Assembly (NCBI RefSeq): GCF_001194135.2
Contig: NC_068981.1
Location: 74,628,141 to 74,689,300, forward strand
Length of the DNA stretch: 61,160 nucleotides
Reading direction: 5' to 3'
Source of the DNA: Octopus bimaculoides
Taxonomy: Eukaryota
Part shown: piece by piece, positions 1 through 61,160 of the stretch
How the letters are laid out: each line of letters starts with the position of its first letter
Numbering within the stretch: position 1 is the stretch's first letter
Translations under genes and position numbers: made by a program
The notes under the pieces: model-generated
Database searches by the model: none
Seen by the model: the letters and a program-made list of their open reading frames with translations, nothing else
What the model was told of the DNA's origin: nothing

Positions 1-4
1 AAGC

Positions 5-35
<31 letters not shown>

Positions 36-1269
36 GAAAGAGAGAGAGAGAGGAAAAGAAAAAAAAACACAGACAACATGACACATGATAAAGCTTGACC
101 TATCAATTACAGTTATTGTCCATGTGACTGGCTTTCATACAGTTTCCATGTACGAAATTTCAATTCTGGGGCTGCAGTACAGGTCATCTATTAGAGGTAC
201 CATCAAGCAGGACCAATTCTAAGACCCCACCCTAATTGTAACACTGTATTCTCAACCATTTGTCTTTGCCTGCACCATTTCATTAGAAAATTGTGTATGT
301 GAACAAGTTAACATGGAGTTGATCACTTACCAATTCGGATTTGAACTTATCACTAAATGTTAATTGTATGTTTTTTTAATTATAGTATTACCATATCTTA
401 AAATATAACAGACGTACCTATATTACCTAAATTATCATTAGATATAATAAATCACTGTTGCAGAATAAAAAATCTCGATCATTTTGGTCAGTAATGCTAC
501 ATTTTGTTAACTAATACTGATGCCATTTAATATGAAGGAATTGGGGAAAAAATGTATAAATTCTCCAAGAAAATTTGGTGAGATTTAATCAGAGGGTGTT
601 TATGTGATTCTTCATAAAAAAAGGACTAAGTGATTTTCTCACAAGTTATTCTTAGATAAACCTAAATATTTATGCTAGCAGTGAGGTGTATGTTGAGATA
701 AAGTGTACATGCAGGTTTGTGGGTATGGCTATGCTCACATTACTTTACTATATCTCAATACACACACACAAATCTACATATGCACGCACACATATACACA
801 CATGCATACACACTCATATGTTAATGATAGCCATCAGCAGGGCTGTTATATATTTTCAGTCGAATGTCTGTGATCTTTCTTGAATGGCAATAGCTATTAT
901 CCTCCCTTATTTAAACAAGGCAGAAGTCAATTAAAATTGCACTGAATTGCAGTTTGAGCTTTAATTAATTAAAATTAATAACAGTTTCACTGTTGATGAA
1001 AAGAAAGCATTATGAAAGTGTTATTATAAGTGGTTGATGTGTGAGGAGAATGCACAGAAAAGAGAGGACCTACTCTCATAGAGCCAACAAAATGGCCAAA
1101 TATACAAGTTTGATAGTAGTAATATTGATAGAGTGATTAATCCTTTTGTTAAAATACACTGCCTCTATCCCAATTAGTTTTGAAAATAATGAATTTAATG
1201 ATAATACCTTTGCCATTATTAAGCTTGTGTCTGAAACATTAACATGAAGTTTTGAGTTTACCTTAACCA

Positions 1270-1438
1270 GGTGCAGGATTGGGTGTGTAGTAAGTAGCTT
1301 GCTTACCAACCACATGGTTCTGGGTTCAGTCCCACTGCTTGGCACCTTGGGCAAGTGTCTTCTATTATAGCCTCAGGCCGACCAAAGCCTTGTGAGTGGA
1401 TTTGGTAGACGGAAACTGAAAGAAGCCTGTCGTATATA

Positions 1439-1469
<31 letters not shown>
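1270..1469 (+). mobile_element. tRNA-derived SINE (most abundant family here), head and core, runs into gap
   Basis: gggttcagtcccactg...gggcaagtgtcttct...ccaaagccttgtgagtggatttggtagacggaaactgaaagaagc plus (TG)(TA)n. Confidence 0.88.
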
Positions 1470-1899
1470 NNNNNNNNNNNNNNNNNNNNNNNNNNNNNNN
1501 NNNNNNNNNNNNNNNNNNNNNNNNNNNNNNNNNNNNNNNNNNNNNNNNNNNNNNNNNNNNNNNNNNNNNNNNNNNNNNNNNNNNNNNNNNNNNNNNNNNN
1601 NNNNNNNNNNNNNNNNNNNNNNNNNNNNNNNNNNNNNNNNNNNNNNNNNNNNNNNNNNNNNNNNNNNNNNNNNNNNNNNNNNNNNNNNNNNNNNNNNNNN
1701 NNNNNNNNNNNNNNNNNNNNNNNNNNNNNNNNNNNNNNNNNNNNNNNNNNNNNNNNNNNNNNNNNNNNNNNNNNNNNNNNNNNNNNNNNNNNNNNNNNNN
1801 NNNNNNNNNNNNNNNNNNNNNNNNNNNGTATATATTAACATCGGATTTTCATTAAAGATTTTAATTTTGATCATTTTAAAATAGGAAATTTGTATCATA

Positions 1900-2070
1900 G
1901 GTGCAGGAGTGGCTGTGTGATAAGTAGCTTGTTTACCAACTGCATGGTTCCAGGTTCAGTCCCATTGCATGACACCTTGGGCAAGTGTCTTCTCCTATAA
2001 CCTCGGGCCAACCAAAGCCTTGTGAGTGGATTTGGTAAACAGAAACTGACAGAAGCCTGTTGTATATATA

Positions 2071-2105
<35 letters not shown>

Positions 2106-2340
2106 GTTTGTGGTTTGTGTGTATATGTTTGTGTGTCTGTGTTTGTCCCCCCCCCTCCATCGCTTGACAACCGATGTTGGTGTGTTTACGTCTCCATAAC
2201 TTAGTGCTTCGGCAAAAGAGACTGATAGAATAAATACAAGGCTTACAAAGTATAAGTCCAGGGGTTGATTTGTTCGACCAAAGGCAGTGCTCCAGCATGG
2301 CCAGTGTCAAATGACTGAAACAAGTTAAAGAATAATAGAA
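1900..2340 (+). mobile_element. Full tRNA-derived SINE with internal microsatellite
   Basis: Same head, (TA)n/(TG)n middle, tail gctccagcatggcc..gactgaaacaagt. Confidence 0.88.
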
Positions 2341-3023
2341 TAACATTAAACTGGACGCAGGTTCAGGTTGGCTGGTATCAAAATGAGAAGCAGAAAAAGC
2401 AGCTGGGCTTTCAGCTGTGTTGCCAGACATACAGTATTTGGCATGGTGGAGCACAGTTATTTCAGATAGTACTGGAGAGTGTCATACTCAGTTACAGCTG
2501 TAAGCAGTATCATGATCCAACAACCACAAGAGCAAAGCAGATGAATGAGAGAGAAAAGAAATTGCAGAAGCAACAAGCTGATGGATTAGGTTATGACAGT
2601 CACTGAAAGAGCCTTAGCTCAATTGACTAGATCAAGAGTTATTCTAGATTAGATGCAGTGTGGATTTCTGCTGGGATGAGGCACTGCCAATGCTTTCTTT
2701 CATGTGTCATGACTTGAAGAGGAATTACTTAGCCATGAGCCAGCTCCTGTACCTGGAGAAAGCTTTTAAAACTAAGCCAAAAAAAAAAAAAAAATGATAC
2801 CTATAAGTGAGACTTGAACTCTGACTTGTCTAGGAGGGGATTAACTTTCAATATAGAAATTAGATGTAAAATGATGATATATACATGTGTGTGTGTGTGT
2901 GTGTGTGTGTAAGAAACCAAGCCAAATCAGACTGGAACCTGGAGCAGCCCTCTGGCTTGCCAACTCTGGTCAAACTGTCCATCCTATGCCAGCATGGGAA
3001 ATGTACGTTAAAGGATGATAATG

Positions 3024-3026
<3 letters not shown>

Positions 3027-3057
<31 letters not shown>

Positions 3058-3066
3058 CTCTCTCTC

Positions 3067-3116
<50 letters not shown>

Positions 3117-3160
3117 GTATATATATACGTATATATATACACACACACACACACATACAC
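3027..3160. repeat. Compound microsatellite (GT)n(CT)n(TA)n(CA)n
   Basis: Direct reading. Confidence 0.95.
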
Positions 3161-3451
3161 AAATACATGCATACACACAAGTACATACATTCATGTATAC
3201 AAGAGAGTTTGTTATACTGTCTTCAAAATTCTGACAGGCTCACTGACCTTTTTTCTGACAACAGCTGAATGTGCCATAAAAGTTGTCAAAAAGTTGGTTT
3301 AAAATATCCAAGTAATGTTAATGGTTATTTGTTGAAATAATTTTTCATTCTTATAGTTTCAATCTTCTACCAACATTCATTTACATTTAGCTCACTTAGA
3401 TTTTTCATACCACAGTTTCTTTCACACACTACAAATATATATTTATATATA

Positions 3452-3842
3452 TTCTTTTATTCTTTTACTTGTTTCAGTCATTTGACTGTGGCCATGCTGG
3501 AGCTCTGCCTTAAAGGGTTTAATTTGAAGAAATCCATCCCAGGACTTATTCTTTGTAAGCCCAGTACTTATTCTATCGGTCTCTTTTGCCGAACTGCTAA
3601 GTAACAGTGGCATAAACACACCAGCGTCAGTTGTCAAGCGATGGTGAGGACAAACACAGACACACACACACACATAAATATATATATATATGACAGGCTT
3701 CTTTCAGTTTTTGCCTACCACATCCACTCACTAGGCTTTGGTCAGTCTGAGGCTATTTTAGAAGACACTTGCCCATGGTGCCACTCAGTTGGACTGAACC
3801 CAGAACCATGTGGTTGGGAAGCAAGCTTCTTACCACACAGTC
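3452..3842 (-). mobile_element. Full tRNA-derived SINE (same family)
   Basis: Reverse complement of the 1900-2340 family. Confidence 0.85.
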
Positions 3843-3860
3843 TGATTCAGTTGCTTGCTA

Positions 3861-3904
<44 letters not shown>

Positions 3905-4347
3905 CGCACATATACATAGATATATATATGCATATATTTATATGCATGCATGTATGTATATATGTATATATATCATTATTTAACATCTGCCTTCTATGCT
4001 AGCTTGGGTTAAATGGTTTGACAAGAGCTGATGAGCCAAGCTATCTTAAGCTATAATGTCTGCTTTAGTATGGCTTGTACCACTGGATGCCCTTCCCAAT
4101 CCCAACCATTTTACAGAATGTACTGGATGTTTTTTACAGGGTGAATCAGATGGAATATGTTGAGGTAGATTTTCTGCTGCTGGATACGTTTTCTATTGCC
4201 AGCTTTTATTTGTTTTCAAGCAAGGTAAATATTTCCAGAAGTGGCCTCCAGACCATATAGTTGGGAAGCAAACTTGATAACTACAGAGCTATGTCTGCAC
4301 CATAATATGGAGAACAGATATTGAATAATGATGATTTTATATAAATA

Positions 4348-4733
4348 GTGGAGGCGCAATGGCCCAGTGGTTAGGGCAGTGGACTCGTGGTCATAGGATC
4401 GCGGTTTTGATTCCCAGACAGGGCGTTGTGAGTGTTTATTAAGCGAAAACACCTAAAGCTCCACGAGGCTCCGGCAGGGGATGGTGGCGAACCCTGCTGT
4501 ACTCTTTCACCACAACTTTCTCTCACTCTTACTGCCTGTTTCTGTTGTGCCTGTAATTCAAAGGGTCAGCCTTGTCACACTGTGTCACGCTGAATATCCC
4601 CGAGAACTACGTTAAAGGTAGACGTGTCTGTGGAGTGCTCAGCCACTTGCACGTTAATTTCATGAGCAGGCTGTTCCGTTGATTGGATCGACTGGAATCC
4701 TCGACGTCGTAAGCGACGGAGTGCCAACAATAA
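4348..4733 (+). mobile_element. Full-length tRNA-derived SINE with 10-bp TSD
   Basis: A-box tggcccagtgg, B-box ggttttgattccc, ccaacaa tail; TSD tatataaata at 4338-47 and 4734-43. Confidence 0.9.
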
Positions 4734-5214
4734 TATATAAATAAGGTTGTTGTGTAAGGCTGGAACAATATAAAAAGGTACAAAGTAAAATACAAAAGGA
4801 AAAGAAAAGTGAACAAAGTTGCAGTTTTACTTTGTATTTCTATATTTCTGGGTGAAGACTCCTTCTTCAGGACATTTGGAAAAAGTGCTACTTGGAAAAG
4901 GTCACTGGTCAGATGTGTGTTGCTCAGATTTTATACACACACACACATTTATATATTTTCCAGTCTTCTCTGGATGAGGGGAGCTGCTGGACATAATGTA
5001 ATGTCTTCATTTGACTGGTTACCAATTCCATACCCATGGCATTCTGCACATCTGCAGTGTATGATTATTATGATTGCCATGTAGCTCTGGGCTTCCTGAA
5101 ACAACTCTTGAGTTACAAAATTGCACGTTTTTGTGTTTTATTCTGTATCCTTTGTACTCTATGAAATTATATCAATATTTATATTGAGCTCAACTGTGTT
5201 TATCTCCATCACTA

Positions 5215-5219
<5 letters not shown>

Positions 5220-5273
<54 letters not shown>

Positions 5274-5363
5274 GTCTGCCTATATATATATATATATGTC
5301 TGCCTATATATATATATATGTCTGCCTATATATATATATATGTCTGCCTATATATATATATAT
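5220..5363. repeat. (TC)n, (TA)n and (TA)n-TGTCTGCC minisatellite running into a gap
   Basis: tgtctgcc recurs about every 22 nt. Confidence 0.9.
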
Positions 5364-6068
5364 NNNNNNNNNNNNNNNNNNNNNNNNNNNNNNNNNNNNN
5401 NNNNNNNNNNNNNNNNNNNNNNNNNNNNNNNNNNNNNNNNNNNNNNNNNNNNNNNNNNNNNNNNNNNNNNNNNNNNNNNNNNNNNNNNNNNNNNNNNNNN
5501 NNNNNNNNNNNNNNNNNNNNNNNNNNNNNNNNNNNNNNNNNNNNNNNNNNNNNNNNNNNNNNNNNNNNNNNNNNNNNNNNNNNNNNNNNNNNNNNNNNNN
5601 NNNNNNNNNNNNNNNNNNNNNNNNNNNNNNNNNNNNNNNNNNNNNNNNNNNNNNNNNNNNNNNNNNNNNNNNNNNNNNNNNNNNNNNNNNNNNNNNNNNN
5701 NNNNNNNNNNNNNNNNNNNNNNNNNNNNNNNNNNNNNNNNNNNNNNNNNNNNNNNNNNNNNNNNNNNNNNNNTTTACATTGCTTAAATTTAATTCTGTTA
5801 TAAACATTCTTTTCTATGTTTGGAATAGTTTTATAGATTTAGATAATTTGTTGGAATTTTGTTTGTATTGTGAGAGTTATCATTTTCGCTTTTGATGCCT
5901 TAGTTGTGAAAAAAAGGAGGCTGCAGACTTTCAAAATATAAAATTTTTTAACCTCAGACTAAAGACTGTGTGAGAATGCTTACAACAGAGTAAACTCTAC
6001 TAAAAGCTTCCAAGGGCCAAGGTAATGGTATTAAATTAGGATGACAGATTAGAACTCCCCCCACAACC

Positions 6069-6325
6069 ACTGGCTCGGGAATGAAATTCTTAGGGGGTGC
6101 AAACCCAGACCCCCAAATTTTTACAAACAAGTTTATGTTTTTTGTTTTATTTATTTATGTTCTTTGTTCTTTGAGAAGAAACCTAATACTTTTTACAGAT
6201 CATCTTTTACTCACTGTTTTCTAAATCTGAGAAAAGTAAGTAGGGGTGCAAATTTTGATTTTGCACACCACAATAATTTTAGGTGGTGCAAGTGCACCCC
6301 CTGCACCCTCCATTCCCAGGCCCAT
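6069..6325. mobile_element. Possible non-autonomous DNA transposon with ggggtgca-rich ends
   Basis: ggctcgggaatg...gggggtgca at left versus tgcaccccctgcaccctccattcccaggcc at right; imperfect IR. Confidence 0.4.
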
Positions 6326-6427
6326 GCCCACAGCCATTACACCTTCAACAGGTACAGTGTGATAAGTTTCTACTGAGTTTCAATATCCCTAGTTTCATTC
6401 AAGGATTGTGGTCAACTGAAGGCTATT

Positions 6428-7032
6428 CTAACTCTTTAGTATTCAGATTTCTCTGTTAAGTCCAACGATTATTTACTCTTTTACTCTTTTACTTGTTTCA
6501 GTCATTTGACTGCGGCCATGGTGGAGCACCGCCTTTAGTCGAGCAAGTCGACCCCAGAGCTTGTTCTTTGTAAGCCTAGTACTTATTCTATTGGTGCCTT
6601 TTTGCTGAACCGCTAAGTTATTGGGACGTAAACACACCAGCACCGATTGTCAAGCGATGTTGGGGGCACAAACACACACACACACACACACACACATATA
6701 TGACGAGTTTCTTTCAGTTTCCGTCTACCAAATCCACTCACAAGGCTTTGGTCGGCCCAAGACCATAGTAGAAGACACTTGCCCAAGGTGCAATGCAGTA
6801 GGACTGAACCCGGAACCATGTGGTTGGTAAGCAAGCTTTTTACCAGCCACTCCTACACCTATGTTATTCATGTTGTTTTGAATTAATCATGCATTATCTT
6901 GTAACATTGAGATTTCAGTGATGGGATTTTTTACTTTTAGAATTACATTGTAGGCTAGGTGTGAGATTCCAGATCTGGCTGGTTTGAGCATAAAACAGAT
7001 AGAATATTTGGGCCTGAATACTAAAGGGTTAA
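6428..7032 (+). mobile_element. TTAA-flanked MITE interrupted by a SINE
   Basis: ctaactctttagtattcagatt..., SINE at 6471-6862, then ...ttgaattaatcatgc...tactaaagggttaa. Confidence 0.75.
6471..6862 (-). mobile_element. Full tRNA-derived SINE (same family) nested in MITE
   Basis: (ttttactc)n tail at left, head ending cactcctacacctat at right. Confidence 0.88.
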
Positions 7033-7603
7033 AGCAAAATTTGTGTAAAGTAATATGCATGAATTAGCAGTGTAAATAGATTGCATGACAAAATGCCTTG
7101 TGGTATTTGTTTCAGTCTTCTGTGTTCTGGGTTCAAATCCTGCTCAGATCAAGTTTGCAGAGTCAATAAAATTGCATGTCAGTCCAGGCTGGTGGATATG
7201 CAGGATTATTAGAGTACTAAACAAGATGTCTTGTATTTTTTCCAATTCTTCGTGAATCCTGCTAAAGGCACACAAGAATCTGGTTCTTGGGTACCTTAAT
7301 CTGAATTCACTTTCTTGCAAATATCTGTGTCAGAGTTTTAATTTGAGGATAACTCCTTCCTTTTCTCGTACTAGTCTTGGGACCCCTCAAAAATATATAG
7401 GATCATGGATACTACCCTTTGTTCTCTAACCAGTTCGAACATGTATTGAGCATGTTCAAACTGATAATAACATTAAAATTTCACTTAGCACTGCATAGCA
7501 CTCCCTCTCTCTAATTTACTTCCGGTGAGCCACCATATAGTTCTGCCTGTCACCATACGATGACTGGAAAAGCATAAGAGAGGTAATGTCTTCAATCAGC
7601 TCC

Positions 7604-7687
7604 TAGCGCTGCCTGCCTAGTGTCTGGAGACAGACGACACAACTACTCTGAAGTGCTAACAGCTCACAGTCTGGGTAGGTGGCACTG
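7604..7687 (+). ncRNA. Degenerate hammerhead (first tandem copy)
   Basis: Homolog of the 7943-8032 motif with core mutated (CAGACGA, GAAG, AGC); distal helix tagcgctgcctg/taggtggcactg largely retained. Confidence 0.55.
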
Positions 7688-7942
7688 CAAATTGATCTAG
7701 GTGTATACACACCATTTGTCAACAAGTGAGATATATTCTCCGTGACAAAACGCAGTGAGTAGCTTGTTCCCCAGTTCGAACATGCATTGAGCACATTCGG
7801 ACTGATAATAACATTGCAATTTCGCTTATCATTGCTTAGCGCTCCCACTCCATAATTTACTTATGTGAGTAGCCATATAGCACTACCAGCCACTGTATGA
7901 TGACTGGAAAAACATAAGAAAGTCAATCTCTTAATTTAGCCT

Positions 7943-8032
7943 GTAGTGTCATCTGCTTAGTGTCTGTGACTGATGAGGAGGTAACTATTCTGAAATGTTA
8001 ACATCTCACTGTCTGAATAGATGGCGCTGCGA
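7943..8032 (+). ncRNA. Type I hammerhead ribozyme, intact core
   Basis: Helix I gtga(7967-70)/tcac(8007-10); CUGAUGA 7971-77; helix II ggag/ttct around loop gtaacta; GAAA 7993-96; palindromic helix III tgttaaca; AUC site 8004-06; distal helix I 7943-56/8019-32. Confidence 0.8.
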
Positions 8033-8520
8033 GCTGATCTAGGTGTATATACACTATTTGTCAACAAGCAAGATATATTTTTCATGACAAAATGCAGTGA
8101 ATATATATATATGTATACATGTTCATATATATATATATATACATATATAGATATATATACATATATATNNNNNNNNNNNNNNNNNNNNNNNNNNNNNNNN
8201 NNNNNNNNNNNNNNNNNNNNNNNNNNNNNNNNNNNNNNNNNNNNNNNNATATATATAATGTATCTATGTATGTATCTGAGTAAGACACTTTAGTTATATA
8301 AACCATTTTGATGTATTGTTAGGAAATTTCTACTACTACAAATACTTGCTTTCCTGTGACTTGAATGCCTTGTACAATGTAAACACTAAATCTTTACAAA
8401 GAATCTGGTACTGACTTTCACCAATTGAGGAGTTAGACTGGTTGCTTTTCTTTCCTTTGGTGGCTTCTTCAACCAAACTAGTTCCATAAACTAAATTTCT
8501 ATATTCCCTTGAATAACATA

Positions 8521-8823
8521 AAGGTGCATGACTCAGTGATTAGAGCATTGGGCTCACAATTATGCAATTGCTGGACCGGACTGTGTGTTGTGTTTTTGAG
8601 CAAAACACTTTATTCCATGTTGCTCCAATTCTCTCATCTGTAGAAATGAGTTGCGACATCACTAGTGCCAAGCTGTATTGACCTTTCCCTTGGATAACAT
8701 TGGTGGCATGGAGAGGGGAGTTTGGTATGCTTAGCTGACTGTTGGTCTTCCATAAACAACCTTACTTGGATGGGGAATTTTCTAGGTGCAATCCCATGGT
8801 CATTCATAATCGAAGGGAGTCCT
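8521..8823 (+). mobile_element. tRNA-derived CORE-like SINE
   Basis: tRNA-like head; tgagcaaaacactttattccatgttgctccaatt..catctgtagaaatgag core; 3' aggtgcaatcccatggtcattc. Confidence 0.8.
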
Positions 8824-9571
8824 ATCCTATATGGATAACGTGAGTTATGTGAGCATCTACAGCAGCTAGGTCATACCTCACCATATGACTTGGAAACATA
8901 AAGAAGGGATGATGAAAGCTTGGAGACCCTAGGATCATGGTCATGTTGGACAGACAGACCTGGATTAAAAGAAAAGGTAATATTAATAATGCTATGTAGG
9001 GTTCTTGATTGTGGGGATTACTTTGTATTGTGTATATAGGATCATATTGTGTCTATGTGTATTGTGATCATCGTTGAACATCCATTTTCCATGCTGACGT
9101 GGGTTTGATGGCTTGACTGGTTCTGGTAAGGTCAGGGGCTGCACCAGTTTCCATCGTCTATTTTGGTGTGGTTTCTATGGCTGGATGCCCAAAATACATG
9201 TGTATGCATCTTACAAACTATCTGAGTGTTGCTTCTGTAGTCATTTATGACTAGTTGCTGCTTGTGATGATTATGAATGTAGATCATTAAAATGAATTAA
9301 AAGAAGATAAAACATAAAAAAATTGATTGAAAATATTTTATTGCTTGAAAGTTAATCAGAATAGATTATCAGGAAGGTATCCAACTTATGATGCAAAGCT
9401 TCTACTGTTTCATCTGCCAATAATAATACTACCTTGTATGTGTGTATGTGTATGCATGCATGTGTCAACAAGTGAATCATTACTTGGCAGCTAAACATGC
9501 TAAAAATAGCAACCAAATCTTCCTCAACCCACACCTTTCTGTCTTATGTATGTGTGCATGTCCACACATCT

Positions 9572-9604
<33 letters not shown>

Positions 9605-10314
9605 TTGTATGTATACATAAGCCAGCAAGAGAGACCTGTTTGGGAGTCTGACCTGCTAGAAATAGTAACCAAACCTATCTCAAGATCACATTCTACTATC
9701 TTATATTAAATGTTGCTTTAAAGAATACCTGGGTTTTATGCTTGCTTGTCTAAAATAAAAATCCTGCAAACTTGTTTGTATAAGTACATTTTAAACAGTA
9801 AAAAAAAAAAAAAGAAACATGAAAAAAAAAGTGTTGTAGCACTAGTAAACTTCAGTGTTGATAATGCTGGTAACTTTTTATGACATTATCTGCAACATCC
9901 TGTACAATGCTCTATACAATTGTTCTGTAAATGTGTAACTGAATAGCAGATCAAACTAATATTCAGTGTCAAGGTAAAACATGACTATGACAAAATACTA
10001 TATCAATTTCTTTTTAGAAAGCTCCCAATTATAAGAACTGAAATTTAATACTTAACTAATTTGATATAAATGTTTGATATAAACCATATCAAACAATCAT
10101 TATTATACACACACCCACAAATGTGAAGCTCAAACAATATGAACCAGTGTTGCAGTTGGTAGTGTTTCATCATAACTGGGTGTCTCTCTGGTGAATGCTT
10201 CACTTTACTCCTATGAAAACAGCCCTTCCACAATGCTCAATAGAGGCCAGCATTCAGATACTGATCCTATATTTTGTACAGTACTGTTGTTTATATTTGC
10301 AGTCTTAGTCTGAG

Positions 10315-10541
10315 TTAACCCTTTTGCATTAAGATTACTCTGTCAAATGCATCACTTATTTATTCACATCGTTTTGTATTAATCATGCATTACTACGTAG
10401 CTTTGAGATTTTGAAGAAGATCTGATTGTTTATCTTTAGAATGACATTGTAGGTTATGTGTAAGAAGCAGGATCTGACCATTCTGAACATAAAACAGAAT
10501 ATTTTGGCTGGATATGGCCAGTTTAAATACTAAAAGTTTAA
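10315..10541 (+). mobile_element. TTAA-flanked MITE of about 228 bp (piggyBac-like)
   Basis: ttaacccttttgcatt...tactaaaagtttaa; shares body with other copies in the window. Confidence 0.75.
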
Positions 10542-10629
10542 AAGAGTGACTATTTGCTCACTAACACACCCCAATCCCTGGCCCACAAAAATCCAACCTC
10601 TCTTTCTACAATTTTGATCACAAACACAT

Positions 10630-10825
10630 ATAGATGTATATATATACATATACATATATACGACAAGCTTCTTTCAGTTTCCGTCTACCAAATCCACTCA
10701 CAAGGCTTTGGTCGGCCCGAGGCTATAGTAGTAGACACTTGTCCAATGTGCCACGCAGTGGGACTGAACCCGGAACCATGTGGTTGGTAAGCAAGCTACT
10801 TACAACACAGCCACTCCTGCGCCTA
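10630..10825 (-). mobile_element. SINE head and core (same family)
   Basis: tttcagtttccgtctaccaaatccactcacaaggctttggtcggcccgagg...cagccactcctgcgcctat. Confidence 0.88.
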
Positions 10826-12261
10826 TTTTTTCTGCTCATATTTTTTTCAGCAGGTATACACTTAACAAAGGCTCAAATATTAATTTCATTAATTTAGAAG
10901 GCCTGCAAATGTTCTGGGGCATTGTCCCTCCTTCTAAACCCAGCCATTAAAAGGTATAAAATAGGAAAAAGGAAAGGAAATTACAAATTCTTGCCATATT
11001 GTTTTTGTATACTATTTATGCTTCGTAACATGATTAGTATACAGTAATTAGTGTTAACCTTTGTGGAATCTATTTTATCAGCTCCAGATGGCCTAATGAA
11101 ACATGGCAAAATTCAACCTTTAAGATTTTAATCTGAAGCACCATGCACCAAAATATATGTGCATTATAAATAATCTGGCTTTTTTTTCCAACTTTTATTC
11201 TATCTAATAAGACTTGCCAGATCCTTTATTTCTTCTACTTAAGACTATTATTTATTAGAATTTGATAAGAATGTTTGAAATTCTCCACTTGTCAAAAAAT
11301 TTAATCAATCTTATCTAGCCATACAGTTTTTACAGTTGAGGATTATTTATGTTTGTTTTGAATTTATCCATTGTCAGATTATGTTTGAAATGTTGGTAAA
11401 GAACTTGTTTATATGAAAACAGGTTGAAGTCACTTGTGGTAATGTTGTTGTGTTTGTTGTTCTTGTTGTTCTATTTTGATTCTTCACTGTCTATAAAAAG
11501 GTTTTTAGGAAAGGAATTTTTCAATATATATGGTTTTTTTTCTTCTTCTTAAAACAGTAGGGAATAGTTTGATGAGGATTTGGTTACTAGTTCTATCAGC
11601 TTGAATGACTTCATAGATGCTCCCTTGCTGAATTGAAATAACTTGAAAGAAATTTAAAACAGTTGAAGTTTGCCCCCCCCCCCAAAAAAAAACCAACAAC
11701 AAACAAACAAAAGCAAGAAAGACGTTGATTGGTGTATAAAGGGTCCTTTTGTATCTGTCATGGGTCCCAGTTTCCATATTAAAGACCTTATAAATCAACA
11801 TATTAACAACACATGGCCAACAAAGTTTGCCTGTTTCAAATGTGAATCTCATATTCTTGCTTGTGTTCCTTCTGACAAACATGGCCTCTGTCTCGTTATT
11901 TAAAAAAAAATAAAATCTTATTTAATTTCTTCCATATGTAAAGACCAGTTCAACCCAGAATTTTTGCTTTGTCTCTACTTCTTATACTCTTACTACTACT
12001 AATTCCAGAGCCGTTATGACTTAACCTACCTAGATTTCCGTATTATACACAGTTGTTTCAAATTCTGCTAAGTTTGATTTCATTTATTATCCTTCCAGGG
12101 TTCATCAGATACTCACCAGTTAAATAATAGGACCAATAGATTGACTGTTCCCTTTCTCAAAATGACTCTGTGTCAGCATTAGGAATCCTTATTACACTCA
12201 ATGGTAAATTAGTGTATGTATGTGTGTGTATTTATTTAAGTCACAGTATATAGATTCAAGT

Positions 12262-12644
12262 GTGGAGGCGCAATGGCATAGTGGTTAGGGCAGCAGACTC
12301 GCAGTCATAGGATCATTGGTTTCGATTCCCAGAACGGGCGTTGTGAGTGTTTATTGAGCGAAAACACCTAAAGCTCCACGAGGCTCCGGCAGGGGATGGT
12401 GGCAAACCCTGCTGTACTCTTTCACCGCAACTTTCTCTCACTCTTACTTCCTGTTTCTGTTGTGCCTGTAATTCAAAGGGTCAGCCTTGTCACACTGTGT
12501 CACGCTGAATATCCATGAGAACTACGTTAAGGGTACACGTGTCTGTGGAGTTCTCAACCACTTGTGCGTTAATTTCACGAGCAGGCTGTTCCGTTGATCA
12601 GATCAACTGGAACCCTCAACATCGTAAGCGACAGTGCCAACAAC
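12262..12644 (+). mobile_element. Full-length tRNA-derived SINE (same family) with 12-bp TSD
   Basis: Colinear with 4348-4733; TSD atagattcaagt at 12250-61 and 12645-56. Confidence 0.92.
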
Positions 12645-12781
12645 ATAGATTCAAGTAACCTAGTATTACTCATAAAAAAAAGAAAAAACTCCTTAATGTA
12701 TCATTCTACAAAACATATAGAATATATTGTATGATACAAGAGAAAACAATACATGTTTTAAGTTATGAAACAGTCATTTGT

Positions 12782-12828
<47 letters not shown>

Positions 12829-13731
12829 TAAGATAGATAGATAATTGGATACACAGGTAGTGGATGGACAGACAGATGGACATGATGTGTTTAATCTACC
12901 TTAGAAAAAACAATAAAACATTCTGAGTTTGTTTATCATACTTGCCTTTTCTTTTCATCTCTCTATAATTGTTAACACAGACACTTATAATAAACTAGAG
13001 TCTGTAAACTATTTCTTCCTCTACTATATAGAATAGTAATTTGTTCTTCATGAACAGATAGAGTAGATTCCGTTTTAATTTTTACCTTTAGCAATTTCTC
13101 TTTGCATATATCAGTAAAGAACCTATGATAAGCTTAGGTTTATTTTATTCTCTAAGTGTAAGACTGTATTCTATATTCTGAAATAATTTTATACTCAACA
13201 ATTCAAAAAATACATTAAGATCTTTACATTTAAAGAAAATACAAACTATAGACCTGGGTATTTTGAATTATAGTTTGTTTATTGCCAAATTAAAGGATCT
13301 TTGTACAGTTAATGATAAAACAAGTTTGTAATTACCAAGTTTCTTTGTTGGAAAACAGCTGTTAAATATGCATGTAATGCAAAGATAGGTCATTTAAATA
13401 CAATCAGTTTTGGTTAATATTCAACAGATGTAACTTACCAGTGGTGGCCTGCGATTTATTTTATGTTTCCATTCTATCCTCCTAGCCAAACACTTTGTGG
13501 AACATACAACCCTCACAAAATTTCTTTCGACATTATTTCTGCAGCAGTGACTTGCTGGCTCACTCCTGAACCCTCCATTTGAAGAATGATGCTCTGCTAT
13601 GGAGCTGAGTTGGACTTGGTATGGCAGCCTATTGAAATACTCCTGTTAAGTTTACAGTGCTCTTGTTCAGTATTCCTTTCATTTGAAGTAGATAATTATA
13701 TCAGTGTTTTTAATTGATGCATAAAATTGTC

Positions 13732-13960
13732 TTAACTCATTGGCATTGAGGTTACTCTTGTCAAATGTAATGCTTATTTATTCACATTGTTTTGAATTAA
13801 TTATGCCTTATTTTATGGCTTTGAGAATTTGATGATGTGATCATCTATTTTTAGAATGACAGTGTAGGGTAGGTATGACAGATTAGATCTGGCCACTTTG
13901 AACATAAAACAGGCAGAATATTTTGGCCAGATATAGCTGGTTTAAATGCAAAAGGGTTAA
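13732..13960 (+). mobile_element. TTAA-flanked MITE (same family)
   Basis: ttaactcattggcatt...aatgcaaaagggttaa. Confidence 0.78.
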
Positions 13961-14450
13961 TTGCAGAAACAGCGTAGAACACAAACATCAACCAATAGTT
14001 TGAATGTCTGGTACCTTATCATCTTGGCTCACCTATCAATATAAACATTTTAATTTGCAATAGAAACAATGGTTATATAAAGCATGATAGTTGTGTTACT
14101 CAAATCTGTTATATATGAAACTCACTGTATTTAGTCTGTATGTGTCCAGCATTCTACTCTAGCTTTTATACCTATACACATTCTTTACTCTATTGATTGT
14201 ATTATACACCTAACTTTATTAGTAAGGATCAGTGCTCCCCAAAATCTTACAAATCTCGCTAGTTAGTTTTTGGGTAAATCTTTGAGGCTTGATTTTTCTA
14301 ATGGTCTGTTATTTATATTTCTACTGCAAATAAGTGTCATCTACAGCTTCTAAGTTTATTAGTCTCTTAATTATATTTTACTTTGGTATCAGGTATATTT
14401 AAATGTGTGACTAATAATAATTTCTGTAGTGGTTAGCAAGTAACTAATTG

Positions 14451-14838
14451 TTATTACCTCCGCCTTAGCGAAGGTGGAGGTATTATTTTCAGTCATGGTT
14501 GTTTGTTTGTTTGTTTGTTGGGTTATCTGTGGACAAGATATCTCAAGAACTGCTGGATGGATTCGGATGAAACTTTCAGGGATATTTAGCCTCATGACTG
14601 GCATGAACTGATTAGATTTTGGGATCAATCCACTACCTGACAAGGATTCTGGATTATTTTTCCTGTTTTTTTTTTTTTGTTTAATCTTTGATAGCGGTCG
14701 GCTTCATTTTTAGTATTCTCGTTTTTGAGAGCTGTCAAGTTTATTTCAGATATTCTCACTTTAAAAATCATCTCTGGCTAATCATTGAGAAGACGCTGTT
14801 GCCTTGGCAAAGGTTTGCTCTCTCTGAGTACTCTTGTT
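14451..14838 (+). mobile_element. Helentron-associated (HINE/DINE-1-like) non-autonomous element
   Basis: 5' palindrome tacctccgcc...ggtggaggta, (gttt)n microsatellite, 3' subterminal ccttggcaaaggtttgctctctctgagtactcttgtt, T-rich flanks. Confidence 0.62.
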
Positions 14839-15621
14839 TATATTTGTTGTTTTTTTGCTAATAGATAGCAACTAAATGACTATTATTTATTAATTTATGT
14901 ATGTATATATATCTAAATTAACTTGTATAACTATGCAATCACACATGCATACATACATTTAGGTGGAGAAGCAGATAACACGATTGCTGGCAGGCTAAGA
15001 TGGCAGATGACATGTTGCAAGATAGTGATTCAATTCATTTAATGTATGGTGCTGTGCCTCTAGATAAGACATGTTATGTTTGTTTCAATTTGCATTACTT
15101 GCATTTAATACCACTTTCGTTTCATAGATAAGTGGTAGGAAGCAATGAAATATTTATTAAACTACCTAAATTTAAAAAATTCATCTTATCCATTTTAGCA
15201 CGTTTACAATAATCTATCTGAAAGTCATCAAAACTATATGACTATTATAAGCAACAATAATTCTGGCAAATTATTTGGTCTTTATGCTAACATAACTGAA
15301 TTCCAAAGTAGAATCTGTTTAATGTTTTGTGTATCACCTTATGTTCTAGTCTGTTCAAATAATTCTTTAAAACGTTTAACCACCTAAAGTTGATAATGTA
15401 CATTATTTACACTAAAAAAATTAACCAGCAACCACAGCCATCACTTGTAAGTATTACTAATTACCATGTACCAAGCTATCACTAATTGTTTTAGGTATCT
15501 GTGTAGTCATGAGCAGACACAGGCACTCTCACAGCCTTCCTACTTCTTGACTGACCGGGGGTAGGAAGGCTGAGGATGTTGCAACTGTAGGGAGGAGGGG
15601 CTGTACTACCTTTAAGCTTAG

Positions 15622-15871
15622 TAAAAAGGTAAAGTTACTTTCTTGAGTAATGCTGACTCATAAGGGCCAGTTTCCATGGCATATATATTCCCCACCTGGT
15701 CAGTCCTCCAGTCAATTGCAGGATTACTCATTTTTGCCAGCTGAGTGGACTGGAGCTACGTGAAATGAGGTGTTTTGCTCAAGAATATAATGCATTGCCT
15801 GATCCAGGAATGGAAACCACAATATTATGATCATGAGTCCAACACCCTAACCACTAAGCCATGCACTTCCA
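15622..15871 (-). mobile_element. tRNA-derived CORE-like SINE
   Basis: ctcatttttgccagctgagtggactggagc..gaaatgaggtgttttgctcaagaa..ccactaagccatgcacttcc. Confidence 0.78.
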
Positions 15872-16564
15872 CTAATTAAGGCTAGTACTCAGTTTCAGCT
15901 GAGTAGACTGGAATGGTGTGAAATGAAGTGCCTTGCTCAAATATGCAACATGCCACTTTGTCAAGGAACTAAACCAATAGCCTTGTAATTCTGAGGCAGT
16001 ACCTGATGCACTGATATATTAACATGTAGAATCTCTCTGTGTGAATGTTAAGCCTGTGTCTTACACATTTGTCATAGTCTATTCTTTATTTGTTTCCCTT
16101 TCATGACTTGCAATGTAAATTCATTCTTGAAGTATATACTGAATGTTTTTTGTCACTGTACTTGCTTTATTTTCCCTTTATAAATATATAAACATTTGTA
16201 TGGAAGCTCTATTATGGCAATCCATCTTTATTAGTTACTGTCTCAGTAAAGTCCTCTTTACCGATTTAATGTCTACAAGATGACTGATATATTTTCTACA
16301 GTTTTAAAAAATTCTAAAATGGCTCAAAATTGTGTTAGTATAGCAATAACTGATTCTATCTATTGTTAAAGTCTGGTACTTATTCTCTCAGTCTTTTTTA
16401 CTGAACCACTAAGTTAATGGTTGTAAACAACTAACGCCTGTTGTCAAGCAGTGGTCAAACACACACATGCACACACACACATGCGCTCACATGTGCCATT
16501 TTGATTTTTTTAATGGCATTCTCATTGATATGTTTATCAGCTTTTGCACAACTGAATTTTGGCC

Positions 16565-16791
16565 TTAACCCTTCAGCATTTAGATTACCCAGTTAAATGT
16601 AATGCTAATCTATTCATATTGTTTTGAATCAATCATGTTTTATCTTGTGGCTTCGAAATTTCAATGATGTGATTGTTTAGTTTTAAAACGACATTGTAGG
16701 ATAGGTGTGAAAAGCCAGATTTGGCTAGTTTGAATATAAAACAAATAGAATATTTGGGCTGGATAAGGCCAGTTTAAATACTAATGGTTAA
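16565..16791 (+). mobile_element. TTAA-flanked MITE (same family)
   Basis: ttaacccttcagcatt...aatactaatggttaa. Confidence 0.8.
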
Positions 16792-19581
16792 ATTATTATA
16801 TTTTGTCATTAGAAAGACCATTTTGCTTATGGATTTATTGCTATCTTAGGAAAGTATCATGAACATAATATCTCTTAGCACCTCATTTAGAAAGTCCATA
16901 CAATTAATTATTCATAAAGGTTCCACCTGTTAGGAGTAGTCTGACAGAATATACAGTCGTTAGATGTCTGATGCTATTTATTGCACTTACGTATGTGAAA
17001 TATATGTAATTAGTATTTATTTTGATCTCTGTTCTTGATGATTATAAAAAGGACTTAGGGTAGAGGCAACTGCAAGGTGAATTTTTTCTGTTTACAAGTT
17101 CCAAATGCTAGTTGTGTTAACAAACAAGAAATGTGGTGGTGAAGGAAAAAAATAATGGCCTGAACCAAACTTTATTCTCTGAAAAAATACTTAATATTTT
17201 TTTGAATTTTTTTTCTTTGTATGCACAAAGCTGGATAAGGACTTATGAGGCTAAATGCTGTACTGTTATTTACTGGCCACATGGTTATGACTTCATTAGT
17301 AATCTCACTGGCCCTTGAGAGCTGGAAATGAAATGAAATGAGCTTGAAACTGCTGTTTTTGTTCTTGTCACTAGGTTCAGATCATCATCTGTTTTCCATG
17401 TAGCATGGCTTGGACTGTTTGACTGGTACTGGTAAGGCCAAGGACTCCACCAGGCTCCATTGTCTGTTCTAACATTGTTTCTCTGGCTGGATGCTCTTCC
17501 CACCAGTTGAATAATCGGAAATGTGAAACTTGGAGTACTGGAATTATGAGCCTTTCAGTTATAAAGTATTAAAGAACACTACGTTTATGTATTGAGTTCT
17601 GTAATTTATTGCTTCTTGGAATTTATATGTCTGACCTCGTGTGGTAGTTGTCAAGGAGCATCACTGTCATACAAGTGATGTCCTTCATTTCCTGTCTTCT
17701 GTGAAAACGTGCCAAGCCATGAGAAGCATCATCTTATTTGGAAACAGGTGAGGGTTGGAGATAGGAAGAGCATCCAATTGTAGAAAATCTGCCTCAATGA
17801 ATTCTATCTGACTCACCCATGCAAGCATGTAGAAGTGGATGTCAAAATAATGAAGGTGATGATGACGATGATGATGACGACGACGATGATGACGAACAAA
17901 TGTCATGCTGTGACTGAGTTCACTTTGCTCACCTCTTTTGAACCATTACCAGAATCTACAAGTGCATAAGACCGACTGAACAGCTGAAAAATTACAGTAA
18001 GTTCAGACAGTCTTACTATATCCCATATGAATCATCATTGCCTACTAGAGTGTGCAGTATGGAATTGAGCTGGATGGAGACATGGTATAACTAACAAAAT
18101 GAATCTGTGGATCAATCCTGGACATTCAATTGACAACCTGCATGCCATGGACCTGATTGATCATTGTTGACTTGGGGACTTACTTACACAACCAAAACAA
18201 CTGGTTACTTTCAGATGTGGTTTGGTCTTTATTTTCACAGTTCATATAGAATCAGACACATAAATCATAATTGGCATTTTATGTTTTACTGCTGAAGGTT
18301 GTTTAATTTGTTTAGAAAATTCTCATTAAATTTAATCAGGTTAACATATTCTTTCTAAAGTTTACTCCTGTAAAGATATTAAGTAACTCCATTAAAATGT
18401 CAACTGAAATTCAAGTGACACTTTGTGTTGGTATCTACCCATCACATGGAGCACACACAGAAGATTGATGGAACATATAAGAAAGGAAGCATCTTAAAGC
18501 AGCAGTGAGTTTCAGCTTGTAGCACTTTTAACTAAAAGTCTGCAGGAAAGGAAACAAAAGAAAGTTTATTTCTTCTCACATCTTGAAAATAAATTTTGAA
18601 TGCAAAGTATGTTGGAGGATTATTGAGCCCTAAGTTCTTACTTCAATCAGTGGAATAAATTTTAATTAGGCATGTTATTTAAAAATTGATGAGTCTTACA
18701 GATGAGATATAACATGGAACTAAAACTCATAGAAACCTGTGAATTGCATTACAGCCCTTTCCAACTTGGAAAGATAGAATACTTTAAAATGACAAAGATC
18801 TAGTCATCTCTTCTATAACCAGCTGTTATTTCTGCATAATGATTTTTTGAGTTTTGTGAATCAAGGATTTCATATTTGGGCACTGTTTTTGATACGTTAT
18901 ATAGAAACAAGGTCCCAAATTTTGGTGGGTGAGGTATAGTAGATTCAATTGATTTATTTATTGCATTGTTCATAGAAAAACGAAAGGTAAATTTGACTTC
19001 AGCTAGATTAGTATTTGTTTTAGGCACAAGATCTGAAATTTTGCAGAAAGGGAGTTAATTAATCATCAACCTCAGATTGATAGTATCAAATGTATGGTTT
19101 TGTATTCAATTATACTGCATAGAACTTTGGGCAAGTGACTTCTACAAAAGCTCTAAACTAACCAAAGCCTTATGAGTGCAATTTGTAGACAGAAACTGAA
19201 AGAAGCTTGGTGTATAGATGTGCATATGTATGCAAGTAAATGAGAGTGTGTGTGTTTTACTGTCTCCTTGCCTTAAAAAAAAAAACGTGTTGTTTTATAT
19301 TCCCAGTGAACATTATGTTCAGAAGCCATTATCTCTTCATGGGTTTTGCCATTTCTGTTTTTAAGCTTTCATATTATTTTGAGATTCCATGTTTCTGCAC
19401 AATGTCCTACTGTGTAAAAGAAAAATATTGTTGCATTTGTTTTGCTAAGTTCTGCTTGCTAAATTTCTTAAGCTTGATTTGTTGTAAAGTTTCTTTATAT
19501 TGATGTTTACTCTCAAACAATTATTTTTGAAACCTTCATGATTATTTCCTACCAATAATTTATAGTTTCTTTTTGTTTCAG

Positions 19582-19748
19582 ATGCAAATGTAATGGTCAT
19601 GCTAAAGCCTGTGAAAAAACCGCTGATAACCGTGTCCGGTGCAAGTGTGAACACAACACTGCTGGAGTAAGCTGTGAAAAGTGCAGTAGTTTTTACAATG
19701 ATAGACCCTGGAAAAGAGCAACAGAAACTGATGCTCAAGAGTGTCTAC
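19582..19748 (+). CDS. LAMC1: Laminin gamma exon (first LE repeat)
   Basis: ttttgtttcag|A TGC AAA TGT... = (R)[55 protein letters not shown]; donor C|gtaagt; 167 nt, phase 2 to 1. Confidence 0.95.
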
Positions 19749-21896
19749 GTAAGTGATTAAGTTAATCAAAATTCCTCATAGTATTTTATTTCTGTTAGAG
19801 AAGGCGCTGAACTGGGAGAATCGTTAGCATGCCAAGCAAAATGCTTAGTGGTATTTAGTCCATCTTCACATTTCAAATTCTGTTGAGGTCAACTTTGCCT
19901 TTCCTCCTTTCAAGATCGATAAAATAAGTACCAATTGAGCACTAGGGTCAATGTAATTGATTTTATCCTTCCCCTGAATTTGATGACCTTGTTGCCAAAA
20001 TTTGAAATCAATATTTTATTTCCATTCTAGTTTTTTTTATGAGGTTTAAGGACCCATCATATTTTAGTAGTACTTTTGAGGTGGTTAGTTGATATCATTA
20101 AACATTAAGACATTTCTGTTTGATGATGTTGTAACCTGTTCATCTGTTTGTTTATGTGCTTCCATTTCCATGAGCGCCTCCACTTGCTGGCATACTCAGG
20201 AAGCTTGCTGGCTATTGTCTTCTTGGTTGATGCTATCTCCAAGACTTCAACATGTGCTTCAAACACCAAATATTGCCTGCCTGTTCAATCTGTGTGCCCC
20301 TGTTCATGATCTTCATGGTTGATTGCTTGGTTTTGTAGCAAAATAAGCACCAGTGAGCAAGATGATTCACCTTTAGTTAAGATTGTATGTGAATCAGGGG
20401 GAGGTAAGCATTGTTGACAATGCTTATCAAAATTTATAAAGAGAAAGAGGAGCATCAAAAATGAAGAAAAAAATATTTTGGAAAATGTGTTGTCCAACAT
20501 AACTTGCAGTATTCTAACAGAAGATAAAATAAAGATGGGTCACATTAGTAGAAACGTTTTGAGTTCTCTGTGTGAAATATTTTGCATAGAATCCTGATGA
20601 TGAAAAAAATGATTTATAATAAATTTTTAATTGTTTTATGCCTGATTTTCTATACTGCCATAGACGAAGTGGGTATTTGTTTGAGGCCATATTTTCATGG
20701 TTGGGCGCTCTTCTTGTTGCCTACTATTTCCTGTTCTGCTAGTAAAATGTTCATTGAGAATATAAACATGATGGTACCATTTTTCTGCTCACTTGATCTG
20801 ATGCAAGAAGTGGATATGGCAATGTTTACATACTCTCACAAACACAAAGGATGGGCTTCTATATAGTTACCCTCTACCAGTTACACTCTCAAGGTATTGA
20901 CGATTCAAGGCAATAATACCAGATGTTTACTGAGTGGGGGTCATGCAGTGGAACCAAACCTAAGATTATTAGGTTGAGAAACAAACTTCATGAATGACTC
21001 AGTCATACCTGGGTGTTAATGATAGTGATGTTTTCTTTTATTGAGAAATAATATAATGGATAATTTGGAATCTGACAAAGAGATTTGATCTGAAATTTTA
21101 TTTTGAATCTGATATGCTTGCATCTTGGAAGAAGAGTTCTGATAACCATTTACAGCACATACATGTTTGGTTTTGTTCTATTTTATTATAGTAATAATCT
21201 TTTCAAAATGAACATTATCTAACATGAATATAGAAGGAATTATGTTAGTCACTCATATCATACACTTTTGTATATCATCATAATGACTATAATAGTCTTT
21301 GGTAGGAGTACCTCCCTCAATATCACTCCCCCTCAGCTGAGAGGTCTTACCTTGCATGTTACTTGGCGATCTCACCGGTGCTGGTGCCAAGTAAAATGTA
21401 TCCAGTATACTCTGTTAAGTGGTTGGTGTTAGGAAGAGCATCCAGCTATAGACACCATGCCAAAATAGAAAGTAGGACTTCTAAATCATTGCCAGCATGG
21501 AGAGCAGGTGTTAAATAATAACAATAATAATGATAAGAAGAAGAAGAAGAAGAATGATGATGATTGTGATAACAATGATGACAGTAATGATGATGATGAT
21601 GATGATCAGGAGGAGGTTTTGTTCTTTCTGTAAGTATTTTATAGATATCCTATAAAATTCACCAATTGCCAGTCAGTTTCATGTAGAAATATTTATTTTT
21701 GAAATGTGTAATACAATTACAAGAGGGATGTTTATAGAAAGAAGCAATTTCTGCTCAAGCATAATTTTGATAAATATAATAAAGTTTGTTTTAGCCTTTA
21801 TAAACATATGTTAATAAAATTAAATTTTCCTTTTGCATTGAAAGTTATACACAGTATAGCTGTCAAGGTTGAAAAAACTGAGTGATCAAAATACCA

Positions 21897-21939
<43 letters not shown>

Positions 21940-24193
21940 GTGTTGCCATCCGGTTTCACCAGTCCTCAGTCAAATCGTCCAACCCATGCTAGCATGGAAA
22001 GCGGATGTTAAACGATGATGATGATGATGATGATGATTATTATTATTATTATTATTATTTATTATTATTATTATCATTATTATTATTATTATTATTATTA
22101 TTAGTGTGAGTGATGGAACCCTATGAGAAATAAAGATTTGAGACTAATTAAACTATTTGATGTACAAGCAAAGTTTAATACATGTTAAAATGGTGTTTGT
22201 ATCAATAGTTACTGTAAAATTAGTAATAACAATAAAATTAGTAATAACAATGTTAATGTATTATTGAAATGGTTAGCATTGTGTGTATATTGAAAGCATC
22301 TCTTCTTTTCATCTTTTATTATTGCTCTCAGGATATAATTTTAGGTAAGTATTTTTACATAGTGTATCTTATTTGTCAAACAAAAGAAGTCTTGGTATTT
22401 CTGTATATTTATTTCATTTTTTTTTTTGTGGTATTTTGTTTGTTTGGGAGCTGTTACTGCTTTACCCTTTGTAAAACATAAGTCACAGGTACTTTGATGC
22501 TTTATGTGGAAACATCTAGCTAATTGTAAATGGGTGCAGTTGTGTGGTACTATTCACCACTGCAAGTGGTAGGAGCATTGTATAGTTGACAAATGTTTTC
22601 TTAGCTTTTAGTGTTGTACTCAAGTTCTGCTATGAACACTGTAGAATAAACTACCTCTGAGCATTGTTTATAGAGAAATCTTCTCGATGCAATACTGTTA
22701 AAGATTGGCATTTTCTCTATAGTATATGTCAGTCATAGACATGGAAAGTATTAAAAGTCAAGTTGATTCTTTAAAAACACAGAAAGATGGTTTTCAATAA
22801 TACAGTTACCAAAATACATGATAATATGTATGTTGTAAATTTTAAGTGCCTGTTAGTCTTGTTTCATAGAATAGGGAATCTAGGACATTGCACTATCATC
22901 CTTATCACCCTAGCTCTTTCACCATCTTCAGATATATAATTAAGAAACTCCACCAGACTTGCATTTTCCTCATACACTCTACATATCTTCTTCACTGATT
23001 ACCCATCACTTTCTCACTCACATTCTCTCTGGTGTTGGTTCCACAGTGGAATGTACCCAGTTCACCCTGCAAAGTGTAGGGGTGTGAAAATGTGTTAGCC
23101 TTGTCAAAAAACATAGCAATCCCTCTAGTGTTAGTGCTATGAAAAAATGCATGTAGTACACTCTTTAAAGTGGTTGGTATTTGGAAAGGTATCCAACCAC
23201 TGAAACCAAATTAAATATGAAGCTAATAGATGTAATATGCTCTCCTGATCCATCTAGAAGAGCAGAAATGACCCATCTGGTTCGTGCCAACATGGAAAGT
23301 AAATATAAAATAACAATAAAGATGAAAACATTTTTTCTTGACTTAGTTAAATCTGGACTGTCTCCCAAAGTGCCAACTGAAGGAAAGCTACACTGGGAAG
23401 GACTATCTGCCCATGCTGTAGATATTCCTCAGTTAAGAAAACTATTGAAATTTGTGGAAGGGTGATTACATCTTGGCACCAGTGACATGAAAGTTATAAG
23501 AATGACAGTCTTGATAAATCTGAATTCTGACTCTAAATTTTCCTTTCTACCTCTCCAATTCCTGGAATGGATTATATAACTAGTGTGATATTATGTACTA
23601 AAGATGTCATCGTTATTGTAATTCATTAAATGTAGAATTCCCAACCACCCCAACCTTTCTTGCACAAATATACTCACAGTTATACATGTCATTAAAATAG
23701 ATGTCTGTGATGCATTGATTGCAAATATTGTGATTTGTGCATTGTATTTATTTATCCATTTATTTGTATGATTTTAGAGTGTAACTGCAATGGAAAATCT
23801 CGGGAATGTATTTTCAACCAAACTTTGTATGACCAAACTGGTCATGGTGGCTATTGTATCAACTGTCGGGACAACACTGCTGGACCTGCCTGTGACCAGT
23901 GCAAAGTGAACCACTTCTTGAAACAACCACAACATATGTGCATGCCATGCAATTGTAATCCAACTGGTAAGTATTAACACATAACTCTGTAACTACTTCT
24001 TGCACTTCATATTTATTTGCCTTATGTTTAGTCATATTTATTTTATGGCATATTAACAAGCTCTATTTCATTGAGTCACAGGTATAACATGGAAGCATTT
24101 TGTCTTCATGTAGTGGATCAAAGGCAAATCAAATGGAGTCTGCTTCTATGTTTGTGCGTGTATGGTTTTTTTCAGCCTGTCTCTCCCCCACTC

Positions 24194-24226
<33 letters not shown>

Positions 24227-27200
24227 TCATCTAAGTATCCATGCCATAAAAAAATATGGACTCATATATTTACCAGTAGAGTAGGTATATTAATCTAAGT
24301 ATACAGAATTATAGATCCATTTCACCTAATCTTACCAATCAGTTTCATACAGGGGATTAGGTAACCATACATCGATAACAGCAAAGTTATGTTACACCAC
24401 TAATTCTTCAGGGATGGCAGGTATGGAAAAAATAAAACACTTGCTATCTTTGAAGAGCATATGGTGTTACTCAATCATGCCATTAATTAATATCCAGTGC
24501 AAAACTGATTGTCAAGATTAGCTGAAATGGATCTACAATACTGTATACTTTGATTAATGCATGTGTGTGTGTGTGTGTGTGTGTGTGTATAAGGTATACA
24601 TACCATATATNNNNNNNNNNNNNNNNNNNNNNNNNNNNNNNNNNNNNNNNNNNNNNNNNNNNNNNNNNNNNNNNNNNNNNNNNNNNNNNNNNNNNNNNNN
24701 NNNNNNNNNNNNNNNNNNNNNNNNNNNNNNNNNNNNNNNNNNNNNNNNNNNNNNNNNNNNNNNNNNNNNNNNNNNNNNNNNNNNNNNNNNNNNNNNNNNN
24801 NNNNNNNNNNNNNNNNNNNNNNNNNNNNNNNNNNNNNNNNNNNNNNNNNNNNNNNNNNNNNNNNNNNNNNNNNNNNNNNNNNNNNNNNNNNNNNNNNNNN
24901 NNNNNNNNNNNNNNNNNNNNNNNNNNNNNNNNNNNNNNNNNNNNNNNNNNNNNNNNNNNNNNNNNNNNNNNNNNNNNNNNNNNNNNNNNNNNNNNNNNNN
25001 NNNNNNNNNNNNNNNNNNNNNNNNNNNNNNNNNNNNNNNNNNNNNNNNNNNNNNNNNNNNNNNNNNNNNNNNNNNNNNNNNNNNNNNNNNNNNNNNNNNN
25101 NNNNNNNNNNNNNNNNNNNNNNNNNNNNNNNNNNNNNNNNNNNNNNNNNNNNNNNNNNCTACACATGTTTCAAAATATATGTGAGCTCTTCTACAAAGAA
25201 GTAAGAGCTGCTGGAATTCCACATATATTCATCTTCAGGGAATCAACATATAAAAGCAAGACAAATGCGAAATGATGAGGTAACTTATGAGCTAAGATGT
25301 TATATGGCCATGTAACATCTTAGCTCGTAATTTACCTCATCATTTTGCATTTGTCTTGCTTTTATATGTTGATTCCCTGAAGATGAATATATGTGGAATT
25401 CTGGCAGTTCTTACTTCTTTGTAGAAGAGCTCTCATATATTTTGAAACATGTGTAGGAATTAAAGGAACTTTTATTTATATGCATTTTGCACCATTTATT
25501 GTTATTATTCATATATATATATATATATAGAAAGAGAGAGAGATGTAATATGAACTATAGAGGGAGATATAGGAGGAATATAATTAAGTTTACAAATTGA
25601 AATTTAAAACAAAAATTCAGTTACAAAATTTCATGTTTCTATGTCTGTCTTTAGATATTGCCTTTTTACTTTAAAAAAAGATTTGAGAGTCTGCTTATGT
25701 TTTACTGCTGTAGCTATACTTCATGTTTGAATTAATGTATAAACAATCTGATCATGTCCCTTATGTCAGCATTCAAAGTATTTTCAAGCAGACATAGCTT
25801 GAGGTAATAATTTGCTTTTGTTTACATGAGTTTACAATTTAATAAAGATTAATAGAATTATTTAACACTAAAAAAGTTTCATTAAGTTTGGCTCTTTTAA
25901 TATCCATACATGGTCCTCGTACCAAATAGTTTTGAGATCTTTCCTAATTTCCATGTAAATATGTCAGATGTCGGTCGATTAGGGTTAAATCTTCAGATTA
26001 AAACCTTTCTAGTAGGCTGGTGGATTAACTTAGCTGAAATGCTCAAATAGATCAGTAAGTGCATTGTAGCTTTAGTTTTGTACTTGTCAGTCAAGAGTTT
26101 TGAATCTTTCCAGTACTGACTATTTTTCGACGGACCTAGAGTTGATGAAATAAGTAGTAATCTCATATGAAGAATCGTTGTTAATTGGCTGTACTGTAAA
26201 TTCCACTTTTGAATGAGGGTGCGATGAGGGAATGGCTTTGAGCATTTCAATTCATCTTAAACTGAGTGCTGTGTTAAAGCTAATACTCAGCCAGTGTACC
26301 AATGAGCTAGTGAAATCAATTAGCAAGATCCAGATGGTAAAGATGCTGAAGTGAGTAGTATGTTTGGCCTACTATTCAACCAGTGTACTAACCAGGTATT
26401 GAAATCAGTTATAAAGGACCAGGTTGTAATGATGTTGAGCTGGGTGGTAGAGATAGGCCTACCATTCAACTGGTATATCAATCAGTCATTGAACTCACTT
26501 AGCAACAACCATTCCACCAGTATACTAATCTGTTAGGCCAACCATTCAACTAATATACTATTGAAGTCAATTACAAAGAACCAGGTGATGACTGTTAAAC
26601 TAAATGAGATGTTAAATCTATCAATGAACCACTATACCAATCAATCAATTTGCAAGAACCAAGTGATGATGGTGTTAAGCAGGGTGGTATGTTAGGTCTA
26701 TGTGAAGATACATGGCTCAGTAGTTAGAGTGTCAGGCTCACAACCATGAGGTAATGAGTTTGATTCCCAGACTTGGCTATGTGTTGTGTTCTTGAGCAAG
26801 ACACATTATTTCACATTGTTCCAGTTCACTCACCTGTAGAAATGAGTTACGATGTCACTGGTACCAAGGTGTATTGGTCTTTACCTTTTCCTTGGATAAA
26901 ATCGGTGGCATGGGGAGGGGAGGTTGGTATGCATGGGTAACTATTGTTCTTCCATAAACAGCCTTACCTGGACTTGTGCTTTGGAAGGGAAGTTTCTAGG
27001 TGTAATCCCACGGTCATTCCTGACCGAAGGGGTTTTTTATGTTAGGTTTATCTGTCATTCATTCAGTGGATCAGTCTGGTAATGAAGACAAAACTATTGT
27101 ACCCAACCTCTCCAATTTATTGTCTTGAGCCCAAGTGTGAAGCTAATATTTTTTTAATATCACCTTTCTAGGTTCTGTTGATCTTCAATGTAATGCTCAA

Positions 27201-30200
27201 GGAAAATGCCAATGTAAACCTGGAGTGACTGGTGACCGATGTGATCGTTGTCAGGCAAACTTCTATGACTTCTCAAACTATGGTTGCAGGTAATTTGTTT
27301 ACTCATTTATATAACTGTTTGTTCTGATAGTTATATATCTGTTTGAGGGATGGTTATGTATGTATGGTGATATTTGTCTGTCTGTTGGTGATGTCCATAT
27401 CTGATTATGATCATATCTGACTGTCTGTGGTGGTGGTGTCTGTCAATCTGTATGTAGTGTGATATCAATCTGTCTGTCTGTGATGTCGACATGTCTGAGT
27501 GTTTGTGGTGTGATGATGTCTGTTTGATCTAGTGATACCCATCTGTCTTCTGTCATGATTCCATCCACATCTAGGATGAATTATTGAAGTAAGAAAATAT
27601 AAAGCAACCCCAGGAGTTTAACTGGTACTTTATTTTTATCAACACTGGACGGTTGAAAGGTAAATTTAACCTCTGCACGACTTAAAAATGTAAAAGGCGG
27701 TAACTAAATACCACGGTTAACTTGTCTGATGCTGGAATGTATCTGCAAATCCTCTAGTAATGTATATCTGTCTCTGTCTGATCTAATGATGTCTGTCTGT
27801 TTTTAATGACTTATATCTGTCTGTCTGTTCTGGTGACATCCTTCTGTCTGGTTTAGTGGCAATGCATATCTGATTACTTGTCTAGTTTAGGGATGTCTAT
27901 ATATCTGACTATTTGGTCATCTCATTTAGAGATGTCTTGAAATCAGATCGTTTACCTGTCTGGCCTAGAGACATCCGTATATTTGATTGTCTGAATGGGA
28001 TGACATCTATATATGTGACTCTTTCACTGTCTGGTTAAGTGGCCTTTATATATCTGACTGACTGTTTCATTTAGAGGCATTTATGTTTCTGACCCAGTGA
28101 GTGATGTTTATATGTCTGTTTATTTGTCTGGGCTAATGCTATATGTTTGTCTTGTCTGTCTGCTTAGGTAATGTCTATTTGTCTGTCTGTGTGTCTGTCT
28201 GCTTAGGTAATGTCTATTTGTCTGCCTGTCTGGTTGGCTAGTGACATCTGTCTGTCTATTTAGTCTGTTTGGTCTAAGGCTCTGTATATGTGATAATCTT
28301 TCTGGTCTAGCAATGTTCTTATATCTGTGTGTTTGTCTGGACTATTGACATCTCTTTGTGTGTTTGCGTTTCTGACATCCATTTGCCTGGTTTCCAGAGT
28401 CCTCTGTGTCTATTTGTTATAGTGACATCCAGCCATCTGTTCGGACAGGTGGCATTCATCTGTCTGTAGTCTAGTGATGTTGGTCTACCTACATGGTTGT
28501 GTCTGGTGTCATGTTGTGATTTATATTTGCCTATGCTGTGATAATGATGGTGGTTGTTGTGTGGTCAGTGCTGGATTTAGGACAAATGAGGCTCTGTGCT
28601 AGTTAAGTTATGAGACCTCTTACTTTTGTATAGAGAATTGTTTATACACAATTTTGTTAAAAGATAACATGTAAAAGCGTTCACATGATTAATTTCACTT
28701 TTATAACTTTTAGGAAAAACATTTGAATTTTTGACATTTGAAAAATTTATTGTAAAAAATTTTTGGTGCAGGAAGATGGGCCTCACCTGGTCGACAGGGC
28801 CTTGTGCTTAAGCACACCTAAGCACAATGGCAAATCCGGCTCTGGTTGTGGTGATGGTGTTTTCCTGTGGGTTTGTGTTTTGCTTTTCAGGAAAATATTT
28901 TTTATTAATGCAGCATATAAAAAACCCACCAAATCCCAAAGAAGATGACTTTATCATTACCACATGATAAAAATGTATCATGAGTGATATAGTAGCTATG
29001 GTTGGTTAAAAATTGTGTTTTATTCTACTAAATTTGTGTCAATTTTATTTCTTGGCTATTTTTCTTAAATTGTCTTTTTACTGCCCATTCTAGACCCTGT
29101 AACTGTAAGGCAGAAGGAAGTTTGAATAACACTCCTTACTGTGATACCTCAACTGGAAAATGTACATGTAAAGCAAATGTTGATGGCCAGAAATGTGACA
29201 GGTAATGGAAGAGAAATTATTTTTACATTCTTTCCTTATTCAATTATATATTAAAATTATATAAATTCTTTTACATTACATATGTACAAATTCTGTTGTG
29301 ATTGTTTAAAACAGTGGCTGTCAACCTTCTGTGGCTCAGCAGCCCCTTTCACTGAATCATTTTTTACACATATGGTCTTTGAATATGCATGCACATGTAT
29401 GTATTGGTATACACATACACATGCATGCATACGATCACCATCATTGCTTAATATCCACTTTTATGTTAGTCAGATGGTGTTTGTGAGGCCAGCTTTTATC
29501 GCAAAAATCCTCTTCGTGTCACCAAACCTCACCTGTTTCCAAGCGAAGTAATAGTTCCCCAATGGTCAGACATTTCTTTTTTTCATGGAAGACTGGAAAA
29601 GTGTAAAATTGCTTGTATACTGGTGATGCTCATTTAAAATCATCACATAATGTCAAGACAATGGTACACACACGCACACACACACACACACACATGCACA
29701 TGATCTTTCAGTTTCTTTCTGTTAGATCCATTCACATGGTTTTAGTTGGCCCAGGACTATAGTAGAAAACGCTTGTCCAAAGTGGCATTCAGTGGGACTG
29801 CCCCTACCTCACACTCACATATGTTCCCCATACACACATACGCACATATATAAGATATTGGAGCCTGGCATGGTCCTGTGACCCACTGAATTTTGTATCC
29901 TGCCAATGCCAGAATGGAAAAATGAACATAAAGTTACAATGATCATGATGGTATATCAGACAGTAGCTTTATTTTTGCATTGTTTTATTAGTCAGATTGT
30001 CCTTCACCGTCCCATCCAGCATGTTCACCTTCATATTATTTGCAAGTCTAGTGCTGCCTATGTTAAAATTTCATGGAAATTGCTATAGATTGTGAGAAAC
30101 TATATAATAAAATTATATTGGACCCCGGTACATCATGGGTCGTGTTTCTGCTCTTTGATAATATAATGCCCTATCCATATTCTTACCAAATTTTCTTTTT

Positions 30201-32254
30201 TATGTATTTAAAATGTATTTTACGACCCTCTAAATACTCAACGCATCTCATAAAGCCCGCTATAATATTTGCTTTCTCTGTGTGAGCTAACAACTCCCCA
30301 AGCTGGTGACACCGCCCTCGTTCATGAACCGTTGATCTAAGGATATCCTAAAAAATTTTCTTTATATTAAATGCAAGGGAGGTAATTGAAACCAAGGTGG
30401 GTAACTCCTATTTTGATCTGGAAACATTCCTCCCCACATATTATCGTGCTCGAAATAGCAAGGCCACTATCTTTGACTGCACCTACATTCATATGCAATA
30501 AACTGTTCATACCCACATGTACACATAGCTATCTGTATTTACATGTGCGTGCGCACACACGCATTTTGTACATGTGCAAAATATAAACTTGTCTAATATT
30601 CTCTTTTCTTTTACCTTTAAATAAAAGGTGTAAAAATGGTTTCTTTGGAATGGAAGAAAACAATAAATTTGGCTGCATTGCCTGTTTCTGTTATGGTCAT
30701 TCTTCCTCTTGTCAATCTGCAAATGGCTTCTATGGTCGCTCAATTCTCAGCCAGTTCAGTAATGGTTGGTTTCCATTTTTGTTCCTTTCTTTGCTCATGA
30801 ATTGTCAGTTTTGTCTTTCATAATTAAAAGTTTTTGTAAATCCATTCAATTTCTCAAAAATACCCAACCAGCCAGATACAGCCTATCATATCTACCCTTC
30901 AGTATCATTCTAAAGATATAGTCACATTATCAAAATTTTGAAGCTACAAGATAATGCATGTTTAATTAAAAATCAATTTGAATATAAAAAAAGCATTACA
31001 TTTGACAGAATAATCTGAATGCTAAAAGGTTAAAAATATATCTTGTCTTTAAAAGGTATTTTTTAAGTTTAGAAAGTTTTAAATATTTATAATTTTGCAT
31101 CATCATATGAAGCAAATGGTCAAGATAATAAGGCAGTTAGCTTATGTGTTTTATGACATTTCTTTTGTGAAGGCATATGGCTTTGTGTTTAGAGGTATTC
31201 GGCTCTCAATCTGAAGGTTGTGAGTTTGATTCCTGGTGGCACATTGCGTCTGTCTTCACAAAGAGGCTTTATTTCATGTTACTCCAATCCAGTCAACTGG
31301 CAAAAATGAGTAATACCCGTATTTCAAAGGGCCAACCTTGTCACCTTTTGTGTCATGCTGAATCACCCTGAGAGCTCTTTTAAGGGTATGCGTGTCTGTG
31401 GAGTGCTTGGCCACTTGCACATTAAGTTCAAGAGCTGGCTGTTCTGCTGCTGGGATCAACTGGAACCCTTCTTGTAACTGATGGAATGCCAGTTTTTTAT
31501 GCCATTTCTTTAGTGCCATATTGATAAATTATAAATACCTAAATGAAGATAAAAGATTTTTTTAATCCCATCCTCAGGTTGATATAACTTGAAGAACAAG
31601 ATGCTAAGTACAATTTTATAGGTCTTGCATATTGAAGGCTCTGCTCATAATGACATCTCTTAATGCTGGAATAACTTGACTGAAATTTTAAAATAAGTTA
31701 TAAATGATTCATATATGATCAGAACAATAAATTTTATTTTAAAGTTTTAAAAAATATTTAATGCAAGATTTAGGCAACAGTATGTTTAGTTTGTTATAGT
31801 CTAAGGCAGTCATAAGCAAACTGAAGGCCATGGGCCACATGCAGCCTGCAGAATTTTCTGAATGTCATGTCAATGGAAAAATTACCTTGAATCTTTTTTA
31901 GAAGTGGCCCAGCTAATGATGAGCCATGTCTCTTGTGGCCCACTTCCTGAAAAAGTTTGCACATACTTGGTATAAAGTCTGGAGGTTTCAACTGTCATAA
32001 TAATGAAACTAAAAGAAAAAAAATCTCTGAATGAATATAATTTATAATTCTCTAAGATAATTTGTTATTGTTGATTAAAGGAAGACAAAGATGGAAAGCA
32101 GCTGACCGAGGAAACAAAGAAATTCCTACTCAGTTTAATGCAATAACTAAGAAGATCGGAGTGGCGGCAAAAGGCAATGAAATCATTTACTTCATAGCCC
32201 CAGGTAGGCAATTTTTCTTTCTTCTTTCTTCTACTTGAAATAAAATGTATGTAA

Positions 32255-32287
<33 letters not shown>

Positions 32288-32771
32288 CTGTGCACCTGTG
32301 CTACTCAGTTGCTTATGTTTAAGAGAACTCTTTAACAATGGCTTTACTCAATATCTAGCTGCAGTCATCATCTAATATAATAAATACGAAAACTAATTTC
32401 TGTGTGTCAGTGTGTCACATTCTGACTCCCCTCTCTCACTATTCAATGACACTGCTACTATTCTTTGTGCTGGAGTGAGAGTAATAGTAGGCTTAGGGAT
32501 GGTGAGGGTGGTGGCAAAGACAGAGAGAGAGAGAGAGAGAGAAAGGAAAACAGAGAGACAAAGAAATTTAGGGAGAGTTGATGATGTTTTATTAAAAGTA
32601 GCAGTGTAGATGGTGGCAGTGGGAGTAATAATAAGAATGGGAGAGAAAGAGTGTGCATGTGAGAGAAAAACGGAGATGATGTACAACTTTGTTTGACCCT
32701 GCCTCTTTGACAGAAATTCCTGTGGCCAACATACTGAACACTCATTTTTGTTTTATTTTTTGCTTTCTTTA

Positions 32772-32851
<80 letters not shown>

Positions 32852-32855
32852 ACAT

Positions 32856-32888
<33 letters not shown>

Positions 32889-34287
32889 CATACATGCACA
32901 CATATATAAAATGCACTTTAATTGAAACCATGCCAAAACATGCCATAGGGTTTGTTACAGCCCTCTGGCTTGCCAGCTTTTGTCAAACCATCCAACCAAA
33001 TGTGAGCATTAAATGATGATGATGATGAGATGTGTGTGCGTGTGTGTGTATATATAATATTTATTTCTCTGATTGAATAAATTTTGTTTTACAGAGCGCT
33101 ACTTACATGACCAGCGTCACAGCTATAACCAGTTTTTAAGTTTCAAACTCCAGACCAGTGATGACCGTTCCAGACCATCAATAATGGATGTTGTTTTAGT
33201 TGGCAGTGATGGTCAGATGATATCAACTCCAATATTCTCTCAGGGAAATCCAACTCCTAACACAAAGGAACAGACTTTCCGATTCCGTCTCCACGAACAT
33301 CAAGATTACAAGTGGCAACCAAGACTGCGTTCCCAAGATTTCATTGCTCTTCTTTCCAATTTGACAGCCATCAAAGTCAAAGGAACATATAATACAGATG
33401 GTATTATATTTTCTTTACTATTACATTTTCTTTGCTTTTCTTTTATTTCTTTGTGTTTCTCATTTTACCTTTTTTTTATTGTTTTGTTATACTTTTAATT
33501 GATTTATTACTTATACTCTGTCCTTGACTCTTGATTCTTCTGTTTCCTTCTCTTCTTCACTAACTTTTGATTTTCCCTTTCTCCTCTTCATTTGATTCTT
33601 GATTCTCCTCTTTCTTTCTCTTTTACATCGACTCTTGATTCTCCTCTTTCTTTCTCTTCATTGACTCTTGATTCTCCTTCCTTTCTTTCTTTCTTTTTTT
33701 CTTTCTTTCTTTCTTTCTTCTCTCTCTCCTGTATACTTATCTCCTCCCTTTTCCTATCTCTTCTCTCTACTATATTCCTCCTCTTTCTCTCTTACTTTTT
33801 CCTCTCTCTCCCTTTCTTTCTTCTCACTCCCTCTCTCTTCTCCCTCTCTCAGTACTTTTTCTACTTCCTCTATCTTTCTGCACTCTGTCTTTATTCAACC
33901 CCCCTCTCTCTCTCATATCTCACTTTTTGCATTCCTCTCTCTCTTTTGTGCTCCTCTGTCTGTCTTTATCCTGTTGTTTCATCCTGCCTTGCTCACTATT
34001 TACTTTCACTTTCTATCCCCATCCTCCTCCTCTTCCTCCATCTGCCTGTTTTTGAAGGTATCAATGATTGGACATAATGGTTTGTGTTGGCAAACTGCTC
34101 AGACTCGTCATGAGCAACAAAGTGGAAATACAAGTGTGTCTGGGCTGCCTCAGTGCTGGAGGTATGAGACTAACCAGCTCCAAGGAACTTTCATTGTTAA
34201 TCACTTTGTAACCGTGGATGCTAGCTTGTACAGCTATATAATTTATTTTTACTATTATTATGAAAACATATATATATATATATGATG

Positions 34288-34327
<40 letters not shown>

Positions 34328-37300
34328 AGCCATAAAAAGTCAGAAGATATGAGAGGTGAATATATTTATTTAACCATTTGGCATCCTTAGGGTTACAGCT
34401 GTTTCATAGCCTCCTTCATGTAATAATAATTTCAGTGTATATTAAATAATGTTTACATGTCTGCATTAATGTGCGTACTACACATTATGCAATACAATTG
34501 CATATTCACAAATCAATGTAGATGAAGAAAGCTAGCTCCTCTGATCTCCAGAACATCACAGTTGCACCAATAATTCAACTCTACGTATATATATACGAAA
34601 TTTTTTAGAGCTTTTTGTGATATATGTCATGTACGGGTTCTATGAATCCATATATTACACTACTATTTTATATCATCATCATCATTTAGTATCCGTTGTC
34701 CATGCTGGCATGGGCTGGACACTTTGACCAGGGCTGGTAAGCTGGAAGGCTGTACCAGACTCCTGCCTGATTTGGTGTAGTTTCTGCAGCTGGATGCACT
34801 TCCTAATGCCAACCACTCCAAGAGTGTAATGCTTTTATGTGCCACTGACATGACACCAGTATCTGCCATGACTGCAATTTTACTTGGCTTGATGGATCTT
34901 CTTCTCAAGCATGACTTAATGCCAAAGATCTCGGTCATTGCCTCTTTGCAGCCGAGCACTTGAAAGGAGCTTTGCACATCACTGGATCAATCACTTTGCC
35001 TCTGTAAGGCCTAACACTCGAAAGGTGCTTTTCCCATACCACTAGCATGCGTTCCAGTTACGTGACACAAGCATCAGCCAGGACTACAATTTCACTTGGC
35101 TTGATGGCTCTTCTCAAGTACAGCTTATTGCCAAAGGTCTCAGTCACTAGTCATTACTTCTGTGAGGCCCAGAGTTTGAAGATCCTGCTCATCCTATGTC
35201 TTTCTGGGGCTACCTCTACCACAGGTTCCCTCCACTGTTAGAGATTGGCACTTCTTTACGCAGTTGTCCTCGTTTATATGCATTACATGACCATACCAGC
35301 ACAGTTGTCTCTCTTGCACACCACATCTGATGCCTCTTATGCCCAACTTTTCACTCAAGATGCTTACACTCTGTCAAATATGTACACTGACATTGTACAT
35401 CCAGCGAAGTATACTGGCTTCATTTCTTTCAGCTGTTACAGTCCATGTTTCATTGCTGTGTAGCATAGCTGTTCGCACACAAGCATCATACAATCTAACT
35501 TTCACTCTGAGATAGAGGCCTTTGTTGCCAGCAGAGGTAAAAACTCTCTGAATTTTGCCCAGCCTAATCTTATTCTCACAGCTACTCTCTCGGAGCATCA
35601 GTCTCCACTACTAATTTGGTCACCTAGATAATGGAAGCTATCTACTACCTCTAGCTTACACCCCTGGCAGTTGATGGAGTCTATTTTCTGTACATTTTTG
35701 GTGTTAATTGTGCCTGTGCATCTTCCATGCACAAAAGCTATTTTCCGTTATATGTATATATGTGTATGTATAAAAATATGTATATATATATATAAAAATA
35801 TGTTTATACATATATTATCTTTGTTTTTCTCCATAGGTACTGGATTTATTGATGATGTCAGGCTAGAGACTGCAGGTTATGCATCTGGCAAGCCGGCTTC
35901 TTGGGTAGAACAATGTACTTGCCCTGATGCTTACTTAGGAGAAAACTGCCAGTCTTGTTCTCCAGGCTATAGAAGAGATCCTCCCAATGGTGGTCCTTTT
36001 GCCCGATGTATACCATGTGTTTGCAATGGTCACTCTGATGATTGTGACGTTAATACTGGTAAGTATTCTTTTTTATTGTTAAGCAATAGTTTATGAATGG
36101 TCCAAATGTACAACAAACAAGGTGTATTAGTTTGACGCTCAAGCAAAATGAATATGTCTTTGATGTTTCGAGCCAATGCTGTTTGACAGAAAGGAATATG
36201 GAAACAAAATGAAGAGAAAAAAAATGGAATGAAGTAGCAAAAAACAAGCTTGTCCAAGTTAACTGTTTCATATGATGAAAATCTGATACTGAATCACCAG
36301 AGACCACTCCCGGTTGTTTGAGAAAAACTAATCATTTAAGTCATATAAATTGAAGCCTTGTATCAAAATTCTGCGATAATTTATGTTCCAAATTTCAGCT
36401 TAATAACAACTGAGTTATTTTACTAAATTCTTTACTATTTTCAAAATGAATTGAAACAAAAGAACTGCTCAACCTGTACCATTATGAAAAAAAACCCCAA
36501 AAAATGTTATGTTGGAATTATAACATATACGATGATTCTACTTGAGCTGTACAGGTGATAGAATTTTTTTAATATGAAATGGTCTGCATATTTTTTTTCA
36601 TAGTCTGTAAAGTATATGATAACAATGACTATAGACAATTGTGAAATTCACAATGCAGTTCTCCTGTTTCATGTAGTGTGAGAAGTATGTACTCATGTTA
36701 CTTAACTACAGCCAGATAAATCAGTGTGTGAGAGAGAGAGAGAGAGTTGAATACTTTTGTCACAAACTCAATTAGTGTTGGTGATGGGGAGATATGTTTC
36801 AAGGAATATTTGGTTAATAATCTAACATTATATCCAGCTGACCAGTAATGAACCTAAATTGTGATTATTATGTAACCTTGATTGAATACAGTGCTGTCTC
36901 TTGTCTTTTTTTTTTTTATTTAAATTAAAAACTGAGGTTTTATATGCAAAGTATGATGAATCATTGGTCTTCTTTGTTTATTTCTGTGATGGATATTTTA
37001 TGTGTAATTCAAAATGCGCTCACACATAAGTGCAGGCATGGCTGTGTGGTAAGAAGTTTACTGCCCAACAACATGGTTCTGGGTTCAGTCCCACCATGTG
37101 GCACTTTGGGCGTCTTCTACAATAACTCCAGGCCAACCAAAGATCTGTGTGTGAATTTAACAATGGAAACTGAAAGAACCTTTTGTATATATATATATGT
37201 GTGTGTGTGTGTGATTTTGTGTCCTTATCTAGACATTGCATGATAGTTGTAAATAAGTGTCACTGTCACACAAGCAGTGTCATTCATTTTCAATAATGTG

Positions 37301-40300
37301 TGGGAACATGTTTGTCCATGAGGTAATATTAGCTTGCCTGGAACAAGTGGGGATTGGTGACAGGAAAGACATCTGGCTGTAGAAAATCTGTCTAAAATAA
37401 AATTTGAGAACCATGGAAAAGTGGGCATTGAATAATGACGATGGTGATGATTATATGTATGTATATATATATGTATGTATGTATTTACACACACATTTAT
37501 GTATTTATGTATAATGTTTAATTTTAGGTCGTTGTATCTGCAAGCATAACACTGCTGGCCGTAACTGTGAACAATGTTTGGAAGGTTTCTATGGTGATGC
37601 CAAAGGTGGAACTCCAAATGACTGTAGACCCTGTCCTTGTCCTAATAATGGCACCTGTATACAGCTTGACAATAAAGATGTTCATTGTACAAACTGTCCA
37701 CAAGGTTATGGAGGTAAGTAACTCGTTTTTAAAATCTAACTATTTTGTTGAATGGTTGGATTCATGTGACTTTCATAATTTCAGGGAATTGTTTTGTTAC
37801 ATATCCTTTCCCAAATAAATTAATGTGTATTTCAGAACCACTTTTGGCATGGTTGACATTAGGAAGGGCATCCAACCATAGAAACCATACCAAAGATTGT
37901 AACCTGGTGCAGCTCCCGTCCAACCCATGCCAGCATGGAACATGGACGTTAAATGATGATAATGATGATGATGTTGTTACTGAACCTTTTCAAAAGAGCA
38001 GTATTGTTTTACTGTACAGCTCCCCGGTTCTCTGTTCTTCAATTATAAATCAATAGCAAGTGTTAAAAAATGAGTAACTTTGAGACTTTGAAGAAATAAT
38101 CGTTTTAGTTTCACTGCTTCTGTGTTAGGTTCTTGTTATTGCTTTGTCAAATGGCAACAACTGTTGAAGCAATTCCCTCTTTTGATACAATTTGTTACAA
38201 CATGTCTTGAATGAAACAACAAACTGAAAGTCTTGAAATATTCATTGAATCAGCTGAATGTCAATCTCTGTAATTGTATTGCTAACATCTTAAATTTCCA
38301 ACTGTGAATTCTGTGCTTTGCTTTTTTCTTATAATCTCTTAATTTCAAATTCAAACTTCTAATCTTGCCTAACATTTTGAAGAAATTATCTCCCTTGTAA
38401 TAACTGTCCACTGAGGGAAACTTTTTTTTTTATTGTATTCCATTAACTCTGTGACTCATAAGAAACTGCAATTTGATGACTGGACAATATACCTGCTATC
38501 TATATATACTTACTTTCCTTCTTACTCGTTATGAAATCTCAAGTGCTGTAGGACTTATAGTGACAATTTATTAGTTCCACTTTCATGGAACCATCTCTTT
38601 TTGAATGAGATGTTGATCTATCACAGTTAACATTGCTAGTTGATCTATGATAAACTCACCAACAACTATTTGTTTACAAGGTGAACAGAGATCCTGTACA
38701 AATATATGAAGTAATGCACAACATGTACTGAATGGCCCACTACCGATTTATGGACCATAGTGAATGTTAAGTCATACTCTATTGAATAATATAGTTAAAA
38801 GTAAATTTATATTTAGAAACATTTTCTTCATGAACTGTGTAGACCAGTAGTTTTCAGTCAGGGTCCATATGGTCCCTAAGGGTTCATATCAGATTTTTGG
38901 GGTCCACATAACAAAATAGTAAAGTGGGGATGCATAATAGTATTTTAAGGGCCCCTGAAAAATTTTGCTCTAGATGTATGTATTGGTATATATTGCAAGA
39001 AATAGCTGCGTTTTCTCTAACATTTTGCACAGTTCAACCTACATAAGAATGTGTGAAAAGCAAAATAGGAATTTTGAAAGAAGTTTCTATAAGACTACTT
39101 TTTAAGCATCAAATGGCTATGGGTGCATCCATCAGAATAAAATAGTAATCAAAGGGATCCCTAGATAATAAATGGTTGAATTGAAAAAAAAAAATGTTCT
39201 CCTCATTCTAAGCTAACTGAATGTGTGTTAAGAGGATTCTGACTACTGTCTCAACAGGTTAAGCAAGCTTGAGCAGAAAATCTCTAGCTGTCTTCAGAAA
39301 AAAAAAAAAGTCTTTGGGCATGGCTGTGTGGTAAGAAGCTTGCTTCCTAACCACATGGTGTTCTGGGTTCAGTCCCACTGCATGACACCTTGGGCAAGTG
39401 TTTACTACTATAGCCTCAGGCAAACCGAAGCCTTGTGAGTGGATTTGGTAGCCGGAAACTGAAAAAAAGCCCATCATATATCTTTATCTATATATCTGTC
39501 TGTCTGTCTGTCTCTCTCTCTCTTTTGCTGAGACCCCCTTCGGTCATGACTGACCATGGGATTGCACCTAGAAAGTTACCCTCCCAGGCACAGGTCCAGG
39601 CAAAGTTGTTTATGGAAGACCAGCAGTTGCCTGTGCATACCAGCCTCCCTTGTCCACGCCACCAGTGTTATCCAAGGGAAAGGCAAATATATATATATAT
39701 ATATTTGTGTGTGTGTCTTTGTGTCTGTGTTCGTCCCCCCCATCATTACTTGACAATTGATGTTGGTGTTCTTATGTCGCTGTAACTTATTGGTTCAGCA
39801 AAAGAAACCGATAGAATAAGTACCGGGTTTACAAAGAATAAGTCCTGTGGTTGATTTCTAAGACTGAAATCCTTTGAGGTGGGGCTCCAGCATGGCCACA
39901 GTCAAATGATTGAAATGTGTAAAAAAATAAAAAGAATAAAAATTCTTAACAATTTTCAAAGCAGTTTGGTGTTATAATGATGTAAACGTTTTAAAGGTGA
40001 TATTTTGAGAATTTACCATTCCTGAAAGAATGGAATAAATTTTTATTTGGAAATCAAGACACTATTATTTCCATGCTATATTCATACAGGTGATCTATGC
40101 CAAGTTTGTTTGGATGGTTACTACGGTGATCCAACCGGACGTTATGGTCCTCGCACCACTTGCAAGCCCTGTCCTTGCAACAGCAACATCGATTTGAATG
40201 CTGTGGGTAACTGTAACAGGTAAGAAGTAGCATATTTTCATTTCAATTCATTTCAGACTTGACAGCTTTTTAGTCCCTGTTCAGTGCTGTACAATATTCA

Positions 40301-41564
40301 TTTTGTTCCTTTTGCCCAGCATGAAATTAAAAAAAAAACAGAAAGAAGTGCAAATTGATGAGGATTACTTTTTGAAAATGTATACTTGATTTATATTTAT
40401 TTATTGCTAAACAGGACCACTGGTGAATGCTTGATATGTCTTCACAATACTGCTGGCTTTTACTGTGAAAGATGTTTACCCAATTATTATGGTGATGCTC
40501 TTGCTTTGCCAAAGGGACAATGTAAAGGTTAGTTACAACATGAATTGATTCTTATTTATACACCCTTCATGCAGGCTACATGTCTTTAAATAATTCTTTC
40601 TACTACAGTCACAAAGCCTGAAATTTTGCAGGAGGGTGCTTAGTTGATTACATTGACCTTGATGTTCAACTGGTACTTACGTTATTGATCCTGAAAGGAT
40701 GAAAGGCAAAACTGACTTTGGCAGAATTTCTATTCAGAATGTGAAGAATCACAAGAAATGCTGCTTAGCATTTTTCTGGTGTTCTAATGATTCTGCTACC
40801 TCACCGCCTTTATAAGTCTTTAAATAATAGAGGCTGATGCATCTTATTTAGAAGAGCATGCATGATTAGAGAAAGAATAGTTAGAATTCTTGAGGGGATG
40901 CTTTAAAACAATACTTCTGAAGAGGACGTGGCCATATAAATGCATTGCAGTAAGATTTATGGAAGTTTTTGATTTGTGAAATGTTTTGATTCAAAACAAT
41001 TAAGGCATTCAGAAAATAGATGTTTTAACAAAGTGGATGTGAAAAGTAACTTAAAGTCTAAGGACAGATTGGCAAGATGAATTAATATAAAAAGCACCAC
41101 AACAAACACACTCAAAAACAGAATTTAAATATTTTCTGTTTTCTTTTTATAAATCCTTTGAAATTTCTTTTTTCTTTTAGTCACTTTGTATATCTCTTGT
41201 TTTCTCTCTAATTTCAGCCTGTAATTGTAATCCCAAAGGAATCCTTCACACTGGAATGTATTCTTGTGATCCAAGAAATGGACAGTGTCCATNNNNNNNN
41301 NNNNNNNNNNNNNNNNNNNNNNNNNNNNNNNNNNNNNNNNNNNNNNNNNNNNNNNNNNNNNNNNNNNNNNNNNNNNNNNNNNNNNNNNNNNNNNNNNNNN
41401 NNNNNNNNNNNNNNNNNNNNNNNNNNNNNNNNNNNNNNNNNNNNNNNNNNNNNNNNNNNNNNNNNNNNNNNNNNNNNNNNNNNNNNNNNNNNNNNNNNNN
41501 NNNNNNNNNNNNNNNNNNNNNNNNNNNNNNNNNNNNNNNNNNNNNNNNNNNNNNNNNNNNNNNN

Positions 41565-41604
<40 letters not shown>

Positions 41605-44337
41605 ACTTGGGGATGGTCATATATATCTATATATATATATAGTTGGATAAAATTTGGGTGTGTACAAAGCTATCTATGGTTTGTCTACATATATTGGTTA
41701 CTGAATGTTGCCATGCAGCAGGAATACTCCTTCACTGGATATACATCTAGAATTCTATAGTATCAATAGAGTTTATACAAAGAGATAAACAAGAGAAAAT
41801 ACATTGATTGATATTCTTTATTCATATCACTACAACTGTTTCTATACATAGTCAAAGCCATAGTACATTTGTGATATGATATAATTAACATATTATGTAA
41901 TGATGAGTTTCTTCAGGTGAGTATTTTGAGTAAATCCTTTGTTAAATTAGACTGTGTTTCACTCCACGCAAGAATGAACACCTAAAGCAACATGCTATTT
42001 TCAGCAATTTGTAGTCAAAACTAAACTCATAGATGAAATGATAGACGAAACACAAATGTAATAAAAATACAATAAACTGACTACCTTTCTTTTGGCAGTC
42101 ATTTTATTGTGGTTGGTGACACGTAAAAGCACCCACTACACTCTCTGAGTGGTTGGCGTTAGGCAGGGCATCCAGCTGTAGAAACTCTGCCAAATTAGAC
42201 TGGAGCCTGGTGTTGCCATCCGGTTTCACCAGTCCTCAGTCAAATCGTCCAACCCATGCTAGCATGGAAAGCGGACGTTAAACGATGATGATGATGATGA
42301 TGATGATGATGAAGAAGATAAAAGTGTTGGTCTGTTCGCTATTTCTTCAGTCTGTCGACTATAGATCTATTGGAACAAGACCTCTTCAAACCAATGAGAA
42401 TAAATAAGCATTATATTTCATGTGAATGTTAAAAGGTTAAAGAGGTATTCATCTCTTTATTTCATATGAACTCTTAAGACTATCTTTTGGTTTAATGATA
42501 ATTTTCTTATCTGCAGGTTGTGAATCTTGCCGTTGCAACCCAATTGGTTCGCTGGAAAGCAACTGTGACCCAGGCACAGGCCAGTGTAAATGTAAAAATA
42601 ACATTGTTGGCAAGCGATGTGATAAATGCTTACCTTATCACTATGGATTTTCAGTTGATGGCTGTAAACGTGAGTAACCCTATGATTAAGTAATCCTCGT
42701 GAAACTCAAATATTTAATTGACTTTACTTGCTACATAGTAGCTATTGTTCTGTGCTGTGTGTTTGTCAGTGTGATTTCCACAGATTACTCGCCCTCTCTC
42801 TCTGTCTCTCCTCTCTCTCTGTCTCTCCTCTCTCTCTGTCTCTCCTCTCTCTCTGTCTCTCCTCTCTTTCTCTCGTCTCTCCTCTCTCTCGTCTCTCCTC
42901 TCTCTCTGTCTCTCCTCTCTCTCTGTCTCTCTCTCCCACTCTAGGTGTGTAGTCATGTATGTCTGTGTAAATATTTACATCCTGCATTTCACTTAGGCTT
43001 ACCATCATTTCAGAATTAATAAAATACTGCAGCAGTGTGGGTGGGAGCAGGAGAATGAGCCAGGCTGGAAGGTGGGGTTAGGGAAGAAACTGTGGGCCAA
43101 GAAGTCATGTAGGTTGTGGGTTTGTTTGAAGGAGGGGAAGGGTAGGTTGGAGAAGATGTGTGAAGTGGAGGGGTTGGACTGGTGTCACTGGAAGCCTCGG
43201 AGAATGGTGCATTGGAGAGGTAGAGTGGAGGAGTGGTAGTTGAGGGGAAACGAGATGGGTAACGGCGGGGTGGGTGCAGGGAGAACAGAGGTTACGGAAT
43301 GTGCTCTGGCAAGGGCAGTGTGGATAGTGGTGAGGAGACATCCACGAAGGATGAAGTGTCAAGCCATGAGTTAGGACTGAGTTTCAAAGTCATGGTTGTC
43401 ACTGCAGAGCTTACACAGACGCAGGAATTGGGAGTAGGGGATGGGGAGTTTTGTGTGGGTAGGGTGGGAGAAGGAGAAGTTGAGGTATGAGTGTGAGTCG
43501 GTGTGTTTGTAGTGAATGGAGGTAGTGAGAGTGGAGTTGTGTATGTTGACCAAAATGTCAAGAAAGGCGATGGAAGTGTTGGAAATGGTGTGGGAGAATT
43601 TGTGGGTAGGATGGAAGGATTGGACAAAAGAGATGAAGGAGTCTAGTTGTTTGCGGGAGAGCGAGGTCGCACCGATACAGACATCAATATAATGACCATA
43701 TAGTTCAGGAGTGGGACCAGTGAATCTTGAAAATATTTGGGCCTCAGTGTAGCCAACGAACAGGTTTGCATAGTTGGGGCCCATTCTTGTTCCCATGGCC
43801 ACTCCATTACGGGTTACTGGAAATGTTCTTGGCTTCGGGTAAAAGATAGTACAGGAGGTCCAGTTAATCATGATTTTATTCAACATATTCTCCTCTCAGA
43901 TTCGCACACTTATTGCAGTGTTCCTTCAGTTTTTCTAAGCCATGTAAAAGAACTCAGATATTCTTAAAGCCAGGAACTTTTCAGTACTCTCTCGTATATT
44001 GGCATTAGGAATGACATCCAGCTATAGAAACTATGCCAAATTAGACTGGAACTTGATGCGGCTATCCAGCTTACCAGTTCCTGTCAAACCATTTCCAAAC
44101 TCTTGCAAGCATGGAAAGCAGTTGCCAAATGGGGTGGGAGAAAGCAGCGATACAATGAGCAGGGCAGTGAGGGCAGAGAAGGGGATTGGAAGACAATCAT
44201 AGTTATATATATATGTATATATATTTGTTTATATTATGTCAAATTATATATTAATAGAAACAAAGACCTGGGTATAAAAATGGGGTGGTGAAGGCAGTGA
44301 TACACTGAGCAGAGCAGTCACAGAGATTGTAAGACAG

Positions 44338-44391
<54 letters not shown>

Positions 44392-46001
44392 ATGTCTCTT
44401 AAAAGATAGAGCTCAAAATCGATGCATTGAAGATACTTTATTGCAGCAACAATTATAATAGCAGAAACAACCACAATAAGCCAAACCTATGCACATTTCA
44501 ATAGGGTATCCAGGATAAATAAACCACATCATAAGATGTCTCATAAAATATTGTAACATATTACAACATATTACAAATTATAAATTGCTGGATACTCCAT
44601 CTCTTCAGGGTCGCATTATTGCCATCACTAATACTAGTATTATTAGCAAAACACACACATCATCAAAGAGGGTGAAAGAATAATCAACGGTATGCAACCT
44701 ACCATCGTTATTTTCTTTCCGAATGTCATATATATTAATGCTTGTTTTTATGTCAAGTTATATATTAATAATAAAAAAAACGCCAGTGTAACGTTAAACT
44801 CAAGAATTACTCAATACATTTTAGCTGGACACATGTTTATTAAACTTTGACAAGAAGCAGGGCAATGGGGACTTCAAATTTTCTTTCTACTAGCCTTTAT
44901 CAGATTATGTTTGTGTGCATATATGTATGTATGCACACACACACACACACACGCACACATATATGTCAAGCATTTTTGTTATGTACCTGAATATGTATTT
45001 TACCAATTTTATGAATTGCAGGTTGTCAGTGTGATCCACTTGGTTCCTATGACCAGCAATGTGATGACAAAGGGGCCTGCAAATGTCGTCCCACAACTAC
45101 AGGTGACAGATGTGACCGGTGTCGAGAAAACAAATATAACATCACTGCTGGTTGTATAGGTGAGTAGATCTAAAGACCTACAGTCTTTTTTTCTCTTCTT
45201 TTATCCCATTTTTGTCATTTGTATCATGTCACTGACTTTTTCGATAATCATGTTCTGCTTGGTCATGTGACATTTTTTCTCTTAACAGTTGGTCATCTTT
45301 AATTTGTTCTCTTATCAATGTATATGTAATTTTATTATATTTTTTTTTTATCTAACCAACTAGTCATATAGTTGAACTTACTTTCTAATACATATGTATC
45401 TATCTATCTATCTATCTGTCTGCCTCTCTTCCTACCTACATATGTACCTACCTACCTACCTACCTACCTACCTACCGACCTACCTACATACATATATACA
45501 TAATGACCGTCCACTCGTGACCAAGGAAGACCATTACTGACCTTCAGGAACATTGTGTGCTCTAGGACTAACTTACTAAAAATAAGATAAATATATACTA
45601 AAAATAAGATAAATATATATAGGGGGAAAAAACCCCAAAAAGAAACCGCACATATAGAGGTCGGCAATGCCTGTGCTGAGTTTTAGGTCCAATAAGGCTT
45701 GCGCAACACCTCATAGACCCTCTCCACTTTATTGACATTATCCAGAGACAAGCCGGAGCAAGAAGTTTGGTGCCAATATGAGTTGCAGGCTCAGAGATGT
45801 GGGAGCACCGTGATCTCTAGCACAAACCAAAGATCCCCAAAATGTCCAATGCCATTCCCTGCATATCTGGTTTTATATCAGAGTGACCTTCACCTAGAGA
45901 CATGCTTCAACAAACGCTGAGGGGTGCCTCACTCCCAGTGGTCTTTCAGCACGCCGGACACCATCCCGGAATTTCTGCACACCCGTGCTACATACATACA
46001 T

Positions 46002-46033
<32 letters not shown>

Positions 46034-49000
46034 TTATATTATATACCTGTGTGGCTGTGTGGTAAGAAGTTTGCTTTCTAACCCTATGGTCACAGGTTCA
46101 GTTGACCAAAGCCTTATGAGTGGATTTAATTGATAAAAACTAAGAGATTCCCATCATATATATGTGTGTGTGTGTGTGTCTTTTTGCCTTGACTCCATGT
46201 GATAGTTCTAAATGAATGTTCTTTCATTTCTAATCTTCCATGGAAACATATTTGATAATCAGGAATATTAGCTTACATGGAAACAGGGCATGGTTGGCAA
46301 CAGGAAGGGCATCTGTTTGTGGAACATCTGCATCAATAAATTCTGTCTAACCCATGCATGCATAGAAATGTGAATGTTAAACCATGATAACACTGTTTAA
46401 CATGTTTTTTGTCCTTGGGTAGCAACTGTTATTTCCTGTTTGCATACCCCTAGAAAGTATGAAAAATGGTTATTATTTTCTTCCTACTTTGCTTTGTTTA
46501 CATTATGCTCCTCCCGCTATTCTTGTTCATGGTCAAAGATGCACATATTGTGAGCCACTAAAGGACATGTTCAAGTGGTTAAAGGTCAAGCGAATCTGTG
46601 GTATTGAGCAGAATATTTGCTATAACGATATTTCTGCTTCAGCAGTTCAGCTCTGAATCTATCTGAAATGTAATGGAAAATAGGTCAGTTTCAAAACATT
46701 GATGTCCAGGTCAGAAAAGCAAAGTTTGAAGAGAACAGTAGTCACTTCCTTTGATTTCTAGATGGAAGCAACTTGGAAATAACATTGACCAAAGAAAAAA
46801 GAATAAATAAAATAAAATTTTGATGCATAGTGTATTGTATATAGATGCAGTTAGGCTAAGTAGTTAAAAGGTTTCTTTTTTGTAACTACAAGGCCCTAGT
46901 TTAATTAACTGATGAACTTGGGTAAATGCCATTTTATATAGCTTTGAGTTTGACCTGTTCTGTGTGATTGAAATTGGGTTGATGGAAAACTATATAGAAG
47001 CCTATTGGATGGACTGTCCCTGTAATTCAAATGAAACCTTCATTATATACATTGTGTTTATGTGTTAGGCTACATGTCTCTGTGGAATACTCGGCTACTT
47101 ACACATTAATTGATGTGCAAGTAATTCAGTTATCAGACGACTGAATCCATGTTGTTGAATGATGAAGAACTATTCCTCTAGCCATCCATTAATATAAAAG
47201 TTCTGAATTAAAATCTTCCACCAAACCTTAGTCACAATGTATGTTCCTGACACTAGCTTAATGATAGCTAAGGTATTTTACTAAATTCTTTGTTATATTT
47301 AAAATTAATTGAAAGAAACACAGCGCCTCAACAGAAATATGGTAACAAAAAGGCTAAGTGATGATGATGTGTGTATATATATATATAAGAATTTAAGGAA
47401 TGGAGAAAACGCATGTTATAATTGCATACTTTATTCCTACATATGTTTCAAAGGATTACAACCTGTGTGATCCATAGGGATCTTTGATATTAAGATTGTA
47501 ACCTTCTCATCAGGGAAAGCATGGGAATCATCTTAAACGTAAGACATTATGACCGATTATGAAAACAATAGATCTATTGTTTTCATAATCGGTCATAATG
47601 TCTTATGTTTAAGATGATTCTCATGCTTTCCCTGATGAGAAGGTTACAATCTTAATATCAAAGATCCCTATGGATCACACAGGTTGTAATCCTTTGAAAC
47701 ATATGTAGGNNNNNNNNNNNNNNNNNNNNNNNNNNNNNNNNNNNNNNNNNNNNNNNNNNNNNNNNNNNNNNNNNNNNNNNNNNNNNNNNNNNNNNNNNNN
47801 NNNNNNNNNNNNNNNNNNNNNNNNNNNNNNNNNNNNNNNNNNNNNNNNNNNNNNNNNNNNNNNNNNNNNNNNNNNNNNNNNNNNNNNNNNNNNNNNNNNN
47901 NNNNNNNNNNNNNNNNNNNNNNNNNNNNNNNNNNNNNNNNNNNNNNNNNNNNNNNNNNNNNNNNNNNNNNNNNNNNNNNNATATATATATATATATATAT
48001 AAAATCTGTTAGTTGTTCATAAGTCAGAGAAAAATGGACATTGAATATGCAAAATAGAGAGATCAAATTTTTATATCATTGAGCAGTATATTACTAGTAA
48101 TGGCACATAACTGGTCAGTTTCACACCAACTGTTGCACTTGACAATATTGACTACTCTTGTCATTATTGCCAAGTGCAATAGTGAAACCCAAATTAACAT
48201 TTTGACCAGCTGTATATCATAACTAGTAGTATACTGCCCAATGGTGTGTGTGTGTAAAATTAGCTAGGGAGGTGGAGCAGTCAGTATCCTTTGCAGGCTC
48301 ACCTAGACTAGTGAGGTTATTGCAGCTGGTTCTCAACTTGAATAATTACAGATTAATGTCGGTGCACAAAAAATGTGAGCTGGGAGAGAACCAGAAGTGT
48401 GGAGTGAATGCTCCCAATCCAGTTATGTCTCTAACTGATAACATGATTTATTTTATGTATGTCTTGCAAATTGTTTGGTAGTTAGGGTCATTGTGGAATG
48501 TGTGAAATGATTTTAATTTCCAACTTCAGTCATTCTACTCCATTTGTATCCTTAATACTGTGAAAAAATACATCACAATCTCACAGTTTCATTTTACCTC
48601 CATAAATCTGAGGACACATTTGATAAATTCAAGAAACCATTATATTTACTAGATTGAAATCCTAAAGCCAAGGAACCATGTAGAAAGAATTGGTGTGGGT
48701 GCTGCATAAAAAGCACTGGTGATAGTGCCATTTAAAAAGCATCCGGTACACTCTGTGAAGTGGTTGGCATTAGGAAGGGCATCCAGCTGTAGAAACCATG
48801 CCAGAACAGACTATGGAGCCTGGTGCAGCCCCTGGCCTTGCCAGTTCCTGTCAAGCTGTCCAACCTACACCAGCATGGAAAACGGATGTTAAATGTATAT
48901 GATGATAAAAAATCAGTCTTTTCATTAATTTGTTTTCGTAAAATGATTGCCTGTAAGATATTGGAACCCCTTCACTATTTGTTCCTTTTCTTGTATACTG

Positions 49001-52000
49001 TAGCCGAAGAAATCATTACTATAATAATTATTATTAATTATAATAATTATTTAGATTATTTTCAATTCGTTTCAGTTTGAAATTCATCAAAAATTTACGA
49101 TTTCTTTTTCCTCTTCAGATTGTCCACCTTGTTACAATTTGGTCCAGCAACAAGTAAATGAACACCGCAAGCACTTGGAAGAGATGCGTAATTATACAGA
49201 AGTCATTAAAACCAGCCCACAAGCTTTCAATGATTCAGATTTTCTTACGCATATGAAGAAAGTCAGTGATTCAGTTGAGAAATTAATCAATGATGCTCGT
49301 CGTATCAGTAGTAAGCCTAATTTTGTTCTGCACTTTTAAGCTTTCTCTGTTTAGCAGTTATTTCTCCTTTAGATTCATTGTTTCTTTCCTTTTGGCTTTT
49401 GGAATATTGGCCAGAAAGTATTTTGCCGAGCTTACTATTTATTGTTGTTGTTTAGCCCCATTTTGAACTCTGGTCTTCCTGATCAATAATAATCAAAGCA
49501 TTCCAACTGTCTCCATGTTGACTTTTCAGGTATCTAAGAATGCATCATCTAATGCGTTCTTTTCTTGTTTTGAAAATGATGATATAATTTTAATGTAGAT
49601 TAGGCTGTGGTTTCCAGCAGGTCAAGTGATTGCATAGTTTCCCCTCTGGCTTTAACCTTTACAATGAAGCCCATGTGTTTTATTAGGTTGATAGTAATGT
49701 CTGGTTTCCATACCATTAGAAACAGCAAGTGTGTTGCAGATAAATGATTTTTCCAGATTACTTGGTGCCACTTCTCTTGTTAGGCATACTGAGATGTGAA
49801 GAATTAACCATTTTGTTTGCTCACAATGGTTAGCACAGGCATAATATTAGATTGTTCTGAAAATAACAACACTTAGAGCGGCCATTTATTGAGTGAAAAC
49901 ACCTAAAGCTCCATGAGGCTCCGGCAGGGGGTGGTGGCGACCCCTGTTGTACTCTATTGCCCCAACTTTCTCTCGCACTTTCTTCCTGTTTCTTGAGTAA
50001 AGCTGTGATCGACTGGTGTCCCGTCCAGCTGGTGGGGAGCACATACACCATAGAAACCGGGAAACCGGACCCATGAGCCTGGCTAGGCTTTAAAAGGGCA
50101 CATAAATAAAATAAGTACCAGTTGAACATTGGGTCGATGTAATCGACTTACTTCCTCCAACGAAATTGCTGGCGTTGTGCCAAAATTTGAAACCTATATT
50201 TACAGAAAGTGTCTTCTAGTGAAGCCTCTGACCAACTAAAGCCACGTGAATAGATTTGATGGACAGAAACTGAAAGAAGCTCTCTCTCACATATGCATTG
50301 TTTATGTGAGTGTTCACTGGTTGTAAACAATGACTTCACAAACAAACAACAATATTTGTTTACAGTCCACTGCAAAAGCTTGTTTGGGTTTTTTGACATG
50401 TCTTCACATATTCTTGACATGTTATATGAGCTTTGTAAACAAAAGGTTCATTTAACTAACAATGTTTGTTTGCAGTCTTCCATGTAACCATGCTTGGGTT
50501 GTTTGTTGTTCCATAGACTGGAGGATTATCACATTGTTCAGAAACAGGCAGTTGTTGGTGTTAGGAAGAGCATCTGGGCTTAGAAAACTCAGTGACAATG
50601 TTGATTTATCTGACTCATGCAGGCATGGAAATGTAGTTTTCAAAATGATGATGATTATTTCATATGTATATATGATAGACTCACCTGTCGAACGCAATGC
50701 ATGAATGTTTAGTTTTTGCTGAACAACCTGCACAAATGATTTGTTTATAGTAATCAAATGCTGGTGCCACACATTAGCTCACTCCCTCTATCAAATTGTT
50801 GATGAGTGAACAGGTGCACTGTGCACCATGAGTTGGGTGTCGAAGTGATCACAGAGCAACATGAGATGAAGTGTTTTGCTTAAGAACACAATGCACCACC
50901 CAGTCTAGGAATTGAAACCATACTCACTAGATCGTGAGTGCAACACCCTTACCACTAAGCCATACATCCTCATATATTTATATATTTCTTTTGTTTTCCC
51001 AGGAACAAATAGTACTTTTGGCACGCAGTTGAATGATTTAAAGAACGCCATTTCGGACATCATGGACAAATGTGGTATGATAGCTGGTAGTGTTGAAGCT
51101 GCTGACAAAGATATTCATCGCACACAAGCCTTCATTACAGAAGCACAAGATGCTATAAGACGGGCTGAGAGAGAGATAGCCAGAGCTTCTGATTACATCG
51201 ACAATGAAGGACAAGCAGCATTGAAACAAGCTCAGCTTGCCACCACTAAATTTGGAACACGTTCTGACAAAATGAAAAGTATTGCAGCCAGAGCTAAGCT
51301 AGCTGCTAAACAGTAAGTAAAATGAAGCGGAGTTGTGTAATTCTTGTTGATACGTAAGTAATCAGGAAATGAAGTGTATTTAGTGTGTTGTTGTATTGGA
51401 AATACATTATCAGGAATATCCAACTTGGGCTTGTGAAGACTTATTGGGGCAAGCGAAAGCGAAACCGTCAATGGCACCTGAGCCCAGCATCGCCTTCCTG
51501 GCACATGTAAAGACGGCACATGTAAAGACATTTGAGCGAGATCATTGCCAGTGCCGCCGAACTGGCTCCTGTGCAGGTGGCACGTAAAATACACCATTTT
51601 GAGCGTGGCCGTTGCCAGTACCGCTTGACTAGCCTTCGTGCCGGTGGCACGTAAAAGCACCCACTACACTCTCGGAGTGGTTGGCGTTAGGAAGAGCATC
51701 CAGCTGTAGAAACTCTGTCAAATCAGATTGGAGCCTGGTGTAGCCATCTGGTTTCACCAGTCCTCAGTCAAATCGTCCAACCCATGCTAGCATGGAAAGC
51801 GGATGTTAAACGACGATGATGATGATCCATCTAACTTATCTGGAATATAGAATATTAAAGTGATTATTTTGATGTTGAGTCAAGCTGAACTATATATGTA
51901 TGTATTTTATCTTTTTATTTTGTGTTACTTTTTAGACAGATGGAAGATGCCAAAGAAACTGAGAAAAATGCAAATGAAGCTTTAAATATTTCAAGAGAAG

Positions 52001-54729
52001 CTCTTCGAACTACGAAAGATCTGTTTCGATTCCCTGAGAAATTGGCCAATGAAATCAGTAGGCTTAATTCCATGTGAGTATCAGCATTTTGAATTACCAT
52101 GTGCAGATGATACTTTTTGGTCAGTTAACTTAAGGAACATAGAGTAAATATGTTTAGAATCCTTAGGTACATAAATATTACTTACTTCCAGATTACTTAG
52201 AGAACCACATGCTCTTTCACACATTATTAAGTATTTATGAAGGGGTGCTGAAAAGTTCCTGGCTTTTGGGTTGGGTAAAAAAAAATACAGGAGGATTAGT
52301 TAATTATAGTTTTATTCAACATGTTCCCCTCTCAGATTCCTACACTTATTGCAATGGTCGTTCAGTTTTTCTATGCCCTGTAAAAGAATTCAGAAGGTTG
52401 GGCCTCCAACTAGACCTTTCGTGATATCCTTAAAGCCAAGAACTTTTCAGTACCCCTTCGTGTATGTTTGTTAATCATCCTGGTATTCATTGCCATGAAA
52501 CCAAGGATAAAATGTTATGCTGAGAAAGGAAAAAGCAAAAACAAACATATTTGAACTAGAAGATAAAGAAAACATTTTTGTTGCGTTTTCCAACATACAA
52601 GTTGAGATTTTCAGGCCAAAATTTAAATCCAGTTTACACCAAGACTACTTTGGATGACCAAAAATTCCATGGGAAATGCAGCAGGATTTGAAAAGATAGT
52701 AACCGTGTTTAAATGTTTACACTAAATTTTACACTATATGCTATGCTGACTAGTATGCTGGAAAATATGATAATACAGATTTTGTTAATTGTATAGTCAG
52801 AGGAGTAAAGGCAATACAGATGATCCTTTCTAATGTCTCTGTCACTGGTAATGCGGAAGTTCTTCTCAAATTGAAGACCTGGCTCAGATGCTCGCAACCA
52901 ATAAACTCATTCAAAGACACTCATTGGACCATGTGGGATGTTCAACCAGGTGATAGATTAACATTCAGATTAAGATTCAGATTTAACATTCAGATTACTC
53001 TACCAAATGTAATTAATGTTTATTTACATTCTTTTGAATTTATCATGTATTATCTCGAGGCTTTGAGATTTCGGTGATGTAATTGGTTATTTTTATAATG
53101 ACATTATAAAATTGGTGTGAGAGGCCAGATCTGGCTGGTTTTAACATAAAGCTGGTAAAATATTTGGGCTGGATTTGGCTGGTTTAAATACTAAAATGTT
53201 AAGCAAAAATTGCTAAGTTTTTATTCCCTCAGATAGGAATGACTAAGGTTTAGTCCTACTAATTCCAGGTGGGTATAAAGTTTTAATTTATCTCAGGTGT
53301 TTTAGGGTATGTCTTTCAACAGAACATCAAATTATTCAAGATTTAGTTTGATCTTTTGTAATATTATATGCAACACGAACTAGTGTTCTGCCTTGGAGAA
53401 GATATGGTAGATCTCGTCTCTACTTTGAACCATTATACAGCCATAGCTATATACTAATCCTACAGCACACCTGACAGTTGTAAAATATAATCTTATCTTT
53501 GTTTTGTTGTGTTTTATTTTATTTTGTTTGAATTGCATTTAGAAGTCTGACAGCTAAATAGTAGATAGTAATCTAAAAAGTTTCATTTTTCATATATTGG
53601 TAAATGTTGTTCGGTTGCAGTCAGCAGTCCATTAACTGACAATGGTACTTATTTGTCATGCGGAAAGATATTGTAAAATGATGAGTAGTTTAGTTTTAAA
53701 AAGAGCATTCTACTGTAAAATGAATGTATCCATCTTTCCTAGTAAACAAATTTTTGTTTGTACAAATAAACATAAATAAAAGCTAGTAAAAATGTGACTT
53801 TTTTTACCAAATTTATTTTTAAATTCAGGAATGAAAATAACAAAAATCTGATGCATCAGACTGAAATCTTATCCAAAAATGCTAAAATGAAGGCAGAAGA
53901 TGCATTAAACAAAGCTTTGGAAATAAATACAAAAATTGCTCAATTTAACATTTCTAACGTCAATGTGGATCACTTAATTACGGAGGCTGAAAAAATCAAG
54001 AAAGAGGTGATTATTTTGTTGAAATCAACAATGATCTATCATTGATATATGTAGAAATTAGTGTTTGTGACAGCAACAGTCAATTCACTGTGTGTGTTTG
54101 TTTGTACATATATATTTGTATGTGAATGTGTGCTTGTATGTATACATATATATGAGTGTATTTGTATATATACATGTGTGTGTACATGTGTTTGTATACA
54201 TATATATATATATATATATATGTGCGTGTGTGTCTGTGTTTATCTCTCACCTCTTGACAACTGTTATTGGTTTACTTACATCCCTGTAACTTTAGCAGTT
54301 TGACAAATAAGAAGAAATCTTTAAAATAAACACCAGACTTCAAAGAAATAAATGTTGGGGTCAATTTGATACTTTACAACCGTGAAGGCAATGCCCCAGC
54401 ATGGCTTACAGACCAATGATTCATACCAGTAAAAGAGAACACACACAGACAAAAAGAATATGAAGAGTTTTTGTCAGGATGACACAAACTAGTAGGTATG
54501 GGTTTTGAGTGCTCAAATGAGTGTGCCACCAAAATTCCAGTTTGAACAGCTATTGAAGTTGTGATTATCTGATTGTTTTGTTCAAGACCGCTAAAGGTGG
54601 CCTCCCTTTGAGTCAGTTGTTAGATGTTAAAGTAGTGAAGAAAAACAAGCAAGGTATGACGAGGGCATTTGCCTTGCCTAATGGTTTGCATTTCCTTACT
54701 ATTTTAACCTATATATGTGTATATACATG

Positions 54730-54767
<38 letters not shown>

Positions 54768-56439
54768 CTCGAGATATCAGCTGTCCTCAGTACCTGTGTG
54801 TCTGGAATTTTTGACTTCCAGCCAACGTTGCGAATGTGTCTGAGACATCTCTGATGAAAGCGTTCCAAGGACCCTTACCTGACGTTTGTACAGAGTCCAT
54901 GTTTCACATGAGTAGAGGAGCGATGTTAGTACGCAAGCACGGTACACAGCAACTTTTGTTTGCCTTGCGATGCAATGCTGGGACCAGACATGAGACTGAA
55001 GAGACCTGAAGGAATTAGTTGCTCTCTGCAACCTGAAAGATATTTCCTCATCCAGGGAGCAAGAACGGCTGAGAGTGCTGCCCAGGTAGACAAACTTGTC
55101 TATTAACTTCTGAATTGTTCCTTCAACCAAGATAGCTGGTTCCACATATGGATTTCCTGGTGCAGGCTGGAACATTACATGCACAAGCACAGGTTACGTT
55201 GGACTGGACACCTTATTAGAATGAAGGATAGCAGGATTCCTAAGCAGATGCTATATGGAGAACTTGTGAATGGAAGGAAACTCCGGCAGAAACCAAGGCT
55301 GCGATTTAAGGACTGTGTCAAGTCCTCATTAAAGGCCTGTGATATGCAGGACACTGACTGGGAGAACAATTACCTGTCATCGCCACAGATGGAGGAAGCA
55401 GGTTAAAGAGAGGACCGACACTTTTGAGAGAGCACGTAACCAGCATGAAGAATTTAAGTGAGCTGCGTAAATGGGGAAAGCTTGGTCTGCAATGTTTAGA
55501 GTCGTGTATGCTTGTCAAGAGCAGGGCTCATTAGCCACCAGCAGAGCCGCAAATGCAAAATATAAGTTATATGTATATATATATATATATGTATTTATAT
55601 ATATGTACATATGCATATATATATATGTGTGTGTGTGTGTATATATATATATGTATGTATATATNNNNNNNNNNNNNNNNNNNNNNNNNNNNNNNNNNNN
55701 NNNNNNNNNNNNNNNNNNNNNNNNNNNNNNNNNNNNNNNNNNNNNNNNNNNNNNNNNNNNNNNNATATATATATATATATATAGGTATATGTGTGTGTAT
55801 ATATATATATATATGTTGGTGCAAATTGGAAAAATAGAATAGTTGATATTAGGAGGGCATCCAGCTGTAGAAACTATGCTAAATCTGACAGTAAGCATTG
55901 ATGCATGGTTTCTACAGCTGGATACCCTTCATAATTCCATTAACATTGCAGAGTGCATCAGATGCATTTTTGTGGCACCAGCACTGGTGAGGTCACCAAG
56001 TATCCTCATGGCAAGCTCCTTAAGTGGAGTGAAGTATAGCATTGAGGGATGTAAAAATATAGGAGAGGAGCAAGTATCTTGCGGAAGAGGTGAATACATG
56101 GCTTTCACAGATGGAGAGAAAGAGAGAGAGAGAGAAATAAGTAAATATGAGGAGTTAATAGGATAGAGAAGAGAAAATGTGGGTGGGTAGGAAAGTGTGC
56201 CAGAATGAAATGAGTGTGATAGATGATTTGAGATGGGGATGGAGTTGCATGCAGTGAATATCATCAGTACACTTCTGTATTAGACATGCATTTGAGTCAA
56301 ATGTTTGTTAATTGTTAGATTAACTGAGTTGCTTGTCCAAGCAAAAAACTTTGTTCAAATGCTTGTCCCATATTTTTGAGCAAAACCTTGGTTTATATAC
56401 ATAACTTTGTTTCCCATTAACAGTAACAAACAAACCAAC

Positions 56440-56480
<41 letters not shown>

Positions 56481-56881
56481 TTTAAGCCCCCTGTCTGAGA
56501 GTGCATGCAGCTTCAAATTATCACAACCTCATCTCATAAACTATTTTCAATTCTGGCTTACATAAAATTATATTTATTGTATTGTCCTTAGGCTGATGGC
56601 ATTCAGAAGTCTCTACAAGAAACATTGACTGCAAACAACAACATGTTGAATGAAGTTGATGAAGAGAAAAAGAAAGCAAATCTTCTCTATGAAGATGCTT
56701 TAAACAAGCAACAGGTATGATTTAATGTTTTTCTTTGAGTTGATAAAAATTGTTCTAAAAAGATAATTGTCACTTTTTTTTTAGTTCTAAACCTTTTTCT
56801 CTCCATTTTGGCCTGGATGTACATACATACAAACACACAACACAAAAACACACACACATATATATATATACATCCATATAT

Positions 56882-56916
<35 letters not shown>

Positions 56917-57552
56917 NNNNNNNNNNNNNNNNNNNNNNNNNNNNNNNNNNNNNNNNNNNNNNNNNNNNNNNNNNNNNNNNNNNNNNNNNNNNNNNNNNNN
57001 NNNNNNNNNNNNNNNNNNNNNNNNNNNNNNNNNNNNNNNNNNNNNNNNNNNNNNNNNNNNNNNNNNNNNNNNNNNNNNNNNNNNNNNNNNNNNNNNNNNN
57101 NNNNNNNNNNNNNNNNNNNNNNNNNNNNNNNNNNNNNNNNNNNNNNNNNNNNNNNNNNNNNNNNNNNNNNNNNNNNNNNNNNNNNNNNNNNNNNNNNNNN
57201 NNNNNNNNNNNNNNNNNNNNNNNNNNNNNNNNNNNNNNNNNNNNNNNNNNNNNNNNNNNNNNNNNNNNNNNNNNNNNNNNNNNNNNNNNNNNNNNNNNNN
57301 NNNNNNNNNNNNNNNNNNNNNNNNNNNNNNNNNNNNNNNNNNNNNNNNNNNNNNNNNNNNNNNNNNNNNNNNNNNNNNNNNNNNNNNNNNNNNNNNNNNN
57401 NNNNNNNNNNNNNNNNNNNNNNNNNNNNNNNNNNNNNNNNNNNNNNNNNNNNNNNNNNNNNNNNNNNNNNNNNNNNNNNNNNNNNNNNNNNNNNNNNNNN
57501 NNNNNNNNNNNNNNTATATATATATACATACACATATACATGCATATGTATG

Positions 57553-57604
<52 letters not shown>

Positions 57605-59849
57605 CATACACATATACATGCATATGTATATATATATATACACACACATATACACATACAAAGGGACCATGGAATTGGTTCCCGAAATGAAGAGTGAACC
57701 AGGCTATTGGAGTTCTGTGATGCAAGCAATCTTTTCATCTGCAATACTAACTTCAGGAAGCCAGACAGCCACCTGATAACCTATCAATCAGGTGACTCTG
57801 CTAGCCAGATTGATTTCATCCTCTCCAGACAGCGGGATGCAAGGTTGCTTTTAAATACAAAGAACCTCCCTGGTGAACAATGTACCCCACAACATAGACT
57901 AGTCATTCGTGACTTTAGACCAGAAGGTTGCCAAGACCAATCCAGAAAAGAAGGAATTGGAAGCTAAAGAACCCTTCACATGGTCAGAGATTTAGGGACA
58001 TCTTCATTGAGAAATTTGATGCGACAGAGGAGGAGCTACAGACTTGGGACATAGAGGGTAACTGGAAATTCCTACAGGACAGCTTACTGAGCGCCACATA
58101 CCAAATCTGTGGCTGATACAAAGTCCCTTCCAGAACTATGGTAACATGATGGTGGAATAATACGGTGGACAACACCATGGGTTGCTTCTTTTTTAATTTT
58201 TCATGCATACAATCAATTTCCTGACAACAGGATGTTGCTGTTACAGCTTTTCCTTGTTGCAAAAATAATAAATACTGAATAACCCCCTTTGTTGACCACC
58301 ATACAGTGGCCATCAACTTTTTAGGGTGCAATGGTGGTTTTGGGTAGCGTTTTGTTGACTCTCCTGCATCTAACCACTGTCCAGTCCTCCTGCTGTTATC
58401 AAAGAGTACCCGTTTCTCATCACACAATGAGTCAATACAATAATGGTTCTCTTTCCAACTGAGAAATCAGCATGGAACACACTGTAAGGTGTCTTTTTCT
58501 TTGAATCTTAAGATGATAGGGAACAGACCTATCCATCTTTTTGACTTTTCCAGTTTTCTTCAAGTGTTGAGAAACACTGGTGGGAGATGTCTGGAGCTCT
58601 GATCTGATTTTTCAAACCGTTGTTCTTGGATTTCATTTAACCAAACTATTTAATTCATCATGCTGAATAACTGGTTTTGGTCTCCCTCTTGGTTCATTTT
58701 TAAGGCTTTCATTTCCTGAACAAAATCTTTGGAACCATCTCTGAACAGTTCTAATGTCAACAGAATTGTTACCAAAAGCCCGTTTGATGTTTTATAGAGC
58801 TTCGGTGGCAGAGTGACCCAACTTGTATTCATACAAGAAAATCACTCGGTATTGTTCAATTGTCAACATTGTCATAAGAGCTGTGGGTAGCAATTTTGAA
58901 TAATAGTATTGTCTTGAAAGAAAAAGAGTAAACACAAGCATATACATAGAAACTCATTAAAAATCCATTTATAGATGACTCATAAGAAACCCATTTAAAA
59001 TACGATATTTCATGTGAGACAACCTAATATATATATAGATATGTACACACACACATACACATACATACATTCACACGCGCAATGGGCTTATTTCAGTTTC
59101 TATCTACCAGATTCACCTCCAAGATTTAGGTTGGCCTGGGGCTATAGTAGAAGATAGTTCCCCAATATACTGTGTGATTGGAAAGCAAACATCTTAGCAC
59201 ACAGCCATGCTTGTACTTTGTATATGTACATTTATATACAGACACAAACATATGACAGGGTGCTGAATAGTTCTTAGCTTTGGGCAAAAGAAAATACAGG
59301 AAGATCAGTTAATTATGATTTTGTTCACCATATTCCTCTCACAGAATCATACACTTGTTGCAGCGGTCCTTCAGTTTAACCAAACTATTCAATTCATCAT
59401 GCTGAATAACTGGTTTTGGTCTCCCTCTTGGATCATTTTTAAGGCTTTTATTTCCTGAACGAAATCTTTGGAACCATCTCTGAACAGTTCTAATGTCAAC
59501 AGAATTGTAACCAAAAGCCCGCTTGATGTTTCATAGAGCTGTAAAAGCCCTGTAAAAGAGCTCAAACGGTTGGACCACCAACAAGGCCTTTCGCATATAC
59601 ATTTATATATAGACAAATTCACACATGCACATGTTTGTATATACACACACACATATCACATCATCATCGTTTCATTACTGTCAACATAACCATTGTTCTA
59701 ATTTACAATCTTTATTTTTACTCCATCACTACAGGAAACAGATAAGTTGATGTCAGACATTTTCAAGGCTAATTCAAAAGCTAAGGAAGCTGTAGAAAAA
59801 GGTGAAGCTATTCTGAAAGAAGCTCAAGAAACCCTTCAAACTCTCAGGG
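19582..59849 (+). CDS. LAMC1: Laminin subunit gamma-1 ortholog, partial multi-exon gene (20 exons in window; both termini outside window)
   Basis: Manually spliced exons with AG/GT boundaries and matching phases give a continuous protein colinear with vertebrate laminin gamma-1: LE repeats, L4 domain, LE repeats with [14 protein letters not shown], then heptad coiled coil. Confidence 0.96.
19801..20012 (+). mobile_element. Short tRNA-derived SINE (aaggcg-head family)
   Basis: aaggcgctgaactgggagaatcgttagc..gaggtcaactttgcctttc..gataaaataagtacca; reversed copies at about 27575-27730 and 40591-40810. Confidence 0.78.
21901..22102. repeat. (ATT)n microsatellite split by a LINE tail
   Basis: (ATT)n on both sides of 21939-22036. 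Confidence 0.9.
23778..23966 (+). CDS. LAMC1: Laminin gamma exon (second LE repeat)
   Basis: ttttag|AG TGT AAC = (Q)[62 protein letters not shown]; donor G|gtaagt; 189 nt. Confidence 0.96.
24289..24558. mobile_element. Old, decayed palindromic element of about 270 bp with hammerhead remnants
   Basis: attaatctaagtatacagaattatagatccatttcacctaatctt pairs with aagattagctgaaatggatctacaatactgtatactttgattaat. Inner IR carries tcttcag (24405-11) and ttgaaga (24450-56); caaaac-tgatt-gtc at 24500-13. Confidence 0.7.
25159..25244 (-). ncRNA. Type I hammerhead motif (left-arm copy; 3' strand of helix I in gap)
   Basis: Reverse complement: gattcc CTGAAGA t gaatatatgtg...cacatatattt t GAAAC atgt GTA g; 11-bp helix II. 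Confidence 0.6.
25371..25461 (+). ncRNA. Type I hammerhead motif with extended helix II
   Basis: gattcc/ggaatt helix I; CUGAAGA 25377-83; helix II gaatatatg/catatattt behind a U-U; GAAAC 25444-48; loop atgt; GUA 25453-55. Confidence 0.65.
26290..26700. repeat. Decayed minisatellite, unit about 90 bp, 4-5 copies
   Basis: Recurrent ggcctaccattcaaccagt..., attgaaatca(a/g)tt and accaggtgatga motifs. Confidence 0.6.
26702..27037 (+). mobile_element. tRNA-derived CORE-like SINE (8521 family) with 14-bp TSD
   Basis: TSD tatgttaggt(c/t)tat at 26688-701 and 27038-51. Confidence 0.85.
27172..27289 (+). CDS. LAMC1: Laminin gamma exon (third LE repeat)
   Basis: ctttctag|GT TCT = [39 protein letters not shown](R); donor AG|gtaatt; 118 nt. 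Confidence 0.95.
27310..28560. repeat. Degenerate TGTC-rich tandem region
   Basis: Recurrent tgtctgtctg, tagtgacatc and atatctg motifs; interrupted by a SINE piece at about 27575-27730. Confidence 0.6.
29094..29201 (+). CDS. LAMC1: Laminin gamma exon (fourth LE repeat)
   Basis: cattctag|A CCC TGT = [35 protein letters not shown](R); donor AG|gtaatg; 108 nt. Confidence 0.95.
30628..30764 (+). CDS. LAMC1: Laminin gamma exon (end of LE4, start of split LE5 and L4)
   Basis: aaaag|G TGT AAA = [45 protein letters not shown]; donor G|gttggt; 137 nt. Confidence 0.92.
30845..31033 (-). mobile_element. TTAA-flanked MITE, partial (same family)
   Basis: aagcattacatttgacagaataatctgaatgctaaaaggttaa is the reverse complement of the family 5' end. 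Confidence 0.7.
31169..31497 (+). mobile_element. tRNA-derived SINE: CORE-like middle plus 3' half shared with 4348-4733
   Basis: ttcaaagggccaaccttgtcacc..gtgtctgtggagtgcttggccacttgcac..gatcaactggaaccc shared. Confidence 0.75.
31807..31969. mobile_element. hAT-type MITE, decayed
   Basis: cagtcataagcaaact / agtttgcacatacttg TIR-like ends with internal ggcc(c)ac motifs. Confidence 0.5.
32081..32203 (+). CDS. LAMC1: Laminin gamma exon (L4 domain)
   Basis: ttaaag|GA AGA = [41 protein letters not shown]; W and YFIAP match the gamma-1 L4 domain; donor G|gtaggc; 123 nt. Confidence 0.9.
32773..32878. repeat. Long (CA)n microsatellite
   Basis: Direct reading. Confidence 0.97.
33095..33400 (+). CDS. 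LAMC1: Laminin gamma exon (L4 domain core)
   Basis: ttttacag|AG CGC = [19 protein letters not shown]...[17 protein letters not shown]...[17 protein letters not shown]; donor G|gtatta; 306 nt. Confidence 0.95.
33405..34045. repeat. Polypyrimidine tract of about 640 nt with a 37-39-bp minisatellite
   Basis: gactcttgattctcctctttctttctctt repeated at 33520-33680; almost purine-free plus strand. Confidence 0.8.
34671..35670 (-). mobile_element. 5'-truncated RTE-type LINE (RT C-terminus, 3'UTR, GAT tail)
   Basis: [22 protein letters not shown] on minus strand; (ATC)n tail at 34671-85; same family as 60885-61160. Confidence 0.88.
35837..36058 (+). CDS. LAMC1: Laminin gamma exon (end of L4, LE repeats)
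   Basis: ccatag|GT ACT = [74 protein letters not shown]; donor G|gtaagt; 222 nt. Confidence 0.96.
36158..36193 (-). ncRNA. Decayed minimal hammerhead motif
   Basis: Minus strand: cttt ctgtcaa acagc attg gctc GAAAC atc aaag; core mutated relative to CUGACGA...GAAACGUC. Confidence 0.33.
37025..37452 (+). mobile_element. SINE with the same head but an RTE-like GAT tail
   Basis: Head gcaggcatggctgtgtggtaag..., body tgacaggaaagacatctggctgtagaaaatctg, (GAT)-like end; related copies near 17650-17895, 46047-46395 and 50230-50655. Confidence 0.72.
37528..37713 (+). CDS. LAMC1: Laminin gamma exon (LE repeats)
   Basis: ttttag|GT CGT = [62 protein letters not shown]; donor G|gtaagt; 186 nt. Confidence 0.96.
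38845..39180 (+). mobile_element. hAT (Charlie-like) MITE, decayed
   Basis: cagtagttttcagtcagggtcc left end, gggtcc/gggccc subterminal motifs, ggttga at right end. Confidence 0.45.
39317..39940 (+). mobile_element. Full SINE (same family) with a nested reversed piece of another SINE at about 39534-39688
   Basis: Head 39317-39470, inserted gacccccttcggtcatg...ccaagggaaaggc, tail to 39940. Confidence 0.82.
40090..40219 (+). CDS. LAMC1: Laminin gamma exon (LE repeat; first half of nidogen-binding module)
   Basis: catacag|GT GAT = [43 protein letters not shown](R); donor AG|gtaaga; 130 nt. Confidence 0.96.
40415..40527 (+). CDS. LAMC1: Laminin gamma exon (second half of nidogen-binding LE module)
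   Basis: aaacag|G ACC = [37 protein letters not shown]; donor G|gttagt; 113 nt. Confidence 0.96.
40591..40810 (-). mobile_element. Short tRNA-derived SINE (19801 family)
   Basis: tggtacttacgttattgatcctgaaaggatgaaaggcaaa..ctacctcaccgcctt. Confidence 0.78.
41218..41292 (+). CDS. LAMC1: Laminin gamma exon (LE repeat), 3' part lost in assembly gap
   Basis: atttcag|CC TGT = [25 protein letters not shown], then N-run from 41293. Confidence 0.92.
41824..41924 (-). ncRNA. Degenerate solo hammerhead motif
   Basis: Minus strand: tcac CTGAAGA...GAAAC agtt GTA gtga; helix I and III intact, helix II poor. Confidence 0.4.
42106..42312 (+). mobile_element. Young RTE-LINE 3' tail with (GAT)n
   Basis: Near-identical to 51650-51827 and 21939-22036. 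Confidence 0.85.
42517..42669 (+). CDS. LAMC1: Laminin gamma exon (LE repeat)
   Basis: ctgcag|GT TGT = [51 protein letters not shown]; donor C|gtgagt; 153 nt. Confidence 0.96.
42793..42935. repeat. (CT)-rich minisatellite ctctctctgtctctc
   Basis: Direct reading. Confidence 0.9.
43024..43808 (-). mobile_element. Penelope-like element RT fragment (RT C-half, thumb, Cys-rich linker), decayed
   Basis: [24 protein letters not shown] (from RYIDD), [26 protein letters not shown], then ..RG...ALARA and [11 protein letters not shown] in the continuing frame with stops. Confidence 0.85.
43809..43996. mobile_element. Tc1/mariner-type MITE (same family), abutting the Penelope fragment
   Basis: Decayed left TIR gggttactggaaatgttcttggctt, right TIR aaagccaggaacttttcagtactctctcg-TA; body matches 52236-52462. 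Confidence 0.78.
44481..44613 (-). ncRNA. Solo hammerhead motif with long loop II, CpG-decayed
   Basis: Minus strand: gacc CTGAAGA gatggagtatccag...ctggataccctatt GAAA tgtgc ATA ggtt; 14-bp helix II with one mismatch. Confidence 0.55.
45022..45159 (+). CDS. LAMC1: Laminin gamma exon (last LE repeat)
   Basis: ttgcag|GT TGT = (R)[45 protein letters not shown]; donor G|gtgagt; 138 nt. Confidence 0.95.
   Translation, partial: VVSVIHLVPMTSNVMTKGPANVVPQLQVTDVTGVEKTNITSLLVV
47425..47523 (-). ncRNA. Type I hammerhead ribozyme, complete
   Basis: Minus strand: catgct-ttcc CTGATGA gaaggttacaa...ttgtaatccttt GAAAC atat GTA ggaa-taa-agtatg. Bulged helix I, 11-bp helix II, palindromic acatatgt helix III, AATAAA overlapping the 3' strand of helix I. 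Confidence 0.75.
47426..47709. mobile_element. Young palindromic element (at least 137-bp arms, centre agatct 47570-75) with a hammerhead in each arm
   Basis: 47436-47572 is the reverse complement of 47573-47709 with 2 substitutions; right end runs into an N-gap. Confidence 0.88.
47622..47709 (+). ncRNA. Type I hammerhead motif (right-arm copy; 3' strand of helix I mostly in gap)
   Basis: CUGAUGA 47632-38; GAAA 47696-99; GUA 47705-07; then gg and N-gap. Confidence 0.7.
48093..48227. mobile_element. Small fold-back element (MITE-like)
   Basis: actagt at both ends; ctggtca/tgaccag, gtttcac/gtgaaac and an 18-bp inner stem 48130-47/48165-82. Confidence 0.6.
49119..49310 (+). CDS. LAMC1: Laminin gamma exon (CPPC motif, start of coiled coil)
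   Basis: cttcag|AT TGT = (D)[63 protein letters not shown]; donor A|gtaagc; 192 nt. Confidence 0.94.
49877..50105 (+). mobile_element. Headless SINE sharing its middle with 4348-4733 but with a different 3' half
   Basis: gaaaacacctaaagctccatgaggctccggcaggg shared; diverges after cctgtttc. Confidence 0.7.
50760..50972 (-). mobile_element. CORE-like SINE ending about 30 nt upstream of the 51003 acceptor
   Basis: gaagtgttttgcttaagaacacaatgc..ccactaagccatacatcc. Confidence 0.72.
51003..51312 (+). CDS. LAMC1: Laminin gamma exon (coiled coil)
   Basis: ttcccag|GA ACA = (R)[22 protein letters not shown]...[16 protein letters not shown](Q); donor CA|gtaagt; 310 nt; heptad character. Confidence 0.92.
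51440..51827 (+). mobile_element. RTE-LINE 3'UTR fragment with (GAT)n tail
   Basis: ggcacgtaaaagcacccactacac..gcatggaaagcggatgttaaacgacgatgatgat; shorter tails at about 2910-3027, 21340-21520, 21939-22036, 37830-37976, 42106-42312, 43998-44125 and 48705-48905. Confidence 0.82.
51936..52073 (+). CDS. LAMC1: Laminin gamma exon (coiled coil)
   Basis: tttttag|A CAG ATG = [45 protein letters not shown](M); donor AT|gtgagt; 138 nt. Confidence 0.9.
52236..52462. mobile_element. Tc1/mariner-type MITE
   Basis: TIRs tgaaggggtgctgaaaagttcctggcttt and aaagccaagaacttttcagtaccccttcg; left flank TA. Confidence 0.85.
52959..53202 (+). mobile_element. TTAA-flanked MITE (same family) with locally reiterated 5' end
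   Basis: ttaacattcagatt reiterated, then family body, ending aatactaaaatgttaa. Confidence 0.72.
53829..54006 (+). CDS. LAMC1: Laminin gamma exon (coiled coil)
   Basis: attcag|G AAT = [59 protein letters not shown]; donor GAG|gtgatt; 178 nt. Confidence 0.9.
54766..55568. mobile_element. 5'-inverted RTE-clade LINE fragment (minus 54766-55178, plus 55179-55568)
   Basis: Minus: [43 protein letters not shown] (one frameshift). Plus: [35 protein letters not shown]. The two parts are contiguous in RTE ORF order. Confidence 0.88.
56592..56714 (+). CDS. LAMC1: Laminin gamma exon (coiled coil)
   Basis: ccttag|GCT = [41 protein letters not shown]; donor CAG|gtatga; 123 nt, phase 0 to 0. Confidence 0.9.
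57664..58163 (+). mobile_element. RTE-type LINE fragment, APE endonuclease C-terminus and linker
   Basis: [61 protein letters not shown], with stops and frameshifts. Confidence 0.88.
58164..59027 (-). mobile_element. Decayed mariner transposon (5' TIR plus transposase N-half, 3'-truncated)
   Basis: TIR ttaggttgtctcac next to TA (59028-29); HTH region [13 protein letters not shown]; [22 protein letters not shown] (mariner GDEKW and HPKK-WW motifs); stops and frameshifts. Confidence 0.9.
59251..59598. mobile_element. Mariner-type MITE carrying a 166-bp insert copied from the nearby mariner
   Basis: Left TIR gggtgctgaatagttcttagcttt and family body, interrupted at 59375-59540 by a copy of 58636-58801. 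Confidence 0.78.
59735..59849 (+). CDS. LAMC1: Laminin gamma exon (coiled coil); gene continues beyond window
   Basis: ctacag|GAA = [38 protein letters not shown], aligning with vertebrate TADQLLARADAAK...EANDILNNLK; donor G|gtaggt; 115 nt. Confidence 0.92.
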
Positions 59850-60139
59850 GTAGGTGGTCATTTTCTTCTTTCTTGATTTCAATTTTTGTCTTAATTTCTT
59901 TAAAATGTGAAGCAAAATAAGAAAAAGAAAAAAATAATAACATAGTCCTCTTTAAAAAATGTTAAAATTTACTTATTTTGGTAGTGTGGTTAAGACTTAC
60001 ATTTCTCGTCTACCCAGTCAGATTTCAGCCCCACTGCATGGCACCTAGGGCAAGTGTCTTCTACTTTAGCACCAGTTTGACCAGTGTCTTGTGATTAAAT
60101 ATGATAGACAGAAACTTAAAGAAGGCTGTCAGATATAGC

Positions 60140-60535
60140 TTATATCTTTTACTTGTTTTAGTCATTTGGCTATGGCCATGCTGGGGCACCACCTTGAAGG
60201 ATTTTAGTCAAACGAATTAGTCCCAAAATAATTTTTTTTAAGCCTAGTGTTTATTTTATTGGTGTCTTTTGCTGAACAGCTAAGTTATGGGGATGTAAAC
60301 ACACCAACACCAGTTGTCAAATGGTGGTTGGGGACAAACACAAAGATGCACACACATAGATACACAACGCACACGCACATGATGGACTTCTCTCAGTTTC
60401 TGTCTACCAAATCCACTCACAAGGCTTTGGTTGATCCGAGGCTATAGTAGAAGATATTTGCCCAAGGTGCTACGTAATGGGACCAAACCTAGAACCATGT
60501 TGTTGGGAAGCAAGTTTCTAACTACACAGCCACAT
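60140..60535 (-). mobile_element. Full SINE (same family)
   Basis: Reverse complement head and tail with internal (CA)-rich tract. Confidence 0.82.
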
Positions 60536-60884
60536 ATATATATAAATATATAATAATATTAGGGACAAAATCCAAAATTCCAGGTAAAAACTCAATTAAA
60601 AAAACACTATATGTGATAGTAGATTTTCATTGATGAGTTCATGAAACTTGGTTCTTTTCCCTAAAACTATATATTTATATATAAATATATATATATAAAA
60701 TTAACTGTAGAACTAGAAGTAGATAAGGCTGTTGATAAGGCATGTAAATGTTAGGTTAAAAACCTTTTTGGTAGAAACAATTGATTGTTGCTTGTGAGAC
60801 TTCTGTCATGTTTACAGCATATGTGGGTTTGTGTCCCACAGGCAGCCTTTGTCATTTTAAATATATATATACATACATATACAT

Positions 60885-61160
60885 AAGAATAGCCTGGGCA
60901 AAGTTTAGAGAGCTCTTACCCCTGCTGGCGACAAAGGGACTCTCACTCAGAGTAAAAGGCAGACTGTATGACGCATGCGTACGAACAGCCATGCTACATG
61001 GCAGTGAAACATGGGCTGTAACTGCTGAGGACATACGTAAGCTCGCAAGGAATGAAGCCAGTATGCTCCGTTGGATGTGTAATGTCAATGTGAATACCCG
61101 TCAGAGTGTAAGTATCTTGAGAGAAAAGCTGAACATTAGAAGCATCAGTTGTGGTGTGCA
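60885..61160 (+). mobile_element. 5'-truncated RTE-type LINE, RT C-terminal region, continues past window
   Basis: Open frame [67 protein letters not shown]; begins in a TA/CA microsatellite. Confidence 0.92.

Follow-up and report, generated by a model that had tools for sequence, protein, structure and literature searches.

A two-unit tandem repeat with one complete hammerhead core as a likely fossil of a non-LTR retrozyme

The stretch of DNA analyzed here (61,160 nucleotides; the window) harbors a tandem repeat of two units, which together form an array of 685 bp (GC 41%) and occupy 1.1% of the window (Table 1). TRF run on the window reported a period of 342 with 2.0 copies and 77% matches (7430-8100), and MAFFT alignment of the two units revealed 75% identity with one 1-nt and one 2-nt indel, which set the local period at 340 to 342. 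The two programs thus confirmed the pair of tandem units that a first-pass annotation had placed at 7419-8103. Divergence between the units peaks in the hammerhead region, and neither blastn nor nhmmer uncovered a third copy elsewhere in the window. The array abuts a (TA)n microsatellite at its 3′ end. Among random placements, 1.7% abut a (TA)≥6 tract, and no such abutment was seen at the two other loci at which the repeat was found (L007 and L010, described below). The tract is therefore at most a weak hint of a possible insertion target of the window array. As a lead, the array may lie in sense orientation within what we take to be a laminin-gamma-like gene, in an intron 19.5 kb or more in length; the assignment was made by tblastn with an LN-domain query. 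In the protein collection searched, the laminin exon had a single relative.

The same window contains a relic of a Penelope-like element reverse transcriptase (RT), whose relatives have RVT_1 and HTH_animal domains, with GIY-YIG downstream. Penelope-like elements are the class thought to mobilize retrozymes (PMC7229834, PMC7761336). The repeat unit showed no similarity to the surroundings of the RT relic in the window and no nhmmer similarity to five Penelope-like loci of other organisms (65 kb in total, relatives of the RT relic). These five loci also contained no hammerhead descriptor match and no Rfam hammerhead.

Table 1. Features of the repeat array and of the Penelope-like relic in the window
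Feature	Position	Strand	Basis or remark
Repeat unit 1, degenerate hammerhead domain; 343 nt, GC 43%	7419..7761	+	TRF, alignments
Dead hammerhead domain of unit 1	7626..7667	+	Sequence, alignments, mask table
Repeat unit 2, complete hammerhead core; 342 nt, GC 39%	7762..8103	+	TRF, alignments
Distal helix I, 5′ arm, pairs with 8013-8031	7942..7960	+	MFE and hammerhead-constrained folds
Proximal helix I, GUGA with UCAC 8006-8009, four Watson-Crick pairs	7966..7969	+	
Core box CUGAUGA (C3 to A9)	7970..7976	+	Identical in L007_uC
Helix II and 7-nt loop 2 GUAACUA	7977..7991	+	
Core box GAAA (G12 to A15.1)	7992..7995	+	
Helix III, perfect 10-nt palindrome AUGUUAACAU	7995..8004	+	
C17; predicted cleavage between 8005 and 8006	8005..8005	+	Cleavage inferred
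Helix I 3′ strand: UCAC, internal loop, distal arm 8013-8031	8006..8031	+	
(TA)n microsatellite adjoining the array 3′ end; then assembly gap 8169-8248 and further (TA)n	8101..8168	.	
Penelope-like element reverse transcriptase relic	43371..43886	-	253 homologues

Unit 2 carries a hammerhead motif of type I with every element present and in the correct order. The elements and their order had been claimed beforehand and were borne out, with core coordinates that proved one base too high (CUGAUGA begins at 7970, not 7971). Since C17 is nucleotide 8005, the predicted cut falls after 8005 and not after 8006, and the proposed cut-to-cut monomer of 343 nt (7664-8006) becomes one of 342 nt (7664-8005). 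All positions of the canonical core (C3 U4 G5 A6 N7 G8 A9, G12 A13 A14, the A15.1-U16.1 pair, and H17) are occupied accordingly. In canonical metazoan hammerheads, helix II measures 4 bp and helix III has 1 to 2 bp closed by a 2- to 4-nt palindromic loop (PMC4209133). Unit 2 fits this layout: its helix II is likewise 4 bp long, and its helix III extends 2 bp beyond 15.1-16.1. The latter consists of A7995-U8004, U7996-A8003, and G7997-C8002 (3 bp when A15.1-U16.1 is counted) around a UUAA loop, and two AUGUUAACAU segments can pair as a dimer at -14.2 kcal/mol. Helix II is weak, as GGAG (7977-7980) faces UUCU (7988-7991) in G.U, G-C, A-U, and G.U pairs; the canonical G10.1-C11.1 pair is absent, being G.U in both window units (CUGAAA). 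Proximal helix I spans 4 bp versus about 6 in the canonical form, and an internal loop of 5x3 nt separates it from a long distal stem. This stem appears in the MFE folds of the two units. The complete hammerhead fold of unit 2 lies 5.3 kcal/mol above the MFE.

In unit 1, the core boxes read CAGACGA, GAAG, and AGC, just as the first-pass annotation had it. The damaging changes are U4>A, A15.1>G, and U16.1>G, whereas the C at position 7 falls at a variable core position and is harmless. The domain has also suffered a 2-nt deletion and has lost proximal helix I and helix II. With U4, A15.1, and U16.1 lost, both the catalytic core and the cleavage site of unit 1 are gone.

To gauge how often such a motif arises fortuitously, matches to structural descriptors were counted in shuffled sequence. 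The first hammerhead descriptor matched once in the window, against an expectation of 0.0025 per dinucleotide-shuffled window. A descriptor of the published canonical metazoan layout also had its sole window match here, with none in 3000 shuffled windows and none in 65 kb of other animal loci. Rfam hammerhead models, run without a positive control, gave no match at either the gathering score or E≤10 in the window, a 901-nt region, the 106-nt candidate (7935-8040), L007, and L010, with searches of up to 4 kb. This check had been named in advance, and no copy was scored by any hammerhead model. Microsatellite-driven matches to Rfam miRNA models were rejected as chance. For non-LTR retrozymes, strong self-pairing of the monomer RNA is predicted. 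The monomer folded better than its shuffles on the plus strand (z = -3.0; 1 of 100 shuffles as good), which was not so on the minus strand (z = -1.05).

Further copies were reached through the protein level. A word-indexed protein search with the 81-aa antisense open reading frame (ORF) of the array had no match, and an exhaustive HMMER search with the same query retrieved P0122 and P0124. A third protein, P0123 (9 matched stretches), was rejected as a family copy because it is the ORF of an unrelated short-period repeat. The source contigs of P0122 and P0124, L007 and L010 (Logan, related species), both carry the unit (nhmmer E values between 1e-47 and 1e-63). At least 3.3 consecutive units are present in L007, and L010 has a copy spanning 1.2 units. 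Their flanks are unrelated to those of the window array, and in the source species a laminin exon and intron are 76 to 80% identical to the window. The repeat was thus reached at three loci in two genomes. Exact-pattern scans returned no matches in JGI metagenomes (two patterns) or IMG/VR (one pattern). Two of the three arrays finish at the same unit phase and begin at different phases, a pattern that would point to priming from a fixed 3′ end rather than to random positions on a circle. The 25% divergence between the window units suggests that their insertion may predate the split of the two species.

The hammerhead core is complete in two of the five copies, unit 2 of the window and one unit of L007 (L007_uC, which also keeps proximal helix I), and broken in the other three; proximal helix I is kept in three of the five. 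Unit 2 and L007_uC are 61% identical overall and share 19 of 20 functional positions, the single difference being C17>U, which is allowed; their longest common run is GTGACTGATGAGG. Random column sets were as conserved in 92 of 200,000 draws (P ~5e-4), as was a sliding mask at 1 of 349 offsets; as this pair was picked for its intact cores, correction for 10 pairs brings P to ~5e-3. By this comparison, the putative hammerhead core is selectively preserved between distant copies. Other copies with a conserved core had been named beforehand as a test, and two further loci were found, with a complete core in L007_uC. Such core-bearing tandem copies elsewhere support descent from a family of hammerhead-bearing tandem repeats.

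Covariation in the helices had likewise been named as a test, and none was detected. For the two window units, substitution-placement simulations gave P = 0.28 for the whole monomer and 0.28 to 0.78 for the distal stem, and base pairs of the monomer are not preferentially retained between them. Among the five copies, 423 of 500 shuffles did as well in counts of structure pairs. The claim that distal helix I differs between the units and still pairs in both holds as to pairing (82% of the cells in its arms are paired across the five copies), but the pairing is explained by a transition-rich substitution spectrum and not by compensation.

In helix II, C11.1 is kept in L010 (CCGAAA), and C11.4 is kept in window unit 1 and L007_uB, which indicates that helix II once read GGAG/CUCC and contained the canonical G10.1-C11.1 pair. 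CpG-type C>T decay probably turned this helix into the weak version of unit 2 and removed C11.1 from the window units. Restoring C at 11.1 and 11.4 shifts the predicted energy of the core helices from -0.5 to -6.1 kcal/mol.

Several known systems resemble the repeat. Non-LTR retrozymes are head-to-tail tandem units of ~150 to 450 bp, from dimers to multimers (PMC7229834; preprint 10.64898/2026.07.22.740005), with a GC content below 45 to 50% (PMC7229834); the unit length of 342/343 nt and the GC of 41% both fall inside the published range. A close parallel is found in the mussel Mytilus galloprovincialis, with ~5000 hammerhead copies, demonstrated self-cleavage, and abundant circular RNA (circRNA) (PMC7229834). 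Mussel retrozymes share with the present repeat a mollusc host, low GC, tandem units (350 to 390 bp; 342 bp in the window) that each have a single type I hammerhead, and coexistence with Penelope-like elements, and their hammerheads miss most archetypal loop-loop nucleotides (PMC7229834). In contrast, the present family was reached at three old, decayed loci, and outside the core there is no similarity to the mussel sequences. Newt satellite 2 and axolotl Rtz_331/Rtz_353 have units of 330 to 350 bp and type I hammerheads with a very short helix III and a palindromic tetraloop that allows dimeric hammerheads, and the base of helix II is weakened in HHR_Amex2 as well (PMC7229834). They differ in their vertebrate host, up to ~120,000 copies, long arrays, and active expression, whereas helix III here (2 bp plus A15.1-U16.1) is of "invertebrate" strength. 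The minimal hammerheads of Penelope-like pLTRs share the type I topology, the palindromic 15.x-16.x segment, and the tandem arrangement (PMC4209133), and probably the same mobilizing machinery. However, they have a 7- to 8-bp helix II, a bulge after A9, and usually no helix III, none of which applies here, and they flank an RT-endonuclease ORF (PMC4209133), whereas no ORF adjoins the present units. Finally, 235 Rfam Hammerhead_1 loci have been annotated in the giant squid genome (PMC6962438). They attest to type I hammerheads in cephalopod genomes but pass the Rfam model and have not been characterized as repeats, unlike the copies described here, which score with none. Non-LTR retrozymes in molluscs and Hammerhead_1 matches in a cephalopod genome (PMC6962438) are thus already known.

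Taken together, these data make it likely that the 685-bp array is the fossil of a dimeric non-LTR retrozyme, i.e., a short, non-coding, non-autonomous retroelement. The first-pass annotation had read it as a relic of a retrozyme family, and this proposal, with the monomer set at 342 nt, is supported by copies with a core in two genomes. An improbable alternative is that the units stem from an autonomous Penelope-like element, as remnants of its terminal repeats (pLTRs) once the coding part had gone. The RT relic within the window would fit, as would the type I hammerheads with palindromic helix III borne by tandem Penelope-like pLTRs (PMC4209133), the nesting of retrozymes among pLTRs in phylogeny (preprint 10.64898/2026.07.22.740005), and the adjoining (TA)n, which some Penelope-like elements are known to target (PMC8557442). 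However, no RT or endonuclease ORF lies beside the units at any of the three loci, L007 has at least three consecutive units with no coding insert, and the unit is unlike both the surroundings of the RT relic and the five related Penelope-like loci. The layout itself, with a 4-bp helix II, a real helix III, and an internal loop in helix I, is canonical and not of the minimal Penelope type.

It is very improbable that the array was never a ribozyme and is either a transposon fragment or a dispersed tandem repeat of an ordinary kind, with a motif of chance origin that the copies inherited in common. The silence of the Rfam hammerhead models, the absence of covariation, the weak thermodynamics, and the loss of the core in three of the five copies would all fit that case. 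Against it stand the low descriptor expectation (0.0025 per window; 0 of 3000 for the canonical layout) and the fact that the match sits within a tandem repeat that makes up 1.1% of the window. Moreover, between copies only 61% identical the core is much better kept than the remainder, and the differing bases in other copies strengthen helix II rather than weaken it. We give hardly any credence to the notion that the repeat encodes a minus-strand protein or a C/D-box small RNA, with CUGAUGA as the C box and CUGA as the D box. The antisense frame is indeed open for 81 codons in the window and for 207 codons in L007, but a 342-nt unit equals 114 codons, so that chance ORFs run on across units; there are no Pfam matches, three or more stops interrupt each frame in all units, and differences are even across codon positions (7/5/5). 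Archaeal C/D sRNA models matched weakly (sR12, 14.5 bits; sR41, 13 bits), far under their gathering thresholds (38 and 54 bits), and were likewise dismissed as chance; the putative boxes would lie 15 nt away from any terminal stem.

For a retrozyme origin, ancestral units of ~342 nt would have been arranged head to tail, each with one canonical type I hammerhead. Reasoning from the established retrozyme cycle (PMC7229834, PMC7761336), we infer that read-through transcription of an active member would have yielded a multimeric RNA, in which each hammerhead would have cut after H17, either singly or as a dimer formed via the palindromic helix III. A Penelope-like element would then have supplied the reverse transcriptase and the endonuclease for copying the RNA and inserting it as tandem cDNA; the family was probably once moved by such elements. 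Since unit 1 lacks a cleavage site, the present locus can no longer act as a retrozyme, and release of a monomer or circle from it is almost certainly impossible. The most that unit 2 could conceivably do is cut the intron RNA once, inefficiently. Consecutive intact hammerheads are absent from L007 as well, where the neighbor of the intact unit is also broken; the window and L007 loci are relics.

Elements of this kind are already known from mussels, corals, and salamanders, and the present family is a credible but unsurprising addition. The class, the hammerhead layout, and the link to Penelope-like elements have been published, the locus is inactive, and no new question is opened. If the retrozyme reading is right, the expected family consensus would be GUGA-CUGAUGA-GGAG...CUCC-GAAA-UGUUAACA-UH-UCAC. 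We consider it unlikely, on present indications, that the family is not wholly extinct, with intact arrays, in this genome or that of a relative, transcribed into abundant circular RNAs of ~340 nt. If true, these would provide the first example of retrozyme circRNAs from a cephalopod, and their 19- to 25-bp stems would be natural substrates for A-to-I editing, which is heavy in these animals. The practical value of the locus is as a seed for a genome-wide cephalopod search for intact arrays and circular RNAs. Fossil retrozymes missed by curated covariance models may be recognizable through preservation of the catalytic core across copies, instead of by scores from such models. If the interpretation is correct, it would extend non-LTR retrozymes to a cephalopod-like genome and would mean that one family lasted long enough for two species to share its decayed copies.

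The stretch at 7419-8103 is a tandem repeat of two units, called by TRF at 7430-8100 (period, 342; copies, 2.0; matches, 77%). MAFFT alignment of unit 1 (7419-7761) with unit 2 (7762-8103) returned 75% identity, with 59 transitions, 23 transversions, one 1-nt indel, and one 2-nt indel, which bears out the two diverged units described in the first-pass annotation. No further copy was found in the 61-kb window by blastn or with an nhmmer profile built from both units; the repeat makes up 1.1% of the window. The (TA)n sequence on both sides of the adjoining assembly gap indicates that the array is not continued into it.

Unit 2 carries every hammerhead element in type I order, as had been annotated, but at positions one base lower: the cut, formerly placed after 8006, is predicted after 8005, and the monomer between predicted cut sites (7664-8005) measures 342 nt rather than 343 nt. 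The MFE fold of each unit includes the long distal stem of helix I. Several properties of unit 2 count against the motif. Proximal helix I comprises 4 bp, not 6, and the position of the G10.1-C11.1 pair, usually invariant in hammerheads, is G.U. The three core helices contribute a mere -0.5 kcal/mol, which leaves the hammerhead fold 5.3 kcal/mol above the MFE. Unit 1 has a tolerated C at core position 7, but its hammerhead is predicted to be dead: the substitutions U4>A, A15.1>G, and U16.1>G are accompanied by a 2-nt deletion, and neither helix II nor proximal helix I survives.

Features of the repeat and of the surrounding window
Feature	Position	Strand	Remarks
Antisense ORF	7603-7848	-	81 aa; passes through hammerhead region
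Distal helix I stem, unit 2	7942-7960 with 8013-8031		Beyond 5x3-nt internal loop
Proximal helix I, unit 2	7966-7969 with 8006-8009		GUGA with UCAC
Core box, unit 2	7970-7976		CUGAUGA
Helix II, unit 2	7977-7980 with 7988-7991		GGAG with UUCU; G.U, G-C, A-U, G.U; loop GUAACUA
Core box, unit 2	7992-7995		GAAA
Helix III, unit 2	A7995-U8004, U7996-A8003, G7997-C8002		Loop UUAA
C17 (cleavage-site nucleotide), unit 2	8005
(TA)n tract	8101-8168		Directly abuts array end; followed by 80-N gap, then (TA)n again
Laminin-gamma-like gene	19582-51316	+
First EGF-like exon	19582 to ~19749	+	Polypyrimidine-cag acceptor, gtaagt donor
Further EGF-like exons	23.78-23.95, 27.2, 29.1, 30.7, 35.9-36.05, 37.5-37.7, 40.1-40.2 kb; 42495-42677; 45015-45164	+
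Coiled-coil exon, same gene	about 50.95-51.3 kb	+
Reverse transcriptase relic, Penelope-like element	43371-43886	-	253 homologues; within laminin intron; YIDD decayed to YIDV
LINE-type RT C-terminal fragment	54777-55190	-	Judged by eye; no Pfam match at E<=0.01
Mariner-type transposase fragment	57984-58427	-	Pfam Transposase_1, E = 1.2e-21
Assembly gaps	1470-1827, 5364-5772, 8169-8248, 24611-25158, 41293-41564, 47710-47980, 55665-55764, 56917-57514

DNA scans of the available collections with the repeat were empty, and a word-indexed protein search with the antisense ORF gave no match. Exhaustive HMMER search with the same ORF recovered P0122 (207 aa, E = 4.5e-22) and P0124 (59 aa, E = 2.4e-5); a third match, P0123, was rejected as an unrelated short-period repeat. 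The contigs encoding P0122 and P0124 are Logan assemblies (runs SRR11869384-94). Their source is a fairly close relative of the window's species, since contig L001 of this run series matches the laminin exon and intron of the window with 76-80% nucleotide identity. The other genomic copies to which the first-pass annotation had looked were thus found at two loci. Contig L007 (minus strand) holds five consecutive profile pieces (columns 243-345, 42-343, 3-307, 247-345, and 5-99), which amount to no fewer than 3.3 units in tandem, up to the contig end. An internal duplication of about 60 nt (columns 247-307; 1334-1429 and 1432-1500, minus strand) brings one of its units to about 400 nt and accounts for the doubled LTN.VYTP motif of P0122. 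Contig L010 holds 1.2 units (columns 277-343, then 5-334). The flanks of L007 and L010 are unrelated to those of the window array, which suggests independent insertions of a dispersed family rather than orthologues. The window array (8103) and the L010 array (~954-962) both stop close to one phase of the unit (column ~345, to about 10 nt), and their starts differ (column 1 and column 277, respectively); the L007 end lies elsewhere. With three loci only, this hints weakly that the 3′ terminus is fixed and the 5′ end truncated.

Core preservation was assessed in a five-copy alignment (A2) of both window units, two L007 units (L007_uB and L007_uC), and L010. The cores of L010, unit 1, and L007_uB are broken. 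L007_uC (GUGA-CUGAUGA-...-GAAA-UCUUAACA-UU-UCAC) is a further copy whose core is complete; its U17 is permitted, and its helix II has decayed. It is only 61% identical to unit 2 overall but shares 19/20 functional positions (12 in the core and 8 in proximal helix I), and the longest run identical in the two is GTGACTGATGAGG. Random 20-column sets matched this score in 92 of 200,000 draws, and the functional mask slid along the alignment reached it at 1/349 offsets; corrected for the selection of one pair from ten, P becomes ~5e-3. Such a pattern would be expected if the ribozyme had been under purifying selection in active ancestors. C11.1 is retained in L010 (CCGAAA) and C11.4 in unit 1 and L007_uB; the window's U at 11.1 and 11.4 would thus be CpG-type C>T changes. 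Restoring both C residues gives a GGAG/CUCC helix II with the canonical G10.1-C11.1 pair and shifts the core helices from -0.5 to -6.1 kcal/mol.

The plus-strand monomer was more stable than shuffles (z = -3.0), whereas the minus strand was not (z = -1.05). When the observed substitutions were placed at random with their spectrum kept, pairs of the monomer MFE were conserved between units no better than expected (75/102 versus 72.6 +/- 3.2; P = 0.28). The annotated distal stem that differs in sequence and still pairs holds as a description but carries no covariation or evidence of selection under this null (P = 0.28-0.78), since two U.G to C.A breaks cancel out its two C-G to U-A double changes. 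In the five-copy alignment, 79% of cells paired in register versus 32-50% with partners slid; covariation was absent, 423/500 shuffles doing equally well. In the long stem (7598-7629 with 7664-7697 in unit 1; 7938-7969 with 8006-8039 in unit 2), unit differences are nearly all C/T in the 5′ arm and A/G in the 3′ arm, and the hybrid of the unit 2 5′ arm with the unit 1 3′ arm is the most stable (-36.9 kcal/mol). Both observations are compatible with plain transition bias.

The window is a draft short-read scaffold; most of its eight gaps (2636 N in total) lie inside or beside (TA)n or (CA)n microsatellites. The first laminin exon lies at 19582, and tblastn found no laminin N-terminal-domain exon in 1-19.5 kb, a lead only; from these, the repeat most likely sits in sense orientation in an intron 19.5 kb or longer. 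Relatives of the reverse transcriptase relic carry RVT_1 and HTH_animal domains with a GIY-YIG endonuclease just downstream, a combination that marks canonical Penelope-like elements. Elsewhere, a short interspersed repeat occurs both in the window (6696-6831, minus; 1302-1469, plus) and in the related species' contig L010 (1561-1696), at 66-71% identity. Several other window segments (e.g., 2001-2201, 3630-3752, 6616-6852, 39414-39782, and 60283-60441) encode the same peptide in translation, so the repeat resembles a SINE-like family of high abundance; no tRNA was detected by ARAGORN. Near-identical 159-nt segments 7.9 kb apart (4432-4590 and 12347-12505, plus; translations differing at 4/53 residues) probably both belong to a different interspersed repeat. 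A 67-nt tandem repeat (51531-51656; 1.9 copies, 78% identity) lies just downstream of the coiled-coil exon.

A chance motif within an ordinary repeat is disfavoured both by core preservation and by descriptor statistics. A strict descriptor (full core; helix I, at least 4 bp; helices II and III, at least 3 bp each) matched once in the window versus 0.0025 expected per dinucleotide-shuffled window. Canonical metazoan type I hammerheads have a 4-bp helix II and a 1-2-bp helix III under a small palindromic loop (Cervera & de la Pena, PMC4209133); with this layout, unit 2 was the sole window match, with none in 3000 shuffled windows or in 65 kb of other animal loci. As the repeat covers so little of the window, a chance motif falling inside it is very unlikely. 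Against the motif, the Rfam hammerhead models, run without a positive control, did not list it when a 106-nt sequence was searched with the cutoff relaxed to E<=10, nor did they score the L007 and L010 copies. Weak C/D-box matches arise because CUGAUGA and CUGA mimic C and D boxes, and antisense coding is ruled out, as every frame contains stops and neither a Pfam match nor a codon-position bias was found. That the units are remnants of Penelope-like terminal repeats (pLTRs) is hard to separate in principle; against it, no ORF is adjacent at the three loci, and the hammerhead layout is canonical, not minimal.

Non-LTR retrozymes are defined as dispersed, non-coding tandem units of 150-450 bp with low GC and one type I hammerhead each, found alongside Penelope-like elements (PMC7229834; PMC7761336; preprint 10.64898/2026.07.22.740005). 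The window repeat appears to match this definition; its tandem units, hammerhead, dispersed family, and Penelope-like relic agree with the retrozyme relic originally proposed. By analogy with those papers, its life cycle would have started from read-through transcripts that cleaved themselves and were ligated to circles, to be reverse-transcribed by the machinery of Penelope-like elements. The preprint counts as active an array with two consecutive complete hammerheads, which the window array lacks because unit 1 has neither core nor cleavage site. A dimeric mode via the palindromic helix III would need the unit 1 core, and the most that can be envisaged is one inefficient cleavage of the intron RNA. 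As unit divergence (25%) is similar to that between the two species' introns (20-24%), the insertion would be roughly as old as their split. We found no description of cephalopod retrozymes in the literature; the giant squid genome has 235 listed Rfam Hammerhead_1 loci (PMC6962438). Retrozymes are already established in another mollusc, and the repeat is probably a further non-LTR retrozyme of this established class, decayed at the window locus.
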